In this document: one piece after another, positions 1 through 64,000 of the stretch | How positions within the stretch are numbered: the first letter of the stretch is position 1 | Layout of the letters: each line of letters starts with the position of its first letter | Virus record (IMG/VR): IMGVR_UViG_3300035208_005701 | DNA: 64,000 bases | Source of the DNA: a virus | Lineage: Duplodnaviria; Heunggongvirae; Uroviricota; Caudoviricetes | Direction: 5' to 3' (one strand) | The notes under the pieces: generated by a model | Told to the model about the DNA's origin: nothing | Database searches by the model: none | Seen by the model: the letters and a program-made list of their open reading frames with translations, nothing else | Made by a program: the position numbers and the translations under genes

Positions 1-2267
1 AATCGATTAATCTAGAAACTGGAGAAGTAGCAGAAAAACTTATTACTGATTATTCTAAACACGAAAATATAATAATGTACAAAATTCATGATCCAAAGAA
101 TAGATTTAAAGATTTTCATGTTTCAGAAGATCATAGTTTAATAGTATTCGATCATGAGGATAACAATTACAAAAAAATATCTCCACTTGAAATATTACAA
201 AATGTTTCAATTTATTCATTAGTTCAATGCAAAAATAAGAACAAGAAAAAGATTTCTGTTAAAGAAATAGAAATAAAATTAGATGAAACTATGACTACTG
301 GATATGATTTTACAGTAGTAGATAATTTTACATTTTCTACAGACGACGGGGTATTTGTTCAAGATACTATGGCATTATATACTCCAATTACAAAGGAAGC
401 AATAGAGGAAGTAAAAGAGAAAATGATATTATCTTATAGTCCTCACAGTTTACAAAAATTAGGAGATACATTTAATAAAGATATAGTAGCTGGAATTTAT
501 GTTCTTACTAAAAATCCACAAAAAGAATCAGATCCTGTGTTAATTAAAGATGAAACAGAATTTGAAAAATTGAATCCTAATACATACATAAAAAAAGAAG
601 GAATAAAAACAACAATTGGAAGAATTATATTTAACAGAGTTTTTCCTAAAGGGTATGACTATATTAATGAAGCAGTGAATGGTAAAAAACTTACATCATT
701 TGCTATGGACATTTTTAAGAATTACAATAAAGAAATTTACATGAAGTGGTGTAAGGATATTTTGACATTGTCTACTAAATACTTTACAATAATGGCTCCA
801 TCATTCTCTTTATCAGATTTAGAAATACCACCTCATGTATACAAATTAAAGGAAAAATTAAAATCTGTAAAAAATTCAGAAGAAGCAGATTTAATTTTAA
901 GACAAATTGAAAAAGAGATGTATGAATATTTAGTTAATACAAACAGCAATTTAGGAGTATTAGGTGAAGCAGGTGCTATTAAAAGTATATCACAGGTGAG
1001 ACAAATATTAGTAGCTAAAGGAATAATATCTGATAGCGAAGGAAAAACAGTAATGCCTCCTATATCTGATAGTTATTCTGATGGTTTATCAAGTAAGGAA
1101 TTTTTCTACAGTGGTATAGGTTCTAGAAAAGGTATTATTGATAGAGTTATTAATACATCAGAGACTGGATATATTTCAAGACAATTAGTATATGCTTTAC
1201 AAAGAGTTGAAGCAAGTAGAAAAGTAAAAGATTGCGGTACTAAAAAAACAATTACTTTAAGAATAAATGATGATATAGCTAAAAGGATATATGGAAGATA
1301 TATAATAAATGAAAGAACTAACAAAGTTGAACCATTTGATTCTAAAATTCATAAAAATGAAATAATCAAATTAAGAAGTCCATTATTTTGCAAGAGTGAA
1401 AAAATCTGTCATATTTGCTACGGAGATCTTTTATATCAAAACAAAACAGATTATGTTGGAATTTTAGCAGGTCATTTATTAGGTGAACCTTTATCTCAAA
1501 CTATTATGAAAAGTTTTCATTTAGGTGGAAGTATAAAAATGAAAACAACAAATTTCATAAAACAAGTCAGTCATATATTACATAAAAAAGAAGAAATAAT
1601 AGTTAATAAATCTTTTGAACAAAAAGGATCATCAATATATGCTAAAACTGATGGAATAATAGATATAGACATGAGTTATTATTTAGAACCAAAAAAAGAT
1701 GTTATTGTAAAAAGTGATGTAATTGAATTAAAATATGGATATTTTATGATATCTTTATCTGATATTGATTTAGATATTACATTGGATACAATAGTAAATG
1801 TTCCTTTAAAAGATAAAATAGTAACAGATAAGAATAATGGAAAAATTACAATTCAATTTAAAAAAGATGATTTGATTCTTAATTTACCACCAGTACCAGA
1901 AACTTTTTCAGAACAAGTAAAAATTATTAGAAGCTTATTAAATGGAAAACAACCATGGAAATCAGCAGAGCATTTTCTAATGAAGTTATATGATGTATAT
2001 AGAGAAATAGCTGGAGGAATTGATCTTGTACATATTGAAATTTTAGCTAGTAATTTATTAAGAGATAAAGGTAATCCATCATATCCAGCAAGATTGAATC
2101 AAAATTATCATGGGATGGTTGGGAATTTAAAGAATATTCCAGCATTGGAGTCATGGTTACAGTCTTTGAATTTTGAAAATATTAATAAATCTATAATGCA
2201 AGGTTTAGTTTATAATAGACCAGAACAAGAAACTATTCTAGAAGAAATAGTTTCTGGAAATCTATAA
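1..2267 (+). CDS. Multisubunit RNA polymerase beta'-like subunit, set 1 (5'-partial; the reading frame is open to the window start, and the listed ATG at 75 is probably internal)
   Basis: Bridge-helix-like GYISRQLVYALQ, then CxxC and trigger-loop-like GEPLSQTIMKSFHLGG, in the same order as in the paralog at 59799..62534 (SGYLTRKLVY ... RTFHIGG). No in-frame stop between nt 3 and 75. Confidence 0.7.
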   Translation, partial: SINLETGEVAEKLITDYSKHENIIMYKIHDPKNRFKDFHVSEDHSLIVFDHEDNNYKKISPLEILQNVSIYSLVQCKNKNKKKISVKEIEIKLDETMTTGYDFTVVDNFTFSTDDGVFVQDTMALYTPITKEAIEEVKEKMILSYSPHSLQKLGDTFNKDIVAGIYVLTKNPQKESDPVLIKDETEFEKLNPNTYIKKEGIKTTIGRIIFNRVFPKGYDYINEAVNGKKLTSFAMDIFKNYNKEIYMKWCKDILTLSTKYFTIMAPSFSLSDLEIPPHVYKLKEKLKSVKNSEEADLILRQIEKEMYEYLVNTNSNLGVLGEAGAIKSISQVRQILVAKGIISDSEGKTVMPPISDSYSDGLSSKEFFYSGIGSRKGIIDRVINTSETGYISRQLVYALQRVEASRKVKDCGTKKTITLRINDDIAKRIYGRYIINERTNKVEPFDSKIHKNEIIKLRSPLFCKSEKICHICYGDLLYQNKTDYVGILAGHLLGEPLSQTIMKSFHLGGSIKMKTTNFIKQVSHILHKKEEIIVNKSFEQKGSSIYAKTDGIIDIDMSYYLEPKKDVIVKSDVIELKYGYFMISLSDIDLDITLDTIVNVPLKDKIVTDKNNGKITIQFKKDDLILNLPPVPETFSEQVKIIRSLLNGKQPWKSAEHFLMKLYDVYREIAGGIDLVHIEILASNLLRDKGNPSYPARLNQNYHGMVGNLKNIPALESWLQSLNFENINKSIMQGLVYNRPEQETILEEIVSGNL

Positions 2268-2276
2268 GGATAATAT

Positions 2277-2522
2277 ATGAAATTAACAGATGTTTCTAGT
2301 GAATCATTAGAGAAATTAACTAATGTTATTTTAACTAATTTACATTTCAAGATACATCAAATATGGGCACATAGAAAAAGAAAAAATATAAATATACCTT
2401 TATTAAAAACGTGTCATGATATGATTAAAAGAGAAATGGAAAAAAGAAATTTGAATCATAATCCATTATCATTAAGAAAAAACTTAAATAAACTTTATAT
2501 TTACAATGAGGACATTGATTAA
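2277..2522 (+). CDS. Hypothetical small basic protein (81 aa) between the RNAP genes
   Basis: ORF with ATGA-type junction to the downstream gene; no recognisable motif. Confidence 0.35.
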   Translation: MKLTDVSSESLEKLTNVILTNLHFKIHQIWAHRKRKNINIPLLKTCHDMIKREMEKRNLNHNPLSLRKNLNKLYIYNEDID

Positions 2523-5500
2523 TGATACCACTAAACAAATTAAGATTATTCCCATTTCGTACTAAAAGTATAGCATTGGATACATTAAAAGGATTAGATA
2601 ATTATAACATATTTTTTCAACCAGAAAATTCTTTTTTTATAGATACTTATCCTTTTCTTAATATTCAAAAACGATTTATTAGGAAAGCTACTATAGTTCC
2701 AAGTGTGTTACCAAAGATGATTATCAGTAGTAAAACATTTATTGATTCTTTTAAAGGTACAGGATTGATTCCAATAAGGAAAACTACTGATTTAAAGAAT
2801 AATGTTTTTATAGATGGAACTCCGTTTTTTAAATTACTAGAAGATAAATTTGGAGCTGGTTCATATAGACGTCCATTTATGTTTGGAAGAGTTTTAAATT
2901 ATTATCAAATTATCAAAGAATTGGATTCAGATAGAAAGAATGTATTATTATATTATTTAGATTCAACTAAAGAATTTCCAAATTCATTAGTAGCTAGACG
3001 AATATTTCCACTCTTGTATTATATTTATAAAAATAAAACTGTTCCATTTTTTGATTATATTTTATTTGCTAATAAAACTATGGATGGTGAAATTACTTAT
3101 TCATTATTGAGTAGTCCTGATCAAGCAGTAAATATTTCTAGAATTTGGAGTTTATTTAAATCCCTCCAGAGTCCAACAATAGAGGAAAAGGATACATATA
3201 AAGAAGATATGGTTCACAAAGCCTCACAAACTTTAACTCAAAATATATCAGAGCCTCAAGATAACTCACAATTGATTCTCAATTCAGAGCAAGTTATTAA
3301 AGGATTTTTAAAGGATCAAAATGTCAATGTGCCTGAACAAGTAAATATTTCATCTGATAAAAGTTTACCTGTAGCAGTATCAGCAATAATATCTGGATTT
3401 ACTGGAAATAGTAATAAAGCTATTCAATATACTTCACAAGTTCCAGTTCAAGAATTACCTTCATTAATTAGACGATTGAAACAAGATATTTTACCAGAGA
3501 TAGTAGTTTCTACTAAATATAAAAACAAAAGTAGAGATATTGTATTTAGAGATGCAAAGATTCATGAAGTTAATAATAAAGAACCAAGTAAATTAATTAA
3601 TAAAAGATTTAGTGATTTTAATATTACATTTGAAAAGGATTTAAAGAATTCATTTGACTTGTTGAAAAATTCTAGATTTCCATTAACTCTTACAAAATTT
3701 ACAAAGGCAGATGTTCCTGTTGAAAATGGTGATTTGGAACCAAGTGATTTAGTTAGTTATTTTTTTACTTTAAAAGATGATTTAGGACATGATCATTCAA
3801 TTGAAATAGATATTCCAAAGATTAGTGATAATGGAACTTTTTTAATTAATGGTAAAAGAAAGTTTTTAATTTATCAAATAGTTATTGATCCAATTTATTT
3901 TATTAAACCTGGTCAAGCAAAATTGGAAACATTATATACAGCAATTTCTATTCATCATAAAAAAACAATTCATAAATCTTATTATGAAATTTATATGGCT
4001 GGATATGAATTACCTTTATTTCTACTATTATCCTATTTTATCGGTTTTGACGGATTAATGAAACTGTTTAATATTAGGTACAAGATAACAACAGATCAAC
4101 CGCCACAAGGTACTGTTTATGTCGTTTTATCGGATGGTGCATATATATGGATAGATCATAATAATGATGAAGCATCTATTAGATTAATAAATTCATTTTT
4201 TGAAATTAAACATAACTTTACTAAAACTTCTATTTTATCAAAACAAGAATGGCAATCAGCTATAGTATCTTATACAAGAACAAGAAATAGTATATTTAAA
4301 ATTGATAAAGTTATTATGAATATTATGGAACCTGTAGCTGTTCAAATTTTAAAAAGTAAAATGGAACCAACTACTTTACAAGATTGCATTTATTATATTT
4401 GTAAAGAATTAGCAACAGGTAGAGTGGATAAAAGAAATGATTTAGGAAATCAAAGAATAAGAAGTTCTGAGGTTTTTGTTTATCAAATTCAAAAATTAAT
4501 TTTAGCAGCATATACTAATTATGAATTTCAAAGAGGAGTTGGAGATAAGAATGCAACTTTTATATGTGAAACTAAAAAAGTAGTATCTGATATTGTAAAT
4601 TCTGAACTTGTTAGAGATCTTGAAAATATTAATCCAGTAGAAGAACTTTCATGTCTTACAAGAATTACTCCTGTAGGAGCTGGAGGTATTCCAGATGATA
4701 GAGCTTTAACAAACAAAGATAGAGGATTGCATGAATCGTATTATGGAAATATAGATCCGATGGATACTCCAGAAGGTGGAAATGTTGGATTAATAAATCA
4801 ATTAAGTATTTCTGCATCTGTATCTAATGCAAGAGGCACTTTTGGAACAAGCAAAGATGAAGATGAACGGGCTGGATCATTAAGTCCTTCTTCAGTTTTT
4901 ATTCCATATGTAGGATCATGTGATGGAAACAGAGTTATGTTTTCTTGCAGTCAAAGTAAACAAACAATACCAATAAATGGGAAGGAACAACCACTTGTTC
5001 AATCTGGTTATGAAACAAGTTTAACTCCTTTGTTAAGTGAATCATTTGTTAAGAAATCGCCAGTAGATGGAGTTATTATTAAACAAACAGATGCAACAAT
5101 AACTATTAAATCTGATTCAGGGAAAAATTATAAAGTTCCATTGGAATCCAAAGTTCTTATTTCTAGACAAGGTCAAGATTCATTAAATATATTCAAATCT
5201 ATTTATTCAGAAGGTACAAAGGTAGAGAAAGATCAAATAGTAGCAGAAGGAAAATATTTAGATAATGGTGTAATATGTTTAGGAACTAATTTGCTTACAG
5301 CTATAATGGGATGGAAAGGTTTTTCTTATGAAGATGGTTATGTAATTTCTGATAGAATAGCAAAACAAAAATTGACATCTGAATCATATGATGAAATAGT
5401 AATGGATCTAGATAAAGATGATATAATTAAGTTTGTAGCAGAAGAAGGAAAAATGACTCAAAAGGGTGAACCTTTAATAATAAGAAGTTCTAGTAAAATA

Positions 5501-6634
5501 GAAACTTTAGCTGGAGTAGAAGAAGATGAATTAGTTGAAGGACAAATTATTAAAAAATCACCTGGTGGTAAAATAATAGAAATTCAAATTTATCCAAATA
5601 TAAATATTAAACGTTTTCCTGTTTTAATAACTCCATTTTTAAAATTTAAAGCTAAGTATGAAGAGGTGAAAGGTTCTTTTCCTGAGAAATTTTTATTTAA
5701 TGTAGGTGGAGAAAAAATTCAATTTTCTGGAATTAGAATAGTTTTCAAATTAGAAAGATATGAAGAATGTGTAATTGGTGATAAAATAGCAAATATGCAC
5801 GGAGGTAAAGGTGTCATTGCTTACATTGAAAAAGAAGAAAATATGCCTCGTACTCCATTTGGTGAACATATTCAAGTAATTCTCAATCCTTTATCTTTAA
5901 TTAACAGAATGAATCCAAGTACATTGTATGAGATGTATACTGGATTAATTGCCAAATTTTTAGCATATCAGATAGTTTCATTAGATAGAACTAAATCAAT
6001 GAAATTAATTTCTCAAGTTTATAAAATCTTAGATCGAACAATAGATAAAAAGTTATCAACATCAATAATAAATAAATTTTTATCATTAAGTAATAATCAG
6101 TGGTTGCAATACATTGAAAATATTAGAACTAGAAATTATATTCTTCCTATAATAATTCCACCATTCCAAGCTCCATCTAAAAATGAAATATTGAAAGCAT
6201 TAGAGATAGTCGGAGCTGCACCAGAATATTATTTAACTTTACCTGAATATGGAATTAAAACATTTAATAAAGTAGCATGTGGATATATGTACTTCAAAAA
6301 GCTTGAAATGCAAAGTGAAGGAAAATTGACAGCTAGAAGTACAGGTAGATATCAAGAAAAAACATTACAACCAGTAGCTGGAAAAAAATCTGGTGGAGGA
6401 CAAAGAGTCGGAGAATTTGATACTTGGGCATTTGCTGGTCATGGAGCAGTAAATACTCTTAGAGAATTTTTTGGACCACTCAGTGATGATCAATCAACAA
6501 AAGATCAAATAATATATGATATAATTCAAACAGGGTCGGCTCATTACAGAGAACCAAAAACTTCACCTACAAGAAATATGTTAGAAATTTATATTAGAGG
6601 AATGATGCTTAATACAAGTTTGCATAATAAATAA
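2522..6634 (+). CDS. Multisubunit RNA polymerase beta-like subunit, set 1 (1370 aa, apparently unsplit)
   Basis: RITPVGAGGIPDDRALTNKDRGLHESYYGNIDPMDTPEGGNVGLINQL matches the RpoB ...GPGGL...HPTHYGR.CPIETPEGPNIGLIN block. C-terminal GGGQRVGEFDTWAFAGHGAVNTLRE matches RpoB GGQRFGEME.WALEAYGAA. Confidence 0.8.
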   Translation: MIPLNKLRLFPFRTKSIALDTLKGLDNYNIFFQPENSFFIDTYPFLNIQKRFIRKATIVPSVLPKMIISSKTFIDSFKGTGLIPIRKTTDLKNNVFIDGTPFFKLLEDKFGAGSYRRPFMFGRVLNYYQIIKELDSDRKNVLLYYLDSTKEFPNSLVARRIFPLLYYIYKNKTVPFFDYILFANKTMDGEITYSLLSSPDQAVNISRIWSLFKSLQSPTIEEKDTYKEDMVHKASQTLTQNISEPQDNSQLILNSEQVIKGFLKDQNVNVPEQVNISSDKSLPVAVSAIISGFTGNSNKAIQYTSQVPVQELPSLIRRLKQDILPEIVVSTKYKNKSRDIVFRDAKIHEVNNKEPSKLINKRFSDFNITFEKDLKNSFDLLKNSRFPLTLTKFTKADVPVENGDLEPSDLVSYFFTLKDDLGHDHSIEIDIPKISDNGTFLINGKRKFLIYQIVIDPIYFIKPGQAKLETLYTAISIHHKKTIHKSYYEIYMAGYELPLFLLLSYFIGFDGLMKLFNIRYKITTDQPPQGTVYVVLSDGAYIWIDHNNDEASIRLINSFFEIKHNFTKTSILSKQEWQSAIVSYTRTRNSIFKIDKVIMNIMEPVAVQILKSKMEPTTLQDCIYYICKELATGRVDKRNDLGNQRIRSSEVFVYQIQKLILAAYTNYEFQRGVGDKNATFICETKKVVSDIVNSELVRDLENINPVEELSCLTRITPVGAGGIPDDRALTNKDRGLHESYYGNIDPMDTPEGGNVGLINQLSISASVSNARGTFGTSKDEDERAGSLSPSSVFIPYVGSCDGNRVMFSCSQSKQTIPINGKEQPLVQSGYETSLTPLLSESFVKKSPVDGVIIKQTDATITIKSDSGKNYKVPLESKVLISRQGQDSLNIFKSIYSEGTKVEKDQIVAEGKYLDNGVICLGTNLLTAIMGWKGFSYEDGYVISDRIAKQKLTSESYDEIVMDLDKDDIIKFVAEEGKMTQKGEPLIIRSSSKIETLAGVEEDELVEGQIIKKSPGGKIIEIQIYPNINIKRFPVLITPFLKFKAKYEEVKGSFPEKFLFNVGGEKIQFSGIRIVFKLERYEECVIGDKIANMHGGKGVIAYIEKEENMPRTPFGEHIQVILNPLSLINRMNPSTLYEMYTGLIAKFLAYQIVSLDRTKSMKLISQVYKILDRTIDKKLSTSIINKFLSLSNNQWLQYIENIRTRNYILPIIIPPFQAPSKNEILKALEIVGAAPEYYLTLPEYGIKTFNKVACGYMYFKKLEMQSEGKLTARSTGRYQEKTLQPVAGKKSGGGQRVGEFDTWAFAGHGAVNTLREFFGPLSDDQSTKDQIIYDIIQTGSAHYREPKTSPTRNMLEIYIRGMMLNTSLHNK

Positions 6635-6642
6635 GGATAAAT

Positions 6643-7248
6643 ATGAAAACTAATGATTTAGATTTATACATTTCAGATATATATGATCCATGGGGTGAAG
6701 AATCAATAAGTCAACAAGATATTATTGAAAATTCTTTTTTCTTTTATCAAATAGATAATATAATTGATTCTATAGGAACAAAAGATAGTCATCATAATAT
6801 AGATTTATTTTTTAATGAATTTTATAATAAATTAGATGACAATTCAAAAATAAGATTTATATGTGATTGCTACAATAAACTAGAAACAGAATACAAATTA
6901 GAAGTTATTAGAACCGATGTGTTACTATATGTTATATTAGAACAAATAGAAAAGTATATTTTACCATTGCTTTTTTTCTTTGAAAAGAATGAATGTATTG
7001 AAATGTTTGCTAATAATTTTTCTTATGTTGATATTTCAGTACTAAGGAATTTTGAACTATTCAATAAATATATAGAATTAAATTATAATGATTTTTTAAA
7101 TGAACTTAATAAAAACGAAACTATTCCATTATTGATCAGAAAATTTTTTAATTATTCTGATTTATCTAATGCTATTTTAATTTTGTGGAAAATTATAAAT
7201 AAAGATATAATTGGAATTAATTCACTACAAATACAAAAAGGAGTATAA
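6643..7248 (+). CDS. Hypothetical protein (201 aa)
   Basis: ORF tightly packed after the RNAP beta gene; no motif recognised. Confidence 0.45.
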   Translation: MKTNDLDLYISDIYDPWGEESISQQDIIENSFFFYQIDNIIDSIGTKDSHHNIDLFFNEFYNKLDDNSKIRFICDCYNKLETEYKLEVIRTDVLLYVILEQIEKYILPLLFFFEKNECIEMFANNFSYVDISVLRNFELFNKYIELNYNDFLNELNKNETIPLLIRKFFNYSDLSNAILILWKIINKDIIGINSLQIQKGV

Positions 7249-7249
7249 A

Positions 7250-7489
7250 ATGATAACGATAAAAAAGGGTAAATTGAGTTTAACTTTACCAAATGAGTAT
7301 ATAGCTTCATCACAAGAAACTACTGATGGAATGTATGTTAAATTTAGCGACGGAAGTGAAATTTTTTTAAGAAATATTGCGGTAGGACTTAATCAGATTA
7401 AATCTGCAGCAATGATTCTTTTTAATTCTAAGGCTTCAAATATAGTTATAGATTTAAATAATTCGACCAATCCTGTTTCATTATCTTAA
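7250..7489 (+). CDS. Hypothetical protein (79 aa). Start moved to the ATG after AAAGGAG, and the track start at 7211 overlaps the upstream gene
   Basis: aaaggagtataaa-ATG at 7250 (MITIKKGK...). Confidence 0.4.
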   Translation: MITIKKGKLSLTLPNEYIASSQETTDGMYVKFSDGSEIFLRNIAVGLNQIKSAAMILFNSKASNIVIDLNNSTNPVSLS

Positions 7490-7508
7490 TTTAATAGGCT
7501 TTGAATAG

Positions 7509-7526
7509 ATATATAGATCTATATAT
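7509..7526. repeat. Perfect 18-bp palindrome atatat-agatct-atatat in the intergenic region upstream of the 7616 gene
   Basis: Read directly: 7509-7514 atatat, 7515-7520 agatct, 7521-7526 atatat. Low complexity, but it sits in a 120-bp non-coding gap. Confidence 0.5.
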
Positions 7527-7615
7527 ATTTATACTTAGTAGTACTAAACTTTGTCTTGTGAGTTTTTAAGGAAGTTTTATAAGATTTTTTTTAAAACATG
7601 TTATGAAGGAGGAGA

Positions 7616-8582
7616 GATGAGAGTAAATGCTGATGATTATAAAGATTTAGGAAATTTTGATATTCCTAATGTAACTAGAAACACGTTCATGCCTGTATTT
7701 ATTACTGGAGAAAATAGACCTGGACAAGAGTATGGTAAACTACAGATTGGTGATTTAAGTAAACAACTATTTCAGAATAATTTGACTAAAGTATATTTTA
7801 TTCCACTATTTATAAAACAAATTTGGTCAAAAACAATAACTGAGAAAAATGATAAAAAAGAAGATTATGATAAACTTGTAGATTTTAGTTGGGACAATAA
7901 AGTTAAACCAAAACCAATTAATGATCCAGATTGTAAATATTCATATATTGTTGCTGGGTTATTTATAGATGAAAATACAAAGAAAAAAGTACCACATCCA
8001 TATATTGAAGACAAATATGCTGTTATATATTTTAATTGTAAAGGAACTAAAGTTGGATCCATTTTAGATTTTAATAAGTTGTTAGATACAACGATCAATG
8101 AATATATGTCAAGATCTGATTATAAAGCTCTTACAGCTGATGATAAAGGATCTTTTGATTATGACAGAGAAAAGATACTATGTGGATATAGAAGATTAAT
8201 TTGTAGTGCCGATGTAGCTTATGCGGATACAAATTTTGGAAAGAAGCATATTTTTAAATTTTCAGTGATCAAAGAAAAGACTCCGGATGGTAAAGGAGAA
8301 AGAAGTAAAGTATTAGATTCTGAAGATAGTAAAACAATATTGGATTTATGTAAAAATATTCAGAAAGATTTTACTAAGCAGTTCGATAGAACTCCTATGA
8401 TCAATAAGAATTTAAGTCAACCAGTAGTTACAACTGTATCGAATATAGAATTTGCTGATAATGTTAATAAGAATGATTCTTCAATACATGCTACTACTAA
8501 ACCAGTAAAAAATCCTGAACCGAAAGTAACTTCTCCAGCATCATCTAGTGATGATGCTTTTGATTTGGATTTAAGCTTATGA
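7616..8582 (+). CDS. Hypothetical protein with an acidic C-terminus (start at the ATG after AGGAGGAGAG, and the track ORF begins at 7551)
   Basis: RBS aggaggagag then ATG (MRVNADDYK...). The stop TGA overlaps the next start (ATGA). Confidence 0.45.
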
Positions 8583-9589
8583 TTGATAAAATAAACATTG
8601 CCAATTTATTGTTGACTAGAAGATGCAATTTATCTTGTAACTATTGTAGAATAGTGAAAGATATACCAGAAGTGTCAGAATATCCGTTAATGAACCATTA
8701 TAAAGAAAATGAATTATCCTCTGATAAATGGATAGAAATTATTTCTAGATTGAAGAAAAACAATCCAAATATTTTCTTAGTAATTTATGGAGGAGAACCT
8801 TTTTTATATAATGGATTAAGCGATGTAATAAATTATTGCCATTCTAATTCTGTTTATTATACAGTTATTAGTAATAATACAGACGGAATTCAAAAAAGAA
8901 TAGAAAAAGTTAGACAAGAAATTGGCGGTGTTTTTAAAGGGTTTACATCATCTGTAGACCCTTTAATTTTTTCTTCTTCTAATCAAACTTCAGATGAAGC
9001 AGAAAAAAGTTATAAAGGTTTTAATAGATTATTAGAAATGAAAAAAAGTGGAAAAGCAGAAGATGTAGTTGCTGAAATTACAGTTACTAAATATAGTATT
9101 CAATATTTATATCAATTAATTAGAACATTATCTGATAATGGAATATATTCATCAGTTACTGTTATTGATAAACAAAAAACTAAATATTATGATTTTTCTA
9201 CTGTTGATGATGAAGATTTATTAGTTCAAAAAAATAATGGTGTTAGAAACGAATTTGATAAAATTCAAAAAGATGATTCTTTATTAATTCATATTCCAAA
9301 AATGTTAGATCAAATGTATGATGATTTACCATATAATATGAAATGTACTTTAAAAGAAAATGTGCATAACGTCACAATAGATGCAGATGGAAGTTTCAGA
9401 TTATGTTTAAGAATTAGAGGTGTAGATATTCCCAAAGTAAAATTAGATAATATTATAGATGTAAATGGGAATATTCAAAAGGAAGTTAAAGAATCTATTA
9501 ATAAAGATTACGATAATTATTGTCGTAATTGCTTATGGACATGTATGTATTTTTCAGATAAATTTAGTGATAATATTTTAAATCACTAA
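8579..9589 (+). CDS. Radical SAM enzyme with a C-terminal Cys-rich (SPASM/twitch-like) region
   Basis: RRCNLSCNYCRI (Cx3Cx2C) near the N-terminus, GGEPFL SAM-binding motif, and C-terminal cysteines (CLRIRG...CRNCLWTC). Confidence 0.7.
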   Translation: MIDKINIANLLLTRRCNLSCNYCRIVKDIPEVSEYPLMNHYKENELSSDKWIEIISRLKKNNPNIFLVIYGGEPFLYNGLSDVINYCHSNSVYYTVISNNTDGIQKRIEKVRQEIGGVFKGFTSSVDPLIFSSSNQTSDEAEKSYKGFNRLLEMKKSGKAEDVVAEITVTKYSIQYLYQLIRTLSDNGIYSSVTVIDKQKTKYYDFSTVDDEDLLVQKNNGVRNEFDKIQKDDSLLIHIPKMLDQMYDDLPYNMKCTLKENVHNVTIDADGSFRLCLRIRGVDIPKVKLDNIIDVNGNIQKEVKESINKDYDNYCRNCLWTCMYFSDKFSDNILNH

Positions 9590-9610
9590 AAAAGAAAAAG
9601 GAGTTTAAAG

Positions 9611-9913
9611 ATGAAATGGAAATTACCTAAAATTGGAGATGTTAGAATAGTTAATAAATTTCTTTGGAAGCCTTTAGAGATCAATGGAGAAAAAAGATGG
9701 TTTGAAAAAGTAAAAATACAACAAATTTTTACTAAAGAAATATTTGAACCAAGTAATAAGTATTTAAAAGATGATCCTGAAGCTAGATTTTCTCCGCATA
9801 GTTTTTATATTCATGGAGAGTTTAGATGGATAGATGTAAAATTTATCGATTCAGTAATACAAGATGGAGAAATATATAACAATGAAATGGCAAGTACAAA
9901 AATTAAAAAATGA
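9611..9913 (+). CDS. Hypothetical protein, first of two tandem paralogs (MKWK...KFLWKPLEINGEKRWFEKVKIQQIF)
   Basis: Shares the ...KFL..PLE(I/L)NGEKRW(F/L)E.VKI.QIF block with the next ORF. Confidence 0.4.
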   Translation: MKWKLPKIGDVRIVNKFLWKPLEINGEKRWFEKVKIQQIFTKEIFEPSNKYLKDDPEARFSPHSFYIHGEFRWIDVKFIDSVIQDGEIYNNEMASTKIKK

Positions 9914-10052
9914 AAATGAAAGAATTATAACTAAATTTTTAATATTTCCATTGGAGCTAAATGGAGAAAAAAGATGGTTAGAATTTGTAAAAATAAAACA
10001 AATATTTTTTAAAGGTAACTGGTTAAATACTGAATTTTCAGAACGGAGTTAA
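9885..10052 (+). CDS. Hypothetical small protein, second tandem paralog (start moved to ATGAAATGG giving MKWQVQ...; overlaps the upstream paralog in another frame)
   Basis: N-terminus MKW matches paralog 1; conserved block ITKFLIFPLELNGEKRWLEFVKIKQIF. Confidence 0.35.
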   Translation, partial: KWQVQKLKNENERIITKFLIFPLELNGEKRWLEFVKIKQIFFKGNWLNTEFSERS

Positions 10053-10057
10053 TTTAA

Positions 10058-12316
10058 ATGAGCAAAGAATATTCATATAAAGATATTAAAGTTCTTAGTG
10101 AATTAGATCATATCAGATTAAACCCTGGTTTGTATATCGGGGAACTTAAAAATCCAAATCATCTTTGTTTCGAATTGTTAGATAATTCATTAGATGAAAG
10201 TATTCCTGGTTATGCAACAATAGTGGGAATAGTAATTAATACTCAAGAGGGGACAATTTCTGTATTAGATAATGGTAGAGGAATCCCTATTGAAAATAAT
10301 ACTATTCCTACTATAGCAACAAAACTTTTTTCAGGTGGTAAATTTGAAAAGAGTGAAGGTGGAAATGCTTATAAAGTTGCTTGTTGGGTTGGTTCTACAT
10401 TAATAAAAACTTTAAGAGGTCCTGTATCTATAGATGAGCTAATGGAAAATCCAGAAGTTCATCATCAGATTATATCACGACAAAAACATAATGGTAGAAA
10501 TTTTTGGAAAGTAGGATATATAAAAAAATGTCATTTAACTGGATATAGTAGAATATTTGTCAAAGTTACATTAAGTAATGGTTATACTGAAATGTGTACT
10601 CCTGAACAGTTATGGAGAACTAGAAATGGAAGATGGGTACCTGCTAAAAATTTAGAAGCGGGAACTTCATTGCTCACTTATAATTTAAGTGCTGATAATT
10701 ATTTTCCAACGGCCATGACTAGGAAAGTTACTAAAATTCAAAAAATGAGATTGAAAACCCAACTTCCAATATATGATATAATTGTTCCTTTTGGAAATTC
10801 ATATACTTTGGCTTCTGGGGCGCTTGTTCACAATTCTGGACTGCATGGAATAGGTTTAGTAGCAGTTACAGCATTGTCTGAATGGGTATCAGTCACTGTA
10901 CATAGAAATAATAAAAAGGCATTTTATAAATTTACAAATGCAAAATTAACAGAAGAAAAAATTACAGATTTTACTGAGAAAGCTCCTTATTCTACTCAAA
11001 TAACTTTTAAACCAGATAAAAAAATATTCGAATCTATTAAGTTTGAGGTTGATGCTATTCGACAACGAATGAAATTGGCTAGTGTGCATATTCCTCATTT
11101 GCAATTATTATTAATTGTTGATGGACAAAAAGAAGTAATAAATTGCGATGAGAATGATTATTTTCTACAGACATTGTTAGATGGAAAGAAATCTGAAAAT
11201 TTAACTTCAATTTTTGATATTAAAAAGAAGATTAAAGATGAAGAATTACATATCAAATTTTGTTGGGATTTTGAAGGTTCATCTGCTCCAAAACAAACTG
11301 GTTGTGTCAACTTGTTAAAAGTTGATCAGGGTAATCATATTAATATGGTATATTCTTCAATTAGAGATGTGTTTGAAGAATTAGGAAAAAAAGAGAAAAT
11401 GAAATTTACTGCATCTGATTCATTAGTTGGATTTAGATGTCATACTAGTCTTATGCTTTATAAGCCAGAATATACCTCTCAAACAAAAGAGAAATTGGCA
11501 ACATCTAAAGAAAAATTAAATCATTTATTTGAATCTGTTCAGATTGATATAAAAAAAATACTTAATGATAATCCAGAATTAAAAACTCAATTATTATCAA
11601 GTTTTGAAAATTATAGAAGAAGAATGGAGACAGGTAGAAGTATTGTTAAGACTGATGGAGTAGTTACTAGATTTAGCACTATTTCGGATTCTAAGTTGAG
11701 AGATTGTACTTCTAATTCTACGACTCAAACAGAATTATTCGTGACTGAAGGAACTAGTGCATCTGGATCTTTAATCCAATGTAGAGATCCGAGATATCAT
11801 GGAGTATTAGGATTAAAAGGAAAAATTCCAAATTTAGCTATGGCTGGAAAAGATGAATTGAAAAATAAAGAAATAGTGGAAATTATAAATGCACTTGGAA
11901 CTGGTATAGAACCGCATTTTAATTATCAAGGTCTGCGTTATGGAAAATGTATTTTTGCTTGCGACGCAGATGGAGATGGTTGCGCAAGATATGACTCTTT
12001 GATATATCTAAAAAATAAAAACGAACAAATACTAATAAAAGAATTAAAAGATCTTGTAGATAATAAAGATTATTTTAAAGATCATTTAATTTTAGGATAT
12101 AATGAAGAAGATAAAAAGTTCACATGGACTGAAATTATAAAAATATGGCCTTATAAAATATTTTCTGAATGGATAGATATAATATTGGAAAATGGACAAA
12201 TTATATCATTAACTCAAGACCATTTGGTTTTAACTAATAGAGGTTATATTAGAGCAGATGAATTAAATCAAGAGGATATTATAATAGATGCAGAAGAGTT
12301 TAGAGAAATTAGATAA
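10058..12316 (+). CDS. Type II topoisomerase ATPase plus Toprim (GyrB-like / T4 gp39-60-like) N-terminal polypeptide. It carries a contiguous mini-intein and ends in a split-intein N-fragment
   Basis: GHKL motifs ELLDNSLDE and DNGRGIP. ...SGGKFEKSEGGNAYKVA | intein | SGLHGIGLVAVTALS matches GyrB GGKFD..SYKVSGGLHGVG. Toprim ELFVTEGTSASGS. ...DADGDG is then followed by CARYDSLIYL... instead of the expected SHI..LLTFF. Confidence 0.8.
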   Translation: MSKEYSYKDIKVLSELDHIRLNPGLYIGELKNPNHLCFELLDNSLDESIPGYATIVGIVINTQEGTISVLDNGRGIPIENNTIPTIATKLFSGGKFEKSEGGNAYKVACWVGSTLIKTLRGPVSIDELMENPEVHHQIISRQKHNGRNFWKVGYIKKCHLTGYSRIFVKVTLSNGYTEMCTPEQLWRTRNGRWVPAKNLEAGTSLLTYNLSADNYFPTAMTRKVTKIQKMRLKTQLPIYDIIVPFGNSYTLASGALVHNSGLHGIGLVAVTALSEWVSVTVHRNNKKAFYKFTNAKLTEEKITDFTEKAPYSTQITFKPDKKIFESIKFEVDAIRQRMKLASVHIPHLQLLLIVDGQKEVINCDENDYFLQTLLDGKKSENLTSIFDIKKKIKDEELHIKFCWDFEGSSAPKQTGCVNLLKVDQGNHINMVYSSIRDVFEELGKKEKMKFTASDSLVGFRCHTSLMLYKPEYTSQTKEKLATSKEKLNHLFESVQIDIKKILNDNPELKTQLLSSFENYRRRMETGRSIVKTDGVVTRFSTISDSKLRDCTSNSTTQTELFVTEGTSASGSLIQCRDPRYHGVLGLKGKIPNLAMAGKDELKNKEIVEIINALGTGIEPHFNYQGLRYGKCIFACDADGDGCARYDSLIYLKNKNEQILIKELKDLVDNKDYFKDHLILGYNEEDKKFTWTEIIKIWPYKIFSEWIDIILENGQIISLTQDHLVLTNRGYIRADELNQEDIIIDAEEFREIR
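10382..10834 (+). mobile_element. Mini-intein (151 aa, Hint domain only) inserted in the GyrB-like ATPase domain between YKVA and SGLHG
   Basis: Begins with Cys (CWVGSTLIKT) and ends IYDIIVPFGNSYTLASGALVHN followed by the extein Ser. The flanking exteins rejoin into the conserved GyrB KV-SGLHG motif. GC content is visibly higher than in the surrounding sequence. Confidence 0.75.
11981..12313 (+). mobile_element. Split-intein N-fragment (about 111 aa) at the Toprim DxDGxH site, running to the stop of the N-terminal topoisomerase polypeptide
   Basis: The extein ...CIFACDADGDG is followed by Cys-1 (CARYDSLIYL...). Block-B-like LTQDHLVLTNRGYIRADEL (TxxH) sits near the end. The ORF stops without the intein C-terminal blocks. 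Confidence 0.65.
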
Positions 12317-13838
12317 AGTTAAACAGTTTTATCTAAATTATCTCAAGACTAAAAAAAGAGGAATTCTTGCTGCTGTAACTTATAGATTAAAAGATCCAGA
12401 GATAAAAACAACTTTGGATCTTTTAGTTCCTCTTCCATATAATTTATCTCTTAAATTTCATATGTGGTGTATTAGGAATTATGAATTGCCGAAATGTTTA
12501 TATTGTACCAAAGATTTACTTTTTAATTTGAAAAAAGGATTTTATACAAGTACCAAGCATAGATGCTGCTTCAAACCTCCTTATAATAATATTTATAGCA
12601 ATTATGAACAATTTTTCAATATGCCATCTTTAATGAAAGTTGATTATAAAACGTTCATACAACGACCAAATATTAAAAAAATAATTACTGAATTTTTAGA
12701 AAAATTTCCATATTTTTCTGATTATAAAACTCATATTTTCTCTCTATTTTCTTATGTTAAAAATTATGATGATTTATCATCTATACCTTATTGTAGAATT
12801 TGTGGAAAAAATAAAGTTTCTATTAATTTAACTTTATTATCCAAAAATAAGATATATTTTAATGATTATTGTTTTTCTTGTGTTCAAAAGTCAACTATGG
12901 AAAAAAGTATATCTTCAATAAAACAAAAATACAATGTAACAAATGTCAGTCAATTAGATTTTGTTAAGAAGAAGAAAGAGCAAACTAGTTTAAAAAATTA
13001 TCATGTAAAAAATCCAATGCAATCTGAAATAGTTAGATCTTCTCATAAACAAACATGTATTGATAGATATGGTGTTGAAAACGTATCTCAATCTGATCAA
13101 ATTAAAGTTCAAAAAAAAGAAACAATTTTAAAAAATTTCGGAAATTGGGAAACATTTATACAACATACATTAGGTGCATTTTGTAAAAGTAAAGGAGTTG
13201 AAAATGTATCTCAATTGAAAGAAGTAAAAGATAAAAAGATTTTAACATTTTTAAATCATTATGGAGTTGAAAATTGTTTTCAATCAGAAGAGATAAAATC
13301 TCAATCTAAATTAACATGTTTGAATAGATATGGATATGAATATTATTCACAAAGTATAGAAGCAAGAAGAAATACGAGAGAGAGATTATTAAATCAAATT
13401 GAAATTCAATTTTTGAACGGTGAACCTCTTGTTCCCACAATAGGGATATTTGAAAGAGAGTGTTTTAATTATTTAGAAAGAGAATGTAATATTCAAATTC
13501 TTAGAAATTCTAGATGTATAGGTTATTTTGTTGATGGATTTATACCATATATAAATTTATGCATAGAGTTTGATGAGGAGTTTCATTTTGATAAATATGG
13601 AAATTTATTAGATGTAGATTTAAGAAGACAAAAAGAAATTCAAGATTATCTATCATGTGAATTTTTTAGAATTTCTAAAAAGAATTGGAATGTAAATAGA
13701 GAAAGAGTAGTTACTAATTTTAAAGAAATAATGGAAAAATGTTCAAATAAAATATCAGATAATAATATTAAAGTCATTTTCGAAAATAGACAATACAGAA
13801 TAATTAGGAGTAACTATGAAGATAAGGAAAATAAATAA
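12288..13838 (+). CDS. Free-standing putative homing endonuclease between the two intein halves, with a PD-(D/E)xK / Vsr-like nuclease core at the C-terminus
   Basis: Inserted exactly between IntN and IntC in a different frame. Tandem modules of about 30 aa (RYGVENVSQSDQIK / KGVENVSQLKEVK / YGVENCFQSEEIK / RYGYEYYSQSIE). C-terminal GYFVDGFIPYINLCIEFDEEFH resembles the D...(E/D)xK 'IEVDG..H' nuclease signature. Confidence 0.5.
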   Translation: MQKSLEKLDKVKQFYLNYLKTKKRGILAAVTYRLKDPEIKTTLDLLVPLPYNLSLKFHMWCIRNYELPKCLYCTKDLLFNLKKGFYTSTKHRCCFKPPYNNIYSNYEQFFNMPSLMKVDYKTFIQRPNIKKIITEFLEKFPYFSDYKTHIFSLFSYVKNYDDLSSIPYCRICGKNKVSINLTLLSKNKIYFNDYCFSCVQKSTMEKSISSIKQKYNVTNVSQLDFVKKKKEQTSLKNYHVKNPMQSEIVRSSHKQTCIDRYGVENVSQSDQIKVQKKETILKNFGNWETFIQHTLGAFCKSKGVENVSQLKEVKDKKILTFLNHYGVENCFQSEEIKSQSKLTCLNRYGYEYYSQSIEARRNTRERLLNQIEIQFLNGEPLVPTIGIFERECFNYLERECNIQILRNSRCIGYFVDGFIPYINLCIEFDEEFHFDKYGNLLDVDLRRQKEIQDYLSCEFFRISKKNWNVNRERVVTNFKEIMEKCSNKISDNNIKVIFENRQYRIIRSNYEDKENK

Positions 13839-13926
13839 AAGAAAATTAAATAATATAAATTTTTGCGACTTAACTACAGGAACTGGAAATTTTGTATTAG
13901 CAAATGGAAATGTTGTTATTCATAAT
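13816..13926 (+). mobile_element. Split-intein C-fragment (37 aa) at the start of the C-terminal topoisomerase polypeptide
   Basis: MKIRKINKRKLNNINFCDLTTGTGNFVLANGNVVIHN followed by S. The length and pattern match DnaE-type IntC sequences (...HNFALKNGFIASN). Confidence 0.65.
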
Positions 13927-14280
13927 AGTCATATTACTACATTATTAATGATTGTATTTTTAAAACTAGTCCCTGAATTAATAAAAAAAGGTCACATTTT
14001 TACAGCAGAGATGCCTCTTTATGGTGCTCAAGTTGGAAAAGTATTTACTCCTTTTTATACAGATGAGGATGTAGAAAAATTTAAATTATCTAATCCTAAT
14101 GTCAAATTACAAAGATATAAAGGTTTAGGTGAAATGAATCCAGATCAATTGAAAGTTTGTTTATTAGATTCTTCTAGACGATTGCATAAAATTGAATTTC
14201 CTGATAATAGCGAAGATCTTTTAAAACTTATGATAGATGCTGATCTCAAAAGACAATTGGTACAAAGGGAGGAAGAATGA
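13816..14280 (+). CDS. IntC plus the C-terminal part of the GyrB-like topoisomerase II subunit (completes the Toprim and tail)
   Basis: After HN: SHITTLLMIVF (GyrB SHIRTLLLTFF) ... YKGLGEMNPDQL (GyrB KGLGEMNP.QL). Confidence 0.75.
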   Translation: MKIRKINKRKLNNINFCDLTTGTGNFVLANGNVVIHNSHITTLLMIVFLKLVPELIKKGHIFTAEMPLYGAQVGKVFTPFYTDEDVEKFKLSNPNVKLQRYKGLGEMNPDQLKVCLLDSSRRLHKIEFPDNSEDLLKLMIDADLKRQLVQREEE

Positions 14281-15584
14281 AAATTAGCGTGCCGAAATTG
14301 TATTCTGAGTATGGGAGATATATAAATAAATTCAGATCTTTTCCTTTAATTCATGACGGATTGAAAATAGTGGAACGTCGTCTGCTTTATTCTTTATATG
14401 AAGTATCACGAGATCATTATACTAAAGCTGCAAAAGTGATAGGACATTGTATAGGAAATTATCACGGACATGGAGATCAGAGCGCATATGGATCACTGGT
14501 GGGTCTTGTTCAAAATAATTTAGCTGATGGACAAGGTAACTGGGGTTCTGATATCGGAATAGAATCATGTGATCCAGCAGCTATGAGATATACAGAAGTA
14601 AGATGCAGCAAAGATGTTTTGAAATTGGCTTTTGAATTTATCAAGTATGTAGATTTTGAGGCATTAGAACTTGATTCTGAACCAGTATACTTACCTACTA
14701 AATTACCATTTTGTCTTTTACAAAAATATTATTCTCAAGGAATAGGATTTGGGTTTAGAACATATATTCCATGTTATAAAATTAATGATTTAATTAAAAG
14801 ATTAAAGTGGTTATTAGGTGAATCTAAAACTGAACCTATAATTAAACCAATAAGTGATTGTGATTTATTATCTACTAACAATGATTATAAAGAACTTCTT
14901 ACTACTGGAAAAGGCAAGATAGAATTACAAGGTAAGAGTTTCATTGATGGAAAATCAGTTGTAATTCAATCGATTCCTCCCGCTAAAACTTTTCTTAAAA
15001 TAATTCAATTTTTAGAAAAAGATATTACTGCAAAAAATATAGGGTGGACAGATGAATCTAATGGTAGAGATGGAACTAAAGTAAGATTTACTATTTTAAG
15101 ACAAAGAGGATACTCTGTAGAATCATTACAAGATAAAATACAGAAAATGTTAAAAAGTACTATTACATTTGAATGTAATATGTGTGATACGGATGGAAAA
15201 GTAATTTTGGTTCCTCCAGATCAAATGTTACTTACTACTTATAAAATGTATAAAGATACAATAGAAAAATACTTAAAAGATAATATTCAAAATCTGGATA
15301 ATAAAATTCAAGAGATGAATATTATTAAAAAGATCAAGATTATATTACCGGATCTACTTAAAACTTATCCAGATGATCCAGATAAGATAATAGAAAATAT
15401 ATGTAACAAACTTCAAATAACTTCTGATATAGTAAAGGATTTATTTGAAAAATACAATATCAATAGACTGTTAAAAGTAAAAGTTGATATTGAAAAAGTA
15501 GAAACAGACAAACAAGTATTTGTGGACAATTTAAATAATTTAGTAAATTATATCTGGACTGAAAAATATGAAAGGGGATTCTAA
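14277..15584 (+). CDS. Type II topoisomerase DNA breakage-reunion subunit (GyrA N-terminal-like / T4 gp52-like)
   Basis: DGLKIVERRLLYSLYE..., IGNYHGHGDQSAYGSLVGLVQ (GyrA KYHPHGD), and the active-site region AMRYTEVR (GyrA AMRYTE.R with the catalytic Tyr). Confidence 0.8.
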   Translation: MKISVPKLYSEYGRYINKFRSFPLIHDGLKIVERRLLYSLYEVSRDHYTKAAKVIGHCIGNYHGHGDQSAYGSLVGLVQNNLADGQGNWGSDIGIESCDPAAMRYTEVRCSKDVLKLAFEFIKYVDFEALELDSEPVYLPTKLPFCLLQKYYSQGIGFGFRTYIPCYKINDLIKRLKWLLGESKTEPIIKPISDCDLLSTNNDYKELLTTGKGKIELQGKSFIDGKSVVIQSIPPAKTFLKIIQFLEKDITAKNIGWTDESNGRDGTKVRFTILRQRGYSVESLQDKIQKMLKSTITFECNMCDTDGKVILVPPDQMLLTTYKMYKDTIEKYLKDNIQNLDNKIQEMNIIKKIKIILPDLLKTYPDDPDKIIENICNKLQITSDIVKDLFEKYNINRLLKVKVDIEKVETDKQVFVDNLNNLVNYIWTEKYERGF

Positions 15585-16021
15585 TGTTTTGTAGATTATA
15601 TGAAGCAAAAGTTGGTACAGATATGGATTTTACTTCTCATGAAAAATGTATAAAAAAAGAATGTATGAATTTTGATGATGTATTACAATGTACAATTTCT
15701 AGAGATGTAAATATTCATTTGGATAACAATAAATTTGGATGGGAAATAGATCGACAAATTAATTTGAAAGAATTAAAATTAACAAAAAGTGAATTAAGTT
15801 CTTATTTTTTCGATAAGATGATAAAAATAATACATCCAAATAATCCAGATATTTGGATCTTTGATTGCTTAAAAAAAGATAAAGAGTCTCAAGTGTTTCT
15901 TTTATATGTTGGTGGCAGACACAAAGGAACATTTAAAACTATGAAAGAACTTATGCATAAATTAAAGAATGAGGTCGAATATACTGGTAGAGATTTGATA
16001 GAGAAAGATTTTATAATTTAA
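15584..16021 (+). CDS. Hypothetical protein (145 aa)
   Basis: ORF with an ATGA-type junction; no motif. Confidence 0.4.
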   Translation: MFCRLYEAKVGTDMDFTSHEKCIKKECMNFDDVLQCTISRDVNIHLDNNKFGWEIDRQINLKELKLTKSELSSYFFDKMIKIIHPNNPDIWIFDCLKKDKESQVFLLYVGGRHKGTFKTMKELMHKLKNEVEYTGRDLIEKDFII

Positions 16022-16030
16022 AGGAGAAAA

Positions 16031-16459
16031 ATGTATATAATACGAAAAAAAATTAAATTTGAAATGGGGCATAGATTGACTGGTGCGTATACTAAATTAT
16101 GCAAGAACAGCCATGGACATAGTTTTGAACTGGAATTATTTTTTAGAAGTGACAAACTTGATGAAGATGGATTTATAATTGATTTTAAATTAATTAAAGA
16201 TAAACTTAAAGATTATATAGATAAATGGGATCATTGTTTTGTTATTTCTTCTCAAATGGATAAAGAATATATAGATTTTGAAAAGAAATACAATGATAAA
16301 ATTGAAGTAGTTGATTTTAATCCTACAGCTGAAAACATGGTAAAAAATATGTATGATTATATTAAGATTCAATTTCCTTGTTTGTGGAAAGTCAGACTTC
16401 ATGAAACAGATACTGGTTATGCTGAATATTATGAAGATGAAAAGTGTTGTAAAGGATAA
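16031..16459 (+). CDS. queD: 6-carboxy-5,6,7,8-tetrahydropterin synthase (QueD / PTPS family)
   Basis: GHRL...CKNSHGHSF (Cx3HGH zinc/catalytic motif) ... IIDF ... WDH. The size of 142 aa is typical. Confidence 0.75.
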   Translation: MYIIRKKIKFEMGHRLTGAYTKLCKNSHGHSFELELFFRSDKLDEDGFIIDFKLIKDKLKDYIDKWDHCFVISSQMDKEYIDFEKKYNDKIEVVDFNPTAENMVKNMYDYIKIQFPCLWKVRLHETDTGYAEYYEDEKCCKG

Positions 16460-17836
16460 TTGATCATAATGTATTTTATAAAAACATCAGCGATCAGAAT
16501 TCCTACTTCTTTATCTAATCATGAATGGTATCAAAATATTATTTCAGATTTGACAAGAAAAGAACGTGATTATAATAATCCTACGGTAGAAGTATCTAAA
16601 ACATTTTTTGATATAAGGGATGGGATGATGCTTCTGCCTAGGAATTATAATGTTCAAATATCTGGACATGATATTATTGATTGTAATTCTAGTGGTGAGG
16701 ATATAAAAATAGAATTTAAATCTTCATTCAAAAATGATTTGCAAAAAGAAGCTCATAATGGAATGATAAATAGCGAATCATGTGTATTATGTATGCAACC
16801 AGGTGAAGGAAAAACTGTAATAGCTATATCAGTAATTTGTACATTTAAAAAGAAATCTATAATTTTCGTACATAAAGATTCTTTAGCTGTTCAATGGAAA
16901 GAGAGATTTTTACAACATTCTGATTTAAAAGATGATGATGTAGGAATGTTAAAAACCCATGAACATCTAGAAATTTTAAAGAAACCAGTAGTTATCAGTA
17001 CAGTTCAAACATTATGTAGTATGATAAGAAGATTACCAAATATAGAAAAAATATTACATGATGCTAATTTTGGTATAGCTTTTTGGGATGAATGTCATAC
17101 TTCAGTAAGTGCTGAAATGTTTTCGTTGAGTTCATTATATTTACCAGTAAAAAGATCTTATGGATTATCTGCAACCCCTTCTAGAAGTGATGGAAATTCT
17201 GATATTATAGAAAAACATGTAGGGAAAATATTTATTCCTTCTGGTTCTGGGCAAACTTTAACTCCACTGATAGTTGTTGTACAATTTAATCATGGAGTTT
17301 TATGTAATCATCGAGAATATATTTTTAATGATTTTCGAACAGGAAAGAAAGAATTTTCAAGAGAGAGATATTTGCAAATGTTAGTTAGTAAAAAAAATCA
17401 AATGTATGTTAATACAATGAAAAAAGTTATTAAATATATTTATAATTCTAAAAGAATAACTTTATTTCTATCAGATAGAATTAAAATTTTGGATGTTGGG
17501 TCTGAAGTTATTCCAAAATTTGATGTTGGTTTTTTTATTCCTAGAAGTGGAGAAAATAGAGATACTGATTTATTAAAGAAATTTGTATTTAGTACTTATG
17601 GTTCTGCTAGAGATGGAACAGATAGGCCACAATTTGATTGTTTAGTTATGGGAACGCCTACATCCAATTTAGCACAGTGTGTAGGTAGAGTTTTAAGACC
17701 ATATCCAGGAAAATTGCAACCTGTAGTTTTTGATTTTGTAGATATCGGATGTTCTCAAATGGAAGGATTATTTGAAAATAGAAAAAATTTTTATGAAAGA
17801 AAAAATTGGAATATAGAATATAGATTGATAAAATAA
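16460..17836 (+). CDS. Superfamily-2 DExH helicase / ATPase
   Basis: Walker A-like QPGEGKTVIA and DExH box FWDECH. Confidence 0.55.
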   Translation: MIIMYFIKTSAIRIPTSLSNHEWYQNIISDLTRKERDYNNPTVEVSKTFFDIRDGMMLLPRNYNVQISGHDIIDCNSSGEDIKIEFKSSFKNDLQKEAHNGMINSESCVLCMQPGEGKTVIAISVICTFKKKSIIFVHKDSLAVQWKERFLQHSDLKDDDVGMLKTHEHLEILKKPVVISTVQTLCSMIRRLPNIEKILHDANFGIAFWDECHTSVSAEMFSLSSLYLPVKRSYGLSATPSRSDGNSDIIEKHVGKIFIPSGSGQTLTPLIVVVQFNHGVLCNHREYIFNDFRTGKKEFSRERYLQMLVSKKNQMYVNTMKKVIKYIYNSKRITLFLSDRIKILDVGSEVIPKFDVGFFIPRSGENRDTDLLKKFVFSTYGSARDGTDRPQFDCLVMGTPTSNLAQCVGRVLRPYPGKLQPVVFDFVDIGCSQMEGLFENRKNFYERKNWNIEYRLIK

Positions 17837-17962
17837 TTATAAGTTTGCACTGATGATTTTTTTTTGTGTTTTTAGATATATTGTATAGTGGTATTTACTA
17901 ATACCACAATGAATAAATTATATATGATGATTTGACAAATAAATATATTAAAAGGAGTATAA

Positions 17963-18442
17963 ATGAAAACTAAATTTAAATTTGTATTTGTATTGTTTAT
18001 TTTATTAATTTTTGGAATGTTGCTTCCTGGTTGTATTTTTTCTTATTTAAGTTATAAAAATTCAGAAAAAGAAATATTACAAGAAAGAATAATGGCATCA
18101 GGAAATGAAGATGCTATAAAAGCATTAGAGATGGGAATTTCTGAAAAGAAGATTATATCAGCAGTTCCAATTGAAAAAGGAGTAGCTTTAAAAATAAGTA
18201 TTCAACCTGGAATGATGGAAGTACTTACTAAAAATGGATTAAGACAAACTGGAGCTGCAATACTAGATGCTGGAACTATTTATGCAATAGCTCAAGCAAC
18301 TAAATCGAATTCAGATACTACTAATAATGATAATAGTACTACTAACAATACGACCAATAATAATAGTACTAATGGAAACAATTCTCCTATTATTAATGGT
18401 AATGATAATAATTCTACCGGAGATGATAATGGTGGAGAATAA
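17963..18442 (+). CDS. Putative lipoprotein with an Asn/Thr-rich low-complexity C-terminus
   Basis: Signal peptide plus lipobox LLPGC, followed by NNDNSTTNNTTNNNSTNGNNS. Confidence 0.5.
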   Translation: MKTKFKFVFVLFILLIFGMLLPGCIFSYLSYKNSEKEILQERIMASGNEDAIKALEMGISEKKIISAVPIEKGVALKISIQPGMMEVLTKNGLRQTGAAILDAGTIYAIAQATKSNSDTTNNDNSTTNNTTNNNSTNGNNSPIINGNDNNSTGDDNGGE

Positions 18443-18458
18443 TTATAAAAATAATAGA

Positions 18459-18498
18459 ACTGGGGATATTATAATGATTGTATCTCCAGTTATATTTA
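18459..18498 (+). terminator. Hairpin (actggggata / tatctccagt, 9 of 10 positions paired) followed by a T-rich tail
   Basis: Read directly, downstream of the 17963 gene's stop. Confidence 0.4.
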
Positions 18499-18520
18499 AA
18501 TAAAAAGGAGTTTATAGATT

Positions 18521-18898
18521 ATGAATGGTCAAATTAGATCAAGTGAAATACCGCAAGAAATATATGTAGCTATCTTAAACAGAAAAGGATTCTGTTTTAA
18601 TAAATCTTTAAAAATTTTCTGGAATGAACAAGAGAAGGGGTGGACTAATTCAGTTAAAAAAGTTTTTATAACAAAGCTTGGACTTTCAGTTAGACATTAT
18701 TCGATATCGTATTCATCTCCAGAAAGAGATAAAGTTCAATCTTGGATGCTTGGTATTAGATGTTGTAATTATATGCATAAAATTGATCCTTTAATATATT
18801 ATGCGAATTTAAATGAAAAGTTCTTATCAACAAAGAAAAAAGATTTTAATAACGATATTGAAGAAACTATTGAATCAATAAAAATCGCAGAGGAATAA
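18521..18898 (+). CDS. Hypothetical protein (125 aa)
   Basis: AAAAGGAG RBS upstream. Confidence 0.4.
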   Translation: MNGQIRSSEIPQEIYVAILNRKGFCFNKSLKIFWNEQEKGWTNSVKKVFITKLGLSVRHYSISYSSPERDKVQSWMLGIRCCNYMHKIDPLIYYANLNEKFLSTKKKDFNNDIEETIESIKIAEE

Positions 18899-19225
18899 AT
18901 GAAAGAAACAAAATTAGAAATAAAAATTGGAAAACGAGAGGATAAAGTATTAATTGAATTTTCTGATAAAGTTTGTTATTTACTTTTAAATCCTAAAGAA
19001 GCATCTAATATATCTGATACTATAAAAAAAGTTTCTGAATCTATTTTAATTTTTAACAATGGAAATAAGAAATGAAGACAGTATATATTTTTATTATTTC
19101 TATTTTATTATCTGGTTGTATTTTACTAAATAATGATCTTAGACCTCCATTAATGAATAATGATTCATTTATGAATTTTCAAACATATGAAAATCAAAAT
19201 TTGATATATGGGAGTAATTATAATT

Positions 19226-19891
19226 ATGCTTAATTTATTTTCTGAATTTAAAAAAACTAATTTTAAAGGGGGATTTTTTAAATTCAATCTTAACTTATTA
19301 TATACAGATCCAAGAGAAGTAGATTTGAAATTTAGAGCTCCGAGAAAAATAGATAATAGAGATATGTGTTTGCTTACTGATAATCAAGGTGATTCACCAT
19401 ATTGTGCTGCATATTCTACTGCTGGTTATATAGAATTTCAAAATTGGAAAACTTTACATTATCCATCTCAAATAGATTCTGTACAAATTTATAAAAAAGC
19501 TAAAGAGTTAGAAAATAATAATGCAGATGGAACTAGTTTCGAATATACTGTAGATGCTGCTAATAAACTTAATTTAATTAAAGGTAAATTTTCTATAGTT
19601 AAAAGTGAAGTATTAAGTATTAAATTTGCAATTCATCAATTTGGAGTTTGTTTAGCTGGATTTTTAATAACTGATGAATGGAATTATGTATCAAAGAAAA
19701 GTGGTATAATATCTAAAAATTCTAAACCGCAAATTCTGGCGGGTCATGCTGTCATATTAACTGGTTATGATGATACTGGAGTATATATTCAAAACAGTTG
19801 GGGTGATTCTTGGGGAGTTCATGGATTTGCTATATTATCTTGGGATCAATGTATTGATCAATTATTGTATGGTGCAGTTATAGAAAATTAA
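19226..19891 (+). CDS. Papain-like (C1 family) cysteine peptidase (alternative start 19208)
   Basis: QGDSPYCAAYS (catalytic Cys region, compare QGxCGSCWAF), GHAVILTGYD (His) and NSWGDSWGVHGF (Asn-Ser-Trp-Gly). Confidence 0.65.
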   Translation: MLNLFSEFKKTNFKGGFFKFNLNLLYTDPREVDLKFRAPRKIDNRDMCLLTDNQGDSPYCAAYSTAGYIEFQNWKTLHYPSQIDSVQIYKKAKELENNNADGTSFEYTVDAANKLNLIKGKFSIVKSEVLSIKFAIHQFGVCLAGFLITDEWNYVSKKSGIISKNSKPQILAGHAVILTGYDDTGVYIQNSWGDSWGVHGFAILSWDQCIDQLLYGAVIEN

Positions 19892-20109
19892 TATAAATTA
19901 TCTAGTAAAAAGTAGAGTGGGGGATTATGAAAATATTTAATTTTTATGCTATTGATTTTTCATGTTATAATAAAACTACTATTAAATCAAATTTAGATCT
20001 TGAGCATTGCAAAGTAACTCCATTAGAATGTAATGATAAAGAAGAAGCTAAAAAATTAATCAAAGATGATCAAGTACTAGTTCAGATTGTTAAAGATTAA
20101 GGAGAACAA

Positions 20110-20299
20110 TATGCACACAAGAAAAGAAATTAGAGATTTGTCAATTGATTTTTTAAAAAGTGATAATGGGATAAATAAAGATACGTGGAAAATGCTAAAA
20201 GAAATTTTGATTGATGTGAAAAGTTGTCATGATATAATTGATAGTGTGAGAATTTTAGATAATAAAGTATATCTACCAGCAGATTTTGGATGTAGATAA
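20110..20299 (+). CDS. Hypothetical small protein (start moved to the ATG after AAGGAG)
   Basis: RBS aaggagaacaat-ATG. Confidence 0.35.
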
Positions 20300-20320
20300 A
20301 TTAAAAAGGAGTTTGAAATT

Positions 20321-20599
20321 ATGGGTAAATACATTAATCCAAGTAATGAATCGAAAGAACAATTTTTAAATAGATTGGGAACTGAAATTCCTGTTTCAAT
20401 TTTAAATCAAAGAGGATTTCAAAATATAATAATTGATGGTAATCTTGCTGTATGTCTAGTAGATAATGGTATGTTTACAGCTGCTGGAATTATGGATTCT
20501 CAAAAAGAAATGGATGACTGGATTGTAAATTTAAAAGATGAACGACCGAAGAAATATTATCTTGTTAATAAAGAACATCTAGTTTCTTTTTTAAAGTAA
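20321..20599 (+). CDS. Hypothetical protein (92 aa)
   Basis: RBS aaaaaggag. Confidence 0.4.
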   Translation: MGKYINPSNESKEQFLNRLGTEIPVSILNQRGFQNIIIDGNLAVCLVDNGMFTAAGIMDSQKEMDDWIVNLKDERPKKYYLVNKEHLVSFLK

Positions 20600-20635
20600 A
20601 AGAGAACAAAATAATTATAAGAAAGGAATCAGTAT

Positions 20636-20899
20636 ATGAGTGAAAATGAATTAGAAGCTACATTAATAGATAAAGTGAAAGTTAAAGCTGGACGATTGAT
20701 CAAAGTAGTAAATACAAATATTCCGAAATTTTCAAATGCAAAAAGACATTATTTTGCTGTTTGGGTAGAAGATGCAAATGGATCAAATGAAAGATGTCTT
20801 TTATTTTCTGAAGCAGAATTGAAGAGTGCTGAACATAGATCAGAAAAAAATAAAGAAGATTTAACTACAAAAGGTTTTGTTTTTGATTTGTTAGATTAA
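20636..20899 (+). CDS. Hypothetical protein (87 aa)
   Basis: ORF with RBS. Confidence 0.4.
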   Translation: MSENELEATLIDKVKVKAGRLIKVVNTNIPKFSNAKRHYFAVWVEDANGSNERCLLFSEAELKSAEHRSEKNKEDLTTKGFVFDLLD

Positions 20900-20911
20900 T
20901 TAAAAATTTAT

Positions 20912-21273
20912 GGGGGAGTAAAGGTTTCGACGTGGTAAATTAAGTATGAATTGCATGTAGAGGATGATCGTTGGCCTCTTAAATAATCGATTAAAAAATA
21001 GACGAAAATTCTATTGATTTTTCTCCATTATCTCTTGCTGCATAAGTGAGACCAATTCTTAGGGATATTTCGACTTGAGAATTGACATAATTGAAATTGC
21101 AGGTTGAATAATTCGTTAAATTGTATTCAAATAAGAATCTTTAAATTAACTAGAATCAATATATAATAGTTTGTTGAATATATAGATTTTAAATTATTAA
21201 TACGAACTAAACATGTGAATGAAGTTTATATAGTATTTATTACGGATCTGGGTTCGACTCCCAGCTCTTCCAT
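20912..21273 (+). ncRNA. ssrA: tmRNA (SsrA-like), one-piece, about 362 nt
   Basis: 5' GGGGGAG-taaaGGTTTCGACG (compare GGGGCUGAUUCUGGAUUCGACG). 3' T-arm ctggg-TTCGACT-cccag, then ctcttcc pairing with the 5' gggggag, and discriminator A. Internal tag frame 21001..21045 is gac gaa aat tct att gat ttt tct cca tta tct ctt gct gca TAA (..DENSIDFSPLSLAA*), preceded by aaaaaaTAGac as in the E. coli resume context. Confidence 0.8.
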
Positions 21274-21280
21274 TTATAAT

Positions 21281-21344
21281 GTATAGGGGCGGAGTACATT
21301 TGTCGCTTAAATCGCCTGCACTGTGAAAGGAATAGAACCTATAC
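21281..21344 (+). terminator. Long hairpin (gtatagg ... cctatac, with an inner ggcg ... cgcc stem) followed by ttatttta. A likely terminator or processing structure after the tmRNA
   Basis: Read directly. It is too short and lacks a T-loop, so it is not a tRNA. Confidence 0.45.
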
Positions 21345-21404
21345 AATTATTTTATTAAGGAGGAAGTTTGTAATTTATTTCAATTTATATACTAAGGAGA
21401 TATA

Positions 21405-21626
21405 ATGGCATTATTATGTAAGTCAATAAAGTTAACTAATAAATTTTCATTGGATTTGGTTATATTAGATAAGTTAAGAGATTGGAATGATGGTTTTGCT
21501 AAATATAAAGCCGAATACAGACCTTCTTTTCAATTTATGATTGTACTATTGAATTATACATTGATTGAGTTAGATATTTATAATGTGAATCATTTAGTCG
21601 ATACTGATGATATGGAAGATGCATAA
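21405..21626 (+). CDS. Hypothetical protein (73 aa)
   Basis: RBS aaggagatataATG. Confidence 0.35.
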   Translation: MALLCKSIKLTNKFSLDLVILDKLRDWNDGFAKYKAEYRPSFQFMIVLLNYTLIELDIYNVNHLVDTDDMEDA

Positions 21627-21658
21627 TTTTTAAGAATTAATACAAAAGGAAATAATAA

Positions 21659-22060
21659 ATGAAAAATATGTCAAATTATAAAATATTAGTTCAAGATTTA
21701 TTAAAAGATGAAAATAATATCAAGGTTAGAACTTTTAAGATAGTAGATAATGATCCATATTTTGGAGAACCATCAATAGTTGCTAGAGTAACTTGTGCAT
21801 CAGAAAAAATTTCAGATGATGAATTTTTATTAGAATTTTCATTTTGTAGTCCAAAAGATCATTATTGTAAAAGTTATGGTCAATTTGTTGCTCTTAGTAG
21901 ATTGATAAATGGTAATAAACAAATAAGAGTTTGCAAGGGCGACCAGAAATTTTTAGAACCAATTATCAAAGAAAAATTACAAAAATATACTGCTAGAAAT
22001 GTTCCTTGGTTAAATAAAATGTTTACTCAATCAATGATGACAAGATATACTATTCATTAA
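21659..22060 (+). CDS. Hypothetical protein (133 aa)
   Basis: RBS aaaggaaataataaATG. Confidence 0.4.
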   Translation: MKNMSNYKILVQDLLKDENNIKVRTFKIVDNDPYFGEPSIVARVTCASEKISDDEFLLEFSFCSPKDHYCKSYGQFVALSRLINGNKQIRVCKGDQKFLEPIIKEKLQKYTARNVPWLNKMFTQSMMTRYTIH

Positions 22061-22285
22061 TAAAATTATAGGGATTAATTGAACAAATAATAAAATTTAC
22101 AAATCATGCATGTATAATTATGTATCCATGCTTATAGTTTAGAAGGGAGTTCGATACTAAGAAACTTAAGTTTTCAAAGATATTTCAATAAACAGTTGAT
22201 ATTAAGCCATTTATAATTTATTAGTAGAACAAATAAAAAAGTAATATTTTAATGTTTTTATTTAATAAATTATCAAAGGATTTAT

Positions 22286-23170
22286 ATGAATCCAGTAAAA
22301 AACAAGTTTTATGTTGATAAAAAAATAAGTTCTACTAATGGCTTAGATTTATGGATGAAGATGGAAGAAAAATCAAAGGAATATATTTCTGATTACAAAA
22401 GTAAATTTGAATCAAAAATAGTTTTTGAAAAATCAAAATGGTATTGTTTATGTTTTTTAAGTGATTTACATTTTGGATCGGATGGAGTTAATTATAAAAA
22501 GGCTAGAGAGGATGCAGAATTAATAGGGAGTAATCCTTATACATTTTCTGTATTAGGAGGTGATTATATTGATAATTTTATTAGTGCTAAAATAATAGAA
22601 CCATTAATACAAGCAACTACTACTCCATCTCAACAAATAACTTTATTTGAAGAATATTTAAAATTTTTTAATAAAAATATAATGTTAATGATAAGTGGAA
22701 ATCATGATGACAGAACAAAGAAAATAACAGGTTTGGATTTTTTAAAGGTGATAGCTGATAAAGAAAAAATTTTATATTCACCTGATGTTCATATATTTTC
22801 TGTGAAAAATGGAAATGCTAATTATACTCTTTCAATAAGACATTCTACTAGATTTTCATCTATGTATAATTATACACATTCTGTTAAACAATCTAGAAGA
22901 TTCGGAGAACATGAATATGATATAGGAGTAATATGTCATCAGCATACTCCAGCAGTTGAAGATTGTTATATACAAGGTAATCATTTTATAGCTATTAGAA
23001 CTGGAAGTTATAAAGTTGCAGATTCTTATTGTAAAAAGACAGATTTTCCAGAATCTAAACCAATATCTCCTTGTGTAATTTTAGCACCAAATGAAAAGAA
23101 AATGATTTCAATGAAATATTTAGATGAAGCTATTGATTTTGTAACTTATAAAAATAAAAAAGGAAAATGA
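22286..23170 (+). CDS. Calcineurin-like metallophosphoesterase
   Basis: Motifs DLHFG, GGDYID, GNHDD, and H.H later (HQHTP). Confidence 0.6.
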   Translation: MNPVKNKFYVDKKISSTNGLDLWMKMEEKSKEYISDYKSKFESKIVFEKSKWYCLCFLSDLHFGSDGVNYKKAREDAELIGSNPYTFSVLGGDYIDNFISAKIIEPLIQATTTPSQQITLFEEYLKFFNKNIMLMISGNHDDRTKKITGLDFLKVIADKEKILYSPDVHIFSVKNGNANYTLSIRHSTRFSSMYNYTHSVKQSRRFGEHEYDIGVICHQHTPAVEDCYIQGNHFIAIRTGSYKVADSYCKKTDFPESKPISPCVILAPNEKKMISMKYLDEAIDFVTYKNKKGK

Positions 23171-23173
23171 AAT

Positions 23174-23470
23174 ATGGCAAAAATTACACCTAAAAAAGAA
23201 ATTTTGGAAACCGCAAAGAATTGCAAGAAACAAAACAAAAAAAGAATTATTACTCTAGAAGAGGCTAAAGCTATATGGTTAGTATGGGATAGAGTGAATA
23301 AAAAAAAATTTTCAAAACAAATAGGTATTAATTCAAATAAACTTAGATCTTTATATCAATTTTTACAAGATAATATGGATGCAAATTCTCAGGATGATTT
23401 GTCTGATTCAGATTTTGAAAAATATGTAAAGGAGTTTAATGAGTGCCCAATGTTACAACGTGGTAAGTAA
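23174..23470 (+). CDS. Hypothetical protein (98 aa)
   Basis: ORF only. Confidence 0.35.
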   Translation: MAKITPKKEILETAKNCKKQNKKRIITLEEAKAIWLVWDRVNKKKFSKQIGINSNKLRSLYQFLQDNMDANSQDDLSDSDFEKYVKEFNECPMLQRGK

Positions 23471-23663
23471 TAAAACTGAAGATGAATTATTTAAATTAAA
23501 AGATGATGTTAATTGTTGGTTACGATTAGAAATAGCTTCTAAGCTCACAAGTCAAGATAAATTATGGCTGATGAAAGATGATAAAAATTTTAGAGTTCGA
23601 GAATTGGTTAGAAAGAGACTTGTGGGCGATTATAGAATAGCACTTGAATTGTTGAATATGTAA
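23439..23663 (+). CDS. Short HEAT-like (PBS-lyase-type) repeat protein, paralogous to 32930..33442
   Basis: ...WLRLEIASKL.SQDKLWLMKDDKNFRVRELVRKRL, the same D.N..VR.EV..KL repeat. Confidence 0.4.
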   Translation: MSAQCYNVVSNKTEDELFKLKDDVNCWLRLEIASKLTSQDKLWLMKDDKNFRVRELVRKRLVGDYRIALELLNM

Positions 23664-23678
23664 AGGAAATTAAATTTA

Positions 23679-24482
23679 ATGAAATTTATTTATGCTACTG
23701 ATTTACATGGAAATCATGAAAAATTTAGAACAATTTTAAATTTTGCTAAAGAATATGATTATAAAATAATTCATTTAGGTTCAGATTTTTTACCAAAGAA
23801 TCATAATATTTTACAAACTCAATTAAATTTTATAGAAAACTTTTTTTGTAAGTTTGTTAAAACATGTGGAGATTTTGGAATAGAACTTTTTTATCATTGG
23901 GGAAATGATGATACATTATATTCATTATATAATGCCCCATTAATGATTAGTAATAAAAATAAAGCTATTTCATTTATTAAAAATTATAAACTTATATCTT
24001 ATAGTTATGTTCCAGATTATCCATTTTTACTTAAAGATTTTTGCAAATCAGATTTTGATAATTGGACTCATCCAAAATATTTTTTTGGTACTCCGGAATA
24101 TTCTGATGAAAATGGATTTCATTTAATAGATGATATTAGTAAATTTTTTAAAGATCGAGGAACAATAGAGGAAGATCTAAAAAATTTAAAAGTAGATAGG
24201 AATACTATATGTTCATTTCATTGTCCTCCTTATGGATTAGATTTGGATGTATGTAATGATGGAAGACGAGTTGGATCTAAATCTATATATGATTGGATTG
24301 AAAAAGAACAACCTTTATTAGTTTTAAGTGGTCATATTCATGAAAATTATGAAATGACTAAGACATGGAAAAACTACATTAAAAATACTTTAGTAATCCA
24401 ACCAGGTCAAAGAGGAGCTTGTAGATTTGTAATTATAGAAATTAAAGGAGATGAAATAGAATCTAGTTTAGTTGAAATTTGA
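23679..24482 (+). CDS. Calcineurin-like metallophosphoesterase
   Basis: DLHGNHEK, GSDFL, GNDDT, GHIHEN. Confidence 0.6.
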   Translation: MKFIYATDLHGNHEKFRTILNFAKEYDYKIIHLGSDFLPKNHNILQTQLNFIENFFCKFVKTCGDFGIELFYHWGNDDTLYSLYNAPLMISNKNKAISFIKNYKLISYSYVPDYPFLLKDFCKSDFDNWTHPKYFFGTPEYSDENGFHLIDDISKFFKDRGTIEEDLKNLKVDRNTICSFHCPPYGLDLDVCNDGRRVGSKSIYDWIEKEQPLLVLSGHIHENYEMTKTWKNYIKNTLVIQPGQRGACRFVIIEIKGDEIESSLVEI

Positions 24483-24682
24483 GGAGATTTGTATTTATGA
24501 TATTAGAAAATTGTCTAGATTCTGGAGTTAAACCAGGAGAGATTCATCACCTTAATTGTGATGTTGAAAGATGCTCGGAATGTGGTCAAAAGGATGTTAT
24601 TATTCAACAGTGGGACATGTATCAGAAGATATTATAATTAAATATATAGAAGCACAAAAAGAACAAAATTGAACGAATTCAT

Positions 24683-24710
24683 CTATAGAGACAAGCTCTA
24701 TAGTTTTCTT
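24683..24710 (+). terminator. Hairpin ctatagag-acaa-gctctatag followed by ttttctt
   Basis: Perfect 8-bp stem read directly. Lies after a 46-codon Cys-containing small ORF (24497..24637). Confidence 0.45.
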
Positions 24711-24741
24711 CGTGATTAACTTATAAAGGAGAGAAAAAAGT

Positions 24742-24945
24742 ATGAATCCTGTATTTATGTTAATAGTATTATATTCACTAGCTGGAGTTTCTGGCGTCAA
24801 AGTGAATAATCAATTAAGACAAAGAGAATCTGTTTGTGAAATTTATGCAGATGGTTGTATAGTTGAGCAATTTCGTAAATGTCGTTTCAATAATAAATTA
24901 ACTAAAGAAAAAATAATAAAGGAGAAGAAAGAATTAATTTTATGA
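24742..24945 (+). CDS. Small secreted or membrane peptide
   Basis: N-terminal signal-like MNPVFMLIVLYSLAGVSG; RBS aaaggagag. Confidence 0.35.
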   Translation: MNPVFMLIVLYSLAGVSGVKVNNQLRQRESVCEIYADGCIVEQFRKCRFNNKLTKEKIIKEKKELIL

Positions 24946-25003
24946 AAAAAGATATGATAAAATATTTTTCATGAAACCAAAAAATTAGAAGGAAATTAAT
25001 AAG

Positions 25004-25846
25004 ATGTACCAAATAAATAGTGATTACTTATATAGAATAGGTTCTTCTCATTCTGTATGTCAAGATTATTGCATATCTGGTAATTTAAGACAAATGATGC
25101 CTTATATTATTATTGCAGATGGATGTTCAAGTTCTCCTCAAGTAGATGTTGGATGTAGAATTTTAGTTCATTGTGCTAAATGGCAATTGGATGTATCTTT
25201 AATATATAATCAACATACAGAACATCTTGATTCATTTGCTGATATAATGGGGGATAGAATAATTAAAGATGCTGATATTATAAAGAGAAATCTAAATTTA
25301 CATGATCAAAGTTTAGATTCTACTTTATTAATTGCATTTATATATCATGGAAATATTAATATTATAACTTACGGAGATGGTAATTTTCTAATAAAGAGAC
25401 GAGATGATATCATAACCAATACTAGATTATCATACTCTAGTGGTGCCCCATATTATTTAAATTATCTTACAAATAAAGAAAGAAATGAAAGATATAAAAA
25501 GGAATTTAAAGATTCGGTATTTGAATCTGAAGTGATAATTAATAAATCTTCTACTAAAATTGAATACCCTTTTAGTCACCATTTAACATATCAATGTCCA
25601 ATTCAAGATGTTGAATTTCTTTTATTAGCTAGTGATGGATTGACTACTTGGGAAGATAAATTTCATAATTTTATTTATATTCCACCTCAAGAATTCTTGA
25701 ATTTTAAAAATACTACAGGGGAATTTGTAACAAGAAGAATAAACAGAATAACAAAAGATATGAAAGAAAGAAATATTAGTCATTACGATGATTTAAGCAT
25801 AGCTGGATTTCATATTCAGGAGGTTGATAATGGAATATCAGATTAA
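25004..25846 (+). CDS. PP2C-like Ser/Thr phosphatase (tentative)
   Basis: IIADGCSSS...VG and LLASDGLTTWED resemble the PP2C Asp/Gly-rich metal-binding motifs. Confidence 0.5.
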   Translation: MYQINSDYLYRIGSSHSVCQDYCISGNLRQMMPYIIIADGCSSSPQVDVGCRILVHCAKWQLDVSLIYNQHTEHLDSFADIMGDRIIKDADIIKRNLNLHDQSLDSTLLIAFIYHGNINIITYGDGNFLIKRRDDIITNTRLSYSSGAPYYLNYLTNKERNERYKKEFKDSVFESEVIINKSSTKIEYPFSHHLTYQCPIQDVEFLLLASDGLTTWEDKFHNFIYIPPQEFLNFKNTTGEFVTRRINRITKDMKERNISHYDDLSIAGFHIQEVDNGISD

Positions 25847-27545
25847 AGATATTCAAACAAAATCAATTAATTCAGTATCATTGACAAATGCTCATTTTAT
25901 AACTGAAGGTGGAGAAGGAAAAGTATTTGGAAAAAATGATACAATATATAAAATTTATATAGAACCTAAAAAAATGATTTCTCTATCTAAAATACATGAA
26001 CTTTCTTATTTAGATAAAGATAATATATTAAAACCATTAAATATTATACTTGATAAAAAAGGTATACAAATCGGATTTACTATGAAATGGTTAAAAAATT
26101 CTACTCCGATATGTAAATTATTTACAAGTGATTTTTGGACTAGATTTAATATCAATAATAAGATTATTTCAGAGCTAGTTAAAAATATGATTAATGATAT
26201 TAAATACATTCACAGTAAAAATTGTTTAATAGTAGATGGAAATGAAATGAATTATCTTATAGATTCTAAGAATTTTATTTTTCCATATTTTATTGATGTA
26301 GATAGTTATCAAACTTCTAGTTTTCCAGCAACAGCTATAATGACATCTATTAGAGATTTACATTCAAATACTTTTTCTGAATTAACTGATTGGTTTTCTT
26401 TTGGTATTATTTCTATTCAATTATTTATAGGAATACATCCATTTAAAGGGACTCATCCAGATTATTCTAAAAAAGATTTAGAGAAAAGAATGAAAGATAA
26501 CATTTCTATATTTAATAAAGATGTAAGACTTCCAGCTACTGTTAGAGATTTAAATTGTATTCCAAAAGAATATAAAGATTGGTATATTAAATTATTTGAA
26601 AAGGGAGAAAGATTGCCTCCACCTCAAATAGGAATTGTTACTGTTTCAATAATTAATAAAAAGATTATAAATAATTCAGATTCTTTTAAGATATCATTAT
26701 TTAAAGAAATAGAAAATGATATAGTAAAAATTGATGATGAAGGAAATATTTATTCAAAAATAAAAATTTATATTGATAAAGGAGAATATGATAGTAATGT
26801 AGATTCAGATTTAATTTATTCTATTAAATCTTTTACTCCGATCAAAGTTCATATAAATGAAAAAAAAATGATCTTAGAAAAATTAAATGGTGAAAAAATT
26901 AATTGTATATATGAATGTAATAGTAAAACATTAATAGATAACCATCTTTATATTTTAAATGATGATAAATTATTGGCTATAGAGATAGATGAAATTGGTA
27001 AAACTTTTATTCCAGTAGTTAAAACCTTTTGGAATGTTTTGCCTAATTCTACTAAATTGTATTCTGGAATTATTTATCAAGATATTTTAGGACTTCCATA
27101 TTTCAACTTGCCATATATCTCTAAAAATGGAAATCGAGCATGTATGACTAAGTTAATTAGTGAATTAAAGAAATATAAAATAGTTGAAATGAAGAATGAT
27201 AAAAATGTGATTTTTGTCATTGCTTTTAAAAATGGTAAATATGACAGATTTATTTTTAAAGTCAATGATGATTATTCTGAATATAATTGTCAGAAATTTG
27301 AAGATGTGACATATCATGTTCCGAATTTTGTCACTCTTGATAATGGGGTGGTTGTATCTATTAATGATGATGATCAAGTAGAAATTTTTAGTAGAAGTTT
27401 GTTAAAATCAGATATCAATATAATAGAAGATAAACATATAAATTATAATATGAAATTGTGGAAAAAGGGAGTGAATGTTTTTATAACAGAAGAAAATAGA
27501 ATGTATAATTTTTCAATGAAAAAAAATGAAAGGGAAATAGTATGA
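25830..27545 (+). CDS. Eukaryote-like Ser/Thr protein kinase-like protein
   Basis: IHSKNCLIVDGNEMNYLID (catalytic-loop-like), FIDVDS (DFG-like) and DWFSFGIISIQLFIGIHPF (the APE / D.WS.G region). Confidence 0.55.
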   Translation: MEYQIKDIQTKSINSVSLTNAHFITEGGEGKVFGKNDTIYKIYIEPKKMISLSKIHELSYLDKDNILKPLNIILDKKGIQIGFTMKWLKNSTPICKLFTSDFWTRFNINNKIISELVKNMINDIKYIHSKNCLIVDGNEMNYLIDSKNFIFPYFIDVDSYQTSSFPATAIMTSIRDLHSNTFSELTDWFSFGIISIQLFIGIHPFKGTHPDYSKKDLEKRMKDNISIFNKDVRLPATVRDLNCIPKEYKDWYIKLFEKGERLPPPQIGIVTVSIINKKIINNSDSFKISLFKEIENDIVKIDDEGNIYSKIKIYIDKGEYDSNVDSDLIYSIKSFTPIKVHINEKKMILEKLNGEKINCIYECNSKTLIDNHLYILNDDKLLAIEIDEIGKTFIPVVKTFWNVLPNSTKLYSGIIYQDILGLPYFNLPYISKNGNRACMTKLISELKKYKIVEMKNDKNVIFVIAFKNGKYDRFIFKVNDDYSEYNCQKFEDVTYHVPNFVTLDNGVVVSINDDDQVEIFSRSLLKSDINIIEDKHINYNMKLWKKGVNVFITEENRMYNFSMKKNEREIV

Positions 27546-28351
27546 CTAAAGATTTATTAAAAACTCATTTAATTATTATTGATCCGCAAAATGATTTTTG
27601 TGATTCAAAAGGTTCATTATTTGTTGGTGGTGCAGATAAAGATATGAATAAACTTTCAAAAATGATAAATAGAATTGGACATAAATTAGATGATATACAT
27701 GTCACTATGGATAGTCATCATTTAATAGATGTTGCTCATCCTATTATGTGGATTGATTCTAAAGGAAATCATCCAACTCCATTCACAATAATTACAGTTA
27801 ATGATCTCAAATCTGGAAAATGGACAACGACTAATCCAATGTTTCAATCAAGAATGATTTCATATTGTGAAACTCTTGAGAAAAATTCTAGATATCCTTT
27901 GTGCATATGGCCTCCACATTGTCTTATTGGAAGTTGGGGTCATAATATATATCCAGAATTATATGAAGCTATAACTAAGTGGGAAGAATCTTGTTTTGCA
28001 ATGGTTGATTATGTTACTAAAGGAAGTAATATTTGGACTGAACATTATAGTGCTGTTCAAGCAGATGTTCCAGATGCAACTGATCCAGGTACTATGTTAA
28101 ATACAAGATTAATTCAAACATTACAAGAAGCTGATATTATACTTATTGCAGGGGAAGCATTATCTCATTGTGTAGCAAATACAATTAGAGATATTGCTAA
28201 TAATTTTGGAGAAGAAAATATCAAGAAATTTTTACTTCTTGAAGATTGTTGTTCTTCAGTTACAGGATTTGATCAATTAGGAATTGATTTTATAAAAGAA
28301 ATGACTAAGAGAGGAATGAAAATATCCAAATCTACAGAATTTATGAAATAA
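27542..28351 (+). CDS. Isochorismatase-family cysteine hydrolase, nicotinamidase (PncA)-like
   Basis: THLIIIDPQNDFCDSKGSLFVGGA matches the PncA hallmark (V)D.QNDFC..GGSL.V.G. Later ALSHCVANT matches the catalytic-Cys region. Confidence 0.65.
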   Translation: MTKDLLKTHLIIIDPQNDFCDSKGSLFVGGADKDMNKLSKMINRIGHKLDDIHVTMDSHHLIDVAHPIMWIDSKGNHPTPFTIITVNDLKSGKWTTTNPMFQSRMISYCETLEKNSRYPLCIWPPHCLIGSWGHNIYPELYEAITKWEESCFAMVDYVTKGSNIWTEHYSAVQADVPDATDPGTMLNTRLIQTLQEADIILIAGEALSHCVANTIRDIANNFGEENIKKFLLLEDCCSSVTGFDQLGIDFIKEMTKRGMKISKSTEFMK

Positions 28352-28386
28352 TTAAAAAATTAAATTAAAAAGAAAGGATTTATTAA

Positions 28387-29133
28387 ATGCCAAAGTTAAT
28401 AGCAGATAAGGGAATGGAACAATTAAAAATAGATGGTGGTGGAAATTTTCAATTTTCAGCTACTCGATTGGATGATCTTGGAGCTACAGAATATACTCTT
28501 GTTACTATAGCTGTAGACAAATCTGGAAGTGTAAATTCATTTGTTAAAGAACTTTTAAAAGCTATCGTAATGATAATAGAAGCATGTAAAAAATCACCGA
28601 GAGCAGAAAATTTAATGATTCGTCTTATAACTTTTAATTATGAATTAGAAGAAATTCATGGTTTTAAATTATTAAGTACTATTGATACAAAGGATTATAT
28701 TGAACCAAATTGTAGTAGTCAAACAGCATTATTTGATGCTACTTATAGTTCAATTGGAGCAACATTAACTTATGCAAAAAATCTTATTGATCAAGATTTT
28801 AATGCAAATGGAATTTGTTTTATTATTACAGATGGATGTGATAATGCTTCAAAGACAACTCCTTCTATGATAGCAGAAATGACCAATGATGCTTTTAAAA
28901 ATGAGGAAATTGAATCATTGATAACTGTACTTGTTGGAATTGGTGCACCTGATAATGCAGTGAAATCTGAATTAGATAAATTTTTTAATGTTGCTAGATT
29001 AACTCAATATGTTGATATTGGTGATGCTACTCCACAAAAGTTAGCTAAACTTGCTGCATTTGTAAGTAAGTCTATTAGTTCTCAAAGTAGTGCTCTTGGT
29101 AGCGGAGCTGCTAGTCAACCACTAAGTTTTTAA
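28387..29133 (+). CDS. von Willebrand factor A (vWA) domain protein
   Basis: MIDAS motif TIAVDKSGSVNSF (DxSGS) and a later Thr/Asp pattern. Confidence 0.6.
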   Translation: MPKLIADKGMEQLKIDGGGNFQFSATRLDDLGATEYTLVTIAVDKSGSVNSFVKELLKAIVMIIEACKKSPRAENLMIRLITFNYELEEIHGFKLLSTIDTKDYIEPNCSSQTALFDATYSSIGATLTYAKNLIDQDFNANGICFIITDGCDNASKTTPSMIAEMTNDAFKNEEIESLITVLVGIGAPDNAVKSELDKFFNVARLTQYVDIGDATPQKLAKLAAFVSKSISSQSSALGSGAASQPLSF

Positions 29134-29141
29134 TTAATTTA

Positions 29142-29185
29142 AAACTGGAGAGGATGTAAATATAATCTTCTCCAGTTTATTTTAC
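29142..29185 (+). terminator. Rho-independent terminator (aaactggagagga ... tcttctccagttt, then tattttac)
   Basis: 13-bp stem with one mismatch, then a T-run, 8 nt after the vWA stop. Confidence 0.55.
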
Positions 29186-29406
29186 AAGGAGGAATTTAAA
29201 ATGACTAAATTAATAATATCGGTGATGGGCATGTATGATTGATGAGAATGATCAGGAGATCTGGGATGAGCAATTTGAGAAGTTAATAAAGGACTTGCCA
29301 CCAGAAACAATGATATCAATTGTGGATTGTCATATATGGATACGTTCTTAGAGTGGCATTCAATGGGTTATATTGTATCTTACTAAGATACCATTTAGTT
29401 TTTATT

Positions 29407-29497
29407 AGAGATAGAAAGGTAACCGCCAACCCAACGGTATTAGGTGATGATCAAAGATGGAATGCAATGATTATATCAGTCCTGCCTTTCTATCTCT
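29407..29497 (+). promoter_or_regulatory. Long inverted repeat (13-bp perfect stem agagatagaaagg / cctttctatctct enclosing about 65 nt) immediately upstream of the GNAT gene. Candidate cis-regulatory RNA or terminator-antiterminator
   Basis: Read directly. The stem is followed by ttattttaaaaGGAGaaaatATG. The enclosed loop contains ccgccaacccaacgg. Confidence 0.3.
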
Positions 29498-29517
29498 TTA
29501 TTTTAAAAGGAGAAAAT

Positions 29518-29985
29518 ATGAAAGTTATAGATCAGTTCATACTGGAATCAGTTAGTAACATTTCTTTACATCCATTTGATGAGAAATTGTATTTAAGTTT
29601 AATAAGTAAACATAATCAACAAGATTCACATGTTGCATTTAGAGTAAATAATTATGATAATGCATATACTATCAAATATGATAATGAAGTATGTGGATTT
29701 ATATCTTTTGTCCGTAGTAATTTTGATAAAAATCAGGCATTTATACAAATTGTTATAATTCGAAAATTTAGAGGAAGAGGTATATTACAAGTATCAGAAG
29801 ATACGGTGGATAAAAATAATAAATTAAAACGATTATTGGCTTCAATTAAAATAAAAAATATAGCATCTATTAAAGCTCATTTAAAAGCAGGGTTTAAGTA
29901 TTTCCCTGAGGATAAACTTAATGAATTAAGATTAAAGAAAAACTTGGATAAGAATATGACGAGATTGTACAAAGATTATAAATAA
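29518..29985 (+). CDS. GNAT-family N-acetyltransferase (start moved to the ATG after AAAAGGAG; the track ORF starts at 29320 and runs through the structured leader)
   Basis: FIQIVIIRKFRGRGILQ (acetyl-CoA motif A, R..G.G) and a ...HLKAGFK tail. Confidence 0.5.
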   Translation: MKVIDQFILESVSNISLHPFDEKLYLSLISKHNQQDSHVAFRVNNYDNAYTIKYDNEVCGFISFVRSNFDKNQAFIQIVIIRKFRGRGILQVSEDTVDKNNKLKRLLASIKIKNIASIKAHLKAGFKYFPEDKLNELRLKKNLDKNMTRLYKDYK

Positions 29986-30020
29986 AATAATTTTATATAT
30001 AATTAAAAGGACAAATAATT

Positions 30021-30295
30021 ATGATTCAAGTAAGAGATATTAAAGAAACTTTTTGCCAATTATTTGATTGCAATGATAATCTTATTGGAACTATAACAAG
30101 TTTTTTATCTTTACAAGATGTCAGATTACAAATAAAAAATTAAATATCAAATATAATTCTGAATACAGTGGCTATTATTTATTGTGGAATGATAAAAAGA
30201 TTTTAATTTTTAATAATGGAACTTTGGAATCATGGCCTTTAGGATTTTTTGATATTATGGATAAGCAGTTAGATGAATTTCTTAATTTGAAATAA
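30021..30295 (+). pseudogene. Decayed copy of the 32639..32914 gene (premature stop after ...LQIKN, then a frameshift)
   Basis: MIQVRDIKETFCQLFDCNDNLIGTITSFLSLQDVRLQIKN* versus the intact MFQIKDIKETTCILFDCNDNIIGTISSFLSLQDVRLQIRNLN.... The tail ...LESWPLGFFDIMDKQLDEFLNLK is recovered in another frame. Confidence 0.6.
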
Positions 30296-30310
30296 TTAAA
30301 AATTTAACAA

Positions 30311-30590
30311 ATGAAATTATATATGTTTGAAGATAAAACACAAGATGAAATTTGGGAAATGATAACAGTTGGGAAGTAAGATTTAATGCTGTGAAAAAGT
30401 TAATTGATCAAGATCGAATTTGGGAAATGAGAAATGATAAAGATTGAGTGGTGAGATTTTCAGTTGTACTTAAATTAACAGATCAAAACAAATCATGACA
30501 GATGAGAAATGATGAACATGAAGGAGTGAGAAGAGAAGTTGAAAAGAAATTAGAAGGAGATTATAAGATAGCTCACTTATTAAGTCTTTA
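30311..30590 (+). pseudogene. Decayed copy of the HEAT-repeat gene 32930..33442 (frameshifts plus two TGG to TGA changes)
   Basis: MKLYMFEDKTQDEIWEM... aligns to MKIYMIENKIQDEIWEM.... It then runs gataaagatTGAgtggtgaga versus the intact gataaaaatTGGtatgtgaga, and caaatcaTGAcagatgagaaatgat versus cggatttGGGaaatgagaaatgat. The C-terminus GDYKIAHLLSL is retained. Confidence 0.65.
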
Positions 30591-30607
30591 ACATAAAGGA
30601 GAATTAA

Positions 30608-30901
30608 ATGCAATCATCAATAGAAACAATTAATTTAAATTTACCTGAATCTAGAATAGGGAAATTTGCAATCAAGAAAAAATTACTTAGAAAAGGATCT
30701 TATTGTGATATTGTTAATAAAAGAGAAGCTTTTTTCACAGGACAAAGATCAACATCAAAAATATTAGAAACAGATTTAATAATAGATGTTCTTTCTGAAA
30801 CAGGTTATGGAACATGGATACATATCCACAAGAATTTCAATATCGAAATGAAAATGGTTATTGGAATGACTTTATGGCTAGATGGTTTTTTAAAGGAATA
30901 G
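30608..30901 (+). pseudogene. Truncated, divergent-tail copy of the first 75 codons of the 33457..34305 methyltransferase-like gene
   Basis: MQSSIETINLNLPESRIGKFAIKKKLLRKGSYCDIVNKREAFFTGQRS...SETGYGTW matches MQIETINLNLPESRIGKFTIKKKLLRKGTYCDIINKREALYTGQKS...SETDYGTW. It then diverges and stops after 97 codons. Confidence 0.5.
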
Positions 30902-31183
30902 ACAAGGAATAAATTGAAAAACTTGTTCCTAAAGAAGGTATACATAAAAATAAAGCACTAGCTGCTGTTGGTGCTATATTAAGATTTTTTGCACCAAAAC
31001 ATGAACATAAAGAAGCTGGTGCAGCTTATCTTATGTCTGAGTGGTTTATAAAACCTGAAATTAATAAATAGAAAGGAGTGATCAAGATGATTAAACTAAT
31101 AGTAGGTTCGGGTCTATTTTTACTGATATTTTCAGTAATATACTTTGTACTACAAAATTACGTTCTAAAAAAGGAGAATAAGA

Positions 31184-31435
31184 GTGAACAGAAGAACTAT
31201 TAAACAGACAGAATCAAAATCAAATGAATTAAGTGATTTAATAACCAAAAAAATAGAGGAGTTCAAGATGCTAACGATTTCAACAAAGATCATTTCATTT
31301 TTAGTAGCAATTGCACTTGCATTAATAATTGCACCGAACATGTATGAAAATGTACCAGTTGGAAAATATCATATTACTCAAAGTCCTTTTACTGGGACAT
31401 TGAGATCCAGAATAAATCCTGGTCCATATATGTAA
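31184..31435 (+). CDS. Small membrane protein (possible NfeD-like partner of the SPFH protein)
   Basis: Single TM segment ISFLVAIALALIIAP; immediately upstream of the SPFH gene. Confidence 0.4.
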   Translation: MNRRTIKQTESKSNELSDLITKKIEEFKMLTISTKIISFLVAIALALIIAPNMYENVPVGKYHITQSPFTGTLRSRINPGPYM

Positions 31436-31447
31436 AATTTTGCACAT

Positions 31448-32569
31448 GTGTATCTATTTCCTGTATCCGAAACATTTTATTTTACAAATGATACAGAAGG
31501 CGGTCATGGTGACTGGAGTATTAAGGTACAATTTAATGATGGTGCTACTGCGAGGATATCTGGTACTTGTCGTATTGGTTTACCAGTTACTAAAGATGAG
31601 GCGTTAGCTTTAGTTACTAAATGGGGATTTAGAACATGGGTTGAAATAGAGGATAAATTATTACTTCCAATAGTTAGAAGAAGTTTAATGATGACTGCTA
31701 ACTTAATGTCATCTAAAGAAAGTTATTCTGATAAACGTGTTGAATTCTTTTCAGCTACATGGGACCAAATTGAAAATGGTATTTATGTTACGAAAGATAT
31801 AACTGAGAAAGTAACTGATCCAATTAGTGGTCAAATTATAACTAAAATAGGCAAGACTCCTTTGATAGATGAAAAGGGTCAGAAGGTTAGAGAACATAAT
31901 CCTTTAAAAGGAACAGGATTAACTCTTTCTAATTTTGAAATAAAAGATTTCATATATGAAGATGTTGTACAGAAACAGATATCATCACAACAAGCTGCGG
32001 TGATGGAAGTTCAGACAGCTAGAGCTAATGCTTTAAAGGCTGATCAGGCTGCTTATACTGCTGAAGCTGAAGGTAAAGCAAAAGTGATGACAGCAAAATA
32101 TGAAATGGAACAAGAGAAAGTTCGTGCTACAGTTGGAGCAGATAAAGAAAGAGAAGTAGCAACAATTAATGCACAGAAATTAGTTGATGTTGCAAATAAA
32201 AATAAAGAACAAGCTTTAGTTCAAGCTTCTCAGGAAAAAGAAGTTGCAGCTATCGGTTTGGAAAAAGCCAAACTAGAGAAACAAACTCAGATAGAATTAG
32301 GTCAAGGAGAATCTGAAAGAAAGAGATTAGTACTTGAAGCTGATGGAGCTCTTGCTCAGAAGTTAGATACACTTGCAAAAATTCATTCCTCATGGGCGGA
32401 TGCTTTCAGTAAGAGACAAGTTCCGTCAATTATGTATGGTGGAGTTGAAGGCGGAACAGATACAAATGCTAATACATTTATGTCTATACTTCAAACTAAG
32501 TTATTGAAAGATCTTTCATTGGATGCTGATATAAAAGGTCAGAATGATAAAAAGATAGAACAGAAGTAA
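31448..32569 (+). CDS. SPFH / band-7 (prohibitin/flotillin/HflK-like) domain protein with a coiled-coil tail
   Basis: Band-7-like N-domain, then a long Ala/Glu/Lys-rich coiled coil (QAAVMEVQTARANALKADQAAYTAEAEGKAKV...). Confidence 0.6.
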   Translation: MYLFPVSETFYFTNDTEGGHGDWSIKVQFNDGATARISGTCRIGLPVTKDEALALVTKWGFRTWVEIEDKLLLPIVRRSLMMTANLMSSKESYSDKRVEFFSATWDQIENGIYVTKDITEKVTDPISGQIITKIGKTPLIDEKGQKVREHNPLKGTGLTLSNFEIKDFIYEDVVQKQISSQQAAVMEVQTARANALKADQAAYTAEAEGKAKVMTAKYEMEQEKVRATVGADKEREVATINAQKLVDVANKNKEQALVQASQEKEVAAIGLEKAKLEKQTQIELGQGESERKRLVLEADGALAQKLDTLAKIHSSWADAFSKRQVPSIMYGGVEGGTDTNANTFMSILQTKLLKDLSLDADIKGQNDKKIEQK

Positions 32570-32638
32570 ATTAATAAAAGAAGGGGTAGGGTTATATGAT
32601 TATAATCCTACTTCTTTATTTGCACTTGAAAGGAAATT

Positions 32639-32914
32639 ATGTTTCAAATTAAAGATATAAAAGAAACTACTTGTATATTGTTTGATTGTAATGATAATAT
32701 TATTGGAACTATATCAAGTTTTTTATCTTTACAAGATGTTAGATTACAAATACGAAATTTAAATATAAAAAATGAATCTAAATATAGCGGTTATTATTTA
32801 TTATGGGATCATATAAAAATTAAAATTTATACTGACGGATCATTAGAATCATGGCCTTTAGGATTTTTTGATATTATGGATAGACAATTAGATGAATTAC
32901 TTGAATTGAAATAA
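32639..32914 (+). CDS. Hypothetical protein (91 aa); intact parent of pseudogene 30021..30295
   Basis: Full-length ORF; the duplicated copy is decayed. Confidence 0.45.
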   Translation: MFQIKDIKETTCILFDCNDNIIGTISSFLSLQDVRLQIRNLNIKNESKYSGYYLLWDHIKIKIYTDGSLESWPLGFFDIMDRQLDELLELK

Positions 32915-32929
32915 TTAAAAATTTAACAA

Positions 32930-33442
32930 ATGAAAATATATATGATAGAAAATAAAATACAAGATGAAATTTGGGAAATGAGAACTGATAACAATTGGTA
33001 TGTGAGATTAGAAGTTGTAAACAAATTAGAAGATCAAAACCGGATTTGGGAAATGAGAAATGATAAAAATTGGTATGTGAGAAGAGAAGTTGTAAGAAAA
33101 TTAGAAGATCAGAACCTAATTTGGGAAATGAGAAATGATGAAAGCTTATGCGTGAGAAGAGAAGTTATACTTAAATTAACTGATCAAAACCGGATTTGGG
33201 AAATGAGAAATGATAAAAATTGGTATGTGAGAAGAGAAGTTGTAAGCAAACTAAAAGATCAAAATCGAATTTTGGAAATGAGCAATGATCAAGATTATGA
33301 TGTGAGAAGAGAAGTTATACTTAAATTAACTGATCAAAACCGAATTTGGGAAATGAGAAATGATGAAAGTGAATATGTGAGAGTAGAAGTTGCAAAGAAA
33401 TTAGAAGGTGATTATAAATTAGCACATTTTTTATTAGAATAA
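32930..33442 (+). CDS. HEAT-like (PBS-lyase-type) repeat protein, six or seven near-identical 23-aa repeats
   Basis: Repeats IWEMRNDKNWYVRREVVRKLEDQNR / IWEMRNDESLCVRREVILKLTDQNR ... (D.N.YVR.EV..KL). Confidence 0.6.
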   Translation: MKIYMIENKIQDEIWEMRTDNNWYVRLEVVNKLEDQNRIWEMRNDKNWYVRREVVRKLEDQNLIWEMRNDESLCVRREVILKLTDQNRIWEMRNDKNWYVRREVVSKLKDQNRILEMSNDQDYDVRREVILKLTDQNRIWEMRNDESEYVRVEVAKKLEGDYKLAHFLLE

Positions 33443-33456
33443 TAAAGGAGAACATA

Positions 33457-34305
33457 ATGCAAATAGAAACAATTAATTTGAATTTACCTGAATCGAGAAT
33501 AGGGAAATTTACAATCAAAAAAAAATTACTTAGAAAAGGAACTTACTGTGATATTATTAATAAAAGAGAAGCTTTATATACAGGGCAAAAATCAAAATCA
33601 AAAATATTAGAAAAAGATTTAATAATAGATGTCCTTTCTGAAACAGATTATGGGACATGGATGACTACATCTCCACAAGAAATTAGACAAATGAGAGAAG
33701 ATATTAAAAATATATCAGGTAAAGTATTAATTGGAGGATTAGGATTGGGAGTTGTTGCTAAATTACTTGATGAAAAACCAGAAGTGACTGATATATTAAT
33801 AGTAGAGCAATCTCAAGAAATTATTGATTTAGTTTTCGACAATCTCAATTTAAAAAAGGCTAGTGTTACAAAGTATGATTTATTTTCTTATTTAGAAAGA
33901 ATTCCATTATCTTTTGATTATGGTTACTATGATATATGGTGTCCTACTGGGGAAGATGTATTATTTACTCATATTCGTCCATTAAGAAAACTTTCTAAAA
34001 AGAGAATTAAAAAAGAAGTTATATGTTGGCAAGAAAAAACTATGATTGGTCAAATGATTTTTAATATATTTTCAACTTTAGAAGTTTCAGATGAAAAGTC
34101 TGGATGGAAAATACTTAATGATGAACAATTTAAAAGAAGTTATAATTTTTCAAGGACGACTTGGCCATTTCAAAATTGGTATAGAACTATTAAGCCAGAT
34201 ATTGAATTTGCTAAAATTATGGCTAAAAATTATGTTAACACATATGTAGATATAGATGAATGGAATAATCAATGGAAGAAGTGGGATTATGAAACAAAGA
34301 ATTGA
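33457..34305 (+). CDS. Putative SAM-dependent methyltransferase-like (Rossmann) protein
   Basis: GKVLIGGLGLGVVAKLL (motif I-like) and ILIVEQSQEIIDL (motif II-like acidic end). Confidence 0.45.
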   Translation: MQIETINLNLPESRIGKFTIKKKLLRKGTYCDIINKREALYTGQKSKSKILEKDLIIDVLSETDYGTWMTTSPQEIRQMREDIKNISGKVLIGGLGLGVVAKLLDEKPEVTDILIVEQSQEIIDLVFDNLNLKKASVTKYDLFSYLERIPLSFDYGYYDIWCPTGEDVLFTHIRPLRKLSKKRIKKEVICWQEKTMIGQMIFNIFSTLEVSDEKSGWKILNDEQFKRSYNFSRTTWPFQNWYRTIKPDIEFAKIMAKNYVNTYVDIDEWNNQWKKWDYETKN

Positions 34306-34456
34306 AAAATGTCCTATTTGTGGGAACAATGTTAAGATTTATTATGAATGTCTTAATTCTCATTTGTATTGTGAATGCGGATTGAAATTTTATGGTCGAA
34401 CACATGACATAGATGATATAATTGATGAATTTAATAATAGAAAATTTAAGAAATGA
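34289..34456 (+). CDS. Small zinc-ribbon protein (start at the internal ATG; alternative start 34256)
   Basis: CPICGNN ... CECG. Confidence 0.35.
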   Translation: MKQRIEKCPICGNNVKIYYECLNSHLYCECGLKFYGRTHDIDDIIDEFNNRKFKK

Positions 34457-34462
34457 GTTAAT

Positions 34463-35014
34463 ATGAAAGATAAAAATATTATTTTAGCTTTAAAAGAATC
34501 GTTAAGATTACAAAATCATTATGCTGAACAATTAAATTCCTGTGATAATGGGCAACGTATGAAATTTAATAATATTGAAGGATGGATAAATAATTTAAAA
34601 TCTACAGGAGTAATTGATAGATTAAATTATTCACATCAACAATTATTTAGAGTTCCAAATGTAAGTTTCAATCCATCAGATGTTTTATTTTTTATTGGGA
34701 CGGGAGATAAAATATGGTTAGACAAATATATTGTCAACATGAATTCAGCAAGATATTATGTTTTTAAAAATAATTTACAATGCGTAACATGTGGAATAAG
34801 TGGAAAAGTATTTTATTTGGAAAAACAACTTATGCAAAAAAATTCAAAAGTTGATAAATTTCATTTTAATTTGTATGCTATTGATGATTATGGGATTGAG
34901 ATTTTGATGACGAAAGATCATATAATTCCATTATCTAAAAAGGGACAAAATAATAAAAAAAATTATCAAACCATGTGTCAAATTTGTAACAGTAAAAAAT
35001 CTAATAACATCTAA
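34463..35014 (+). CDS. HNH endonuclease
   Basis: C-terminal HIIPLSKKGQNNKKNYQTMCQICNSKKSN (H-N-H with CxxC). Also CVTCG upstream. Confidence 0.65.
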   Translation: MKDKNIILALKESLRLQNHYAEQLNSCDNGQRMKFNNIEGWINNLKSTGVIDRLNYSHQQLFRVPNVSFNPSDVLFFIGTGDKIWLDKYIVNMNSARYYVFKNNLQCVTCGISGKVFYLEKQLMQKNSKVDKFHFNLYAIDDYGIEILMTKDHIIPLSKKGQNNKKNYQTMCQICNSKKSNNI

Positions 35015-35077
35015 AATGTTTAATATCAGAAATGATCTGAATAAATATTAAAAATATGGGGCGCATAACAACCTTGC

Positions 35078-35263
35078 TTGATTAAGGAGGCAGTTATGAT
35101 ATCAACCGATTTAATTGAATTCAGTGTACCAGCAATTTTTAGCCCGAGCATTTTGAGACATTTCTTTAATGATTCAAATGAGTTGTTTAAAAGGGAGGAA
35201 GTTGGGGTACCATATGATATCGTTGCTCAGTTAGATGAGAATGATGAAGTTGAATCAAGATAG
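35078..35263 (+). CDS. Hypothetical small protein
   Basis: RBS ttaaggaggcagttATG; ORF only. Confidence 0.25.
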   Translation: MIKEAVMISTDLIEFSVPAIFSPSILRHFFNDSNELFKREEVGVPYDIVAQLDENDEVESR

Positions 35264-35471
35264 AATTTTTGATATTTATAAATATATTGATTCGATGATA
35301 TCATATCAATGCATTAAATATATTTCAGATCCTGATATTTTAATCAGAATAGCTGAAGATCAATCTTATTATAATTTAAAATGTAGATGTCAAGCTATGG
35401 ATAAGATTCGAAGATGTTCATTTTTAGGTAATAAATGTACAGAATATTTAAAAATTAATAAAAATAAATAA
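35235..35471 (+). CDS. Hypothetical small Cys-containing protein
   Basis: ORF only. Confidence 0.25.
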   Translation: MRMMKLNQDRIFDIYKYIDSMISYQCIKYISDPDILIRIAEDQSYYNLKCRCQAMDKIRRCSFLGNKCTEYLKINKNK

Positions 35472-35536
35472 ATTTTAAAATTGGTAAATTTGCAAAGATT
35501 CAATTCAAACAAATTTATTTTTAAAGGAATTTGTTA

Positions 35537-36670
35537 ATGAAAATTGGAAATTTCAATCTAGATATTAATCATATTTCTCAATTTAATGAATTATTGAAAT
35601 CTAAAGAAGAATTAAAATTAAAAAAGGAACTAATAGGAGATGTTGAATTTACTAGTATTTGTTATATGATTGCTCTTCCAAATACATTTGACTCTTTTTT
35701 AAGTAGAGAATGTAGAGGAAGTTTATTTGATTCTAGTGGAAAAATAATATCTCGACCATTTCATAAATTTTTTAATATAGGTGAAAAGGAATTTACTCAA
35801 CCTCATTTATTAAAAGAAATAATTGGATATAAAGAAAAAGTAGATGGGAGTTTAGCTGTTCCAGTACTAGTTAAAAATAAAATTATTTGGAAAACTAAAA
35901 AATCTTTCTATTCAGATGTTGCAAAATATATTAATAAATTTTATTATCCAGAAGATCCATTAGAAGATATTTATAATCCAGATAAAAAATGTAGCCCTAA
36001 TGATACTAAATTAGATTGGACTATTAGAGATTTAATTTCGGAAAATAAAACTCCATTATTTGAATATGTCTCAATCAATAATAGAGTCGTTATTAAGCAT
36101 TTTAAAGAAGAATTGATTTATCTAAATACTAGAGATAATGTTCATGGATATTATTCCAGTATGAGCCATTTTCTTGATGATAAGTTTAATTTAGAAGTTT
36201 TTATAAATGATACTATTAAAAAAGAAGAAATTGAAGGATATGTTTTATATGATGATAATGATTTTTATAAATTAAAGACTAAATGGTATGTAGATAGACA
36301 TAAAGCTATGGATATGATTTCAGTTAGAGATTTAATTGATATAATATTGCAAGATAAATTAGATGATATAATTTCAATCCTTAATAATCTCAATTGCATT
36401 GAAAGAATAAAAATATATCAAAAATATTCAGAGGAAGTATTAAAATATATGATATATTTCGAAACGTTAGCTAAAGAGAAATTATTATATTATGATACTT
36501 TTGATTTAAAAAAATATGCTTCAAATATACAAACAGAAAACCCACCTATGAAATCTTTATTATTTGCAATGAAAAGAAAAGATAATTATGAATTAACTTT
36601 GAAAAAAATTATTGGAAATTATTTTAAAGAAAAGTATAAAGGAAAAGTTATAAAATTCAACGATGAATAA
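35537..36670 (+). CDS. RNA ligase, T4 Rnl1 (RnlA)-like
   Basis: Nucleotidyltransferase motif I YKEKVDGSLAV (T4 RnlA KEDGSL); size 378 aa, close to RnlA. Confidence 0.65.
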   Translation: MKIGNFNLDINHISQFNELLKSKEELKLKKELIGDVEFTSICYMIALPNTFDSFLSRECRGSLFDSSGKIISRPFHKFFNIGEKEFTQPHLLKEIIGYKEKVDGSLAVPVLVKNKIIWKTKKSFYSDVAKYINKFYYPEDPLEDIYNPDKKCSPNDTKLDWTIRDLISENKTPLFEYVSINNRVVIKHFKEELIYLNTRDNVHGYYSSMSHFLDDKFNLEVFINDTIKKEEIEGYVLYDDNDFYKLKTKWYVDRHKAMDMISVRDLIDIILQDKLDDIISILNNLNCIERIKIYQKYSEEVLKYMIYFETLAKEKLLYYDTFDLKKYASNIQTENPPMKSLLFAMKRKDNYELTLKKIIGNYFKEKYKGKVIKFNDE

Positions 36671-36904
36671 AGGAGATATTATGATATATGATTGTGCTGT
36701 TATAATCAGATCAGTATCTTATTGTTATGTTAAAATTAAAGCTAAAAGTTAACAATTAGCTTTAAAAAAAAGCTGAAAAATTATTTAATGAAGGTGACTT
36801 GTATTTTGATAAACCAGATGATGAGAAGCCAGAGTTTTGTATAGTTGATTAATTGAATCTACAGATTTTTAAATTCAATGATGAAGATAAATAAGGAGAT
36901 TAAA

Positions 36905-37330
36905 ATGTCATTATTAATTGCAAAAAAACAAATTTTAAAATTTAATGTAGAGGACATAGATAAATTAACAAGAAAGCTGCCAGTTAAATATAAAAGTTAT
37001 AAAAACTGCTTATGTAAAAAATGTTTTAATTGTACTAGATGTGATCAATGTAATAGGTGCAATTTATGTTTTGATTGTATATTTTGCTCTAACTGTTCTG
37101 TTTGTGTTAATTGTTATGATTGTGAATTATGTTATAAATGTATTGATTGTCTCTTGTGCTGTAAGTGCACGAACTGCAAAGATTGCGAAAATTGTCATTC
37201 ATGTAATTATTGTATTAAATGTTCTAATTGTTTTGGATGTGTCGGATTAATCAATGCAGAATATATGATTTGTAATGTACAATTAACTAAAAAACAATAT
37301 ACAGAAAAAATTAATCGATTGTTTAATTAA
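36905..37330 (+). CDS. Cysteine-repeat protein: about 26 consecutive xxC triplets (CKKCFNCTRCDQCNRCNLCFDCIFCSNCSVCVNCYDCELCYKCIDCLLCCKCTNCKDCENCHSCNYCIKCSNCFGCVG)
   Basis: Read directly. Start moved to the ATG after AAGGAGATTAAA (MSLLIAKKQ...). The overlapping +frame ORF 37041..37250 is an artefact of the 3-codon periodicity. Confidence 0.55.
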   Translation: MSLLIAKKQILKFNVEDIDKLTRKLPVKYKSYKNCLCKKCFNCTRCDQCNRCNLCFDCIFCSNCSVCVNCYDCELCYKCIDCLLCCKCTNCKDCENCHSCNYCIKCSNCFGCVGLINAEYMICNVQLTKKQYTEKINRLFN

Positions 37331-37346
37331 TCAAATGAGGAGTATT

Positions 37347-38219
37347 ATGCCAAAAATAATTATTTGTAAAGGGCTTCCGGCATCAGGAAAATCTACTTGG
37401 GCAAGAGAACAATGCAAAAATGATTATAAAAGAATCAATAAAGATGACCTTAGAAAAATGTGTCATGATAATATTTATAATGGAAAAAAAGAAAAATTTA
37501 TTTTGGCGATGAGAAATATATTTATTTATGAATCATTGATGATGGGATATAATATCATTATAGATGATACTAATTTAAATCCTGCACATGAAGAAAGTAT
37601 AAGACAACTTGTGAAATCTTATTGTGATGACCAAAATTGCTCAGTTTCAATAGAAGTGAAATTTTTTGATACTCCATTAGAAGAATGTATAATAAGAGAT
37701 GATAAAAGACCTATCGGAGAAAAAGTTGGAGAAAAAGTTATTAGAGATATGTATAACAAGTATCTTAAGAAATCTGTTGAATATATTAAAGATACTAATT
37801 TAAAAAATTGTATAATAGTTGATATTGATGGGACATTAGCTATTCGAGCAGATAGAAACCAATATGATGAATCTAAAGTTTATTTGGATAATCTTAATAC
37901 AAATATTTCAGATATTGTTAATTCTTATAAGAAAAATAATCCAGATATTTATGTTATGATTTTTTCAGGAAGAAAAGATTCATGTAAAGAAATGACAATT
38001 AAATGGTTAAATAAATATCAAATAATGTTTGATGAAATTCATATGAGATCCGTAGATGATAATAGAAAAGATTCAATAGTTAAAAAAGAATTATTTGAAA
38101 CTTATATAAGAAATAAATATAATTGTTTGTTTGTTTTAGATGATCGTAATTCAGTAGTAAATATGTGGAGAAATGACTTGGGTCTTCAATGTTTACAAGT
38201 AGCAGAAGGAGATTTTTAA
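37347..38219 (+). CDS. pnk: Polynucleotide 5'-kinase/3'-phosphatase, T4 Pnk-like
   Basis: N-terminal [21 protein letters not shown] (T4 Pnk [21 protein letters not shown]). C-terminal HAD-like phosphatase IVDIDGTLA (DxDGT). Confidence 0.8.
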   Translation: [290 protein letters not shown]

Positions 38220-38221
38220 TA

Positions 38222-38668
38222 ATGAGTATTATTATTCTAATATTTTTAATGGTAAGTGGATTGTTCGGAAGTGCAAGTTTGACTTTGATATATTTTTACG
38301 ATGATAAATATAGAAAAAATTATTTAAGAGTGTGGATAATTTGTAGTTTAATATTATTTATATTAACTGGGATATGGTCTTTAAAAGTTTTAGAATGCTC
38401 ATATAAAATCCCATATTCAATTGAAAAAATATTTCCGATACAAACTACAATAAATTCTGATGGATCTATAATGCAAACATTTATATTAGATCATGATGTA
38501 ATTGATGTTAGATGGCAATTTGGTTATAATTATTCATCTGATTGTGTTGTTGTAAAAAAAATTAGGCCAGAATTTAAATGTTATGGAGTTACATACTCTA
38601 GATGTGAAAAATATGAAATTATTAATACTAACCCTGAGTCAATTGATAAGGGGATGTGTATAAATTGA
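38222..38668 (+). CDS. Hypothetical membrane protein (start moved to the ATG right after the pnk stop)
   Basis: Two TM segments (IIILIFLMVSGLFGSASL and IICSLILFILTGIW). Confidence 0.4.
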   Translation: MSIIILIFLMVSGLFGSASLTLIYFYDDKYRKNYLRVWIICSLILFILTGIWSLKVLECSYKIPYSIEKIFPIQTTINSDGSIMQTFILDHDVIDVRWQFGYNYSSDCVVVKKIRPEFKCYGVTYSRCEKYEIINTNPESIDKGMCIN

Positions 38669-39042
38669 ATGAAAGGATTGATTACATGATAAAATTGATC
38701 GATAAAGAAACAGGACAAGAAATTAAAAAATTTTCAGTAGTTAATAAACATTATTGTATGAGAAGAGATTTTATAAATCCCGGAGAAGGGACTTTAGTAG
38801 AATATGATAGAGAATATTTTGATGGAAGTCCAATTGAATTAATATATTCGATAATTATAAAAGGTAGAAACGTAGATAAAGTTTATAAAATAAAAAGATC
38901 AGATATTGAATCGGGTGGATTTATTTTTGATTTGTGTTGTATAGAACGTTTTAAATTCAACATAAGACAACATGATATAGATGTTAGTAAAAAGAGTGGA
39001 CCATTTCTTATCCAAGGTGAATCTAGAATTATAGAAATTTAA
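38656..39042 (+). CDS. Hypothetical protein (128 aa)
   Basis: ORF only. Confidence 0.35.
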   Translation: MYKLNERIDYMIKLIDKETGQEIKKFSVVNKHYCMRRDFINPGEGTLVEYDREYFDGSPIELIYSIIIKGRNVDKVYKIKRSDIESGGFIFDLCCIERFKFNIRQHDIDVSKKSGPFLIQGESRIIEI

Positions 39043-39230
39043 CTGAAAGGAATTAAATTATGTCCAACATGAGTTATTGTGCATATGAAAATACATTAAA
39101 AGATTTAGAAGATTGTTTTAAACAATTAAAACAAGAATCATTGAAAGATATAAAAGAGATGGATGATAATGAAAAAAAATCTCGAACTGACTTAATAAAA
39201 TTGTGCAAAGTGATTGGGAGAAATTTTTAA

Positions 39231-39917
39231 ATGAAAATTTCGATTTTCAATTTTAAAGTTAAATTGTTTCAACAATGCATCGGAACTTTCTCTGCTCGTG
39301 TTAGTTATGATGATTTTGATATAAATATTCATAACATCAGTTTATATATTTGGGGAGATGGAACTAAACAAATATTTTTTCCAAGTAATTATAAGAAAGA
39401 ATTTTTTATAGAATCTGAAGATATTATTAAATTTATAAAAGAGGAGCTGATTAATAATTTTTTAAATACATATTTGTATTTTAAAAATTCAATTCATAAA
39501 GAAAAGATAATATATATTATTGATATAAATTTAGAATCGATGCTTGTAGGAACATCAATTAATTTGTTTGAGTATGAATCTGAGATTAATGAAGAATTAG
39601 AAAAATTTAAAGCTGAATGTAATATAACCAATGAAGAGATTCATATATCTTATAGTAAAAATGGAAAAGATGAAGATTGTAGATTTGAAATATTGAATAC
39701 TATATTCAAATATATAGAAGATAAAAATCCTTCTCTTAGAGAAAATATTAAAATAAAATTGAAACATCTAAACAAAAATAAAGAAAAATTAAAATCAGAT
39801 GATTATAAATATCAAGATACAATGGGATATTGGCGAGATAAAGAAAGTCACGAATTGATTCATGAATTATTACCAGACAGAGTTAAAAATTATATAGCGG
39901 AGTCATATTTAAAATGA
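39231..39917 (+). CDS. Hypothetical protein (228 aa)
   Basis: ORF; ATGA junction to the next gene. Confidence 0.4.
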   Translation: MKISIFNFKVKLFQQCIGTFSARVSYDDFDINIHNISLYIWGDGTKQIFFPSNYKKEFFIESEDIIKFIKEELINNFLNTYLYFKNSIHKEKIIYIIDINLESMLVGTSINLFEYESEINEELEKFKAECNITNEEIHISYSKNGKDEDCRFEILNTIFKYIEDKNPSLRENIKIKLKHLNKNKEKLKSDDYKYQDTMGYWRDKESHELIHELLPDRVKNYIAESYLK

Positions 39918-40270
39918 AAATACGTAATGGATTTATTAGTAACAGTTCAAGTTCTAGTTTTATTCTTTCATCTAACAAATCAATTAATCCGAAGGTAATT
40001 ATAAATTTAAATAATTACATTACTGAGATTAAAAATGAAGAAGAACTTTATAGAGCATTTGTTTATGGCTACGAATTGTCTGAATGGAATAAAAAATTGT
40101 TTAAAAAGTATAAAATATGTCAAAAATTACTTCAAACAGGAAAAATAGTATATCTGGGAGTTGTGTCAGATGATTCAGATGATCCAATTTCTGAAATGTT
40201 ATCTAGAGGATTTCTTAAAAGTAAAACCAATGAATATGAAATAATTGAAGATGTAGAAAGGTTAACATGA
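39914..40270 (+). CDS. Member 1 of the 'MKxRNGFVSNSSSSSFI' N-terminal-motif paralog family
   Basis: MKIRNGFISNSSSSSFILSS.... C-terminal shared block KIVYLGVVSDDSDDPISEML..GF. Confidence 0.6.
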   Translation: MKIRNGFISNSSSSSFILSSNKSINPKVIINLNNYITEIKNEEELYRAFVYGYELSEWNKKLFKKYKICQKLLQTGKIVYLGVVSDDSDDPISEMLSRGFLKSKTNEYEIIEDVERLT

Positions 40271-40620
40271 AACATAGAAATGGTTTTGTAAGTAATTCAA
40301 GTTCAAGTTCATTTATTATTACAAATATGACAAATGAATCAAAAACAATTGTAGATTTTGCTGAAGAAAATATTAATTTAGTGCAACAGTATAATAACAT
40401 GTATGATGTTCCTTATAATCAAAAACAAATAATTAATGATGCAAAGAAAAGACTTGGACGAAATAGTAATGATGAATATAGATTTAAACCTCATGAATCT
40501 AAAAGATTAGTTTTTGGAGATTCAGATGGTGATGATATTGGACAGATATATGATTATATGTTGAGAGATAAAGGAAAATCTGAAAGTTTTAAGTGGAAAT
40601 TTGATGAGTATTTAAGATAA
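40267..40620 (+). CDS. Member 2 of the MKxRNGFVSNSSSSSFI family
   Basis: MKHRNGFVSNSSSSSFIITN.... C-terminal RLVFGDSDGDDIGQIYDYML. Confidence 0.6.
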   Translation: MKHRNGFVSNSSSSSFIITNMTNESKTIVDFAEENINLVQQYNNMYDVPYNQKQIINDAKKRLGRNSNDEYRFKPHESKRLVFGDSDGDDIGQIYDYMLRDKGKSESFKWKFDEYLR

Positions 40621-40634
40621 AAACGGAGTTTGTA

Positions 40635-40997
40635 GTGAAACAGAGAAATGGTTTTGTAAGTAATTCTAGTAGTTCTAGTTTCTGTATTAAGAAGACAGAT
40701 ATTGATCATGACGAGCTGAAAAGGTTTTTGGAGGTATATGCTGAATGTTATACATTAGTAAATGATGATCCTGAAGATTCTAAGGAACAGCAGGACACCA
40801 CAGAAGAATACTATCTCCTACGTACTGAAAGTTATACTGACACATATTTAGAAGATCATTTTAAACTTCTTGAGTTTTTGAATAAGCGAAAGATCAAAGA
40901 TTATGTTGATAAGGTTAGATACAGGGGAGATGGACGACCCGATAAGAAAGAAGAAAAACAGGCATTAAAACTAGGATATTTTCCAGATGAGGTATAA
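40635..40997 (+). CDS. Member 3 of the MKxRNGFVSNSSSSSF(C) family (GTG start)
   Basis: (M)KQRNGFVSNSSSSSFCIKK...; acidic middle region. Confidence 0.55.
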   Translation: MKQRNGFVSNSSSSSFCIKKTDIDHDELKRFLEVYAECYTLVNDDPEDSKEQQDTTEEYYLLRTESYTDTYLEDHFKLLEFLNKRKIKDYVDKVRYRGDGRPDKKEEKQALKLGYFPDEV

Positions 40998-41372
40998 ATG
41001 AAGAAAAGAGCTGGTTTCGTTTCAAATAGTTCAAGTAGTAGTTTTATTTTATCATCAGAAAAAACAAAACATTTAACAATAAAAATGGAATTGTCGTTAG
41101 ATGATCTTATTACTAAAATAATTAATACTCAAGATGAATTGATTGAATATATGTTTGATGAATATTGTTTAGATACTAAAAATCCAAATGATTGGGATGA
41201 AAGAACTAAAGAAAAATACAAAAAATTTAAATGGGAATCATCAAAAGGGAAAAAACTTATCATTGGAGATTGTTCAAATGAAGATGATAATTCATTATCA
41301 CAATTATTATATAACAAAGGATTTCCAATGTTAATGGGAGATAATTACGAAGTTGTACAAAATACTTTATAA
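40998..41372 (+). CDS. Member 4 of the family
   Basis: MKKRAGFVSNSSSSSFILSS.... C-terminal KLIIGDCSNEDDNSLSQLLYNKGF. Confidence 0.6.
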   Translation: MKKRAGFVSNSSSSSFILSSEKTKHLTIKMELSLDDLITKIINTQDELIEYMFDEYCLDTKNPNDWDERTKEKYKKFKWESSKGKKLIIGDCSNEDDNSLSQLLYNKGFPMLMGDNYEVVQNTL

Positions 41373-41382
41373 TGGAGAATTA

Positions 41383-41682
41383 ATGAAAAATCCAATATGT
41401 CCAGTTTGTGGATCAAAGATAATAATGTGCTTTGGTGCAATGGAAGCAGATACTCATTTTGAATTTATTAATGGTAAACCTGTTTTGATGAAAGTGACTG
41501 TTAACCCATATCAAAATCATGGTGATCTTGAAGAAATAAGATGTTCTAAAAATTATGAACATTTAACTGATGATAAATATATAAATATAAATGATAGAGT
41601 AAAAATGGAAGAAGAGATTTGTACACATATTCGACGATTATCAAAGACGAAATTAACTCTATCAAATAAAAAGGATAAATAA
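41383..41682 (+). CDS. Small zinc-ribbon protein (start at the internal ATG; the track start 41353 overlaps upstream)
   Basis: MKNPICPVCGSKIIMC ... CSKNYEH. Confidence 0.4.
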   Translation: MKNPICPVCGSKIIMCFGAMEADTHFEFINGKPVLMKVTVNPYQNHGDLEEIRCSKNYEHLTDDKYININDRVKMEEEICTHIRRLSKTKLTLSNKKDK

Positions 41683-42765
41683 ATGTACAAATTTAAAGAA
41701 AATAAAGAGTTCAAAATAGTTTCTTCTTCAGATTATAATTATGTATTTAATAAGTTAAATGGACAATTTGCAAGATGGGGAAAGACAAAAGAAGATGATC
41801 CGCAACAGGCTCCAGCTCCAGAGATACTTGATTTAGAAATAAGTTCTGGAGGAGATTGTTTAGGTATGTGTCCTTTCTGCTATAAAGGTAATGGTGGAAC
41901 GCAAGAAACTTTTAATATGACTTTCGAAGATTTTAAAATTATATTTGATAAAATGCCAAAGTTTTTAACTCAGATAGCTTTTGGTATTATGAATATTGGA
42001 ACTAATCCAGACTTTTTTAAAATGATGGAATACTCTAGAGAACATGGAGTTATTCCAAATTATACTTGTCATGGATTAGATGTTACTAAAGAATATGCTG
42101 AACGAACATCTAAATTATGTGGAGCTGTTGCTGTTAGTATAATTAATAAAGAAAAAACTTTTGAATCTATAAAAATGTTTGCTGATGAAGGAATGACTCA
42201 AGTAAATATTCATTATATGGTTTCAAAAGAACGATATGATGAAGCTTTTAAATTAATTGATGAAATAGCAAAAAGAAAGATTCCTGTCAATGCTGTTGTA
42301 TTTTTGCAGTACAAGTCTAAAGGAAGAGGTACTGATAAATTCTCTCCTGTTTGTAGTGTTGAAGATTATAAGAAATTAATTGAACATGCTACAAATGCAG
42401 ATGTAAGAATTGGTTTTGATTCTTGTTCTTGTCCATTGTGGTACAAAACTATAGAGGGAACAATAGAGGAAAAGAAGTCTGTAATGGGTGAACCTTGCGA
42501 AGCAGCATGTATGAGCTCTTATATTAATTGTAAAGGAGAATTCTACCCATGTTCTTTTACTGAAGGAACTACCGGATGGGAAAATGGGATAGATGTATTT
42601 TCTGCTACTGATTTTATTAAAGATATATGGAATCATCCAAGAGTAAAAGATTGGAGAATTAGATTATTGGGTACTACTAATAACTGTAATTGTAAGTTCA
42701 AAAAGATATGTAGAAAATGTCCTATATATGATATAACAGATTGTAAAAATATAAAGGATAAATAA
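41683..42765 (+). CDS. Radical SAM enzyme with a C-terminal SPASM-like Cys-rich domain
   Basis: CLGMCPFCY (Cx3Cx2C plus aromatic) after ...LEISSGGD. C-terminal auxiliary-cluster-like cysteines: DSCSCPLWY ... CEAACMSSYINCKGEFYPCSF ... NNCNCKFKKICRKCPIYD. Confidence 0.8.
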   Translation: MYKFKENKEFKIVSSSDYNYVFNKLNGQFARWGKTKEDDPQQAPAPEILDLEISSGGDCLGMCPFCYKGNGGTQETFNMTFEDFKIIFDKMPKFLTQIAFGIMNIGTNPDFFKMMEYSREHGVIPNYTCHGLDVTKEYAERTSKLCGAVAVSIINKEKTFESIKMFADEGMTQVNIHYMVSKERYDEAFKLIDEIAKRKIPVNAVVFLQYKSKGRGTDKFSPVCSVEDYKKLIEHATNADVRIGFDSCSCPLWYKTIEGTIEEKKSVMGEPCEAACMSSYINCKGEFYPCSFTEGTTGWENGIDVFSATDFIKDIWNHPRVKDWRIRLLGTTNNCNCKFKKICRKCPIYDITDCKNIKDK

Positions 42766-42766
42766 T

Positions 42767-43015
42767 ATGATGGAAATAAAAGTTCAAGCAGGACAATTAG
42801 GTATCAAAGGTTGTTACGGAGAAAAACTTTTTACGGTTTCTACTTTTGAAGATCTAATTAAAAAGATTAGACAAGAAAACAAGTTTAGAGCTAATATTGA
42901 GTTGACTTGTTATATACGTAATGAAAATCTTATTTTTCAATTTTGCAAGAAAAATAATGATGAGGTTTTATTTGAATTTAAAATTGTATCAGTAATACAT
43001 GAATCGAGGAAGTAA
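42767..43015 (+). CDS. Hypothetical small protein (82 aa)
   Basis: TAATATG junction; ORF only. Confidence 0.35.
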   Translation: MMEIKVQAGQLGIKGCYGEKLFTVSTFEDLIKKIRQENKFRANIELTCYIRNENLIFQFCKKNNDEVLFEFKIVSVIHESRK

Positions 43016-43047
43016 AAATACAAAATTGCTAAAAGGAGTTATGAAAA

Positions 43048-43437
43048 ATGTCAACTAGAAGTATAACAATTATTAAAGATGAAGAAGACAAAGAGATATG
43101 TGTATTATATAGGCACGGTGATGGTTATCCGAAAGGTCATGGACAGGATTTGGTAGATTTTTTAAAGGGAAAAAAGATAGTAAACGGAATTACTGCCTCT
43201 GATAGTTCAAATTTTAATGGGATGAATTGTTTAGCTGCTGCAATTATTGCACATTTTAAAACTGAAATAGGTGGATTTTATTTATTTCCAGCAGGAACTA
43301 GGGATAGGGGAGAAGGCTATATTTATACAATAAGTGGCAAGGTGAATGATAAATCTGCAACAATTACTGTTAGTAATTATAAAGGGGAAGATTTAGAAGT
43401 ATTATTAAGTCCCAAAGATGAAATTAATTTTATTTAG
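43048..43437 (+). CDS. Hypothetical protein (129 aa)
   Basis: ORF with AAAGGAG upstream. Confidence 0.4.
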   Translation: MSTRSITIIKDEEDKEICVLYRHGDGYPKGHGQDLVDFLKGKKIVNGITASDSSNFNGMNCLAAAIIAHFKTEIGGFYLFPAGTRDRGEGYIYTISGKVNDKSATITVSNYKGEDLEVLLSPKDEINFI

Positions 43438-43614
43438 AAACAAAGAAGTGTTAACTGTCCGTTTTCAAATATTGATACTAAAGTTAAAGAATGACTTGTT
43501 CGATATTTTGATCCAAAGAATTTTATGATGTCAATTGTTATAGTTTTGAAGAATTTAATAATTGGGCTAAATCCAATATCACGTTATTAAAAGAAGTTAT
43601 AAAATAGGAGCAAT

Positions 43615-43959
43615 ATGAAAACAAGAAATGGTTTTGTTAGTAATTCAAGTAGTAGTTCTTTTATAGTGGCTATTCCAAAGGATCATCCTACACAGTTTCA
43701 AAAAGAATTTACAATTGATACATATGAAGAAGTAACTGATGAAAAACAATTATTAGAACAATTAGAAAAAAGAGGATATTGCGAGAAAGATGATTTGTAT
43801 GAAGATTGTATTAAGCAATTAAAAAAAGGAAATAAAATAATTTTTGGGTGCAAAGGAGATCAAGATGATTCTGTTATTGATAGAGGTCTTTGTTACGGAG
43901 GGATGGAAGAGGTTCTTCCAGAAGGTGGAGCTGTAATTCAAGATTGTGATGGATATTAA
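43615..43959 (+). CDS. Member 5 of the MKxRNGFVSNSSSSSFI family
   Basis: MKTRNGFVSNSSSSSFIVAI.... C-terminal KIIFGCKGDQDDSVIDRGLCYGG. Confidence 0.6.
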   Translation: MKTRNGFVSNSSSSSFIVAIPKDHPTQFQKEFTIDTYEEVTDEKQLLEQLEKRGYCEKDDLYEDCIKQLKKGNKIIFGCKGDQDDSVIDRGLCYGGMEEVLPEGGAVIQDCDGY

Positions 43960-44380
43960 AATGAACGAACATGACAACATCGAATCAATAAAACCTACAG
44001 AATTAAAAACTCAAATTAATGTTGATAGTAAAATTTTAAGTGATAAATTTTTTGATAGTGAACTTTATGCAATAGATTGTATAATAAATGAGTCAGTTGA
44101 AAAAATGAAAGAAAGGATTAAATTTGAAAAAAAGATAAAAAAACAAACTACAAACTATAGAAAGAATATAAATCTGTTGTTTGATAAATATGATAAAATG
44201 GATAAAAAAGATTTTTTGAATGAAGAAAATAAAATAATTAAAAAATATAATAAAAGTATTGATCCAGAATATAAAAAATATAAATTTATTATAGATAAAA
44301 TAGAAAATAAATATAAAAAAATAATTGCTAATATTGATCTAAAACAAAAATACTTATTATCACAAAAGGCATTTGATTAA
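43946..44380 (+). CDS. Hypothetical Lys-rich protein (144 aa)
   Basis: About one quarter Lys; ATGA junctions on both sides. Confidence 0.4.
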   Translation: MMDIKMNEHDNIESIKPTELKTQINVDSKILSDKFFDSELYAIDCIINESVEKMKERIKFEKKIKKQTTNYRKNINLLFDKYDKMDKKDFLNEENKIIKKYNKSIDPEYKKYKFIIDKIENKYKKIIANIDLKQKYLLSQKAFD

Positions 44381-45651
44381 TGATTAAAGCATCAAGAGCT
44401 GATCAACTTGTTGAACATAAATGTTGGTATTGTAAACAAATAGTGAAATATAAACATTTCTTTCAAATAAGTAAGAAGTTAGGTTTAGTAAAATGTCCAT
44501 ATTGCTTAAAAGATTATACTATATCATATCCTATTTTAAAATTTGTTGATAGTAAATCAGCAAATGAAACGAGATTATGTAATGTTGGAACTTATAGACT
44601 TAAAGAAAATGATGAAATAAAAATAATAACCTCTCCTAGATATAATTATGTATACAACAAAAAAAATAATTCTTTTTCCAGATGGGGTGATACTCAAAAT
44701 ATAGATCTCATGTTTGCACTATCACCAGAAATAGTAGATTTAGAAATCAGTTCAAAACATGAACAATCTATTTCTAATATGACATTTTCTACTTTTAAAA
44801 TAATATTTGATAAAATACCAAAGTTTTTAACTCAAATAGTTTTTCATATTTCTGATACTACAACTAATCCAGATTTATTTAAAATGATGGAATATAGTAG
44901 AAAGTATGGAATTATGACAAATTGTATTTATTCTGGATCTGATATAATAGATGATCATATTTCAAAAATGATCAAATTATGCAGATCAATAGTTATTAAT
45001 TTAATAGATAAAGAAAAAACATTTCAATTGATAAATAAATTAATATTAAATAAGATGAAAAATATTTATATTAATTTTATATTATCTAAACAATCATTAG
45101 ATGAAGCTTTTAAATTAATAGATGAAATTAAAGAAAGAAAAATGCCTGTAAAGGCTATTATATTTTCTCAATACAAATCAAAAGAAATGGAGGTTGATAA
45201 ATTTGAACCAGTGACAAGTGTAGATATTTATAAGAAAATAATAGACTACTCTAGAACTAAACAAGTTAATATATTATTTGATTCTTGTTCATGTGCTCTG
45301 TGGTATAAAAGTATAGAGAAAACAGATCAAGAAAATCTAGCAAATTATGGAAATCAGTGTGAAAGTGGAATTTTCAATGGATTTATTAATTATAAAGGTG
45401 AATTTTTTCCATGTTCTTTTATAGAAGGAACTAATGATTGGGAAGAAGGATTAAATATATTATCTGCTGAAAATTTTATAAGTGATGTTTGGAATCATGA
45501 TAGAATTAAATCATGGAGAATTAATCTTTATTGCACTGTGCAAAATTGTTGTTGTAAATTTAAAAGAATGTGTAAAAAATGTCCAGTATATAATGTTATA
45601 CATTGTAAAGGACAATATTTTAACAAGTACGAATATCTGAAAGCTAAATAA
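44380..45651 (+). CDS. Degenerate paralog of the 41683 radical SAM/SPASM enzyme. It lacks the Cx3Cx2C SAM cluster, has gained an N-terminal 4-Cys zinc ribbon, and retains the C-terminal Cys motifs
   Basis: Aligned region EIVDLEISSKHEQSISNMTFSTFKIIFDKIPKFLTQIVF versus EILDLEISSGGDCLGMCPFCYKG...FNMTFEDFKIIFDKMPKFLTQIAF. N-terminal CWYCKQ...CPYC. C-terminal DSCSCALWY ... CESG...PCSF ... QNCCCKFKRMCKKCPVYN. Confidence 0.65.
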   Translation: MIKASRADQLVEHKCWYCKQIVKYKHFFQISKKLGLVKCPYCLKDYTISYPILKFVDSKSANETRLCNVGTYRLKENDEIKIITSPRYNYVYNKKNNSFSRWGDTQNIDLMFALSPEIVDLEISSKHEQSISNMTFSTFKIIFDKIPKFLTQIVFHISDTTTNPDLFKMMEYSRKYGIMTNCIYSGSDIIDDHISKMIKLCRSIVINLIDKEKTFQLINKLILNKMKNIYINFILSKQSLDEAFKLIDEIKERKMPVKAIIFSQYKSKEMEVDKFEPVTSVDIYKKIIDYSRTKQVNILFDSCSCALWYKSIEKTDQENLANYGNQCESGIFNGFINYKGEFFPCSFIEGTNDWEEGLNILSAENFISDVWNHDRIKSWRINLYCTVQNCCCKFKRMCKKCPVYNVIHCKGQYFNKYEYLKAK

Positions 45652-45709
45652 AATTTTAAGAAAATTAATAGAACATTTTAAAAATAAAAATAAATAAGGA
45701 GAAAAGAAA

Positions 45710-46009
45710 ATGAACGAACAGAATAACATCGAAACAACTCAGTCAGTAGAAACAACGCCAGTAAAATCAGAAATTGGAATTAGTGTAGTGATTCCTAGAT
45801 TAGAATGTAAAGGTTGTGATTTTATTGTAAAGAATGGAGAGAAGAAATATAATTGTATTAATCCAAAAAGAAAAGGTGGAAAATCTCCAATTTCAATGAA
45901 AGAATTATTGCTTGATAAATGGAATAAAGAAGGAAATTATACTTTGACTGATAAAGCTGAAGATATTGATACTTCAAAATTTAAAAAATGTCCATTGTTA
46001 AAAGCATAA
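45710..46009 (+). CDS. Hypothetical protein (99 aa)
   Basis: RBS aaggagaaaagaaaATG. Confidence 0.4.
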   Translation: MNEQNNIETTQSVETTPVKSEIGISVVIPRLECKGCDFIVKNGEKKYNCINPKRKGGKSPISMKELLLDKWNKEGNYTLTDKAEDIDTSKFKKCPLLKA

Positions 46010-46034
46010 TTGATATTAGTTTAATACATCAAAA

Positions 46035-46073
46035 TACAATGATTGCTTGTTATAACAATCATTGTATTTTTTA
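46035..46073 (+). terminator. Rho-independent terminator (tacaatgattg-cttgttataa-caatcattgta, then TTTTTT)
   Basis: Perfect 11-bp stem and a T6 run, read directly. Confidence 0.6.
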
Positions 46074-46108
46074 TAAGTTTAAAATGAATCAAGTCAAATT
46101 GAGGAGAC

Positions 46109-46342
46109 GTGATGAATCCTGAATATGTTGATTTTGATGATAAATCTTCTAATAATATTATTATCGGATTTACTGAGGATGAAACAGGAGATGAAATTTT
46201 AAAAATAAAATTATCTCTCAATGATGCCAAGAGATTAAAAGATATGTTAATTCATAGAACTAGTGAATTAGAAATTGCTAAAAGCGATGGAGATAAATAT
46301 TTTTGGTATGAAATTAATGAATACCAAAAACAATTTAAATAG
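46109..46342 (+). CDS. Hypothetical protein (77 aa)
   Basis: RBS gaggagacgtgATG. Confidence 0.4.
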   Translation: MMNPEYVDFDDKSSNNIIIGFTEDETGDEILKIKLSLNDAKRLKDMLIHRTSELEIAKSDGDKYFWYEINEYQKQFK

Positions 46343-46352
46343 GAGTATTTCG

Positions 46353-46559
46353 ATGAGTAATATTGTACCACTTGAACAAACAGATCCAGAACTTGGAGAA
46401 TTGTTAACTGAAGTAGTTAACATCAATAAAAATTATGCTAAAGGAAAAAGACCAATTATAGTAGATGGAAGTAATGTTTCTTATAAAGGACATTATATTT
46501 CAAATGATCCTTGTTATTGTGGTTCAGGAAAAAAATTTAAAAAATGTTGTATAGAGTGA
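46353..46559 (+). CDS. Small SEC-C-motif protein (start moved to the ATG after AGGAGT)
   Basis: C-terminal CYCGSGKKFKKCC matches the SEC-C zinc-binding motif C.CGSGKK.K.C(C/H). Confidence 0.45.
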   Translation: MSNIVPLEQTDPELGELLTEVVNINKNYAKGKRPIIVDGSNVSYKGHYISNDPCYCGSGKKFKKCCIE

Positions 46560-46772
46560 TTCAAAAATTTTTTGGAATAAATTATACAAGGAGAAACTAT
46601 GAAGAAACAACTATTAAATTTATTTGTGAAACATCATAGTCTACTTAGTATGATTCTTGGTGGAGGAATATTTCTACCTAGAATAATTCAGGAATAGAGT
46701 TGAAATTACTTGTTCCTGAAAGAAACCTTTTAGGAAGAAGCTAAAAGGAAGTTTAATTTTTTATATTATTAT

Positions 46773-46845
46773 CTGGGTGTGGGATAGTTGGTAATCTGTC
46801 CGGTCTGGAACCGGAAGATCAGAAATTCAAATCTTCTTACCCAGA
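46773..46845 (+). tRNA. tRNA-Pro (anticodon TGG), 73 nt, with C33 instead of U33 and a weak last T-stem pair
   Basis: Hand-folded. Acceptor ctgggtg / tacccag (C1:G72) with discriminator A73, both tRNA-Pro identity features. D-arm ggat-agttggta-atct. Anticodon arm tccgg-tcTGGaa-ccgga. T-arm agaaa-ttcaaat-cttct. Confidence 0.55.
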
Positions 46846-46945
46846 TATTTATTTTGCATCTATAGAGTAGTATTTGTGATTTCTCATCATAAGGTCTCGA
46901 TGCAATTTTGAGTAAACTCTTATTTAATTTAAAGGATATATTTAT

Positions 46946-47185
46946 ATGAGTGATATTTGTAAATGTAAATTATGTAAAAGATCCAGAAAAGTTAAAAGAT
47001 ATTTATATAAAATTTCAGATGAAAAAGTTAGAAAGTTTTTTCGTCAAATATATGAGTCATTAAATAATGTTGAATTCGATGTAGAGTGGCTAGCTGCAAG
47101 AAAAGAGACATTTGCAAAGTATCTTATGAATAAAAAATTATTATATGATTTTACAGTTTGGAAAATGGGAAATAAAGAATTTTAA
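46946..47185 (+). CDS. Hypothetical basic small protein (79 aa)
   Basis: ORF between the tRNA genes. Confidence 0.4.
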   Translation: MSDICKCKLCKRSRKVKRYLYKISDEKVRKFFRQIYESLNNVEFDVEWLAARKETFAKYLMNKKLLYDFTVWKMGNKEF

Positions 47186-47187
47186 TT

Positions 47188-47269
47188 GCCGAGTTGTCGG
47201 AATTGGTATACGAGCAGGTCTTAGAAATCTGTGGAGAAATCTATAAAAGTTCAAATCTTTTACTCGGCA
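47188..47269 (+). tRNA. tRNA-Leu (anticodon TAG), type II with a long variable arm, 82 nt
   Basis: Hand-folded. Perfect 7-bp acceptor gccgagt / actcggc, discriminator A. 3-bp D-stem tcg/cga with an 11-nt D-loop. Anticodon arm caggt-ctTAGaa-atctg. 13-nt variable region. T-arm aaaag-ttcaaat-ctttt. Confidence 0.75.
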
Positions 47270-47288
47270 CTTATAATAAGGAGTGAAC

Positions 47289-47513
47289 ATGATAATTTCA
47301 GCTGCGATGCTTATCAATTCTAAAATATATACTGGAAAACGTCATTATAACATAATAAAAGATAATCCTGGATTAACATTTAAAGATGGTATTCAGGGAT
47401 TTGTAGATGATAAAGATAAATTTTTAAATAGAAAACAAGCAGCTATAGAAGCTTTTAAGTGTGGTCAAATTTCAAAAAAAGTAACAGTTTTATTAAGTGA
47501 AGATTTGTATTAA
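47289..47513 (+). CDS. Hypothetical small protein (start at the ATG after AAGGAGTGAAC)
   Basis: ORF only. Confidence 0.4.
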   Translation: MIISAAMLINSKIYTGKRHYNIIKDNPGLTFKDGIQGFVDDKDKFLNRKQAAIEAFKCGQISKKVTVLLSEDLY

Positions 47514-47694
47514 GGATTCAATAATGTTAATTAAAGTTAAAAGATATGATACTACTTATTATTATCCAACTGAAACAAGATATATGATATATAATATTAA
47601 AAAGAGAAAATTAATTAAATCATCTGAAGAAACAAAATCTAAAAATAAAATAGATATTTACGCATAAAGTTAAATTTAATATTTAGGGGTAAAA

Positions 47695-48048
47695 ATGAAA
47701 ATTCGAACAGGATTTGTTAGTAGTTCTTCTTTTGTAATTTATGGAATTAGATTAACTAAAGATCAAATTAATTATTTGCTTAAAAAATATAAGGTTGATA
47801 CTGTAGATGAATTACCAAGAAAATTCGGAGATGTTGAATTGGTATATAGTTCAGATGATGCTCCCTCAGAAAAAATAAATTACTTTCTCGCAAATTGGAT
47901 ATCTCCCGAAATATATGGTATAGGTGAGTATGATTTAACTTGTAATGATATATTGAAAATTAAAGAATCAATTTATAAAATACTAGATGTAAGAATTGAA
48001 CCTAAATTAATTGTCAAATATAATGAAAGTAAGAAATGGATTCATTAG
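47695..48048 (+). CDS. Divergent member 6 of the family (MKIRTGFVSSSSFVIYG; shortened Ser run)
   Basis: N-terminus MKIRTGFVSSSSF. Confidence 0.5.
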   Translation: MKIRTGFVSSSSFVIYGIRLTKDQINYLLKKYKVDTVDELPRKFGDVELVYSSDDAPSEKINYFLANWISPEIYGIGEYDLTCNDILKIKESIYKILDVRIEPKLIVKYNESKKWIH

Positions 48049-48223
48049 TAACTCGAGTAGTTCTTCTTTTATAGTTTGTGTAAGATTTATATATGATAGT
48101 TTCAACAATTCCAATAAATTATTGATTGATAAAAAATCTATAAAAAACTTATTAATTATGGATTTCAGAAATGTAATTGGTCAAGTCCAATATCATTGTA
48201 TTTTAATGAAGATTTGTTATTAA
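48023..48223 (+). CDS. Member 7 of the family, apparently truncated (MKVRNGFISNSSSSSFIVCV..., about 66 aa). Possibly a pseudogene, with the continuation frameshifted into 48196..48426
   Basis: Canonical N-terminus, but the ORF ends early. The adjacent ORF is in a different frame. Confidence 0.4.
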   Translation: MKVRNGFISNSSSSSFIVCVRFIYDSFNNSNKLLIDKKSIKNLLIMDFRNVIGQVQYHCILMKICY

Positions 48224-48527
48224 TTAATTATAAAGAGGTAATTGATAATATTAATATTAAAACTTTAGGATATTGTATACAATGCAATCAAAATGATGTG
48301 ATAGAATTTTTGGTGGAAAATAAAATATCATTTAATTCAACTATTCATAATTTATCTGAAATTTTATTATATGATTCTGAAAAAAGATTTAATGTATTTT
48401 TATCAAAATTATGGATGTCAACATGAATTTGATATGATACTAAATAAAAATAATTTAATAGAGATAAAAGATAAATCCCCGTTAAAAGTATTAACAGGGA
48501 AATCTTGGTTGAAAAAATATAAGTAAT

Positions 48528-48600
48528 GGTGGTGTTGGCCGAGAGGTTTAGGCACTGGCCTGTGGAGCCAGAAAGATGGGTTCAATTCCCATACATCACC
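48528..48600 (+). tRNA. tRNA-His (anticodon GTG) with an encoded extra 5' G(-1)
   Basis: Hand-folded. G-1 then gtggtgt / acatcac acceptor (one G-U) and discriminator C. D-arm gcc-gagaggttta-ggc. Anticodon arm ctggc-ctGTGga-gccag. T-arm atggg-ttcaatt-cccat. No encoded CCA. Confidence 0.75.
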
Positions 48601-48625
48601 TATTCTCACAAAGAAAGGTTTTGAA

Positions 48626-49432
48626 ATGAGTTTTGAAAGATATAATGATTTATTAGTATATGCAAATCTTTCAAAGATGATTTATTTTGATGAAATAAGA
48701 TTTAAAATAGAATTAATAAAATCGCATTTGAGTGTTTCTTTTTTATCATGGATAGAAAATAAAGAAACAAATACTCAATGTGCGTTTATTAAATATAACA
48801 ATAAATTGATTCTAGTATTTAGAGGAACTACTCCAATTTCATCAGATATAAAAGAATTTTTTAATGATATTGAAACTAATATAAATTTTAAATTAAAAAA
48901 TTCAAAATTTAAAAATGAAAATTATAAAGTTCATAGTGGTTTTTTAAAATGTTATTTATCTATAAAAGATCAAATTGTTCAATTTTTAGGATTAACAAAA
49001 GAACTAATAATAATAGGACATAGTCTTGGTGGAGCTCTTGGTCATGTTGCAGCTTTGAATTTAAAAAATGAAGAAAAACTTAATAACAATTTATTTATTA
49101 GATGTTATACTTTTGCTTCTCCTAAGGTTGGAGATGAGAATTTTGTAAAATTATCAGATAAAAATTATAGAAGTTTAAATGTAATAAATGTTCAAGATCC
49201 GATTCCATGTTTACCTCAAAATATTTTTGGATATTGTAATTTGGGTCATGAATTATTATTAGGAAAAAATAATTGCTATATAAAATCTTTGAAAGTTCAT
49301 GCGATAGTTAAATATATAGAACTTATAAATAACACTATAATTCAATCAAATTTGCATCGAAATTTAAAATATCAAAAATTTAGATTCAAAATATTATCTA
49401 AAATTAAATGTATTATTCGAAAAATTTTTTAA
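48626..49432 (+). CDS. Class 3 lipase (alpha/beta hydrolase)
   Basis: Nucleophile elbow IIGHSLGGALGHVAAL (GHSLGG) and YRVHSGF upstream. Confidence 0.65.
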   Translation: MSFERYNDLLVYANLSKMIYFDEIRFKIELIKSHLSVSFLSWIENKETNTQCAFIKYNNKLILVFRGTTPISSDIKEFFNDIETNINFKLKNSKFKNENYKVHSGFLKCYLSIKDQIVQFLGLTKELIIIGHSLGGALGHVAALNLKNEEKLNNNLFIRCYTFASPKVGDENFVKLSDKNYRSLNVINVQDPIPCLPQNIFGYCNLGHELLLGKNNCYIKSLKVHAIVKYIELINNTIIQSNLHRNLKYQKFRFKILSKIKCIIRKIF

Positions 49433-50071
49433 AGGGAATCATTAATGAAGAAACTAATAAATAATATAATTATTTGGTTTTTACTAGTGTGTTTATGAAT
49501 TTTTGGAATTGTTTGTATTATTCCGTGGATGGTGATAGTTTTATTGTTCATATCTGGCATGATATTAATTGGAATGTGTTTAAGTATTCCATTATTTATA
49601 AGTGACCATTTATTGAAAAAAGGAGATGATCTATGGTTGCAGAAAGAAGTAATTTTAAAGGTTCTAATGTATTAATACTGAAGAAAAATGAAGATGATAA
49701 ATATCCTTTTTCTTTTGGAGTAGCTAAAGCTAAAATGATTCTTGAAAATATAGAAGAAATAAAAAAATTTATTTTAGATAATGAACGAGTTTAATATTTT
49801 TGACATCTGATAATTTAAACGAGTAAGATTAATATACCTATTAAAATTCCATTATATGTTTTTTCAAAGGGGGTTGGATGGGAATGTGAAATTATTAAAG
49901 TTTTTTCAGTACTTTTTTACTTGCGAATACTATAGGAAAATGAAAAAAATTCATAGACTATTTAAAAACTATGATATCGTTGATGAATATGATACTAAAT
50001 TGAACATCTATAAAAGAAAATTATAACATTATAATTAAATATGTATCAAAATTAATATAAAGGGGTTGGTC

Positions 50072-50713
50072 ATGGAAGCAAGAGAAATTATGAAAATAGT
50101 AACTGAAAACAAAAATATTACACTTACAGGTATTGCAAAGGAACTTGGATATAGTAAAGCGAATGATAAATTAAAAGATTTAATTATTCAATTAGTGGAT
50201 AAAGAAAATTTAATTAAAGATGAATCAGAATTTCATCCGAAATATTCAGTAGGTCAAGAACTATTTGAATTTAATGAATTTGAAGAAAAAATTCTAGATG
50301 GTTATACAATCAATAAATTACCAAATGGAAAAATTAAGATAACTATAAATAATCCTAAAAAAGTATTAACTATAGATGGAAATGCTATTTTACTAATTGT
50401 TCAGAATAAAATAAATGATTCAGATCTTCATGTATATGTAATAAAAATGAAGAATGGTGCAGTTAAAGCAAAAGAAGAAATTCTTAAAAGTATTTTCAAC
50501 TTCAGAGTGATTAAAAATCTAGTATCATGTGTTACAAAAGATGTAATAACAAATGAAATAATAAAAAATATTGATGATGTGATATTATCTCAAGATCATC
50601 TTATGATATATAGTATAAATGCATATAATAAAGCTGCTAAAAAAGATAGAATTTTACTTGCTTATTTAAAAGATGTAATGTCAGTAGGAAAATATTGGAG
50701 CAGCAAAAGATAA
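50072..50713 (+). CDS. Hypothetical protein (start at the ATG after AAAGGGG; the track start 50066 is a TTG)
   Basis: ORF only. Confidence 0.45.
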   Translation: MEAREIMKIVTENKNITLTGIAKELGYSKANDKLKDLIIQLVDKENLIKDESEFHPKYSVGQELFEFNEFEEKILDGYTINKLPNGKIKITINNPKKVLTIDGNAILLIVQNKINDSDLHVYVIKMKNGAVKAKEEILKSIFNFRVIKNLVSCVTKDVITNEIIKNIDDVILSQDHLMIYSINAYNKAAKKDRILLAYLKDVMSVGKYWSSKR

Positions 50714-50777
50714 TTTGATTTAATATATGAAACGGAAATAATTAATTATTTCCGTTTCATTGTTTTAAGGAGTTTAA

Positions 50778-52502
50778 ATGATTACAAATGAAAATATAAA
50801 TGTTCCTGGTATATTGAATATATTTAAAGAAGTGTTATTTGAAGATATAAAGTATCATAATTATTTATTTAATACAGCATTTTCTAAAGTCGGAAGAACA
50901 ATTTCAAATTATAAAATAGATTTTTTACATGTTCCGATAGCTCATACAACTTATGGTAGTAGTCAGTTTCTTGTAAAATTTCAAAATTGCTCAATAGAAT
51001 CATTAAGAAGTGATTATTTTGCTAGTAGAAGATATGATGATCATTTAAAGCATACTAGTTTATTATTTAATAAATATCGAAATATTAATTTAAATCCGAA
51101 ATTGAATATTAAAGGAGCTTATATAAATATTCAATCAATTAAAAGTTTAGAAATTTTAAATCGACAGGATGAAGCAGGAGCAATTAAAGAATTTTATTAT
51201 ATAGGAAAAAGACATATATTATTTGGTTATATAAATAATCAGTTAAATTTAATAATCAGATCTAAAGTGTTAGATATAATATTAAAAAGTAATGAAAGAG
51301 AAATATGTAAAACATTAATCAGAGATATATTAGATCGACATGTTGATATTCTTTCTCATATTAATACATTAGATATGAATTTTTTAAATCCTATCACTGC
51401 TCAAAAAATAAAAAAGGATACATTAGAATATATAAGACGCATGTATCCTATCTCTATACCAAATTATGATATAAATCCTCAAATAATAGATGATATTTCA
51501 TCCAGTGTTGTTTCTAAAATTTCTAAGAATACTGTGTTTGGTTGTTCTAAACAATTTAATTATTCAGATATAATATCAGAAATTTTTTCCAATCATAAAA
51601 GAATATTACAAACGGATACTGCTGAAGCATTTAAAACTGGATTAATTGTTGGTATTAAATTAGAGGCTTTGGGATGGAAATATTCTCAAAATCAAAAATT
51701 TATATCAGCAAGTTTTAGTAAAATATTATATGAAAAAGAAGTAAATATTATTCCAAAAATAATAATATATAGAAAAGTTCAATATGAAATTCCAGAAGAA
51801 TATAGATATTGGAAAATAACTAAATTGTATTATGATATATTTGGATTATTGTTTGCTGATGGAACTTCATCTGTAGAAGTGAAATCAGAAAATCATCCTA
51901 ATATTGATAACAATGGGAAAGTATGTACTGGAGATTTAAATTTAAATTGTGTAACAAGCGAACCTGTTTTAAAAAGTTCATTGTTGAAAGTAGAATCTTT
52001 ATTAGAAAGAATTAATTTAGATTCCCCACATAGAAAATATGAATTTATTATTGACTTAATAAAAAATAATAAATTTAAATGTTTAGAAGTAGATAATAAA
52101 GATATAGAGATAAATGATATTGACTCAATTGTTCGAGGAGTATCATTAAATAATAACGTAGAAGAAATAGATTTATCTGAAATTAACGATCAAAAAGAAA
52201 AGATTGAATTGATAGAGGATGAAGATAAAAAAATTATATCAGCTATTGTACCTATTGATACTTGCGAATTAACTACTAATGAACAATTAGAGGAAAATCT
52301 TATTCAGCAATATGGTGAAATAATAGAACGAGATGATACTACTCAACCTAATCATTTTTTAATTTTAGATGATGGAAAATCAATGGAAGCAATAGATGTT
52401 AAACAAGAATCTTTTATCTCCACTGATGCATTTATGACAGAATTAAAAAATACTGATCAAGAAATTTTATTGGGGAGTAAACAAAATGAGCGAAATATTT
52501 GA
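50778..52502 (+). CDS. Large protein containing a ubiquitin-conjugating enzyme (E2/UBC)-like active-site motif
   Basis: ...VEVKSENHPNIDNNGKVCTGDLNLN matches the canonical UBC HPN(I/V)..NG.IC..IL catalytic motif (compare UbcH5 HPNINSNGSICLDIL). Confidence 0.5.
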   Translation: MITNENINVPGILNIFKEVLFEDIKYHNYLFNTAFSKVGRTISNYKIDFLHVPIAHTTYGSSQFLVKFQNCSIESLRSDYFASRRYDDHLKHTSLLFNKYRNINLNPKLNIKGAYINIQSIKSLEILNRQDEAGAIKEFYYIGKRHILFGYINNQLNLIIRSKVLDIILKSNEREICKTLIRDILDRHVDILSHINTLDMNFLNPITAQKIKKDTLEYIRRMYPISIPNYDINPQIIDDISSSVVSKISKNTVFGCSKQFNYSDIISEIFSNHKRILQTDTAEAFKTGLIVGIKLEALGWKYSQNQKFISASFSKILYEKEVNIIPKIIIYRKVQYEIPEEYRYWKITKLYYDIFGLLFADGTSSVEVKSENHPNIDNNGKVCTGDLNLNCVTSEPVLKSSLLKVESLLERINLDSPHRKYEFIIDLIKNNKFKCLEVDNKDIEINDIDSIVRGVSLNNNVEEIDLSEINDQKEKIELIEDEDKKIISAIVPIDTCELTTNEQLEENLIQQYGEIIERDDTTQPNHFLILDDGKSMEAIDVKQESFISTDAFMTELKNTDQEILLGSKQNERNI

Positions 52503-53136
52503 TAGACAATATGCATTAGATTTAAATAAAATAGGTTCTGTATTAGTAATGGGTGTAGGAGGAATAGGTTCTTGGGTTGCTTTAGATTTAGCTTTATCTG
52601 GTTGTGCACGAAATTTGATATTGGCAGACTTTGATATAATAGAAGAAAGTAATCTTAATAGAACTCCTTTTAGATTGTGTGATATTGGAAAATTAAAAGT
52701 GGATGCTTTAAAATATTTAATAAATGAAAGAAGGGCATCTATTAATGTATTACATACAATATCATCTAAAAACAATGTATTAGAAATACAATCTTTTGAT
52801 TGTAATGTAATAATTGATTGTAGAGATATTATTAGTGATGATTTATATAATATATCAACTTGTTGTAAACATTATTATAAAGTTGGTTATGATGGATTTT
52901 CTATAACAATAGATCCTAAACCTGAAAAAACTAAATTAATGGAACTTGGTCTTGGACAATTGGGATATCGGGCAATTCCATCTTATATAATTCCAGCTCA
53001 ATTAGCTGCATGTTTAGTAATAAATGAAATATTGACAAGGCCACATATAGATCAATTTGTTACTTTTGATTGTAGGCATATTTTACCAGCAATGAATCAG
53101 TATTCAAACAAAGGAGAAAATAATGGAGTTAAATAA
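52486..53136 (+). CDS. E1-like / ThiF-MoeB family adenylyltransferase (compact, 216 aa)
   Basis: VLVMGVGGIGSWVALDLALSG (GxGxxG Rossmann), ADFDIIEESNLNRTPF (D.D..E.SNLNRQ) and VIIDCRD. Confidence 0.65.
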   Translation: MSEIFDRQYALDLNKIGSVLVMGVGGIGSWVALDLALSGCARNLILADFDIIEESNLNRTPFRLCDIGKLKVDALKYLINERRASINVLHTISSKNNVLEIQSFDCNVIIDCRDIISDDLYNISTCCKHYYKVGYDGFSITIDPKPEKTKLMELGLGQLGYRAIPSYIIPAQLAACLVINEILTRPHIDQFVTFDCRHILPAMNQYSNKGENNGVK

Positions 53137-53824
53137 ATCAGAAAATGAAATAGATTTATCAGGAGAAAATTTTAAAGATGGAAAAGAAAAGATTCATCCG
53201 TGTTTTGAAAAACAATTAGTAAAAAATATTAAATCATTTGAAACATTAAGTCATATTAAACCTTTAAAAAGTCCATTGATATGTTATGTTCCAGAAAGTA
53301 TTTTGATATTATTAAGATCAATAGAAAAGAATATGACTAAATCTTTAGAATTTGGAATTTTTGTACATGGTGATCTTAATCATTCAATGGATCTGATTTT
53401 GACTGAGAAATTTTATGTTCCTAAGCAAACAGTAACTCCAGTATCAATTGATTTTAAAGAAGAAGTTGATAAGAAGATATTTAATGGTGTTATTCATAGA
53501 CATCCAAGTATGTGTAATAATTTCAGTGGAACAGATGATGATCATATAAATTCAAATTTTGATTTTTCTTTATTATATGTAAATAATAATATAACTAGAG
53601 GAGTTCTTAATTTAGAATTAAAAGATCATTTAAGAATTCAAATTCCGTTAGAAATAAAAATACTTTATCCAGTATCATATGATGTGACTAATTTAATTAC
53701 CAAAATAGAAGAACAGAAAGAAAGTATGGAATTATTCCTTCACAAAGATAATATGTCATCTTCTACTGAGTCATTAAATGAATATTTAGATAATAGTGAT
53801 ATTTTATTTCCAGACGAATTTTAA
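53123..53824 (+). CDS. JAB/MPN (JAMM) metalloprotease, deubiquitinase-like
   Basis: Exact JAMM motif HxHx7Sx2D: IHRHPSMCNNFSGTDDDH. An upstream Glu (..E..) precedes it. Confidence 0.7.
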   Translation: MELNKSENEIDLSGENFKDGKEKIHPCFEKQLVKNIKSFETLSHIKPLKSPLICYVPESILILLRSIEKNMTKSLEFGIFVHGDLNHSMDLILTEKFYVPKQTVTPVSIDFKEEVDKKIFNGVIHRHPSMCNNFSGTDDDHINSNFDFSLLYVNNNITRGVLNLELKDHLRIQIPLEIKILYPVSYDVTNLITKIEEQKESMELFLHKDNMSSSTESLNEYLDNSDILFPDEF

Positions 53825-53835
53825 ATGTGTTACTC

Positions 53836-53876
53836 AGTACTCCCTTAGAATAAATAATAAGGGAGTACTTATTTTA
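53836..53876 (+). terminator. Rho-independent terminator (agtactccc ... gggagtact, then tattttaaaa)
   Basis: Perfect 9-bp stem read directly, 12 nt after the JAB stop. Confidence 0.55.
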
Positions 53877-53890
53877 AAAGGAGTTTTTAT

Positions 53891-54922
53891 ATGAAACGAT
53901 TTTTTAGTGCTGATATTCATTTATCAGGATATCAATCAGACATTATTAACAGTGAATCTTTTTTAACTCAACGACTGCATAATATTATGAAGACGTTGGA
54001 TTATGGTGCAAATTATTGTAGAACTCATGGAATTCGTTTTTGGGACATAGGTGGAGATTTGAATAATGATAAAGATGTGATTTATACATTAGCTCAAGAT
54101 GCTTTTAAAAATTTTATACTTAAAAACAAAGATATTCATTTTACAATAATTAGTGGAAATCATGATCTTAGTTCTACTGGTGAAGGTCAATCTAGTTCTA
54201 TTTCAGTATTTGAAGGTTATGATAATGTAACTGCAATTACGAAATTGACATATGTTGATAAGATTGCATTTTTACCATATTCTAATAAATTAATATCAGA
54301 ACTTAAAAAGATAAAAGAAGATGATGAATCATGTCAAATTCTAATATCGCATTTTGGCGTAAATGAAGGAATGTTGCAGTCGGGGTTATCCATAGTAGCT
54401 GATGTCAAGATTTCCCATTTAAAGCAGTTTAAATTGGTTTTAGTGGGACATTATCATAAACCCCAAGACATAACTAATGAATATACTAGATTATATTATG
54501 TAGGAAATCCTTCACATCTTTCATGGAATGATAAAAATGAACAAAAAAGATTCATAGTATATGATACAGAAACTTTAGAAGTAGAATCAATTCCAATTAC
54601 TGGATTTATAGAATATAAAGAGTTTGTTGTAAATAACAGACAAGAATATGAACTAATAGCAGATGAAGCAGAAAAATTAAATAATTTAGGACATCATGTA
54701 AAAATAAGAAGAAATTATCAAGATACAGAACAATCTACTAAGAAGGAAACATCAGGGGTAATGATAATTGATAAACCTGCAGAAGTTGATATAACTAATA
54801 GAGGAATAGATTTATCTCAAACTGATTCAGAAAAAATAAGAAAATATATGGAAATAAAAAATATAGATAAAGAATTACAAGACAAACATATAAAGATATT
54901 ACAAGAAGAGGGAATACTTTGA
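53891..54922 (+). CDS. sbcD: SbcD / Mre11-family nuclease
   Basis: Phosphoesterase motifs ADIHLSG, GGDLNND, SGNHDL, GHYH. Followed by the SbcC-like ATPase. Confidence 0.75.
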   Translation: MKRFFSADIHLSGYQSDIINSESFLTQRLHNIMKTLDYGANYCRTHGIRFWDIGGDLNNDKDVIYTLAQDAFKNFILKNKDIHFTIISGNHDLSSTGEGQSSSISVFEGYDNVTAITKLTYVDKIAFLPYSNKLISELKKIKEDDESCQILISHFGVNEGMLQSGLSIVADVKISHLKQFKLVLVGHYHKPQDITNEYTRLYYVGNPSHLSWNDKNEQKRFIVYDTETLEVESIPITGFIEYKEFVVNNRQEYELIADEAEKLNNLGHHVKIRRNYQDTEQSTKKETSGVMIIDKPAEVDITNRGIDLSQTDSEKIRKYMEIKNIDKELQDKHIKILQEEGIL

Positions 54923-54923
54923 A

Positions 54924-57500
54924 ATGAAAGAGATTATTTTTGATTCTTTAAAATTACATAATGTAAGATGTCATGAAGATATGGAGGTAAATTTCCCTCT
55001 TAATAAAGTTGTTGCTATAACTGGAAAAAATGGAAAAGGAAAAACAACTATTCCAAAATCTATCCAAATGGCTTTATATGGAGTAGATGATGAAGGAATA
55101 GAAATTTCAGATATGGTTTCTAAAAAAATAGGAAAAAATTTAGAAATCATTTTTAATTTCAGAATTAAAGATCAAACTACAGAAGATAAATATACTATTG
55201 AATTATATCATAATCATTCAAAGAAATCAAATAAATTATTATTTTTTAAAAATGGTATAGATATAAGTGGAAAAACAAAAACAGAAACTTACAAAATAAT
55301 AGAAACTTATATTATTCCAAGAAAAGTATATAATAATACAGTTCATTTTACTCAACAAGTAAAAGATTTTTTTACTGCTTTAACAAATTCAGATCAAAAG
55401 AAAATATTTGATTCGATACTGTCATTAGAAATATGGGATGATAGATATATTAAAACTACTTCGTCAATTTCAAAATTAGAAAGTAGTATTAAATCAACTC
55501 AGGATAATATTTTATCTTTAAATAGTACAATTTCAGAAAAAGAAAATTCATTAGTTACATTAGAAAATGATAAAATTGTAAAAATTTCAAACAATGAAAA
55601 ACTTATTCAATTAACTAAAGAAAATATTAAATCTATATCTGATAAAATTGAGTCTAATAAACAGAGTAAAAATCAGATAATTTTTAAAGATGAAGATATA
55701 TTATCAGAAAAAGAAAAGATGTATAAAATGAAGATAGAATTAAAATCTTTATCTGATAAACTTCAATCTTTTTCAAATGCTGAATTAGAGAAGATAAAAA
55801 ATTGTGAAAAAGAAATTGATACAAATTATAAAATTATTTTAAATGATAATGTAAATAGTAGAAATATATTTTATGTACAACAAGTAGATGAAATAAAAAA
55901 AGAATCTAATAAAGTATTAGAGAATAAATCAAAAATATCAGATAAATTCTCTACTTCTGCTTTAGAAAATCAAAAAAATATATTTCTAGTTGATATAAAT
56001 AAAGAAATTAAATATGTATTAAATCAAATATCTGAAGTAACTACTCAATTTTCAACTGCTGAATTAGAACAAGAAAAAAATGAAAAGATTTCAAAATTAG
56101 CAGAGAAACAAAAAGATGCATTATTAGATCTTCAAAAATTAAAAACTTCTGGAGATCAAAAAGTAAAAGAAAAAAATGAAGAATCTGTTAAATTGGAACA
56201 AGATAGAAATTTATTAAATCAACAAGAGAAACGTTGTTCTAAATGTAAACAGATTTTACAAACAGATGATTCAATTAATGAAATTTTAATAGAAATAAAA
56301 TCATTAGAAACTAAAATTGAAAATTTAACTCAAGAAATAAATAGTATAAAAATAAATTTTAATAATCTTAAAAAAGATATTGTAGATTTGGATAATGAAA
56401 AAAATACAATAATAAAAGATTATAATGAATTAATACAGATAAAAGTAGATAAAAGGAATGAAAAAAATACTGAATTACTTAGAAAGAAATTATTATTAGA
56501 ACAAGAATCTGAAAATGGAATCTTGGATATTAATAAGAAAATAGAAATTTTAAATCTTCAAAAGAATGAAGAATTATTAATAACTAATAAACAATTAAAT
56601 GATTTGAATTTTAAGATCAATGAAATTCAATTGGAACAAAATGCACAAATAAAAAAGATTAATGAAGATATAAAAAAAGAACAAGATGAAAAGAAAAAGG
56701 AACAAATAAATGTTATACTAGAACTCTTTAAAAAGGAAAAAGAGAATCTGTGGCTTGATCAAAAAATTATTGCTGTTAATATAGAAGTATCAGAAAATAA
56801 TTTAAGGAATTTAGAAGATTTGAAACAACAATCTATAATTATAGATAAAGTGATAGAGACATCAGAAATTCAATTAATAAATGAAAAAGATAAACTTTCA
56901 CAATTAGAAAATTATAAATATGACGATTCACAAATAAATAAAGTTCATCATGATATATTTAAATCTAAAACAGAATTAAGTAATTTGCAAAAATCAATTG
57001 ATGATATTATAGATAGAATAGATATTCTTAAATTTTGGAAACAAGGATTTTCTAATACAGGAATCAAAAGTATGTTAATGGACATTGCTATTCCATTTAT
57101 GAATAATATAGTATCTAAAGAATTGGAACGATTGACTCATGGAAAATTCATTGTATCATTTGATACACTTAGTGAAACAAAATTAGGAGATATAAAAGAT
57201 AAATTTAAAATAAGAATTTTAAATTGTGAGAATGGAGCAGATAAACATTGTTTGTTATCTGGTGGAGAAAAACGTTTAGTAGATCTTTGTTGTATGGAAG
57301 CTTTAAAAGCTTTAGCAGAAAATATGTATCAGAAGAAATTTTTAGTTACTATTTATGATGAAGCTTTAGATTCTTTAGATGATGATAATAGTGCAATATT
57401 TTGCAAACTAATGAAACAAATGTCTGTTAATAAAAACATAGTGATTATTACCCATAAAACATTACAACAAATGGAAGCAGATGAGGTATTAAAATTATGA
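54924..57500 (+). CDS. sbcC: SbcC / Rad50-family ATPase
   Basis: Walker A GKNGKGKTT, a long coiled coil, zinc-hook CSKCKQ, ABC signature LSGGEKR, and Walker B VTIYDEALDSLD. Confidence 0.8.
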   Translation: MKEIIFDSLKLHNVRCHEDMEVNFPLNKVVAITGKNGKGKTTIPKSIQMALYGVDDEGIEISDMVSKKIGKNLEIIFNFRIKDQTTEDKYTIELYHNHSKKSNKLLFFKNGIDISGKTKTETYKIIETYIIPRKVYNNTVHFTQQVKDFFTALTNSDQKKIFDSILSLEIWDDRYIKTTSSISKLESSIKSTQDNILSLNSTISEKENSLVTLENDKIVKISNNEKLIQLTKENIKSISDKIESNKQSKNQIIFKDEDILSEKEKMYKMKIELKSLSDKLQSFSNAELEKIKNCEKEIDTNYKIILNDNVNSRNIFYVQQVDEIKKESNKVLENKSKISDKFSTSALENQKNIFLVDINKEIKYVLNQISEVTTQFSTAELEQEKNEKISKLAEKQKDALLDLQKLKTSGDQKVKEKNEESVKLEQDRNLLNQQEKRCSKCKQILQTDDSINEILIEIKSLETKIENLTQEINSIKINFNNLKKDIVDLDNEKNTIIKDYNELIQIKVDKRNEKNTELLRKKLLLEQESENGILDINKKIEILNLQKNEELLITNKQLNDLNFKINEIQLEQNAQIKKINEDIKKEQDEKKKEQINVILELFKKEKENLWLDQKIIAVNIEVSENNLRNLEDLKQQSIIIDKVIETSEIQLINEKDKLSQLENYKYDDSQINKVHHDIFKSKTELSNLQKSIDDIIDRIDILKFWKQGFSNTGIKSMLMDIAIPFMNNIVSKELERLTHGKFIVSFDTLSETKLGDIKDKFKIRILNCENGADKHCLLSGGEKRLVDLCCMEALKALAENMYQKKFLVTIYDEALDSLDDDNSAIFCKLMKQMSVNKNIVIITHKTLQQMEADEVLKL

Positions 57501-57982
57501 TATTAAAAAATTCATCAGTATTATATTTAAGTGATTTTGATGGAACATTATGTGGGGATTCTAAGTGGTATAGTTTAATAAAAAATACAGTCAATTGTAT
57601 AAAAAAAGGTCCATATTTAAATTTAACTGATTATGATATAAGATGGAGTATATTAACTGGTCGTCCAAAAATAGATAAATGGATAATAAGATTAATATGT
57701 ATTTATCATGGATTAATTCCAGAGAAAATTTTTACATCTCCAGGTTGGAAATATAACTATAAAAATGATACTCAAAATCATTTAGATAAATTGAAAACAA
57801 TGTTTGATATAATGGATGGTGTAATTAAGTTGAATGGTAAAGAGACAATTAGTAGAATTTTTTATATAGACAATGATATTGAGTGTGTTAAATTTATTAA
57901 TTCTAACAGAAAAAATTATAGAATTTTAGCTGTTAGTGTTACTGATTTTTATAAACAAGAATTTTTATCAATTTTAATTTGA
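57497..57982 (+). CDS. HAD-superfamily phosphatase-like protein
   Basis: Motif I LYLSDFDGTLC (DxDGT). Confidence 0.45.
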   Translation: MILKNSSVLYLSDFDGTLCGDSKWYSLIKNTVNCIKKGPYLNLTDYDIRWSILTGRPKIDKWIIRLICIYHGLIPEKIFTSPGWKYNYKNDTQNHLDKLKTMFDIMDGVIKLNGKETISRIFYIDNDIECVKFINSNRKNYRILAVSVTDFYKQEFLSILI

Positions 57983-57999
57983 AAAAAGGAGTTTAGTAA

Positions 58000-58362
58000 A
58001 TGAACAATCCCAAACCAGAAACAATAAGGTTTGATCAAAATTTTGATCAAAGTATAAGAAATAAAGCTATAAAAATTCATAATATTTGTAAGATTATTAG
58101 ACAGGCTGGCTTTCCTTTAAGAACCGTAGCTGCTAATTTAAAATCAGATAGTACTAAAGTAATTAGACAGCAATTCGGATTAAAAACTGATAATCCATAT
58201 TCTATGATAGAGTTTCCAGATAAGGGAAATGATGAAAATCAAAAAGTAGTTGATTGGATTTTAACTAATAATTTGTCAGCAAAAGTAATAGATAATGGTG
58301 TTTATAAATTTCCAACTTCTAAGGTATTCAGAGTCATAATAGAATTTACTGGAAAATTATGA
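58000..58362 (+). CDS. Hypothetical protein (120 aa)
   Basis: RBS aaaaggagtttagtaaATG. Confidence 0.4.
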   Translation: MNNPKPETIRFDQNFDQSIRNKAIKIHNICKIIRQAGFPLRTVAANLKSDSTKVIRQQFGLKTDNPYSMIEFPDKGNDENQKVVDWILTNNLSAKVIDNGVYKFPTSKVFRVIIEFTGKL

Positions 58363-58363
58363 T

Positions 58364-58894
58364 ATGATATCTTCTAGTATTTCTATAGTTGGATGTGGAT
58401 TAGTAGGATCCAATATTGCTATAGCTATTTCGGAAAATAAATTATGCGAAACTATTAGATTATATGATTATTCTACTACTGTTAAAAATGAAAATTATTT
58501 TCCTTTTAAAAATGTAATTCCTGGAATAAAAAAAGCTGATATAGTTGCTTTAAATATTTTAAAATTGAATGAAAATATGAAAGTATTTTGCAATTATAAT
58601 ATTGTGGAAAATAAAATAGATGATGAATTAGTAATCGATTGCAGAGATTATAAAGATCCATGTATTTTTTCAGATATAACAATCTCATGCGATTCGCATA
58701 GTTTAATACTGGATTCAAGGAAGAATAGAGGAAATACGGATTTTAGTCATCCGTACTACTATTCAAAATTAAATTGTTCATTTTGGATAAAAATACAAGT
58801 AGATTTTATAAATAAATATTTAAAAGAAAAGAGGTATTTGGAAAATAAAAAAATTCTTTGTGATTTTAAAGATAATATAATTTTTGAATTATAA
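58364..58894 (+). CDS. Rossmann-fold protein with a weak resemblance to the E1/ThiF N-terminal region (possible second, degenerate E1-like paralog)
   Basis: ISIVGCGLVGSNIAIAIS, ...IRLYDYS..., VIDCRD (compare 52486: VLVMGVGGIGS ... ILADFD ... VIIDCRD). Confidence 0.35.
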   Translation: MISSSISIVGCGLVGSNIAIAISENKLCETIRLYDYSTTVKNENYFPFKNVIPGIKKADIVALNILKLNENMKVFCNYNIVENKIDDELVIDCRDYKDPCIFSDITISCDSHSLILDSRKNRGNTDFSHPYYYSKLNCSFWIKIQVDFINKYLKEKRYLENKKILCDFKDNIIFEL

Positions 58895-58914
58895 TCAAGG
58901 AAGGATATTTTTAT

Positions 58915-59181
58915 ATGAGTGAACGGTTTATCGGAATAGAGAATATTCAGAAAATGATAGACCAGAATGATATAGACAAAGTAGAGATAAAATCTACTTT
59001 TATTGATGATAGCAAAGTAATTAAAAAATCTTCACATAAAGATTTTTATTCTGATATTTTAGAATCAATTACTGAATTTTCTAAGAAATTTCCTCATACT
59101 CAATTTGCGACTATAATCCAAGAGGATAAGATATCTAAAAAAATTTCTTTGCTTGTTAAACCTATTCATGGGACAGCATAA
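58915..59181 (+). CDS. Hypothetical protein (88 aa)
   Basis: ORF only. Confidence 0.35.
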   Translation: MSERFIGIENIQKMIDQNDIDKVEIKSTFIDDSKVIKKSSHKDFYSDILESITEFSKKFPHTQFATIIQEDKISKKISLLVKPIHGTA

Positions 59182-59182
59182 T

Positions 59183-59770
59183 ATGAAACAAGATAGTGAA
59201 ATTTCAGGATTGATTGATGTTTTATTAAAGAAATTATTAAATGAAAATAATTCAGATGATACTATTTTTAAAGTATTAAAAAAACGATCAGATGTTTCAA
59301 ATAATATTAGCTCAGAAGATATGCAGAAAAGAATTCAAGAATTTGAATCAAGTGAATTTATAGTAAGAGAAGATGAAGATCAAATATGGGCGATAAAGGA
59401 AAAATTTATTCCTATAGAGATTGTTTCTGATTATTTTTATAGTACTGATAATGGATTTCAATATATTATTAGAATTCTTAATAATTCTCAAATAGAGGAT
59501 TTAAAAAAAGGAGGTTATGGAATTGCATCTTATAAAGTTGTTATAAGTGGAAATTTTTTAGGTGCAATTTATTGCGAAGGAAAACATCCAAATTTGGAAA
59601 TGAATAGTTCTAAGTTTTGTGTTTCTCAAGATATCAGACTTAGAAAACCAATAGTAGAAAATATGAAAATGATAGAAGAAAGTTTTACTCAAGCAGTATT
59701 ACATAGATCATTTTTTCTTTCTAGTAGTAGTATGATATCAGATATAAGAAAAATTATACACGTTAACTAA
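59183..59770 (+). CDS. Hypothetical protein (start at the ATG just after the upstream stop)
   Basis: ORF only. Confidence 0.4.
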   Translation: MKQDSEISGLIDVLLKKLLNENNSDDTIFKVLKKRSDVSNNISSEDMQKRIQEFESSEFIVREDEDQIWAIKEKFIPIEIVSDYFYSTDNGFQYIIRILNNSQIEDLKKGGYGIASYKVVISGNFLGAIYCEGKHPNLEMNSSKFCVSQDIRLRKPIVENMKMIEESFTQAVLHRSFFLSSSSMISDIRKIIHVN

Positions 59771-59798
59771 TTTACATTTTTAGATGGAAGGAGAATGC

Positions 59799-62534
59799 AT
59801 GAAATTGGAGTTTTTTAATATTGATAAATTTTGTGAAAAACTCGCCCCTATCACCTCTAATAAAATATATACTAGAAAGGGATTTCATCCTGACGGAATG
59901 TTTTCTGAGAAAATTTTTGGTCCGGTTAGAACTGGAACTTGTTCTTGTGGAATTTGGTGGGGAAGAGGAAGATTTGGAGAAACTTGCCCCCAATGTGGAG
60001 TTAAAATAACACATAGTAGCACTAGAAGAAAAATATTTGGAAAAATAGTTTTACCATTTAAAATTATTAATCCTATTATGTATTTTTTAATATCCAAAGT
60101 TGGAAAAATGACAATACATAAAATAATAGATGATATGATTGCTGATGATAAAATTAGTTACTATTATGATGAAAAGAAAAAGAAATATATCAAAGTAGTA
60201 GAATCCATTGAAGCAGGAGCCCCACCACCAGAATATCCAGAAGGAGTTAGAGTTTTTAATAGTCAACAAGGATTGCATGACTTGATTTTATCTGAAGCAG
60301 AGAAGAGGAAAGAAACAAATAGTGATTGGAATTTTATATATGAGAATTGGGATAAATTTTATATACAAAATATTATAGTTTTGCCTCCAGAATTTAGACC
60401 AGTCTCTAAATCTAAAGATGTTCAAATGAGAGATAAAATGAATGAGTTTTATCTACCCATTCTTAATTTTACATTGACTATGAATCAAGAAGATTTAGAT
60501 TCATCTATTCATTCTAAAATAAGTTCGGTCAATTTTAGAAATTTACATGAACATGTAATGAATTTGTATAATTATATATTTGATAAATTTTCCAAGAAAA
60601 CTGGATTGATTAGAGGATTTATTCTTGGAAAAAGAATAGATTTTTCAGGAAGAGCTGTAATTACTCCAGATCCTACTCTTAAATTAGATGAATGTTCTTT
60701 ACCATATACTTTAGCTTTGGAATTATATAAATTGGATGTTGCAGAAGTTCTTTTACAAAAAAGAATGCAGAAAAGATATGATCCAGCTATTAAGTATATT
60801 GATAAATGTATTGAACTTAATGATACTTGTTTAATAGATATTTTAAGACAAATTACAGCAGACAAAAGTTGTATGTTAAACAGGCAACCGACTCTTCATA
60901 GATTAGGTATTTTAACTTTCAAAATAAAAATTAATACTGATTATGTTATTAAGATTCATCCATTAGTTTGTGAACCATATAATGCAGATTTTGATGGTGA
61001 TCAGATGGCTGTATATATTAGTTTATATGAAAAGACTCAGAAAGAATCTGTAGATAGATTAGGGATTTTATCTAATCTTATTTCTCCATCTACTGGTAAC
61101 TTTTCTTTAGGAGTGAATCAAGATATTGTTTTAGGTCTTTATTATCTTACTAAAGAAGGAGAAACACCAGAAGTTATATTAGAAGATGGAACTAAAACGA
61201 CACAAGGAAGAGTGGAATTTAATAAGATTTTCCCTACTAATTTTCCATTCATGAATTGTACTATTACAAAAACTACTATTAGAGCTTTATTAAATGTATT
61301 AGTTAAAAATTATGATAGTACTATAGTAAAAGATATATTAGATAATATAAAGGATTTAGGATTTAAAGAAACTACTCTTAGAGGTTGCACAATGTCTTTG
61401 GAAAATATAGAATTTCCAGAAGCAAGAGAGATAGTTACTAAGATATGTGATGATGAAAAAACATCTATTAATGAAAAATTCTTTTTATTACAAACTCCAG
61501 ATATTAAGAAAAAGATAAAACAATCATTTCCATATTCTGATTATATAGAATCTGGTTCTAGAGGTTCTTGGGATCAAGCGAAACAGTTAACTTTTTGTAG
61601 AGGATTTATTTCTAATTCAAAAGGTGAAATCATTCCAACTCCTATTAAAAGTAGTTTGTTAGATGGTTTGAATGAAGAAGAATTTTTTATATCCTGTTAT
61701 GGATCTAGAAAAGCTTTGCTTGATGTCGCTTTAAATACTGGAGTATCTGGTTATCTTACAAGAAAACTAGTATACTGCGCAGTAAATTCTGAACTTGGTG
61801 AAGAAGATGATTGCGGAACAACTGATACTTTAAATTTATCTATTCCTAAAAATTCAGATGAAATTGATTCTGAAAAATTGATGAGAAGTTTAATAGGAAG
61901 ATGGGTAAACAATAAAGGTCAATTGGAATTAATAACTGATGATAATTATAGAACTTATATTGGAAAAGATGTAGAAGTAAGATCTCCTATATTTTGTAAG
62001 CATAATAAAATATGTAAAAAATGTTACGGGGATACATACAAATATCTTCATTCTAATTATATTGGAATATTGTCAGCTTCAGCATTAGGGGAAGTTGCTA
62101 CTCAGTTAACGTTGAGAACTTTTCATATTGGTGGTATTGCTCAAATGTCAAAAACTCAAACAGATACTAGTCAAAAAGATATTATTAATGATTTAAGTTT
62201 GGTAAAGAAAATGTTACATGGTCATGCAAAATTACCATTCGATCAATTAATAATGGAATTATTTAAAGTATATGTTAATCATAAAACTTTATTATTAGTG
62301 CATTTTGAAATTATAGTTTCTCAGATGATGAGGAAAAATGGTAAAAGATGGAGAACTCAAGATGATAGAAGTATGGAAGATTATGAACTTATTTCTATAG
62401 AAAATGTTCCGTCTAAAGAATCGTTCTTATTAGCTTTAGCATTTTCTAAACCATACAGTTATATAGTTAATGGAATTTTGGAATCCACTACTACAGATGG
62501 AATTCTTGAACGAATTATGACAAATGAAATATAA
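59799..62534 (+). CDS. Multisubunit RNA polymerase beta'-like subunit, set 2 (start at the ATG after GGAAGGAG)
   Basis: Zn-binding CSCGIWWGRGRFGETCPQCG, catalytic NADFDGDQMAV, bridge-helix SGYLTRKLVY, trigger-loop TQLTLRTFHIGG. Confidence 0.85.
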   Translation: MKLEFFNIDKFCEKLAPITSNKIYTRKGFHPDGMFSEKIFGPVRTGTCSCGIWWGRGRFGETCPQCGVKITHSSTRRKIFGKIVLPFKIINPIMYFLISKVGKMTIHKIIDDMIADDKISYYYDEKKKKYIKVVESIEAGAPPPEYPEGVRVFNSQQGLHDLILSEAEKRKETNSDWNFIYENWDKFYIQNIIVLPPEFRPVSKSKDVQMRDKMNEFYLPILNFTLTMNQEDLDSSIHSKISSVNFRNLHEHVMNLYNYIFDKFSKKTGLIRGFILGKRIDFSGRAVITPDPTLKLDECSLPYTLALELYKLDVAEVLLQKRMQKRYDPAIKYIDKCIELNDTCLIDILRQITADKSCMLNRQPTLHRLGILTFKIKINTDYVIKIHPLVCEPYNADFDGDQMAVYISLYEKTQKESVDRLGILSNLISPSTGNFSLGVNQDIVLGLYYLTKEGETPEVILEDGTKTTQGRVEFNKIFPTNFPFMNCTITKTTIRALLNVLVKNYDSTIVKDILDNIKDLGFKETTLRGCTMSLENIEFPEAREIVTKICDDEKTSINEKFFLLQTPDIKKKIKQSFPYSDYIESGSRGSWDQAKQLTFCRGFISNSKGEIIPTPIKSSLLDGLNEEEFFISCYGSRKALLDVALNTGVSGYLTRKLVYCAVNSELGEEDDCGTTDTLNLSIPKNSDEIDSEKLMRSLIGRWVNNKGQLELITDDNYRTYIGKDVEVRSPIFCKHNKICKKCYGDTYKYLHSNYIGILSASALGEVATQLTLRTFHIGGIAQMSKTQTDTSQKDIINDLSLVKKMLHGHAKLPFDQLIMELFKVYVNHKTLLLVHFEIIVSQMMRKNGKRWRTQDDRSMEDYELISIENVPSKESFLLALAFSKPYSYIVNGILESTTTDGILERIMTNEI

Positions 62535-62565
62535 AAAATTGTTTAACTAGGAAAAGGAGAATGTA

Positions 62566-64000
62566 TGTTAGAAGTACCATCTTATAAACTTCCAGCTACA
62601 AATGTATTTAATTTTAGAAGTCTTGACTGGCAGGAAAAGATAGTCGAGAATGTTTCTAAAATGCTGGAAGCCGGTAGAAAGTATGGGATACTTGTAAATA
62701 GTATATCGATTGATTATCCAGAAAAAGTAGATGTAGCTGAATTAAAAAGAACTACATATAAAGTGTTAAATATAGATTTGAATTATGATGGAGGAGAGAA
62801 AACTCAACAATTGCATTATGATATCCCTTGGTTGGTTAATAATCATTTCTATATTGGAGGAAATCAAAAAGTTACAATTTATCAGTTATTTGATATTCCA
62901 ATGATTTGTAGAAAAAATATAATAAAAATTAGAACTAATATTCAATCATTTCTATTAGAAAAAGTATCATCTAAACGTCATATTTATAATTATCATTTAA
63001 GTATTTTTGGAAAAAAAGTTGCATTTGCGTTTATAGTTGTAGCTTTTTATGGAGTAGAAGGAGTAAAACAAAAATTCTTATTGGATGATAATTATGAATA
63101 TGTTGGTGAAATGAAGTTGAAATCTGACTATAAATTATTACTTGATGATATTGTTTCTGTTTTAAGAGATGATACACTTGATAAAAATAGATTATTGGGT
63201 CAAGTATTTCCTAGAAAAAATGATCCAGATATAGTTGATGATTTGAAATTAATTACAGAAGTAGATATATATAGTAAGAAATTTATGTATACTGATAATG
63301 TAATTGATGAATTCATTTATGGTATAAATCATAATAAAGCTGATGATTGTGATTATAATAACAAAAGAATAAGATTTTCTGAACAGATTATTTATTGTAA
63401 TTTGGCAAAAGATTTTTATTCTATGATTAATGTTTTAAAGAAAAATAAAAAGTCGAAATTTACAAATAATTCAAAATCTATTTTACAGGGGATAAATGTA
63501 AGTAGTATCACCCAATTTGATTTTTCTATTAATCCTTTGGGCGAATTAGCTTTATTAATTAGAACTTCTTTGAGTGGACCTGGTGGATTTGAAAAACAAA
63601 ATGTTCCTTCTTATTTAAGAGATTTGCATCCTTCTCAATTAGGATTGATAGATCCTGCAGATACGGCTGATAGAGATGGTTGTGGAACTATTCAATATTT
63701 AAATCCATCTGTAAGAATTGATGAAAATGGAAAATTTTACAAAGGTGATCATAACAATATAACTTCTATTGCAGTTAGTCATGTTCCATTTTTCGAACAT
63801 GATGATGCTACTAGATTGCAAATGTCATCTTCTCAACAGAGACATTCTATAATGTTGAAGAATTTTGATACTCCGATGATTCAAACTGGAGTAGAAGGAA
63901 TGTATACTGAACATACTTCCTTTTTATTTAAAGCTGAAAGAGATGGTATAGTGTTACATTTAGATGATGATATTATTATTGTTCAATATGATAATAAATC
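62566..64000 (+). CDS. Multisubunit RNA polymerase beta-like subunit, set 2 (3'-partial; continues past the window end)
   Basis: ...LSGPGGFEKQNVPSYLRDLHPSQLGLIDPADTADRDGCGTIQYLN matches the RpoB ..GPGGL...VRDVHP.HYGR.CPIETPEG.N.GLIN region. Paralogous to 2522..6634. Confidence 0.7.

Follow-up and report, generated by a model that had tools for sequence, protein, structure and literature searches.

Introduction

Jumbo phages of the phiKZ/AR9 type carry two paralogous sets of genes for the RNA polymerase (RNAP) subunits beta and beta', one specifying a virion RNAP (vRNAP) and the other a non-virion RNAP (nvRNAP). In these phages, beta' is divided into two and beta into two or three polypeptides (Iyer 2021, Sokolova 2020). 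According to reviews of 2020 and 2026, the origin of the vRNAP/nvRNAP pair, that is one duplication or two acquisitions, is unknown and the splitting of the subunits is unexplained. For phiKZ, the subunit lists comprise gp178/gp180/gp80/gp149 (virion) and gp55/gp71-73/gp74/gp123/gp68 (non-virion), and for AR9 g189/g145/g264/g078 (virion) and g105/g089/g270/g154/g226 (non-virion).

RNAP genes are also present in the metagenomic mReC lineage (multimeric-RNAP-encoding Caudovirales). The study describing it (Weinheimer & Aylward 2020, PMC7481178) treats the 'mReC RNAP' as one clade from which the jumbo-phage RNAPs are excluded, and its text is silent on the presence of two sets in a genome, on virion and non-virion roles and on inteins. 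Its supplement nevertheless contains three contigs of 149-308 kb that carry both sets. A further relevant system is the fractured gene as outlined by Dassa et al. 2009 (PMC2677866), in which a free-standing endonuclease gene separates two halves, each bearing intein sequence.

Results

Two complete bacterial-type beta'-beta gene sets reside in one phage genome

The window, i.e. the whole 64-kb stretch of DNA analysed here, was originally predicted to contain two divergent beta'-beta gene pairs, and Pfam matches and motifs confirm that both are real. All four genes lie on the + strand. The set 1 beta' frame is open from base 3 of the window up to the stop codon at 2265-2267, and its RNAP portion (366..2267; 633 aa, beginning TMALYTPIT) matches Pfam Rpb1_5 (E 4e-22) and Rpb1_3. 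This portion has the bridge helix and the trigger loop in addition to the zinc site DCGT...CKSEKICHICYGD, and its C-terminal domain (...DKGNPSYPARLN...) is specific to the family; the portion aligns with residues 659-1021 of the bacterial beta' chain 8k60_D and is 39-47% identical to the full-length beta' proteins of relatives, in which set 1 beta' is a single ORF of 1002-1017 aa. Downstream follows an 81-aa ORF of no assigned function (2277..2522, + strand), for which neither Pfam nor PHROG yielded a match. Some relatives likewise have a small intervening ORF (51 aa in L001), and the two RNAP genes are adjacent in L002 and L004. Set 1 beta (2522..6634) is one uninterrupted gene of 1370 aa, just as proposed, with matches to Rpb2_6 (E 5e-33), Rpb2_3 and Rpb2_7. 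Its N-terminal ~480 aa have no bacterial counterpart and gave no significant match in the PDB, and the N-terminus of AR9 g189 aligns with this region (27 bits). An identical protein (P0001) is encoded on a 78.9-kb JGI contig, and the family shares 43-61% identity.

Set 2 beta' (59799..62534; 911 aa) is unsplit. The ORF spans 59784-62534, and the ATG at 59799 marks the first codon of the family consensus, which bears out the start assigned before. It matches Rpb1_2/3/4/5, contains the N-terminal zinc ribbon CSCG..CPQCG, the catalytic motif NADFDGDQMAV and the second zinc site, and scores 323 bits with the bacterial beta' chain 8dy7_D. More than 120 relatives with 42-67% identity were found, on contigs of up to 330 kb. 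The set 2 beta gene, which matches Rpb2_3, is likewise present (62565..64000; first 478 aa, cut by the window end), albeit with its ATG at 62565, behind a GGAG ribosome-binding site, rather than at 62566 as given earlier. In relatives, this protein has 870-1050 aa and its gene is always located directly 3' of beta'.

The deep divergence of the two sets also stood up, as identities amount to 30% over 408 aa for beta' and 29% over 227 aa for beta. Both are equally far from bacterial RpoB/RpoC (~30% identity), and a check for host-derived origin returned a best identity of at most 32% to any bacterial or phage record for either set. Neither set is a pseudogene or of host origin. In contrast, the 'extra CxxC pair' claimed for the region between bridge helix and trigger loop of both beta' proteins is not extra but represents the ordinary second zinc site of bacterial beta': RSPLFCKSEKICHICYGD (set 1) and RSPIFCKHNKICKKCYGD (set 2) match the motif RS.LTCES..GTC..CYG of solved bacterial beta' chains column for column, and the DCGT cysteine upstream of the CxxC pair is likewise conserved. 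Among the ~45 ORFs scanned in the window, which is part of the genome, no homologues of sigma, alpha or omega were detected.

Set 1 and set 2 relate differently to the jumbo-phage RNAPs

Set 1 profiles outscored set 2 profiles on all AR9 and phiKZ subunits labelled as vRNAP, the labels being those of the GenBank record for AR9 and the 'structural head protein' notes borne by the phiKZ virion subunits. In bits (set 1 profile/set 2 profile), the scores were 177/47 for AR9 virion beta'N, 129/94 for virion beta'C g264, 213/96 for virion beta g189, 124/36 for phiKZ gp180 and 130/no hit for gp178. The reverse was observed for most nvRNAP subunits, i.e. AR9 beta'N g270 (92/122), beta'C g154 (92/103), betaC g089 (145/191) and betaN g105 (no hit/99) as well as phiKZ gp55 (25/48). 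PhiKZ gp74 did not discriminate between the two profiles, its scores being equal, and neither profile detected gp123 or gp71. Neighbour-joining (NJ) analysis of the beta' N half united set 1 with phiKZ gp180 and AR9 g145 (bootstrap 95/100), whereas the grouping of set 2 with nvRNAPs reached 17-42/100; a tree of the beta catalytic core gave no clear grouping of set 1 with the vRNAPs (15/60), and NJ trees of such fast-evolving proteins are prone to long-branch attraction. The profiles clearly link set 1 to the phiKZ/AR9 vRNAP subunits, and they favour a placement of set 2 nearer the nvRNAP subunits. Homology supports the core of the suggested jumbo-phage pattern, two paralogous multisubunit RNAPs of the virion and non-virion kind, with set 1 as the presumed virion enzyme.

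The organization of the genes is unlike that in jumbo phages. Single full-length genes encode the subunits (1370 aa for set 1 beta, ~1010 and 911 aa for the two beta' proteins), and beta' and beta are adjacent in this order rather than scattered. The split of jumbo-type beta' after the DPBB domain does not occur here; the sole split, that of set 1 beta', is intein-mediated and located directly after DFDGD.

Both sets reside together on at least six independent contigs including the window, in addition to the three of the published mReC table. These include Ga0366841_1000116 (92.7 kb; P0002 + P0083), a 35.4-kb contig (P0007 + P0130) and contigs of 137,619, 147,639 and 167,376 bp. Judged from its proteins, the phage belongs to the mReC lineage, with which it shares the character of metagenomic tailed-phage contigs encoding full-length beta and beta'. 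Two relatives, L014 (Ga0114951_10001711) and L063 (Ga0172381_10000022), are named in mReC Supplementary file 5, their identities to set 1 beta' being 47% and 36%, respectively, and the lengths of the RNAP proteins in the window fit both size classes of the mReC table. mReC phages are further characterized by a Gp23-type major capsid protein and a PF03237 terminase; a capsid or terminase gene was not found in the 64-kb window, and the upstream part of relatives showed tail/baseplate genes only.

Set 1 beta' is a gene fractured by a split intein

Whereas set 1 beta and set 2 beta' are unsplit, set 1 beta' is fractured by a split intein at a point just 5' of the window. The 121 codons with which the window opens (bases 3-365) are not RNAP sequence. 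They encode the C-terminal 121 residues of a 151-aa intein C-piece (IntC; 1..365, + strand, frame from base 3, ending ...DDGVFVQD) that is fused to beta', whose C-extein starts with Thr (bases 366-368). The structure upstream was read from L007, a contig from another assembly than the window's own, which overlaps the window by 1771 bp with 0 mismatches. There, the IntC-beta'C ORF begins 88 nt before the window does (position 9695, MKLFKKLGRH...), and three ORFs are visible at the fractured locus: beta'N up to DFDGD fused to a 29-aa intein N-piece, a free-standing homing endonuclease, and the 151-aa IntC fused to beta'C. An IS607-type TnpA/TnpB pair cuts the endonuclease gene in L007. In L008 (53% identity), the layout is shared and the endonuclease gene (8509-9924) is uncut, and P0205 is a third case of the IntC-beta'C fusion; the fractured layout is found in two diverged relatives. 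The insertion is missing from ~75 orthologous beta' genes; their sequence at this site is NADFDGD[QTARSI]MA... Set 1 beta' is a 'fractured gene': an intein, in turn divided into two pieces, interrupts it directly behind the catalytic DFDGD. The homing endonuclease contains DUF7487 and MTES_1575/DUF559 domains. The endonuclease of the fractured-gene work, known as I-Bth0305I from Taylor in 2011, is said to be Vsr-like/EDxHD; the one found here is described as Vsr-like, too.

Modelling supports a Hint/intein fold for the IntC piece. It is colinear with same-site inteins in L008, L026, L078 and P0205, and an AF2 model of the P0205 homologue, moderate in quality (mean pLDDT 60; about 70-84 across most of residues 1-137) retrieved almost exclusively inteins from the PDB with Foldseek (best match 9hth, E 6.6e-6). 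The intein profile matched the Pab PolII intein (2lcj) in the PDB with E 0.0095, and searches with Pfam left the L007 and L008 versions undetected. Residues kept in the window/L007, L008 and P0205 are Ser1, the block-B motif S(E/Y)DH, the ...GV(F/Y)(V/I)QD end and Thr+1. The intein thus ends in a conserved Gln-Asp instead of the canonical His-Asn and has no catalytic cysteine. Inteins terminating in Asp or Gln can reportedly splice, as Amitai et al. are said to have found in 2004. The two halves of beta' are predicted to associate through their intein pieces, and protein trans-splicing would then join them into a ~1010-aa beta' with the junction DFDGD-TMALYTP.

In comparison with the genes outlined by Dassa et al. 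2009, the conserved-site break, the intein piece on each ORF and the endonuclease gene between the halves are alike. The GyrB gene of the window shows this kind of fracture in its canonical form, and by that outline its locus is a textbook case. Relative to the same outline, set 1 beta' differs in its target, the RNAP beta' active site, in the position of the break, which is near the intein N-terminus (29 + 151 aa) rather than in the canonical endonuclease-insertion loop, and in the interruption of the L007 endonuclease by the IS607 element. The nearest known inteins are the atypically split ones with short N-pieces (AceL-TerL, GOS-TerL, VidaL) and the cysteine-less ones (Aes123 PolB1, whose structure, PDB 9hth, is the best match mentioned above). 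Features in common with this group are a short IntN combined with a long IntC, and Ser1 and Thr+1 in the absence of a catalytic cysteine. Unlike in these inteins, Asp follows Gln at the C-terminus in place of His-Asn, and sequence similarity to either kind was not significant.

Discussion

We consider it likely that this large uncultivated mReC phage transcribes its own genome with two RNAPs, set 1 being the vRNAP orthologue and set 2 being nearest to nvRNAP. By analogy, set 1 (beta' ~1010 aa once spliced, beta 1370 aa) would be made late, packaged into the virion and injected with the DNA, where it would transcribe early genes. Set 2, which is compact and more bacterial-like (beta' 911 aa, beta ~1000 aa), would be made after infection and transcribe middle and late genes. 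Packaging and these temporal roles are what homology leads us to expect.

A distinctly less probable alternative is that both RNAPs are non-virion and divide the labour otherwise (early versus late, or by template or modification states), or that one is non-transcriptional, the likeness of set 1 to vRNAPs then reflecting ancestry without packaging. Unlike in phiKZ/AR9, modules of the phage resemble those of T4 (Rnl1, Pnk, SbcCD, gyrase), mReC capsids are of the Gp23 type rather than the phiKZ type (PMC7481178), and single-set relatives such as YerA41 and RHph_TM30 carry the set 2-like enzyme only, all of which would suit such a division. However, beta'N, beta'C, beta and the beta N-terminus peculiar to the lineage all point to vRNAPs, and in relatives set 1 adjoins a tail/baseplate/lysis block (PAAR, Phage_base_V, amidase). 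Moreover, with non-virion RNAPs only, the earliest genes would still need host RNAP, which makes two own enzymes harder to explain.

It is improbable that set 1 is decaying, with set 2 as the only functional enzyme and beta' ruined by an intein remnant, a homing endonuclease and IS607 as mobile elements. The beta' frame is indeed interrupted by ~3.3 kb with three mobile-element genes, and the intein has an unusual C-terminus; but the IS607 element sits inside the endonuclease gene and spares the RNAP and intein ORFs, both beta' halves and beta are full-length open frames, and the fracture point is kept in L008 and P0205 together with the conserved intein residues. The canonically fractured GyrB indicates that the phage tolerates such genes. 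That the two sets stem from an assembly chimera of two phages, or one of them from bacterial contamination, we regard as very improbable, even though the window is metagenomic and its source contig a single-sample assembly. Composition is uniform (22-30% GC, constant positive GC skew), all listed ORFs of at least 100 aa but one are on the + strand, and at least nine independent contigs, of differing samples and assemblers, carry both sets; contamination is further opposed by the low identity to bacterial RpoB/C (~30% or less).

On the preferred reading of two phage-encoded RNAPs, we tentatively propose, as a scenario with somewhat less than even chances, that mReC phages keep full-length, unsplit orthologues of both jumbo-phage vRNAP and nvRNAP, that the duplication is older than the fragmentation, and that mobile elements drove the latter. 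If so, set 1 beta' with its break at DFDGD would represent an extant intermediate of fragmentation. It offers a tangible example of how mobile elements even now disrupt the most conserved site of an RNAP while the gene survives. A widespread lineage with both full-length enzymes supplies alignable intermediates between bacterial and fragmented RNAPs, so that the origin of the jumbo-phage enzymes becomes testable by phylogeny and structure, and the published mReC 'single clade' could be re-read as two paralogues. The set 1 beta' intein would add a new member to the atypically split inteins and could serve in protein semisynthesis, as natural split inteins with a 29-aa N-piece and no catalytic cysteine are of the type sought for this purpose and for protein labelling.

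Regarding the genome neighbourhood, a shared promoter motif defining temporal classes was not found. As in jumbo phages, where a Rad25-like SNF2 helicase co-occurs with RNAP subunits (Iyer et al. 2021), a SNF2/ResIII-type SF2 helicase gene (16460..17836, + strand; Pfam ResIII, DEAD, SNF2) lies nearby. Its product is, by analogy, a possible RNAP partner; the gene is located ~10 kb downstream of set 1 and occupies the same position in L001, L002 and L004.

Two divergent RNA polymerase gene sets at the ends of the window

Both beta'/beta pairs of multisubunit RNA polymerase (RNAP) genes predicted for the window proved to be real, all four genes giving Pfam matches. In set 1, at the window start, a beta' frame extends on the plus strand from base 3 to 2267 (Rpb1_5, E 4e-22; Rpb1_3) and is followed by an 81-aa ORF (2277-2522) and by beta (2522-6634; Rpb2_6, E 5e-33; Rpb2_3; Rpb2_7), which is indeed uninterrupted and encodes an unsplit protein of 1370 aa. 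Set 2, at the window end, comprises beta' (ORF 59784-62534; Rpb1_2/3/4/5), which carries the zinc ribbon CSCG..CPQCG and the motif NADFDGDQMAV and whose start according to the consensus of homologues is the second ATG at 59799, as predicted. Its beta gene starts with the ATG at 62565, so that the predicted position 62566 is off by one base, and a GGAG site lies upstream; 478 aa are encoded before the window ends.

As anticipated, the sets are strongly diverged from each other (30% identity over 408 aa for beta', 29% over 227 aa for beta) and are far from bacterial RpoB and RpoC. Identity of either set to any bacterial or isolated-phage sequence is at most about 32%, and a host-derived rpoBC was therefore rejected. 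Likewise, pseudogenisation was seen in neither set and is rejected as an explanation of the gene sets. However, the CxxC pair between bridge helix and trigger loop, which the original prediction regarded as extra, is not: the motif of both sets, RSP(L/I)FCK..KIC..CYGD, aligns exactly with RS.LTCES..GTC..CYG of the solved bacterial beta' chains 8dy7_D and 8k60_D, and the cysteine of the upstream DCGT is likewise conserved. The pair is the normal second zinc site that bacterial beta' also has.

The GC content of the window is 22-30%, GC skew is uniformly positive throughout, and all listed ORFs of at least 100 aa but one lie on the plus strand. Among the small ORFs next to the two sets, PHROG and Pfam scans yielded no candidate for an extra subunit, and no homologues of sigma, alpha or omega were found among about 45 window ORFs scanned.

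Set 1 groups with the virion RNAPs of jumbo phages

The two sets had been likened to the virion-packaged (vRNAP) and non-virion (nvRNAP) enzymes of jumbo phages, and we compared them with the subunits of AR9, in whose GenBank record every subunit carries a virion or non-virion label, and of phiKZ, whose record annotates gp80, gp149, gp178 and gp180 as structural head proteins. Profiles of four families were used (34, 51, 116 and 23 sequences, all members checked as homologues). The virion subunits favoured set 1 over set 2 throughout, that is 177 versus 47 bits for AR9 beta'N (g145), 129 versus 94 for beta'C (g264), 213 versus 96 for beta (g189), 124 versus 36 for phiKZ gp180, and 130 bits versus no hit for gp178. 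Most non-virion subunits favoured set 2, with set 1 and set 2 scores of 92 and 122 bits for AR9 beta'N (g270), 92 and 103 for beta'C (g154), 145 and 191 for betaC (g089), no hit and 99 for betaN (g105), and 25 and 48 for phiKZ gp55, but gp74 did not discriminate (50 and 47). The phiKZ proteins gp123, gp71 and gp68 are too diverged and were detected by neither set's profiles. The N-terminal region of set 1 beta, for which no bacterial counterpart was found, aligns to the N-terminus of AR9 g189 (27 bits).

A neighbour-joining tree built from 343 columns of the beta' N half placed set 1 with both vRNAPs in 95/100 and joined the two nvRNAPs in 100/100, whereas jumbo-phage virion and non-virion enzymes united in only 2/100. 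Grouping of set 2 with the nvRNAPs, with or without YerA41, reached only 17-42/100, and the corresponding tree of the beta core was uninformative, leaving its groupings unresolved. Thus, the virion half of the predicted pattern is borne out more firmly than the non-virion half: by sequence affinity, set 1 is a vRNAP-lineage enzyme, and set 2 falls on the nvRNAP/bacterial side, its exact sister not being resolved by the trees.

Both sets co-occur in a published phage lineage

Proteins identical to set 1 beta (P0001, encoded on a 78,896-bp JGI contig) and to set 2 beta' (P0078, on an equally long contig) were recovered, and a scan of IMG/VR with set 1 beta found only two loci. Set 1 relatives share 33-61% identity and reside on contigs of up to 321 kb; beta' (1002-1017 aa) always precedes beta (1370-1424 aa), and PAAR, Phage_base_V or amidase genes often lie upstream of the pair. 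The set 2 family is larger, with more than 120 proteins of 42-67% identity among the matches listed, in which beta' of about 900 aa is directly followed by beta of about 870-1050 aa. The two sets share a contig in the window, in Ga0366841_1000116 (92.7 kb), in a 35.4-kb contig and in contigs of 137,619, 147,639 and 167,376 bp, these cases being contigs matched by identity or equal length in bp. A broad clade of phages is thus shown to retain two complete RNAP sets that differ in lineage.

This bare observation is not new, since dual phage RNAPs are known and the lineage has been published. Weinheimer & Aylward 2020 described 97 metagenomic contigs of multimeric-RNAP-encoding Caudovirales (mReC) with full-length beta and beta' (PMC7481178). 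Two of the relatives found here are listed in their Supplementary file 5, which includes Ga0114951_10001711 (L014) and Ga0172381_10000022 (L063), and contains beta/beta' size classes of about 1360-1386/1004-1017 aa, the set 1 type, and of about 997-1053/899-976 aa, the set 2 type, both being present on three contigs (149,482, 277,139 and 308,335 bp). Their main text treats the RNAP as one clade, excludes jumbo-phage RNAPs, and is silent on virion enzymes and on genomes with two sets; no later paper linking the mReC paralogues to virion or non-virion enzymes was found in the searchable literature. As far as that literature shows, three points are new: one mReC paralogue is assigned to the jumbo vRNAP lineage and the other to the nvRNAP/bacterial side, both sets are coded unsplit, and beta' is fractured by a split intein at its catalytic aspartates. 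The unsplit coding bears on the origin of jumbo-phage RNAPs, which reviews of 2020 and 2026 call open.

Fused beta-beta' proteins of 2055-2107 aa (P0065-P0074), distant relatives of set 1 beta encoded on 52-220-kb contigs, are a further type of RNAP gene organisation, found in large uncultivated elements.

Set 1 beta' is fractured by a split intein

The predicted partial beta' gene at 1..2267 is open to its end, but its first 121 codons do not align with orthologous beta' genes, about 75 loci of which read NADFDGD[Q/T/A/R/S/I]MA.. without interruption. The upstream structure was read from contig L007 (Ga0172381_10006642), which overlaps window bases 1-1771 with zero mismatches and reaches 9.8 kb further upstream. 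There, a 406-aa beta'N ending in ...SADFDGD|SINGSIGISYGENKTKWIGQISELENAEV and two stop codons is followed by an ORF with DUF7487 repeats, an inverted IS607-type pair (7427-9290, minus strand; HTH_17/Resolvase TnpA and OrfB_IS605/Cas12f-TNB TnpB), a 106-aa MTES_1575/DUF559 (Vsr-like) fragment and an ORF that starts with MKLFKKLGRH and enters the window, where intein and extein meet at ...DDGVFVQD|TMALYTPIT. The IS607-type element, encoding a serine recombinase and TnpB, thus sits inside a free-standing homing endonuclease gene. A 53% identical locus on a 105-kb contig (L008) has the same three-ORF layout without the IS, and its 471-aa endonuclease, made up of a zinc finger, DUF7487 repeats and a CIEFDGDMWH nuclease, is intact. 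A third IntC-beta'C protein (C-terminal intein piece plus C-terminal half), P0205, shares the start. Set 1 beta' therefore consists of two intein-tagged halves around a mobile endonuclease.

At the L007 break point, the inteins of L026, L032 and L078 read through; they are interrupted later, at the usual position of nested endonucleases (around 7194-7900 in L026/L032). The interruption in L026 spans ~190 nt and contains stop codons, and the C-piece lacks an obvious start codon; this may be another split form or a decaying intein.

Sequence-based recognition of the intein was weak. The joined pieces match the Pab PolII intein (E 0.0095), and the L026 intein matches Pfam Intein_splicing at E 3e-4, below the curated cut-off. 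The Pfam scan did not recognise the L007 and L008 inteins, hhalign against Npu DnaE and gp41-1 was not significant, with only block F/G aligned, and IntC retrieved a single relative in a word-based protein search. P0205 was modelled with AlphaFold (mean pLDDT 60; about 70-84 across most of the domain), and the model matched almost exclusively inteins in the PDB, best the cysteine-less split intein of Aes123 PolB1 (E 6.6e-6). Predicted splicing of the 406-aa beta'N-IntN and the 784-aa IntC-beta'C would yield a beta' of 377 + 633 = 1010 aa, as long as the orthologues that lack the intein, and we infer that the halves are spliced.

The arrangement corresponds to the fractured genes described by Dassa et al. 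2009 (PMC2677866), from which it differs in three ways: the intein is broken atypically into 29 + 151 aa, it carries Ser1 and Thr+1 and no catalytic cysteine, and it ends in a conserved Gln-Asp.

A possible division of labour

Given these affinities, we consider it probable that the set 1 RNAP would be packaged and transcribe early genes, set 2 among them, and that the set 2 RNAP would transcribe later genes, including set 1 and the adjoining tail genes; the split intein would join, or at least hold together, the set 1 beta' halves. Our search found no repeated intergenic promoter motif that would define temporal classes.

That both polymerases are non-virion enzymes appears unlikely; set 2 lies on that side, and set 1 falls with the vRNAPs in profiles and tree. 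Decay of set 1 in this genome is less credible still: its beta' gene is fractured and the neighbouring endonuclease carries an IS element, while beta is intact and the predicted spliced beta' has full length. An assembly chimera is rejected as very unlikely, both sets co-occurring repeatedly on one contig. Genes for a radical SAM protein (8579-9589) and a QueD-like PTPS (16031-16459; E 2e-27), both syntenic with set 1 in relatives, suggest a DNA modification of the 7-deazaguanine type, which could influence how the phage RNAPs recognise promoters.

Further inteins and other genes

A canonical split intein also fractures GyrB (10058-14280), the second gene of this kind. GyrB-N and an IntN of about 100 aa (10058-12316; junction ...DADGDG|CARYDSLIYL...) are separated by a 516-aa DUF7487 homing endonuclease (12288-13838) from IntC and GyrB-C (13816-14280; junction ...NGNVVIHN|SHITTLL); in relatives L001 and L002, GyrB is contiguous. 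Pfam Intein_splicing domains are also present in the set 2-type beta' homologues P0136 and P0143 (1062 and 1285 aa), and inteins thus invade both RNAP paralogues of this lineage.

Besides GyrB, the phage genes of the window encode a topoisomerase IV/GyrA-like subunit, an SNF2/ResIII helicase, a T4 Rnl1-like RNA ligase, polynucleotide kinase, SbcD/SbcC and an HNH endonuclease. A tmRNA (20912-21275; Rfam 105 bits; ARAGORN tag peptide ENSIDFSPLSLAA) and tRNAs for Pro (46772-46846), Leu (47188-47270) and His (48528-48601) are also present. There are two PHROG 7293 paralogues (41683-42765 and 44380-45651), the former with weak, sub-threshold radical SAM and SPASM matches. Finally, a PP2C phosphatase (25004-25846) adjoins a 573-aa protein (25824-27545) with a weak, sub-threshold Ser/Thr kinase match, and the pair could be a phage-encoded phosphorylation switch.

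Follow-up and report, generated by a model that had tools for sequence, protein, structure and literature searches.

The gene for the large subunit of a phage type II topoisomerase is interrupted, in the glycine-rich ATP lid of its ATPase domain, by a segment of 151 amino acids that is, with near certainty, an intein by descent and by fold. As far as can be judged from the sequence, this class 1 HINT mini-intein probably still splices (a probability of roughly 0.6). The gene lies in a stretch of 64,000 nucleotides, here called the window, from a virus of the Caudoviricetes (IMG/VR record IMGVR_UViG_3300035208_005701). Only one thing about the element is unusual, and it had escaped the original prediction: a glutamine at position 10 of block B (B:10), a position occupied by histidine in nearly all of its relatives. 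The features of the locus are collected in Table 1.

The insertion is precise. The segment comprises 453 nt, that is 151 codons in frame with the topoisomerase ORF, its ends read CWVG...LVHN, the -1 residue is an alanine (10379..10381) and a serine comes next. The N-extein aligns with the intein-free homologs used for comparison (Listeria phage LIS04, Xanthomonas phage phiXF1, Bacillus phage HSE3, T4 gp39 and E. coli GyrB; alignment A1), and against these five the insertion is one clean gap of 151 columns, between the equivalents of S112 and G113 of E. coli GyrB (Y109-K-V-S/G-G-L-H-G117). With the segment taken out, YKVA-SGLHG equals YKVS-GGLHG in length, and the conceptually spliced protein of 607 amino acids aligns over 99-100% with intein-free homologs of 600-613 amino acids at 52-63% identity. 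The tblastn matches in phages are all split into two pieces around the segment. Empty sites in intein-free homologs read YKIA-[ST]GLHG (YKIA-SGLHG or YKIA-TGLHG), and a Ser or Thr at the +1 position is also present in several of these proteins. The original prediction had placed a 151-residue insertion in this GyrB motif at positions 10382-10834, which is correct to the base; the alignment of the extein with GyrB and gp39 proteins that it proposed gives the single clean gap between YKVA and SGLHG.

The reading frame is under little suspicion of chance. At the 25.8% GC of the genome an open frame of 151 codons has an expected probability of about 1e-7, and each of the other five frames contains 9-16 stops across the segment. 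An identical protein has been assembled independently in a Logan contig, and the rest of the topoisomerase gene and a second intein in it are intact. The correct annotation is one topoisomerase II large subunit of 607 amino acids, not a 752-residue protein plus fragments. That the gene is essential had been assumed only; topoisomerase II mutants of T4 have a DNA-delay phenotype and are viable rather than lethal.

The identity of the segment rests on homology and on a predicted fold. An exhaustive phmmer search of 1.84 billion representatives yielded 396 relatives at E<=1e-3 and 32 at E<=1e-10, with local domain E-values down to 2e-17. Among the best 150 of the 396, 33 are GyrB-like, and homologous inteins also occur in unrelated host proteins. 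A profile was made of nine mini-inteins from the GyrB ATP lid, seven of them at YKxx/SGxHG, the window copy included, and two at a junction two residues downstream. It matched 30 sequences in the PDB, every one an intein or HINT domain, with the NrdJ-1 intein as the best (E 2.7e-15). Pfam Intein_splicing matches all nine members of this profile (best E 2.5e-16), and the NCBIfam model intein_Cterm (TIGR01443) matches the window segment with 18.1 bits, above its cutoff of 15.6. An AF2 model, built from a six-row alignment of the window intein and five full-length proteins (A4), has a pLDDT of 89.9 and a pTM of 0.83. When the predicted structure was submitted to Foldseek, the best 50 matches in the PDB were all inteins or HINT domains, with TM scores up to 0.81, and the top match was the Ssp DnaE intein (E 4e-9, TM 0.79).

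That the segment is instead a loop native to the ATPase domain of this lineage, retained in the mature enzyme and unrelated to inteins, is therefore hardly conceivable, and this was the reading that would have overturned the original prediction. It could draw on the score of the isolated segment against Pfam Intein_splicing, 17.5 bits and thus under the cutoff of 35.8, and on word-indexed homolog searches with the intein alone and with a 16-sequence intein profile (A3), neither of which gave a match. Since the exhaustive HMMER search did find the 396 relatives, this empty result reflects a limit of the index and not an absence. Against a loop stand the homology to inteins, including those of unrelated host proteins, the predicted HINT fold, the occurrence of at least 15 further inteins at the same site, and the nearest homologs (63-52% identity), which wholly lack the segment. 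Moreover, Cys1, the His-Asn pair and Ser+1 fall exactly at the gap boundaries, and the segment interrupts the ATP lid, an invariant motif of the topoisomerase.

The element is a contiguous splicing domain within a single ORF. A Pfam search of it gave no HNH or LAGLIDADG match, and the HNH block of about 270 residues found in same-site relatives is missing (alignment A4), so that the earlier description as a contiguous mini-intein without an endonuclease domain stands. Class 2 and class 3 readings are ruled out by Cys1 and Asp F:4: the presence of Cys1 is incompatible with either class, and class 3 inteins carry their Cys within a WCT triplet at F:4. Autoprocessing domains of the BIL or Hedgehog type were likewise rejected. 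Such a domain is a HINT domain in a variable, non-conserved region of a non-essential or secreted protein and typically cleaves rather than ligates; here the site is an invariant ATP-lid motif, and the residues at both splice junctions are canonical.

The window intein belongs to a known family that occupies the ATP-lid site of mostly metagenomic GyrB-like genes. In at least 15 other cluster representatives, all GyrB-like proteins, an intein interrupts the chain at exactly this junction, YKxx/C...HN/SGxHG. Some of these inteins have 337-415 residues and bear an HNH domain (for example P0014, P0016, P0017, P0182, P0208 and P0211), others have only 141-171 residues (for example P0035, P0142, P0049, P0120 and P0231). 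The common insertion point, together with sequence homology, makes them one ATP-lid-site allele. They resemble the window copy in the small -1 residue, Cys1, the terminal His-Asn and the S+1-G-x-H-G that follows, and blocks A, B, F and G of their splicing domains align with it. Unlike the HNH-bearing members, the window copy has no HNH domain; the Pfam HNH_3 block of P0014, P0182, P0208 and P0211 is missing from it. It also sits on a long branch, with 29-37% identity to each of the other occupants of the site; within the HNH-bearing group identity is 55-69%.

Ten same-site proteins were looked up by cluster, and all ten are known only from metagenomes. Searches for inteins at the ATP-lid site brought up metagenomic, probably viral, proteins only; GenBank phage records yielded none, nor did a reference-genome scan of narrow scope. 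A whole-ORF scan of IMG/VR found no relative, and tblastn of the window intein against GenBank phages gave no match. The N-terminal half of a more typical same-site intein did match, in the same phage records, inteins in NrdA, DNA polymerase and helicase, and none in a topoisomerase; the matches also included intein-bearing ORFs, putatively portal-like, of two huge uncultured phages. The reference-genome scan, made with the intein/extein junction peptide, returned three loci, only one of which (L013) spans the junction; its intein-carrying ORF is a putative terminase large subunit. A literature search found no paper that joins an intein with the term 'topoisomerase II large subunit'.

Table 1. 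Features of the topoisomerase locus (positions in the window)
Feature	Position	Strand	Basis or remark
Topoisomerase II large-subunit ORF (GyrB-like, phage)	10058..12316	+	interrupted by intein
N-extein: GHKL ATPase, first 108 aa, to ...GGNAYKVA	10058..10381	+	Pfam HATPase_c, NCBIfam GyrB/ParE, alignment
Class 1 mini-intein, HINT fold (predicted), 151 aa, without endonuclease domain	10382..10834	+	HMMER relatives, same-site inteins, profile vs PDB, AF2, Foldseek
Cys1 (TGT)	10382..10384	+	Cys in 102/102 aligned relatives
Block B T73-P-E-Q76; Thr B:7 kept, His B:10 replaced by Gln (codon CAG, 10607..10609)	10598..10609	+	relatives alignment
Asp132, block F position 4, in YDIIV	10775..10777	+	Asp in 128/140 relatives
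Asn139, block F position 13, usually His	10796..10798	+	relatives: His 82, Asn 22 of 138
Block G: penultimate His150, terminal Asn151	10829..10834	+	TIGR01443 above cutoff
Ser+1, first C-extein residue, nucleophile for transesterification	10835..10837	+	sequence position
C-extein segment 1, 382 aa: remaining ATPase domain, transducer, Toprim to DADGDG	10835..11980	+	Pfam DNA_gyraseB and Toprim, alignment A1
Split intein, N-terminal fragment, 111 aa + stop, canonical block B TQDH	11981..12316	+	Pfam Intein_splicing 48.6 bits; TIGR01445 intein_Nterm, aa 642-726
Free-standing homing-endonuclease-like ORF, 516 aa, between split-intein halves	12288..13838	+	Pfam DUF7487 E 1.7e-19; PHROGs 'homing endonuclease' 1.4e-20
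Split intein, C-terminal fragment, 37 aa, ends ...VVIHN	13816..13926	+	TIGR01443 18.4 bits
C-extein segment 2, 117 aa + stop, GyrB C-terminal region from SHITTLLM	13927..14280	+	Pfam DNA_gyraseB_C

The same gene carries, further downstream, a split intein with an ORF between its halves that also gives a weak match to Pfam REase_MTES_1575. Intein-free homologs are uninterrupted at this second site and read DADxDG-[SA]HI[TN]TLLM. As had been predicted, two inteins of different types, one contiguous and one split, are thus present in one gene.

The residues expected of a class 1 intein, C1, T73, D132, H150, N151 and S+1, are all present, and the start with Cys and the end with His-Asn plus Ser were predicted at exactly these codons. 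Block B departs from the TxxH pattern, with Thr73 in place and Gln76 at B:10. Among the aligned domains of relatives, 240 of 244 have His at B:10; three of the exceptions are misalignments and one is a real Lys, so that, once the misaligned domains are set aside, 240 of 241 relatives have His. The 15 other same-site inteins have it without exception, and among the 16 the window copy alone has Gln. A third-position change of one nucleotide, from CAY to CAG, accounts for the replacement. Thr B:7 and His B:10 assist the reaction and are strongly conserved, but they do not strictly define an intein; the literature recognises inteins that lack this histidine (PMC4031507), and on that ground the element keeps its place among them. 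The literature search found no natural intein with Gln at B:10. Asn139 at F:13, in place of the usual His, is a further point against splicing competence, although 22 of 138 relatives have Asn there too.

The splicing reaction can be envisaged along canonical lines. Cys1 would attack the carbonyl of Ala(-1) in an N-S acyl shift, and Ser+1 would take over the N-extein by transesterification. Asn151 would then cyclise with the help of His150 and release the intein, and an O-N shift would leave the peptide bond ...YKVA-SGLHG... and restore the ATP lid, the joined product at the site being ...GGNAYKVA-SGLHGIGLVAVTALSEWVSVTVHR... Cis-splicing here and trans-splicing at the downstream split intein would together produce the subunit of 607 amino acids. 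The atypical step would be the N-S acyl shift: Gln76 stands where the usual activator of the scissile bond, His B:10, would be, and position -1 holds the small Ala. Because of these two residues, splicing is probably slower, or reliant on a putative compensating feature, and competence is likely rather than assured. We infer splicing from the clean insertion, the homology, the predicted fold, the conserved residues, the common site and the rebuilt extein.

Characterised inteins provide some guidance. The NrdJ-1, Ssp and Npu DnaE, Pho RadA and gp41-1 inteins and the splicing domain of Mtu RecA resemble the window intein in the HINT fold of its predicted model (TM 0.73-0.81) and in profile similarity (E 2.7e-15 to 1e-9). 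The characterised class 1 mini-inteins and split inteins have in common with it Cys1, Thr B:7, Asp F:4, the C-terminal His-Asn and a Ser or Cys at +1, but they reside in other host proteins and at other sites and are only 14-23% identical. NrdJ-1, Pho RadA and gp41-1, aligned by residue, have His at B:10, unlike the window copy. The classical GyrB intein allele probably sits in the EGDSA region of the Toprim domain. With the cellular GyrB inteins (Ssp GyrB, the halobacterial and cyanobacterial 'gyrB' allele and the Desulfonema GyrB mini-intein) the likeness lies in the host protein family. In one survey, 33 bacterial GyrB inteins were counted (PMC4760082), 61 archaeal GyrB sequences have inteins (PMC9348778), and a GyrB mini-intein of 123 amino acids has been described (PMC6390638).

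Two His-less inteins were known in 2014 (PMC4031507), and the window intein can be set beside each of them. Like it, the Tko CDC21-1 intein is natural and lacks the block B histidine; it is active, and compensates through Lys58, outside the conserved motifs (PMC4031507). An equivalent of Lys58 was looked for in the window intein and none was identified; positions +22 and +23 counted from B:10 hold Leu and Thr. The DnaB intein of Arth_1007 is a pseudogene without His B:10 and is degraded overall, whereas the window intein is otherwise intact (PMC4031507). A known steric compensation for the missing His depends on a side chain at -1 that is bulkier than Ala (PMC6333167); at this junction the residue is Ala itself. 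We would give even odds to full splicing competence despite Gln B:10 and Ala at -1, with His-independent activation of the scissile bond through the Gln amide or a compensating residue. If so, the element would be a new natural His-independent example alongside Tko CDC21-1, and a compact system of 151 amino acids for the activation of the N-S acyl shift without the canonical histidine, the step that is exploited in intein-based thioester generation.

It could also be imagined that the intein has decayed, and this less probable reading deserves to be taken seriously. The block B histidine would have been lost after the loss of the endonuclease, and splicing would be absent or too poor to matter. 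The 151 residues would stay in the ATP lid, the topoisomerase II subunit would be inactive, and the phage, at an early stage of decay, would use the gyrase or topo IV of its host. Such a dead intein could be tolerated, given the viable topoisomerase II mutants of T4. The replacement of a residue conserved in nearly all relatives speaks for decay, as do the long branch of the window intein and the ease of the one third-position change, which could have happened recently; moreover, one of the two His-less inteins known in 2014 proved to be a pseudogene (PMC4031507). Nevertheless, the remaining catalytic residues, the frame, both exteins, the split intein and the endonuclease ORF are all intact, and a gene long dead at 26% GC should gather stop codons fast. 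The sequence still gives a confident HINT fold in the predicted model, and a deleterious change of very recent date would hardly have become the consensus in a contig that assembled to at least 78.9 kb. On balance, these points favour an intein that still splices. Should it not splice, a phage topoisomerase gene would have been caught being inactivated by the decay of its own parasite.

The time of arrival is a separate matter. The intein had been described as GC-richer than its surroundings. This holds against the window mean (31.6% versus 25.8%; 94th percentile of 453-nt windows) and fails against the flanking exteins (29.8%; Fisher p=0.48), and GC3 is alike as well (15.9% versus 14.5%; p=0.70). 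The small GC excess lies at codon position 2 and therefore reflects amino-acid composition. The conclusion once drawn from GC, a relatively recent acquisition, is not borne out by these figures, and an intein that homed from another genome into the phage lineage shortly before sampling seems improbable. The elevated GC relative to the window and the sporadic occupancy of the site, filled in about 5 of the 119 nearest homolog clusters and empty in the closest relatives, would agree with a late arrival. The host-like GC and GC3 argue against it, as does the absence of any donor-like close relative, the best being 37% identical. Furthermore, the intein is no longer mobile by itself because it has no endonuclease domain, and cannot home unaided. 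The locus seems to display later stages of the homing cycle, with HNH-bearing relatives at the ATP-lid site and a nuclease-free copy in the window; the latter would have lost its endonuclease and would persist only since it is obliged to excise from the host protein.

The locus of P0014 (L009), one of the HNH-bearing relatives, allows a comparison of the different parts of the gene. It contains the same split intein downstream, together with the DUF7487 endonuclease ORF and a C-terminal piece of 154 amino acids. Between the two genomes the ATP-lid inteins are 31-37% identical, the N-terminal halves of the split intein 35%, the endonuclease ORFs 33% and the exteins 50-56%. The intein has thus diverged about as much as the split intein and endonuclease ORF that both genomes have in common, a pattern that would fit long residence at least as well as a recent arrival.

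The 752-aa ORF that carries the insertion encodes a GyrB-like large subunit of a phage topoisomerase II, with the Pfam domains HATPase_c, DNA_gyraseB and Toprim. NCBIfam GyrB/ParE models match it at E-values of 1e-65 to 1e-78, and its top tblastn matches among GenBank phages are labelled 'DNA topoisomerase II large subunit' or 'DNA gyrase subunit B'. The inserted segment was described in the original prediction as an insertion of 151 aa, and this is borne out in coordinates and residues: it starts with Cys (TGT), ends with His-Asn, and is preceded by Ala and followed by Ser. An alignment with T4 gp39, E. coli GyrB and three other phage enzymes, five homologs that have no intein, shows it as a single clean gap of 151 columns at YKVA/SGLHG. 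In E. coli GyrB numbering the insertion point is the S112/G113 boundary in Y109-K-V-S-G-G-L-H-G117, which is the glycine-rich ATP lid. Excision of the segment leaves YKVA-SGLHG, equal in length to YKVS-GGLHG. An absence of stops over 151 codons has a chance of about 1e-7 in sequence of 25.8% GC, and each of the other five frames contains 9-16 stops.

Coordinates of the mini-intein, its host gene and other features of the window
Feature	Position	Strand	Remarks
RNA polymerase beta-like ORFs	75..2267; 2522..6634; 59784..62534	+	PHROGs 'RNA polymerase beta subunit' family
Radical SAM protein	8579..9589	+	Pfam; weak PHROGs QueE-like match
GyrB-like ORF	10058..12316	+	752 aa
Mini-intein segment	10382..10834	+	453 nt = 151 codons, in frame
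Block B, T73 to Q76	10598..10609		ACT CCT GAA CAG
Toprim motif	11744..11758		...TEGTSASG...
Split intein (fractured arrangement)	11981..14280		N fragment, 111 aa, follows DADGDG in the topoisomerase gene; C fragment, 37 aa (...VVIHN/S), joined to GyrB C-terminus
Free-standing ORF	12288..13838		516 aa; overlaps N fragment end by 29 nt; DUF7487, weak Vsr/MTES_1575-like nuclease, PHROGs homing endonuclease
Topoisomerase II GyrA-like subunit	14277..15584		Directly 3' of GyrB-like gene
6-Pyruvoyl-tetrahydropterin synthase/QueD-type protein	16031..16459	+	PF01242, E 2e-27
tmRNA, full-length	20912..21275	+	Rfam RF00023, 105 bits, E 4e-40; tag peptide (ARAGORN prediction) ENSIDFSPLSLAA
Three tRNAs: Pro(TGG), Leu(TAG), His(GTG)	46772..48601	+	ARAGORN + Rfam

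The segment is almost certainly an intein by descent and fold (probability about 0.97). Taken in isolation, it scores 17.5 bits with Pfam Intein_splicing, under the cutoff of 35.8, and 18.1 bits with TIGR01443 intein_Cterm, over the cutoff of 15.6; an intein-containing RtcB model matches it at E 2e-7. A phmmer search against PDB sequences gives weak matches only (E 0.15-0.26), the best four of which are all inteins. A phmmer search run exhaustively over 1.84 billion cluster representatives finds 396 relatives at E<=1e-3, of which 32 reach E<=1e-10. GyrB-like proteins make up 33 of the 150 best, and the same junction, YKxx/C...HN/SGxHG, is occupied by an intein in at least 15 cluster representatives. 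Nine mini-inteins of the GyrB ATP lid were combined in a profile: the window's own, six others at this junction and two from a junction two residues downstream. Each of the nine is matched by Pfam Intein_splicing (best E 2.5e-16), and the 30 matches of the profile to PDB sequences are all inteins or HINT domains, with the NrdJ-1 intein on top (E 2.7e-15). The AlphaFold2 model (six-row alignment; pLDDT 89.9, pTM 0.83) leads to the same family: the best 50 Foldseek matches in the PDB are inteins or HINT domains, headed by the Ssp DnaE intein (E 4e-9, TM 0.79). Since homology, family identity and predicted fold agree, a native loop is rejected.

The absence of an endonuclease, also predicted, is evident from the same-site relatives. 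In the larger of these (P0014, P0016, P0017, P0055, P0148, P0182, P0208 and P0211; 337-415 aa), the two splicing lobes are separated by some 270 aa that contain an HNH motif (...IHHKDxNKxNNxPxNL...), recorded as Pfam HNH_3 in P0014, P0182 and P0211. This block is missing from the window intein in an alignment with five full-length proteins (A4). The HNH-bearing inteins are 55-69% identical among themselves; the window intein, at 29-37% identity to every same-site intein, forms a long branch, as do other mini versions. The related locus L009 (JGI 3300029286) resembles the window in architecture, with a 411-aa HNH-bearing intein at the ATP lid, a split intein at DADSDG/C, a 519-aa DUF7487 ORF and a 154-aa C-terminal piece. 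Between the two loci, identity is 50-56% for the exteins, 31-37% for the ATP-lid intein, 35% for the N half of the split intein and 33% for the endonuclease ORF; the ATP-lid intein therefore does not stand out as foreign against the other mobile modules they have in common.

A relatively recent acquisition had been proposed from GC content. The segment is indeed richer in GC than the window mean (31.6% versus 25.8%; 94th percentile among 453-nt windows), but the exteins of its own gene, at 29.8%, likewise lie above that mean, and intein and exteins do not differ (Fisher p=0.48). GC3 is also indistinguishable (15.9% versus 14.5%, p=0.70), and the small excess reflects amino-acid composition, as it is located at codon position 2. 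Composition thus lends no support to recent acquisition. Lacking an endonuclease, the intein is unable to home by itself. Its site is empty in the nearest extein relatives, so its sporadic presence is possibly due either to independent gain or to precise loss in them.

The interest of the element comes nearly all from a missing histidine in block B, which reads C72-T73-P-E-Q76. Of 244 intein domains aligned at position B:10 (phmmer alignment, 150 best relatives), 240 have His, the exceptions being three misalignments and one genuine Lys; His also occupies the position in 15/15 same-site inteins. The window intein has Gln, a rare variant. It is at any rate the consensus residue of the data, since an identical protein occurs in a separately assembled Logan contig, although both assemblies may rest on the same reads. 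A 2014 review lists just two inteins without this His: Arth_1007, a degraded pseudogene, and Tko CDC21-1, which compensates via Lys58 (PMC4031507). A -1 side chain bigger than Ala can also make up for the loss (PMC6333167), whereas the window intein has Ala itself at -1. At F:13 an Asn takes the place of the usual His, as in 22/138 relatives. The remaining key residues, Cys1, Thr B:7, Asp F:4, His-Asn and Ser+1, are in place. The significance of the Gln hinges on experiment.

We lean towards an intein that still splices. It would then follow the class 1 pathway, in which an N-S acyl shift at Cys1 would be followed by transesterification to Ser+1, cyclisation of Asn151 aided by His150, and an O-N shift restoring the ATP lid. 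The main rival reading, less likely but plausible, is that this is a copy in an early stage of decay which no longer splices. Host gyrase substitutes in T4 topoisomerase mutants, and a phage might tolerate such a copy if this were the case here; the label 'essential' for the gene is an assumption. Splicing is judged the likelier because everything else is intact, from the reading frame and catalytic residues to the exteins, the second intein and the endonuclease of the latter, and because a gene long dead in so AT-rich a genome should carry more damage.

Removal of the intein and joining of the halves across the split intein gives a conceptual product of 607 aa, the length of the intein-free homolog P0152. 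Intein-free, unsplit homologs of 600-613 aa align over 99-100% of the length at 52-63% identity. They read YKIA-SGLHG, YKIA-TGLHG or YGIA-AGLHG at the ATP lid and DADxDG-[SA]HI at the second site. Both inteins are sporadic in the clade, as only about 5 of the 119 nearest homolog clusters are occupied at the ATP lid and about 10, by a split or contiguous intein, at DxDxDG.

The prediction of two inteins of different types in one gene, one contiguous and one split, is supported. Mini-inteins, and several inteins in one gene, are well documented. GyrB inteins are as well (PMC4760082; PMC9348778; PMC6390638), and insertion points two residues apart, as in the ATP lid here, have a precedent in DnaB. 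The ATP-lid family is unannotated, not conceptually new. No such topoisomerase intein was found in GenBank phage records, in a narrow scan of reference genomes or in papers retrieved by literature search, and the same-site relatives looked up are all nameless metagenome proteins. A second ATP-lid group lies two residues downstream (...SRG/C...SN/[ST]HG; P0077, P0087, P0131, P0029 and P0042), with Ser or Gly, not His, as the penultimate residue. Further inteins occur at the Toprim EGDSAGG/ and DxDxDG/ sites, which brings the insertion points in GyrB-like genes to at least four. Related inteins, with matches at 2501..2800, lie in large, putatively portal-like ORFs of two huge uncultured phages, L007 (LR756511.1, 595 kb) and L008 (LR756508.1, 484 kb); the L008 ORF has at least three inteins, one with an HNH-like block.

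The fractured arrangement at the second site is kept in L009. Arrangements of this kind were described in 2009, mostly in phages and with Vsr-related endonucleases, in a paper that does not mention topoisomerase, gyrase, GyrB or gp39 (PMC2677866). The Toprim motif has EGTSA where EGDSA is canonical. Relatives read EGISA, EGQSA, EGTSA or EGSSA; within this phage clade the motif thus keeps its Glu, Gly, Ser and Ala but varies at the Asp position.

The source of the window is a large AT-rich phage, with all 33 ORFs of at least 200 aa in 64 kb on the + strand. It encodes an SbcC-like protein, a helicase and several RNA polymerase beta/beta'-like ORFs, whose PHROGs matches suggest a phage-encoded multisubunit RNA polymerase split across several genes. 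The radical SAM and QueD-type genes sit on either side of the topoisomerase genes, and their products might act in nucleotide modification of the 7-deazaguanine type.

Follow-up and report, generated by a model that had tools for sequence, protein, structure and literature searches.

The window analysed here, a stretch of 64,000 nt of phage DNA, contains a single tmRNA call. ARAGORN places a one-piece tmRNA at 20912–21272 with the tag ENSIDFSPLSLAA*, and the Rfam covariance model RF00023 matches 20912–21275 at 105.4 bits (E = 3.9e-40), far above its gathering score of 47. The match is full-length, covering model positions 1–374 without truncation, and it lies far beyond chance. The model of the permuted, two-piece tmRNA (RF04321) scores 23 bits, below its gathering score of 47. 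A first-pass annotation, made from the letters alone, had proposed a one-piece tmRNA with 5' and 3' tRNA-like halves at this place; both programs bear it out, and its coordinates agree with theirs. The tmRNA (ssrA) gene is thus 361 nt long (20912..21272) and begins 12 nt after the stop of the upstream ORF. The gene, its elements and the hairpin that follows it all lie on the + strand. Its score of 105 bits falls inside the range of 15 other viral-contig tmRNAs (99–170 bits), near the bottom.

How complete is the tRNA-like domain? From the brackets of the Rfam alignment and the sequence, the 5' strand of the acceptor stem, GGGGGAG (20912–20918), pairs with CUCUUCC at 21265–21271. This 7-bp stem contains a G4:U69 pair and, next to it, the G3:U70 alanine identity pair; the G3:U70 wobble is the definer of alanine identity. 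The T-arm (21248–21264; Rfam alignment and sequence) has the stem CUGGG/CCCAG and the loop UUCGACU, and helix P2 is present. The gene ends at the discriminator A21272; the next nucleotides are AUUU, and CCA is not encoded.

The first pseudoknot, PK1 (20959–20993), is of the H-type and combines the pairings AGAGG/CCUCU and UGAUCG/CGAUUA, as found by pseudoknot enumeration and by alignment to PK1 of E. coli. In that alignment its loop segment UUGGCCUC is identical to E. coli ssrA. Directly behind PK1 lies the single-stranded resume leader AAAAAUAGAC (20994–21003), located by alignment to E. coli ssrA and to the Rfam consensus. Together with A20993 the leader reads AAAAAAUAGAC, matching its E. 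coli counterpart AAAAAAUAGUC at 10 of 11 nt; the E. coli sequence is followed by GCA, the phage sequence by GAA. The E. coli reference itself was checked against 5,426 E. coli genomes, in which it is 100% identical and annotated as ssrA. Since the leader aligns in this way, and since ARAGORN concurs, we take the resume codon to be GAA (Glu) at 21004.

The tag frame (21004–21045; ARAGORN, with the frame set by E. coli homology) accordingly runs from the GAA resume codon over 13 sense codons, ENSIDFSPLSLAA, to UAA at 21043–21045. In full, the tag is predicted to read A-ENSIDFSPLSLAA. The tag sequence in the first-pass annotation was correct, as it matches that of ARAGORN, except for an Asp that it had bracketed in front: in the alignments to the Rfam consensus and to E. 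coli ssrA the frame begins only after this GAC. The DEN start that the phage tag was said to have in common with E. coli depends on the same GAC codon, and it falls with it.

Is the tag atypical, as had also been claimed? We compared it with two sets of tmRNAs. One consists of 108 viral tmRNAs extracted from pattern-matched IMG/VR contigs. The other was obtained with a T-arm-specific pattern over 185,579 species genomes, which matched 94 loci in Acidimicrobiia, Leptospira, Myxococcota and others; 87 bacterial tmRNAs from this search were compared. By this measure most of the tag is ordinary. Tags of 13 residues are common (14 of the 108 viral tmRNAs), LAA is the commonest ending in either set (57/108 viral, 70/87 bacterial), and Ser or Pro is frequent in tags. 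The LAA ending uses GCU GCA, G+C-rich codons for a genome of 26% GC, and UAA follows directly. The body of ENSIDFSPLSLAA recurs in none of the 195 tags compared, which begin with A, G, D or V, and not one of the 195 tmRNAs has a Glu resume codon. As far as the predicted frame goes, the Glu resume codon is the only real oddity of the tag, and its rarity would make it a natural test case for frame selection by tmRNA and for the choice of the first codon.

The remainder of the messenger domain can be drawn as in other tmRNAs. Helix 5 (21033–21051; RNAfold of the segment) is a 7-bp stem with the UAA stop in its loop and 3' strand. The Rfam alignment and pseudoknot enumeration together yield the three further pseudoknots. 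PK2 (21053–21095) is an 11-bp hairpin, CAAUUCUUAGG/CUUGAGAAUUG, with a candidate loop pairing UUCGA/UUGAA; PK3 (21104–21138) is formed by UUGAAUA/UAUUCAA (7 bp) with a candidate AUUC/GAAU; and PK4 (21151–21209) is formed by UAGAAUC/GAUUUUA (7 bp) with an 8-bp loop pairing, UAGUUUGU/ACGAACUA. The crossing stems of PK2–PK4 are drawable and plausible, the second stems of PK2 and PK3 being drawn from a single sequence. It had been suggested that the tmRNA reading would suffer if the covariance model failed on the pseudoknots and the tag frame. The model does place the hairpin stems of PK2–PK4, but its alignment is weak across helix 5 and PK2 (posterior probability 2–4).

What are the relatives of this tmRNA? 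Searches of 50,697 phage records with megablast and blastn returned no similar DNA. Exact patterns of the 3' end, the tag frame and the hairpin had 0 matches in IMG/VR, and the 20-mer at the 5' end of the tmRNA had 0 matches in JGI metagenomes. A pattern of the tRNA-like domain matched only two metagenome contigs (L223 and L224), both AT-rich and with the tag ADDYAVALAA, which we rejected as unrelated. Three other samples yielded contigs with the locus itself, 100% identical save for one mismatch in one contig; these copies thus supply no covariation for the tmRNA or the hairpin. The best global identities, 0.63 to the 108 viral-contig tmRNAs and 0.61 to the 87 bacterial tmRNAs, are at background level and hence point to neither a donor nor a host. 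At 29.9% GC the gene is the lowest of 109 viral-contig tmRNAs, the next lowest having 38%. By sequence comparison this is a very divergent tmRNA, without a close relative in the databases searched. Because no relative was detected, the drawings of PK2–PK4 and the predicted tag rest on one sequence.

In what kind of genome does the gene lie? The window has about 26% GC, and nearly all of its ORFs are on the + strand. Split β and β' proteins of a multisubunit RNA polymerase are encoded at 75–2267, 2522–6634 and 59784–62534, and these genes flank the tmRNA on both sides. The large polymerase subunit is 22–30% identical to those of phiR1-37, Staphylococcus phage S6 and phiKZ-like phages, which are known jumbo phages. 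A T4-type RNA ligase 1-like protein (35531–36670; phrog_562, 3.7e-58) and a T4-type polynucleotide kinase (37335–38219; phrog_505, 1.6e-87) are present, together with T4-type topoisomerase II, a helicase and SbcCD; further genes encode QueD, radical SAM proteins and a PP2C/kinase pair. Three tRNAs (Pro, Leu and His), none with an encoded CCA, lie 25 kb from the tmRNA. Shine–Dalgarno motifs precede 44 of 71 ORFs, compared with a background of 8.5%, and the only hosts that this speaks against are those without such motifs. Family searches of the ORFs of at least 75 aa found no member of the SmpB family; with none in the window, SmpB would come from the host or from other parts of the genome.

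This setting bears on whether the gene belongs to a phage at all. The ssrA gene is a well-known hotspot of integration, and the window might therefore be a host chromosome or a prophage junction with a bacterial ssrA at the integration site. Many of the IMG/VR matches do place the tmRNA at the end of a contig, as expected at a prophage border. Here, however, a full-length gene is found well inside the window, at distances of 21 kb and 43 kb from its ends. Its two flanks are alike in strand, in composition (about 26% GC) and in their phage genes, with RNA polymerase subunits on either side. Pfam and PHROG searches of the ORFs of at least 75 aa found no integrase family, and a second phage contig shows synteny with the genes on either side. 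The integration-site reading, to which we gave next to no probability, is already effectively refuted. We conclude that the source is an uncultured, deep-branching phage of the jumbo type and neither chromosomal DNA of a host nor the border of a prophage; the phage setting of the first-pass annotation is confirmed by the jumbo-phage genes on both sides and by the uniform strand and composition.

The syntenic contig (L002, JGI Ga0366841_1000116) is the closest that we found, and tblastn aligns it to 13816–20100 and 22286–23470 of the window. The neighbouring metallophosphoesterase (294 aa, with 8 homologues) is 58% identical between the two. Between the aligned segments the window has a variable block (20087–22285, + strand) in which five small orphan ORFs accompany the tmRNA and its hairpin; a 133-aa neighbour protein is likewise an orphan. 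In L002 this 2.2-kb block is replaced by a DUF7168 gene, and the 20 kb of L002 that were examined contain no tmRNA. The tmRNA is thus lineage-specific cargo in a variable spot, and dispensable for the lineage as far as those 20 kb show.

Could the gene then be a decaying, non-functional copy, that is, a bacterial tmRNA gene that was captured, drifted towards AT and lost trans-translation? Its absence from the closest syntenic relative would fit, as would the lowest GC content among the viral-contig tmRNAs, a bit score low in the observed range, the weak alignment of the covariance model through helix 5 and PK2, and a non-canonical resume codon. Decay, however, has spared every defining element: the G3:U70 pair, the T-arm, P2, PK1 and 10 of 11 nt of the leader are intact, the 13-codon frame is open down to LAA-UAA, helix 5 surrounds the stop, and PK2–PK4 can be drawn. 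Moreover, a high G+C content persists in the tRNA-like domain and in the two alanine codons on a background of 26% GC, and the contigs from three other samples are identical at the locus apart from the one mismatch. We regard decay as very unlikely.

The tmRNA is followed, 8 nt after its end, by a G+C-rich, Y-shaped stem-loop of 66 nt (21280–21345, + strand; fold and GC rank), in which an 8-bp closing stem, TGTATAGG (21280–21287) with CCTATACA (21338–21345), encloses two small hairpins. The next ORF begins about 60 nt farther on, at 21405. The long structured hairpin announced in the first-pass annotation therefore exists; its stability, on the other hand, is only marginally above that of shuffled sequences, and no conservation was seen. 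The + strand folds with a minimum free energy of −17 kcal/mol (z = −1.91) and is equalled by 8 of 200 shuffles. The − strand gives z = −0.34. When flanks are added to the hairpin, z becomes −0.98 or +0.47. Inverted repeats of this kind are commonplace, there being 897 pairs with 8-nt seeds within 120 nt of each other in the window. The composition stands out more: at 55% GC the core (21286–21325) belongs to the top 0.07% of all 40-nt windows. It is surpassed by two tRNAs only, and every window of equal rank falls within a listed ORF.

What might this hairpin be? That it is not a tRNA, as first proposed, is upheld: ARAGORN calls none in it at default or at relaxed bacterial thresholds, and there is no RF00005 match at E ≤ 10. 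No other Rfam family matches at E ≤ 10 either, and we rejected both a known RNA family and an armless tRNA on these grounds. We likewise rejected descent, by degeneration, from a tRNA or from the 5' end of the tmRNA, the local alignment score of 16 being below the shuffle mean of 17.3. An intrinsic terminator would have a plain G+C-rich stem, a loop of 3–8 nt and a T-run right behind it; a terminator scan found none in 20000–22500. The hairpin is branched, and the U-rich stretch AAUUAUUUUAUU on its 3' side is unremarkable at 26% GC; in 1–20000 terminator-like sites occur at chance level (4 found, 3.3 expected). Nor is the hairpin a recurring motif: neither the window nor IMG/VR contains a further copy, and a covariance model built on it finds only itself in 0.9 Mb of phage loci. 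Structure behind a tmRNA gene is in any case common: over the 90 nt that follow the tmRNA, 98 other viral-contig cases have a median z of −1.5, and 47% lie below −2; the present locus, by the same measure, has z = −0.81.

The most likely reading, and in our view a probable one, is that the hairpin would be a 3' trailer or a structure at the end of the transcript. We find it quite unlikely that it is instead an independent structured RNA, whether it be a hitherto undescribed small RNA, a signal for processing or a regulatory leader of the ORF at 21405. That idea would find its best footing in the G+C-rich core, surpassed only by two tRNAs, in the strand specificity of the fold and in the placement between the tmRNA and the next ORF. 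A fold that 8 of 200 shuffles equal, and that does not surpass shuffles once its flanks are included, with no match in Rfam and no second copy in the window, in IMG/VR or in the phage loci, speaks against it.

We think it likely, with good though not complete confidence, that 20912–21272 is a functional tmRNA that performs trans-translation with host factors. The analysis shows directly the features of sequence and structure, the phage setting and the lack of SmpB in the window; expression, processing, charging, use of partners, tagging and benefit to the phage we infer as follows. The tmRNA would be transcribed together with the + strand genes; host RNase P would cut its 5' end, and host enzymes would trim the 3' trailer. 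Because the gene does not encode CCA, the CCA-adding enzyme of the host would have to supply it. The host alanyl-tRNA synthetase would then charge the tmRNA with alanine by way of G3:U70, and host SmpB and EF-Tu would deliver it to ribosomes stalled on broken mRNAs. Translation would resume at GAA, add A-ENSIDFSPLSLAA and be released at UAA. In E. coli the C-terminal LAA is the main ClpX determinant, and the LAA of the phage tag would hand the product to ClpXP-type proteases of the host. The benefit may be that ribosomes are kept free while nucleases of the phage or of the host defence cut mRNAs. Such a benefit fits the three tRNAs, the T4-type polynucleotide kinase and the T4-type RNA ligase 1 in the window.

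Does the phage tmRNA assist the host system or oppose it? It might compete with the host tmRNA for SmpB and stalled ribosomes, its own tag altering the fate of the product; in variants of this idea the tag evades host adaptors or recruits a phage factor, or the tmRNA senses ribosome stalling. The body of the tag and its Glu start are unmatched among the 195 comparison tmRNAs, and, with no SmpB in the window, the SmpB of the host would be shared. In mycobacteriophage DS6A a tmRNA consisting of the tRNA-like domain only has been discussed as a possible titrator of SmpB (PMC4131195), and for phages it has been proposed that such RNAs act as sensors (PMC7162821). But the canonical LAA has been kept, so that degradation is the default expectation; a redirection of tagged proteins away from ClpXP, as raised in the first-pass annotation, is speculative, and the LAA speaks against it. 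Divergence from the tag of the host is likewise conjectural, and the neighbours of the gene are orphan ORFs, with neither a phage adaptor nor a protease among them. Taken together with its variants, we find this antagonism quite unlikely. Trans-translation in the ordinary manner remains our preferred reading. Equally doubtful, to our minds, is a more far-reaching proposal: that the Glu-start, Ser/Pro-rich tag, perhaps together with the Y-shaped RNA, marks proteins for a phage-specific fate, or that the tmRNA is part of an anti-defence toolkit. If the toolkit were real, the tmRNA would, together with the tRNAs, the polynucleotide kinase and the RNA ligase, counter host abortive-infection nucleases that cut mRNAs or tRNAs.

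How does the locus stand among known phage tmRNAs? It had been stated that tmRNA genes are uncommon in phages. This holds for small phages, but elsewhere such genes are well documented. A tmRNA is known in Bacillus phage G and in eight or more mycobacteriophages (PMC4131195), that of phage G being documented in PMC12484599 as well, and huge phages carry tmRNAs, some of them together with SmpB (PMC7162821). One restrictive generic tmRNA pattern matched more than 120 IMG/VR contigs; 31 of 120 tmRNA-bearing contigs were at least 100 kb long, and 11 exceeded 200 kb. The phage-borne tmRNA is thus a phenomenon already known, of which the present locus is a new and highly divergent example: a deep-branching lineage of uncultured jumbo phages adds an extremely AT-rich tmRNA to the known set. 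An intact tmRNA beside tRNA-repair genes also supports the idea, not itself new, that large phages protect translation. We know of no experimental demonstration, to date, of the role of any phage-encoded tmRNA during infection.

Set against ssrA of E. coli, the phage gene has the same architecture, with an acceptor stem bearing G3:U70, the T-arm, P2, PK1, a tag frame, helix 5 and, as drawn, PK2–PK4. The two hardly differ in the PK1 loop UUGGCCUC or in the resume leader AAAAAAUAG(A/U)C, and both tags end in LAA followed by UAA. It differs in being phage-encoded, in its 30% GC and in not encoding CCA. It resumes at GAA (Glu) where E. coli has GCA (Ala), and it encodes a tag of 13 residues with a Ser/Pro-rich middle instead of 10.

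There are parallels among phages too. Huge and jumbo phages (among them the huge phages of Al-Shayeb et al. 2020), cluster C mycobacteriophages such as Bxz1, and phage G likewise carry a full-length tmRNA in a large genome of the lytic type, accompanied, as here, by tRNAs and other genes of translation or RNA repair (PMC4131195, PMC7162821, PMC12484599). In several of the large viral contigs that we examined, the tmRNA lies among tRNA genes, whereas in the present window it stands alone, amid small orphan ORFs. None of the sampled large-phage tmRNAs is a sequence relative of it; and while some huge phages encode SmpB (PMC7162821), the window encodes none. Like the tmRNA fragment of mycobacteriophage DS6A, it is a phage-borne, ssrA-derived sequence that would have to interact with the SmpB of its host. 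Yet DS6A keeps little beyond the tRNA-like domain (PMC4131195), whereas the tmRNA described here keeps the full messenger domain and, as drawn, all the pseudoknots.

What else in this phage might act on translation? A T4-type RNA repair pair lies at 35531–38219 of the window, comprising an RNA ligase 1-like protein (35531–36670; PF09511, 2.7e-18; phrog_562) and a polynucleotide kinase/phosphatase (37335–38219; HAD_PNKP, 2.8e-46; phrog_505). The T4 RNA ligase/polynucleotide kinase pair mends tRNA that has been cleaved by a host anticodon nuclease. Three tRNA genes, Pro-TGG, Leu-TAG and His-GTG, occupy 46772–48601, where small ORFs lie between them and there is no packed array. None of the three encodes CCA; the G-1 of tRNA-His is encoded. 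Taken together, the RNA repair pair, the tRNAs and the tmRNA suggest a translation-protection gene set.

How widespread are tmRNA genes among viruses? One restrictive tmRNA pattern recovered at least 120 tmRNA-bearing viral contigs from IMG/VR (L005–L124). Among the matches listed, 31 are 100 kb or longer and 11 exceed 200 kb; several large contigs place the tmRNA among tRNA genes, and others carry it at the contig end, which is what a prophage border would give. A group I intron lies near the tmRNA of one contig (L012) and an abiF RNA near that of another (L018). A scan for the tRNA-like domain yielded two AT-rich metagenome contigs, L223 (31–33% GC) and L224, in which tRNA genes are scattered and which share one and the same tmRNA (L223 7406–7756; L224 1845–2195), its tag being ADDYAVALAA. 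These contigs probably represent another phage, and their tmRNA is unrelated to that of the window outside the tRNA-like domain.

Past the G+C-rich hairpin that follows the window's tmRNA, and ahead of the next real ORF, we observed a ‘start-stop’ at 21357–21373: 4 nt separate a strong Shine-Dalgarno sequence, AAGGAGG, from a TTG that runs straight into TAA, with no ORF. The next real ORF has its own Shine-Dalgarno sequence (21393–21398) and begins with ATG at 21405. Further downstream, two metallophosphoesterases (22286–23170 and 23679–24482) directly precede a PP2C-type phosphatase (25004–25846), which adjoins a candidate Ser/Thr kinase of 573 aa (25824–27545), the kinase domain match being weak and under the Pfam cut-off. 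A perfect 34-bp palindrome, ATGAAACGGAAATAATT/AATTATTTCCGTTTCAT, occupies the intergenic space (50727–50760) between the ORFs at 50066–50713 and 50778–52502, and may serve as either terminator or operator.

Several multisubunit RNA polymerase beta/beta'-like genes are found at both ends of the window (75–6634 and 59784–62534). Their identity to those of known jumbo phages is only 22–30%, a level that points to a deep-branching phage lineage. The topoisomerase II large-subunit gene (10058–14280) is apparently split into two pieces, an N-terminal ORF of 752 aa (10058–12316) and a C-terminal piece of 154 aa (13816–14280), between which lies a homing-endonuclease-like ORF of 516 aa (12288–13838). 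Rfam detected no group I intron at the gathering threshold. In the closest syntenic relative, the JGI contig Ga0366841_1000116 (L002), the topoisomerase II gene is single and intact, encoding 612 aa.

Follow-up and report, generated by a model that had tools for sequence, protein, structure and literature searches.

Why would a huge phage carry a nicotinamidase-like gene next to one coding for a vWA protein? The pair was found in a stretch of 64 kb, the whole of the DNA analyzed here (the window), which belongs to a huge phage as indicated by its phage-type multisubunit RNA polymerase, tmRNA and tRNAs, with relatives in IMG/VR and among the LR7565xx huge phages. Depleting NAD+ is one of the main ways in which bacteria resist phages, and the original prediction had read the pair as a possible counter-defense acting through NAD+ metabolism. 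The answer towards which we lean, by no means firmly, is that the gene belongs to a four-gene operon in which a nicotinamide-deamidating salvage enzyme would be placed under a reversible phosphorylation switch, sustaining the NAD+ of the phage.

Both ORFs of the pair are real and lie exactly where they had been predicted (Table 1). What had been missed are two more genes upstream, for a PP2C-type phosphatase and a kinase, that belong to the same operon (25004-29183, plus strand), and the resulting four-gene cassette is a more interesting feature than the pair alone. Within it the genes are coupled by overlap or closely spaced. The 3' end of the PP2C gene overlaps the start of the kinase gene (573 aa from the TTG at 25824, or 571 aa from the ATG at 25830 called by JGI), the start codon of the nicotinamidase gene overlaps the stop codon of the kinase gene in an ATGA junction, and a gap of 35 nt separates the former from the vWA gene, which has a Shine-Dalgarno-like GAAAGGA 8 nt upstream. 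These last two genes do share a terminator, as had been proposed: no hairpin was found by folding the 35-nt gap, and directly 3' of the vWA stop codon there is a strong one (29142-29178, -20.2 kcal/mol, z -5.17, equaled by 0 of 200 shuffled sequences).

Table 1. Features of the four-gene operon, in the order of transcription.
Feature	Position	Strand	Evidence
PP2C-type Ser/Thr phosphatase, 280 aa, operon gene 1	25004..25846	+	Pfam PP2C_2, conserved Asp motifs
Eukaryote-like Ser/Thr kinase with C-terminal all-beta domain (probably beta-propeller)	25824..27545	+	Pkinase, AlphaFold
Nicotinamidase-type (PncA-like) metal-dependent cysteine hydrolase, 269 aa, distinct long subfamily	27542..28351	+	Fold, triad, metal site
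TerY/YegL-like vWA protein, 248 aa, MIDAS motif, conserved Ser/Gln-rich C-terminal tail	28387..29133	+	Invariant MIDAS residues
Intrinsic terminator closing the four-gene operon	29142..29183	+	Hairpin, then UUUAUUUU

The assignment of the enzyme to the nicotinamidase class was borne out by sequence, structure and active site alike. The motifs that had suggested it, DPQNDFC (residues 14-20), GSLFVGG (24-30) and SHCVANT (208-214), are all present, and the protein matches the Pfam Isochorismatase family (PF00857) with 36.7 bits, the gathering score being 27. Its best PDB matches by sequence are nicotinamidases (2h0r, 3pl1 and 29iv, E ~1e-5), those by profile likewise, and so are all of the 17 best Foldseek matches of its AlphaFold model (pLDDT 93.2) in the PDB (E 3.6e-15 to 1e-9, with 2wta at the top). 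The Asp-Lys-Cys triad, on which the original prediction had staked the assignment, is complete: D14, K160 and C210 align with D8, K96 and C138 of Mtb PncA and with their equivalents in yeast Pnc1, and are nearly invariant among 378 family members (376, 378 and 373, respectively). What distinguishes nicotinamidases from the other isochorismatase-like hydrolases is a metal site made up of an Asp-x-His together with the His of a WPxHC motif. Here the ligands D57, H59 and H126 align with the positions found in Mtb PncA and yeast Pnc1; these three are kept in every one of the 378 members, and H66, also assigned to the site, in 355. Flanking this site, F19 and W123 are also kept as in true nicotinamidases.

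The separation of PncA from other isochorismatase-like enzymes by profile came out only partly in favor of the former. Pfam, the PDB and the metal site agree with it, but the NCBIfam nicotinamidase equivalog (NF008623) gave 36.2 bits, far under its cut-off of 174, and on account of this the enzyme should be considered a distinct, divergent subfamily. Identity to characterized nicotinamidases is only ~20%. The isochorismatase-like fold, the triad, the Asp-x-His...His metal site and a GxAxxxC oxyanion motif are shared with canonical PncA/Pnc1 (EC 3.5.1.19), but the members of this family are 260-270 aa long versus ~180-215 aa, with a conserved insert of ~60 residues (positions 60-120) between the metal-binding DxH and the WPPHC that could reshape the substrate pocket. 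The family is large, comprising thousands of sequences and, at E<=1e-30 and 50% identity, 811 clusters, and the enzyme is unusually conserved (45-73% identity). The 'PncA-like' gp275 of phage G (PMC12484599) was considered as a close relative and discarded, since tblastn against the phage collection gave four matches and it is not among them.

The catalytic residues of the kinase and the PP2C are all conserved among their homologs. The phosphatase matches Pfam PP2C_2 (E 1.5e-10, 41.5 bits, gathering score 24), and its metal-binding motifs (D21, D39-G40, G124-D125-G126, D211-G212 and D262-D263) are retained by 90% or more of 28 orthologs. The kinase falls slightly under the gathering score of Pfam Pkinase (E 9.2e-7, 29 bits against 31.7), with G29, G30, K43, D138, N143 and D158 invariant in 47 homologs, and resembles YegI of E. 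coli (BLASTP, E 7e-6). Its AlphaFold model (pLDDT 89.4) has a kinase domain (1-265) and an all-beta domain (288-565) that, judging from the model, is probably a beta-propeller; the best Foldseek matches, over ~600-650 columns, are to LRRK2 (kinase plus WD40). As for the vWA protein, the predicted MIDAS was corroborated by the invariance of D44, S48, T113 and D149 in 44 homologs, of which 13 matched Pfam VWA (PF00092) and 11 VWA_2, with no match to either in the window protein itself; a PDB profile search with the vWA alignment found no vWA structure. The homologs are named 'YegL' by JGI. The match of the window protein to E. coli YegL is weak (hhalign, E 0.018, probability 2.6%), and the part that aligns includes a Ser-rich C-terminal segment; the conserved tail of the family reads FVSKSISSQSQALGTG.PSQPL.F.

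A vWA protein, a PP2C and a Ser/Thr kinase encoded in one operon are also what defines the TerY-P triad (E. coli YegL-PphC-YegI; Gao 2020), and the resemblance to YegI and, more weakly, that to YegL point in the same direction. The differences are nonetheless clear. The C-terminal fusion of TerY-P kinases is a Zn-ribbon (CoCoNuT-associated) or an OB-fold (defense TerY-P) (PMC11090510), whereas the window kinase has the probable beta-propeller in place of these or of a membrane anchor. The trio acquires here a fourth, obligatory partner, the nicotinamidase-type enzyme, and the neighbors of the cassette in relatives are NAD+ genes, unlike the restriction or DNA-processing genes found next to TerY-P. 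PADLOC, run on the four proteins and their neighbors, detected no TerY-P model at E<=0.01 and gave for the four proteins only weak unrelated matches (E ~0.002). No other system was hit either, except that a metallophosphoesterase encoded upstream matched the PADLOC candidate PDC-S10.

In ~110 non-redundant loci, taken both from huge phages and from bacteria and spanning GC contents of 26% to 72%, the cassette families are the only conserved neighbors. They appear in 34, 31, 31 and 28 of the 34 viral/metagenomic loci, the next family in 8. Among the 80 best genome loci, 35 have all four genes, ordered in 32 cases as PncA-vWA-PP2C-kinase, and the spacers are short, typically 8-70 nt; the order in the window is a cyclic permutation of this one that retains both gene pairs. 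Canonical pncA operons, on the other hand, are devoid of the vWA gene and PP2C-kinase pair that usually follow the enzyme described here. Neither the metallophosphoesterases encoded upstream nor the GNAT and SPFH genes that follow downstream were accepted as members of the cassette, as they are not conserved (SPFH is in only one other locus). A connection with 7-deazaguanine DNA modification, which the PTPS and radical-SAM genes of the window and the carboxamide of 7-amido-7-deazaguanine might suggest, was also discarded, those genes not being conserved near the cassette. The presence of the cassette in ordinary bacterial chromosomal contexts indicates that it is not a phage-specific weapon. 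It is widespread and apparently undescribed; we have found no paper on a nicotinamidase coupled to vWA-PP2C-kinase in the literature.

A way to approach the function of the cassette is to look at which NAD+ genes join it in other genomes. In a census of 111 non-redundant loci, nicotinate phosphoribosyltransferase (PncB) was found in 16, either inside the cassette (L015, L026, L037), directly 3' of the kinase (L046, L089, L094, L103) or directly 3' of a stand-alone PncA-like gene (L106, L119, L114, L122) among other loci. NAD+ synthase (NadE) was found in 8 and NAD kinase (NadK) in 3. One of these loci (L094) has, on one strand, NadK-NUDIX-PncA-vWA-PP2C-kinase-PncB-NadE. The NUDIX neighbor (~220 aa), present in 33 loci, matches PDB 3gz5/3gz6 over its full length with E 8e-40, structures that we take to be the NrtR of Shewanella, and by this similarity it is identified as an NrtR-type, ADP-ribose-responsive regulator. 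NrtR represses operons for NAD salvage, pncA-pncB among them, and responds to ADP-ribose; the genes that it regulates include nrtX and nrtY, of unknown function in that work (PMC2330246); the relatives of the window enzyme likewise adjoin PncB, NadE and an NrtR-type gene. On plasmid 2 of Variovorax sp. SRS16, PP2C, a kinase homolog and pncB share a strand and have NADAR and NAD+ synthase close by, and ~21 kb away there are two NUDIX genes, a macro domain, PncA-like, vWA, NDT-like and NAD kinase genes. In the 50,697 GenBank phage records the PncA-like gene appears in 4 and PncB in 13, and the two occur together in LR756500 and LR756511, half of the four genomes with the enzyme.

Only a minority of loci have PncB or NadE along with the cassette, and the window is not one of them. 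The link to NAD+ salvage that had been proposed holds in this respect for the relatives, where PncB, NadE, NadK and NrtR-type genes join the cassette, and none of these appears within the 64 kb. Nampt, Nmnat and ADP-ribose pyrophosphokinase, which had been suggested as companions, were also not found in the window, nor were PncB, NadE, NadD, Prs or NadR/PnuC. A Pfam scan of the window ORFs of at least 140 aa gave no NAPRTase, CTP_transf_like, Pribosyl-synthetase, NMN-transporter or NadR-type domain, tblastn with PncB, NadE, NadK and NUDIX queries gave nothing in the window, and a scan with Rfam for NAD+ or other riboswitches retrieved only the tmRNA and three tRNAs. Taken with the relatives, the gene associations support the NAD+-salvage reading of the cassette.

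Nicotinamide is the base freed on every NAD+ cleavage, and nicotinate is the substrate of PncB. The adjacency of PncB, NadE and NrtR in relatives suggests that the enzyme hydrolyzes nicotinamide to nicotinate, which would then enter the Preiss-Handler route to NAD+ via PncB, NadD and NadE. Because no later salvage genes lie within the 64 kb, these would have to be supplied by the host or by other parts of the phage genome. The kinase, PP2C and vWA protein may constitute a TerY-P-type reversible phosphorylation switch gating or scaffolding the enzyme, with the conserved Ser-rich tail of the vWA protein as a candidate phospho-acceptor and the putative beta-propeller of the kinase as a candidate sensor. 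A huge phage could use the cassette to maintain its NAD+ supply during infection, including after NAD+-cleaving host defenses have fired. What we infer here are the substrate, the direction in which regulation works and what the phage gains; a counter-defense role, likewise inferred, would be neither the sole nor a necessary one, given that the cassette is found in ordinary bacterial contexts as well.

The enzyme could, alternatively, deamidate or bind a larger nicotinamide compound (NMN, nicotinamide riboside or NAD(P)+), making the cassette a signaling device and not a salvage one; deamidation of NADP+, for example, would give NAADP. We consider this unlikely. The conserved insert, which might act as a lid, the ~20% identity to known nicotinamidases, the score far under the equivalog cut-off and the coupling to a putative sensor kinase are all in keeping with it. 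So are the eukaryotic members fused to TRP-like channels, recalling the NUDT9-H ligand sensor of TRPM2: in one of them (P0492), ankyrin repeats and an ion-transport domain are joined to two copies of the enzyme domain, the second without the catalytic Cys, and isochorismatase-like domains have been noted in choanoflagellate TRPV channels (10.64898/2026.06.15.732245). However, the metal site, of the kind that binds the pyridine nitrogen, and F19/W123 are those of true nicotinamidases, stand-alone members lie directly 5' of PncB as in canonical pncA-pncB operons, and NrtR-type regulators are adjacent. The idea in the original prediction that the enzyme destroys a nicotinamide-derived signal found nothing in its support.

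Yeast Pnc1 activates Sir2 by removing nicotinamide, a precedent from the same enzyme class for a different purpose, namely the clearance of nicotinamide to relieve product inhibition of sirtuins, ADP-ribosyltransferases or NAD+-dependent ligases. That the window has no downstream salvage enzymes, and that many genes of the Variovorax neighborhood handle ADP-ribose (macro domain, NADAR and NUDIX), would fit with such a purpose, but the recurrence of PncB and NadE as partners does not, and the Pfam scan of the window detected no ADP-ribosyltransferase or sirtuin. As the main purpose of the enzyme we find clearance rather unlikely, and the two roles are not mutually exclusive in any case.

Since TerY-P triads act as stand-alone defense systems and also accompany restriction systems (PMC11090510), and jumbo phages carry Ter-type genes proposed to be involved in superinfection exclusion (PMC7824862), the cassette might be an anti-phage system of this kind with a nicotinamidase-like effector, for instance blocking the reuse of nicotinamide by a competitor. 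Its mobility between phages and bacteria over 26-72% GC would agree. We regard this as improbable given that PADLOC found no TerY-P, that the kinase has a probable beta-propeller instead of a Zn-ribbon or OB-fold, that the bacterial flanks sampled contain signaling or housekeeping genes and not defense islands, and that the enzyme is too conserved among relatives for a fast-evolving effector; nicotinamide deamidation is, besides, non-toxic, and the recurrent partners build NAD+. Finally, that an independent auxiliary metabolic gene just happens to lie beside an unrelated signaling unit is very improbable and already close to refuted by the locus counts, for although 17 genome loci in which 4.5 kb or more is available on either side (e.g., Treponemataceae and Craterilacuibacter) have the enzyme without its partners, which indicates that it is able to work alone, the four genes occur together in most viral loci and in 35 of the 80 genome loci with fixed order and short spacers, no other neighbor is conserved, stop and start codons overlap in the window and the Variovorax PP2C-kinase pair travels with PncB.

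Returning to a regulated salvage enzyme, the closest functional parallels are NARP1, NARP2, NARP3 and the 'NAD-jumbo phages', in which phage-borne enzymes also rebuild NAD+ from its breakdown products, and the Preiss-Handler genes pncB-nadD-nadE are known in jumbo phages (PMC11662467; PMC13464706). None of the pairs that define the NARPs (Adps/Namat, Nampt/Nmnat and PnuC/NadR) was found in the window, the entry point of the cassette would be nicotinamide deamidation, unlike in NARP1, NARP2 and NARP3, and a kinase-phosphatase-vWA switch is not mentioned in the papers on NARP and NAD-jumbo phages just cited. The three phage pathways described for rebuilding NAD+ neither begin with nicotinamide deamidation nor have a signaling switch. 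The cassette described here is abundant, it occurs in huge phages as well as in bacteria of diverse kinds, and its links with PncB, NadE, NadK and NrtR recur. Should the trio control the enzyme, a TerY-P-like triad would for the first time be given a concrete function and output, and NAD+ salvage would be open to post-translational regulation by Ser/Thr phosphorylation. A more ambitious proposal, possible and at this point rather doubtful, would place the cassette, as a switchable core, in a fourth phage or bacterial NAD+ reconstitution route (nicotinamide, nicotinate, NaMN, NaAD, NAD+), in which the TerY-P-like kinase-phosphatase-vWA module would sense NAD+ cleavage or its products and switch the nicotinamidase on, under NrtR/ADP-ribose control in bacteria, and by which huge phages might outlast NADase-based abortive infection. 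If true, eukaryote-like Ser/Thr phosphorylation would here be seen for the first time to gate NAD+ salvage directly in prokaryotes and their viruses.

The original prediction of a PncA-like nicotinamidase next to a vWA protein matched exactly the coordinates of the two ORFs, and the nicotinamidase motifs it quoted are present in the first of them. This enzyme passes the Pfam Isochorismatase profile (36.7 bits, gathering score 27), and its top PDB sequence matches are nicotinamidases: yeast Pnc1 (2h0r), M. tuberculosis PncA (3pl1) and 29iv. Its AlphaFold model (pLDDT 93.2, from a 40-sequence alignment) was compared by Foldseek with the PDB, the top 17 matches being all nicotinamidases at ~20% identity. 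In HMMER alignments, D14, K160 and C210 fall on the catalytic Asp, Lys and Cys of nicotinamidases, and D57, H59 and H126 (within WPPHC) on the metal ligands. Among 378 family members, the triad residues are kept in 376, 378 and 373 sequences respectively and each ligand in all 378. Since the triad aligns and is kept across the family, it is complete and the proposed enzyme class holds. Its score against the NCBIfam nicotinamidase equivalog is far below the cut-off (36 bits, cut-off 174). The enzyme appears to work like PncA, but it belongs to a divergent long subfamily with an extra conserved insert of ~60 residues. The family comprises 811 clusters at 50% identity (E<=1e-30). Three members are apparently eukaryotic. 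P0492 (1629 aa) combines ankyrin repeats and a TRP-like ion-transport domain with two nicotinamidase-like domains, of which the second lacks the catalytic Cys; P0361 is duplicated in tandem, and P0383 has a 240-aa N-terminal domain of unknown kind.

Two further genes of the operon, absent from the original prediction, lie directly upstream of the enzyme and encode a PP2C phosphatase and a Ser/Thr kinase. The PP2C gene runs into the start of the kinase gene, whose stop codon in turn shares an ATGA with the start of the enzyme gene. All metal-binding Asp motifs of the PP2C are conserved, and 47 homologues of the kinase all keep the glycine loop, catalytic Lys, catalytic Asp/Asn and DFG-type Asp. 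The kinase model (pLDDT 89.4) comprises a kinase domain (1-265) and an all-beta domain (288-565), and its best structural match, LRRK2 kinase-WD40, spans both. A Pfam scan of the vWA protein itself gave no match; JGI names homologues 'YegL', 13 of 44 homologues match PF00092, and the MIDAS residues D44, S48, T113 and D149 are invariant in all 44, bearing out its identification as a vWA MIDAS protein. The terminator that it was said to share with the enzyme was also found, a strong hairpin after the vWA stop running into UUUAUUUU. The C-terminal tail of the vWA protein (residues 225-248) is highly conserved and Ser/Gln-rich, FVSKSISSQSQALGTG.PSQPL.F. When compared with E. coli YegL, part of this tail matches the Ser-rich C-terminus of that protein; possible roles are phospho-acceptor or docking peptide.

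These four genes travel together. With the enzyme as query, 31 viral loci were retrieved from IMG/VR, and clustering of all plus-strand ORFs from 34 viral or metagenomic loci left only four shared families: enzyme (34 loci), kinase (31), vWA (31) and PP2C (28), the next being found in 8. Conservation is highest in the enzyme (45-73% identity vs 28-45% for the kinase). The order is usually enzyme-vWA-PP2C-kinase, of which the window has a cyclic permutation (PP2C-kinase-enzyme-vWA); the spacer from enzyme to vWA is mostly 8-70 nt, and the GC content of the hosts of the cassette goes from 26% (window) to 72%. A survey of one genome per GTDB species produced >600 matches, many of the loci being MAG contigs and possibly mis-binned phages; among the best 80 loci, all four genes appear in 35 (32 in the usual order), enzyme and PP2C only in 6, and the enzyme alone in 29, 17 of which have both flanks at least 4.5 kb long. 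Some cassettes lie among ordinary cellular genes (two Desulfobacterales MAG contigs and a 348-kb Rhodoferax contig), and stand-alone enzymes occupy conserved chromosomal contexts, e.g. adjoining methionyl-tRNA synthetase in Treponemataceae. On a Vibrio megaplasmid, the gene that follows the enzyme belongs to the RNA ligase family.

The further NAD genes that the original prediction suggested looking for were not found within the 64 kb of this genome that the window covers: besides the enzyme, no NAD+ gene was detected by Pfam in any ORF of 140 aa or more or by tblastn with PncB, NadE, NadK and NUDIX queries, nor were the defining enzymes of the NAD+ reconstitution pathways NARP1, NARP2 and NARP3 (PMC13464706). 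The evidence for a link to NAD+ is much stronger from the relatives. In the PGAP annotation of plasmid 2 of the cultured Variovorax sp. SRS16, the enzyme is a 'cysteine hydrolase'. The genes flanking it and its vWA partner, which the cassette HMM recognises at E 4e-98, are two of NUDIX type, one for a macro-domain protein, one that is nucleoside 2-deoxyribosyltransferase-like (NDT-like) and one for NAD kinase. Some 21 kb away, beyond IS elements, PP2C, a kinase homologue and pncB share one strand, followed by NADAR, NAD+ synthase and a further NUDIX gene. Here IS3 and IS21 elements break the cassette into two parts, within a dense NAD+/ADP-ribose island (record 605-647 kb, L124/L128) holding four NUDIX genes, NADAR, macro domain protein, NAD+ synthase, pncB, NAD kinase, the NDT-like gene and two AlkB genes. 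With the Variovorax proteins as queries, a census of 111 non-redundant loci found PncB in 16, NadE in 8, NadK in 3 and a NUDIX protein of ~220 aa, typically just upstream and often divergent, in 33. PncB is inserted within the cassette (L015, L026, L037), directly 3' of the kinase (L046, L089, L094, L103) or directly 3' of a stand-alone enzyme (L106, L119, L114, L122). In locus L094 a single strand carries, in this order, NadK-NUDIX-enzyme-vWA-PP2C-kinase-PncB-NadE. Most cassettes are accompanied by neither PncB nor NadE. Among 50,697 phage records, 13 have a PncB homologue and 4 the enzyme, LR756500 and LR756511 having both. The ~220-aa NUDIX neighbour matches PDB 3gz5/3gz6, entries of Shewanella oneidensis NrtR, over its full length (E 8e-40). 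NrtR, a Nudix-related repressor that responds to ADP-ribose, controls NAD salvage operons (e.g. pncA-pncB) and, in Streptomyces, Frankia, Proteus and Hahella, also 'nrtX-nrtY' operons of unknown function (PMC2330246, Table 1).

Features located in the window
Feature	Position	Strand	Remarks
RNA polymerase beta/beta-prime-like pieces (multisubunit)	75-2267, 2522-6634, 59784-62534	+	typical of jumbo phages
Radical SAM/SPASM enzymes	8579-9589, 41683-42765
Interrupted GyrB region	10058-14280	+	ORF 10058-12316 ends in intein splicing domain; ORF 12288-13838, DUF7487; C-terminus resumes 13816-14280
GyrA	14277-15584
tmRNA, full-length	20912-21275	+	Rfam 105 bits; tag peptide ENSIDFSPLSLAA
Calcineurin-like metallophosphoesterases	22286-23170, 23679-24482	+
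Calcineurin-like metallophosphoesterase	53891-54922
PP2C phosphatase	25004-25846	+	PF13672, E 1.5e-10
Ser/Thr kinase	25824-27545	+	573 aa
Nicotinamidase-type hydrolase	27542-28351	+	269 aa
vWA protein	28387-29133	+	248 aa
Hairpin terminator	29142-29178	+	-20.2 kcal/mol, z -5.2
RNA repair pair: T4-type RNA ligase; polynucleotide kinase-phosphatase (PNKP)	35531-36670; 37335-38219	+
tRNA-Pro, tRNA-Leu, tRNA-His	46772-46846, 47188-47270, 48528-48601
ThiF/E1-like protein	52486-53136

The window is AT-rich (~26% GC), with nearly all long ORFs on the plus strand. It is reasonable to assign it to a huge phage, because of its split RNA polymerase subunits that match PHROG phage families, its tmRNA and tRNAs, and its relatives in the GenBank phage collection, which are only huge phages (462-595 kb) and one 6.5-kb faecal phage fragment. 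HNH endonucleases are also encoded, and the interruption of GyrB resembles an intein that carries a homing-endonuclease-like insert. One metallophosphoesterase (23679-24482) matches the PADLOC candidate family PDC-S10 (1.3e-9); these genes were rejected as cassette members, not being conserved with it, and one related locus (L003) has metallophosphoesterase and NADAR genes upstream of the cassette. The ThiF-like and radical SAM genes may form a sulfur-carrier or peptide-modification system; in a related 223-kb contig, one block (L001, 1-4813) contains radical SAM and ThiF genes together with a weak match to ThiS.

Because the nicotinamidase machinery is intact and PncB, NadE and NrtR recur as partners, the most likely reaction of the enzyme is the deamidation of nicotinamide to nicotinate, which would feed PncB and the Preiss-Handler route. 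Clearance of nicotinamide to relieve product inhibition would be compatible with such salvage. A larger nicotinamide compound could also be the substrate, as the ~60-residue insert and the eukaryotic fusions to TRP-like channels point to ligand sensing; a 2026 preprint describes isochorismatase-like domains of unknown function on choanoflagellate TRPV channels (10.64898/2026.06.15.732245). The cassette may instead be a defence or exclusion system, a poor fit with NAD+-building partners.

The vWA, PP2C and kinase trio has the composition of the TerY-P triad (E. coli YegL-PphC-YegI), a proposed metal-sensing phosphorylation switch (PMC11090510), and probably works alike (BLASTP of the kinase to YegI, E 7e-6). 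As far as sequences and models indicate, it fails as a TerY-P member: PADLOC gave no TerY-P match for the trio, the vWA similarity to YegL is weak, and where TerY-P kinases have a Zn-ribbon or OB-fold the modelled kinase has a probable beta-propeller. Jumbo phages with Preiss-Handler genes are known, in a paper with no mention of kinase, phosphatase or vWA protein (PMC11662467). Two Aravind-group surveys do not describe the cassette, since both are silent on PncA and on any isochorismatase-type enzyme, and the one on jumbo phages (PMC7824862) leaves PP2C and TerY unmentioned. The cassette is apparently undescribed, as a full-text literature search found no paper linking the enzyme with the trio.

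For nicotinamide deamidation as the preferred reading, the trio would gate or scaffold the enzyme, given the strikingly conserved Ser-rich vWA tail, the PP2C that alone accompanies the enzyme in Competibacteraceae, and the PP2C-kinase pair that travels with PncB in Variovorax. The phage would thereby sustain its NAD+ supply, conjecturally also once host NADases free nicotinamide.
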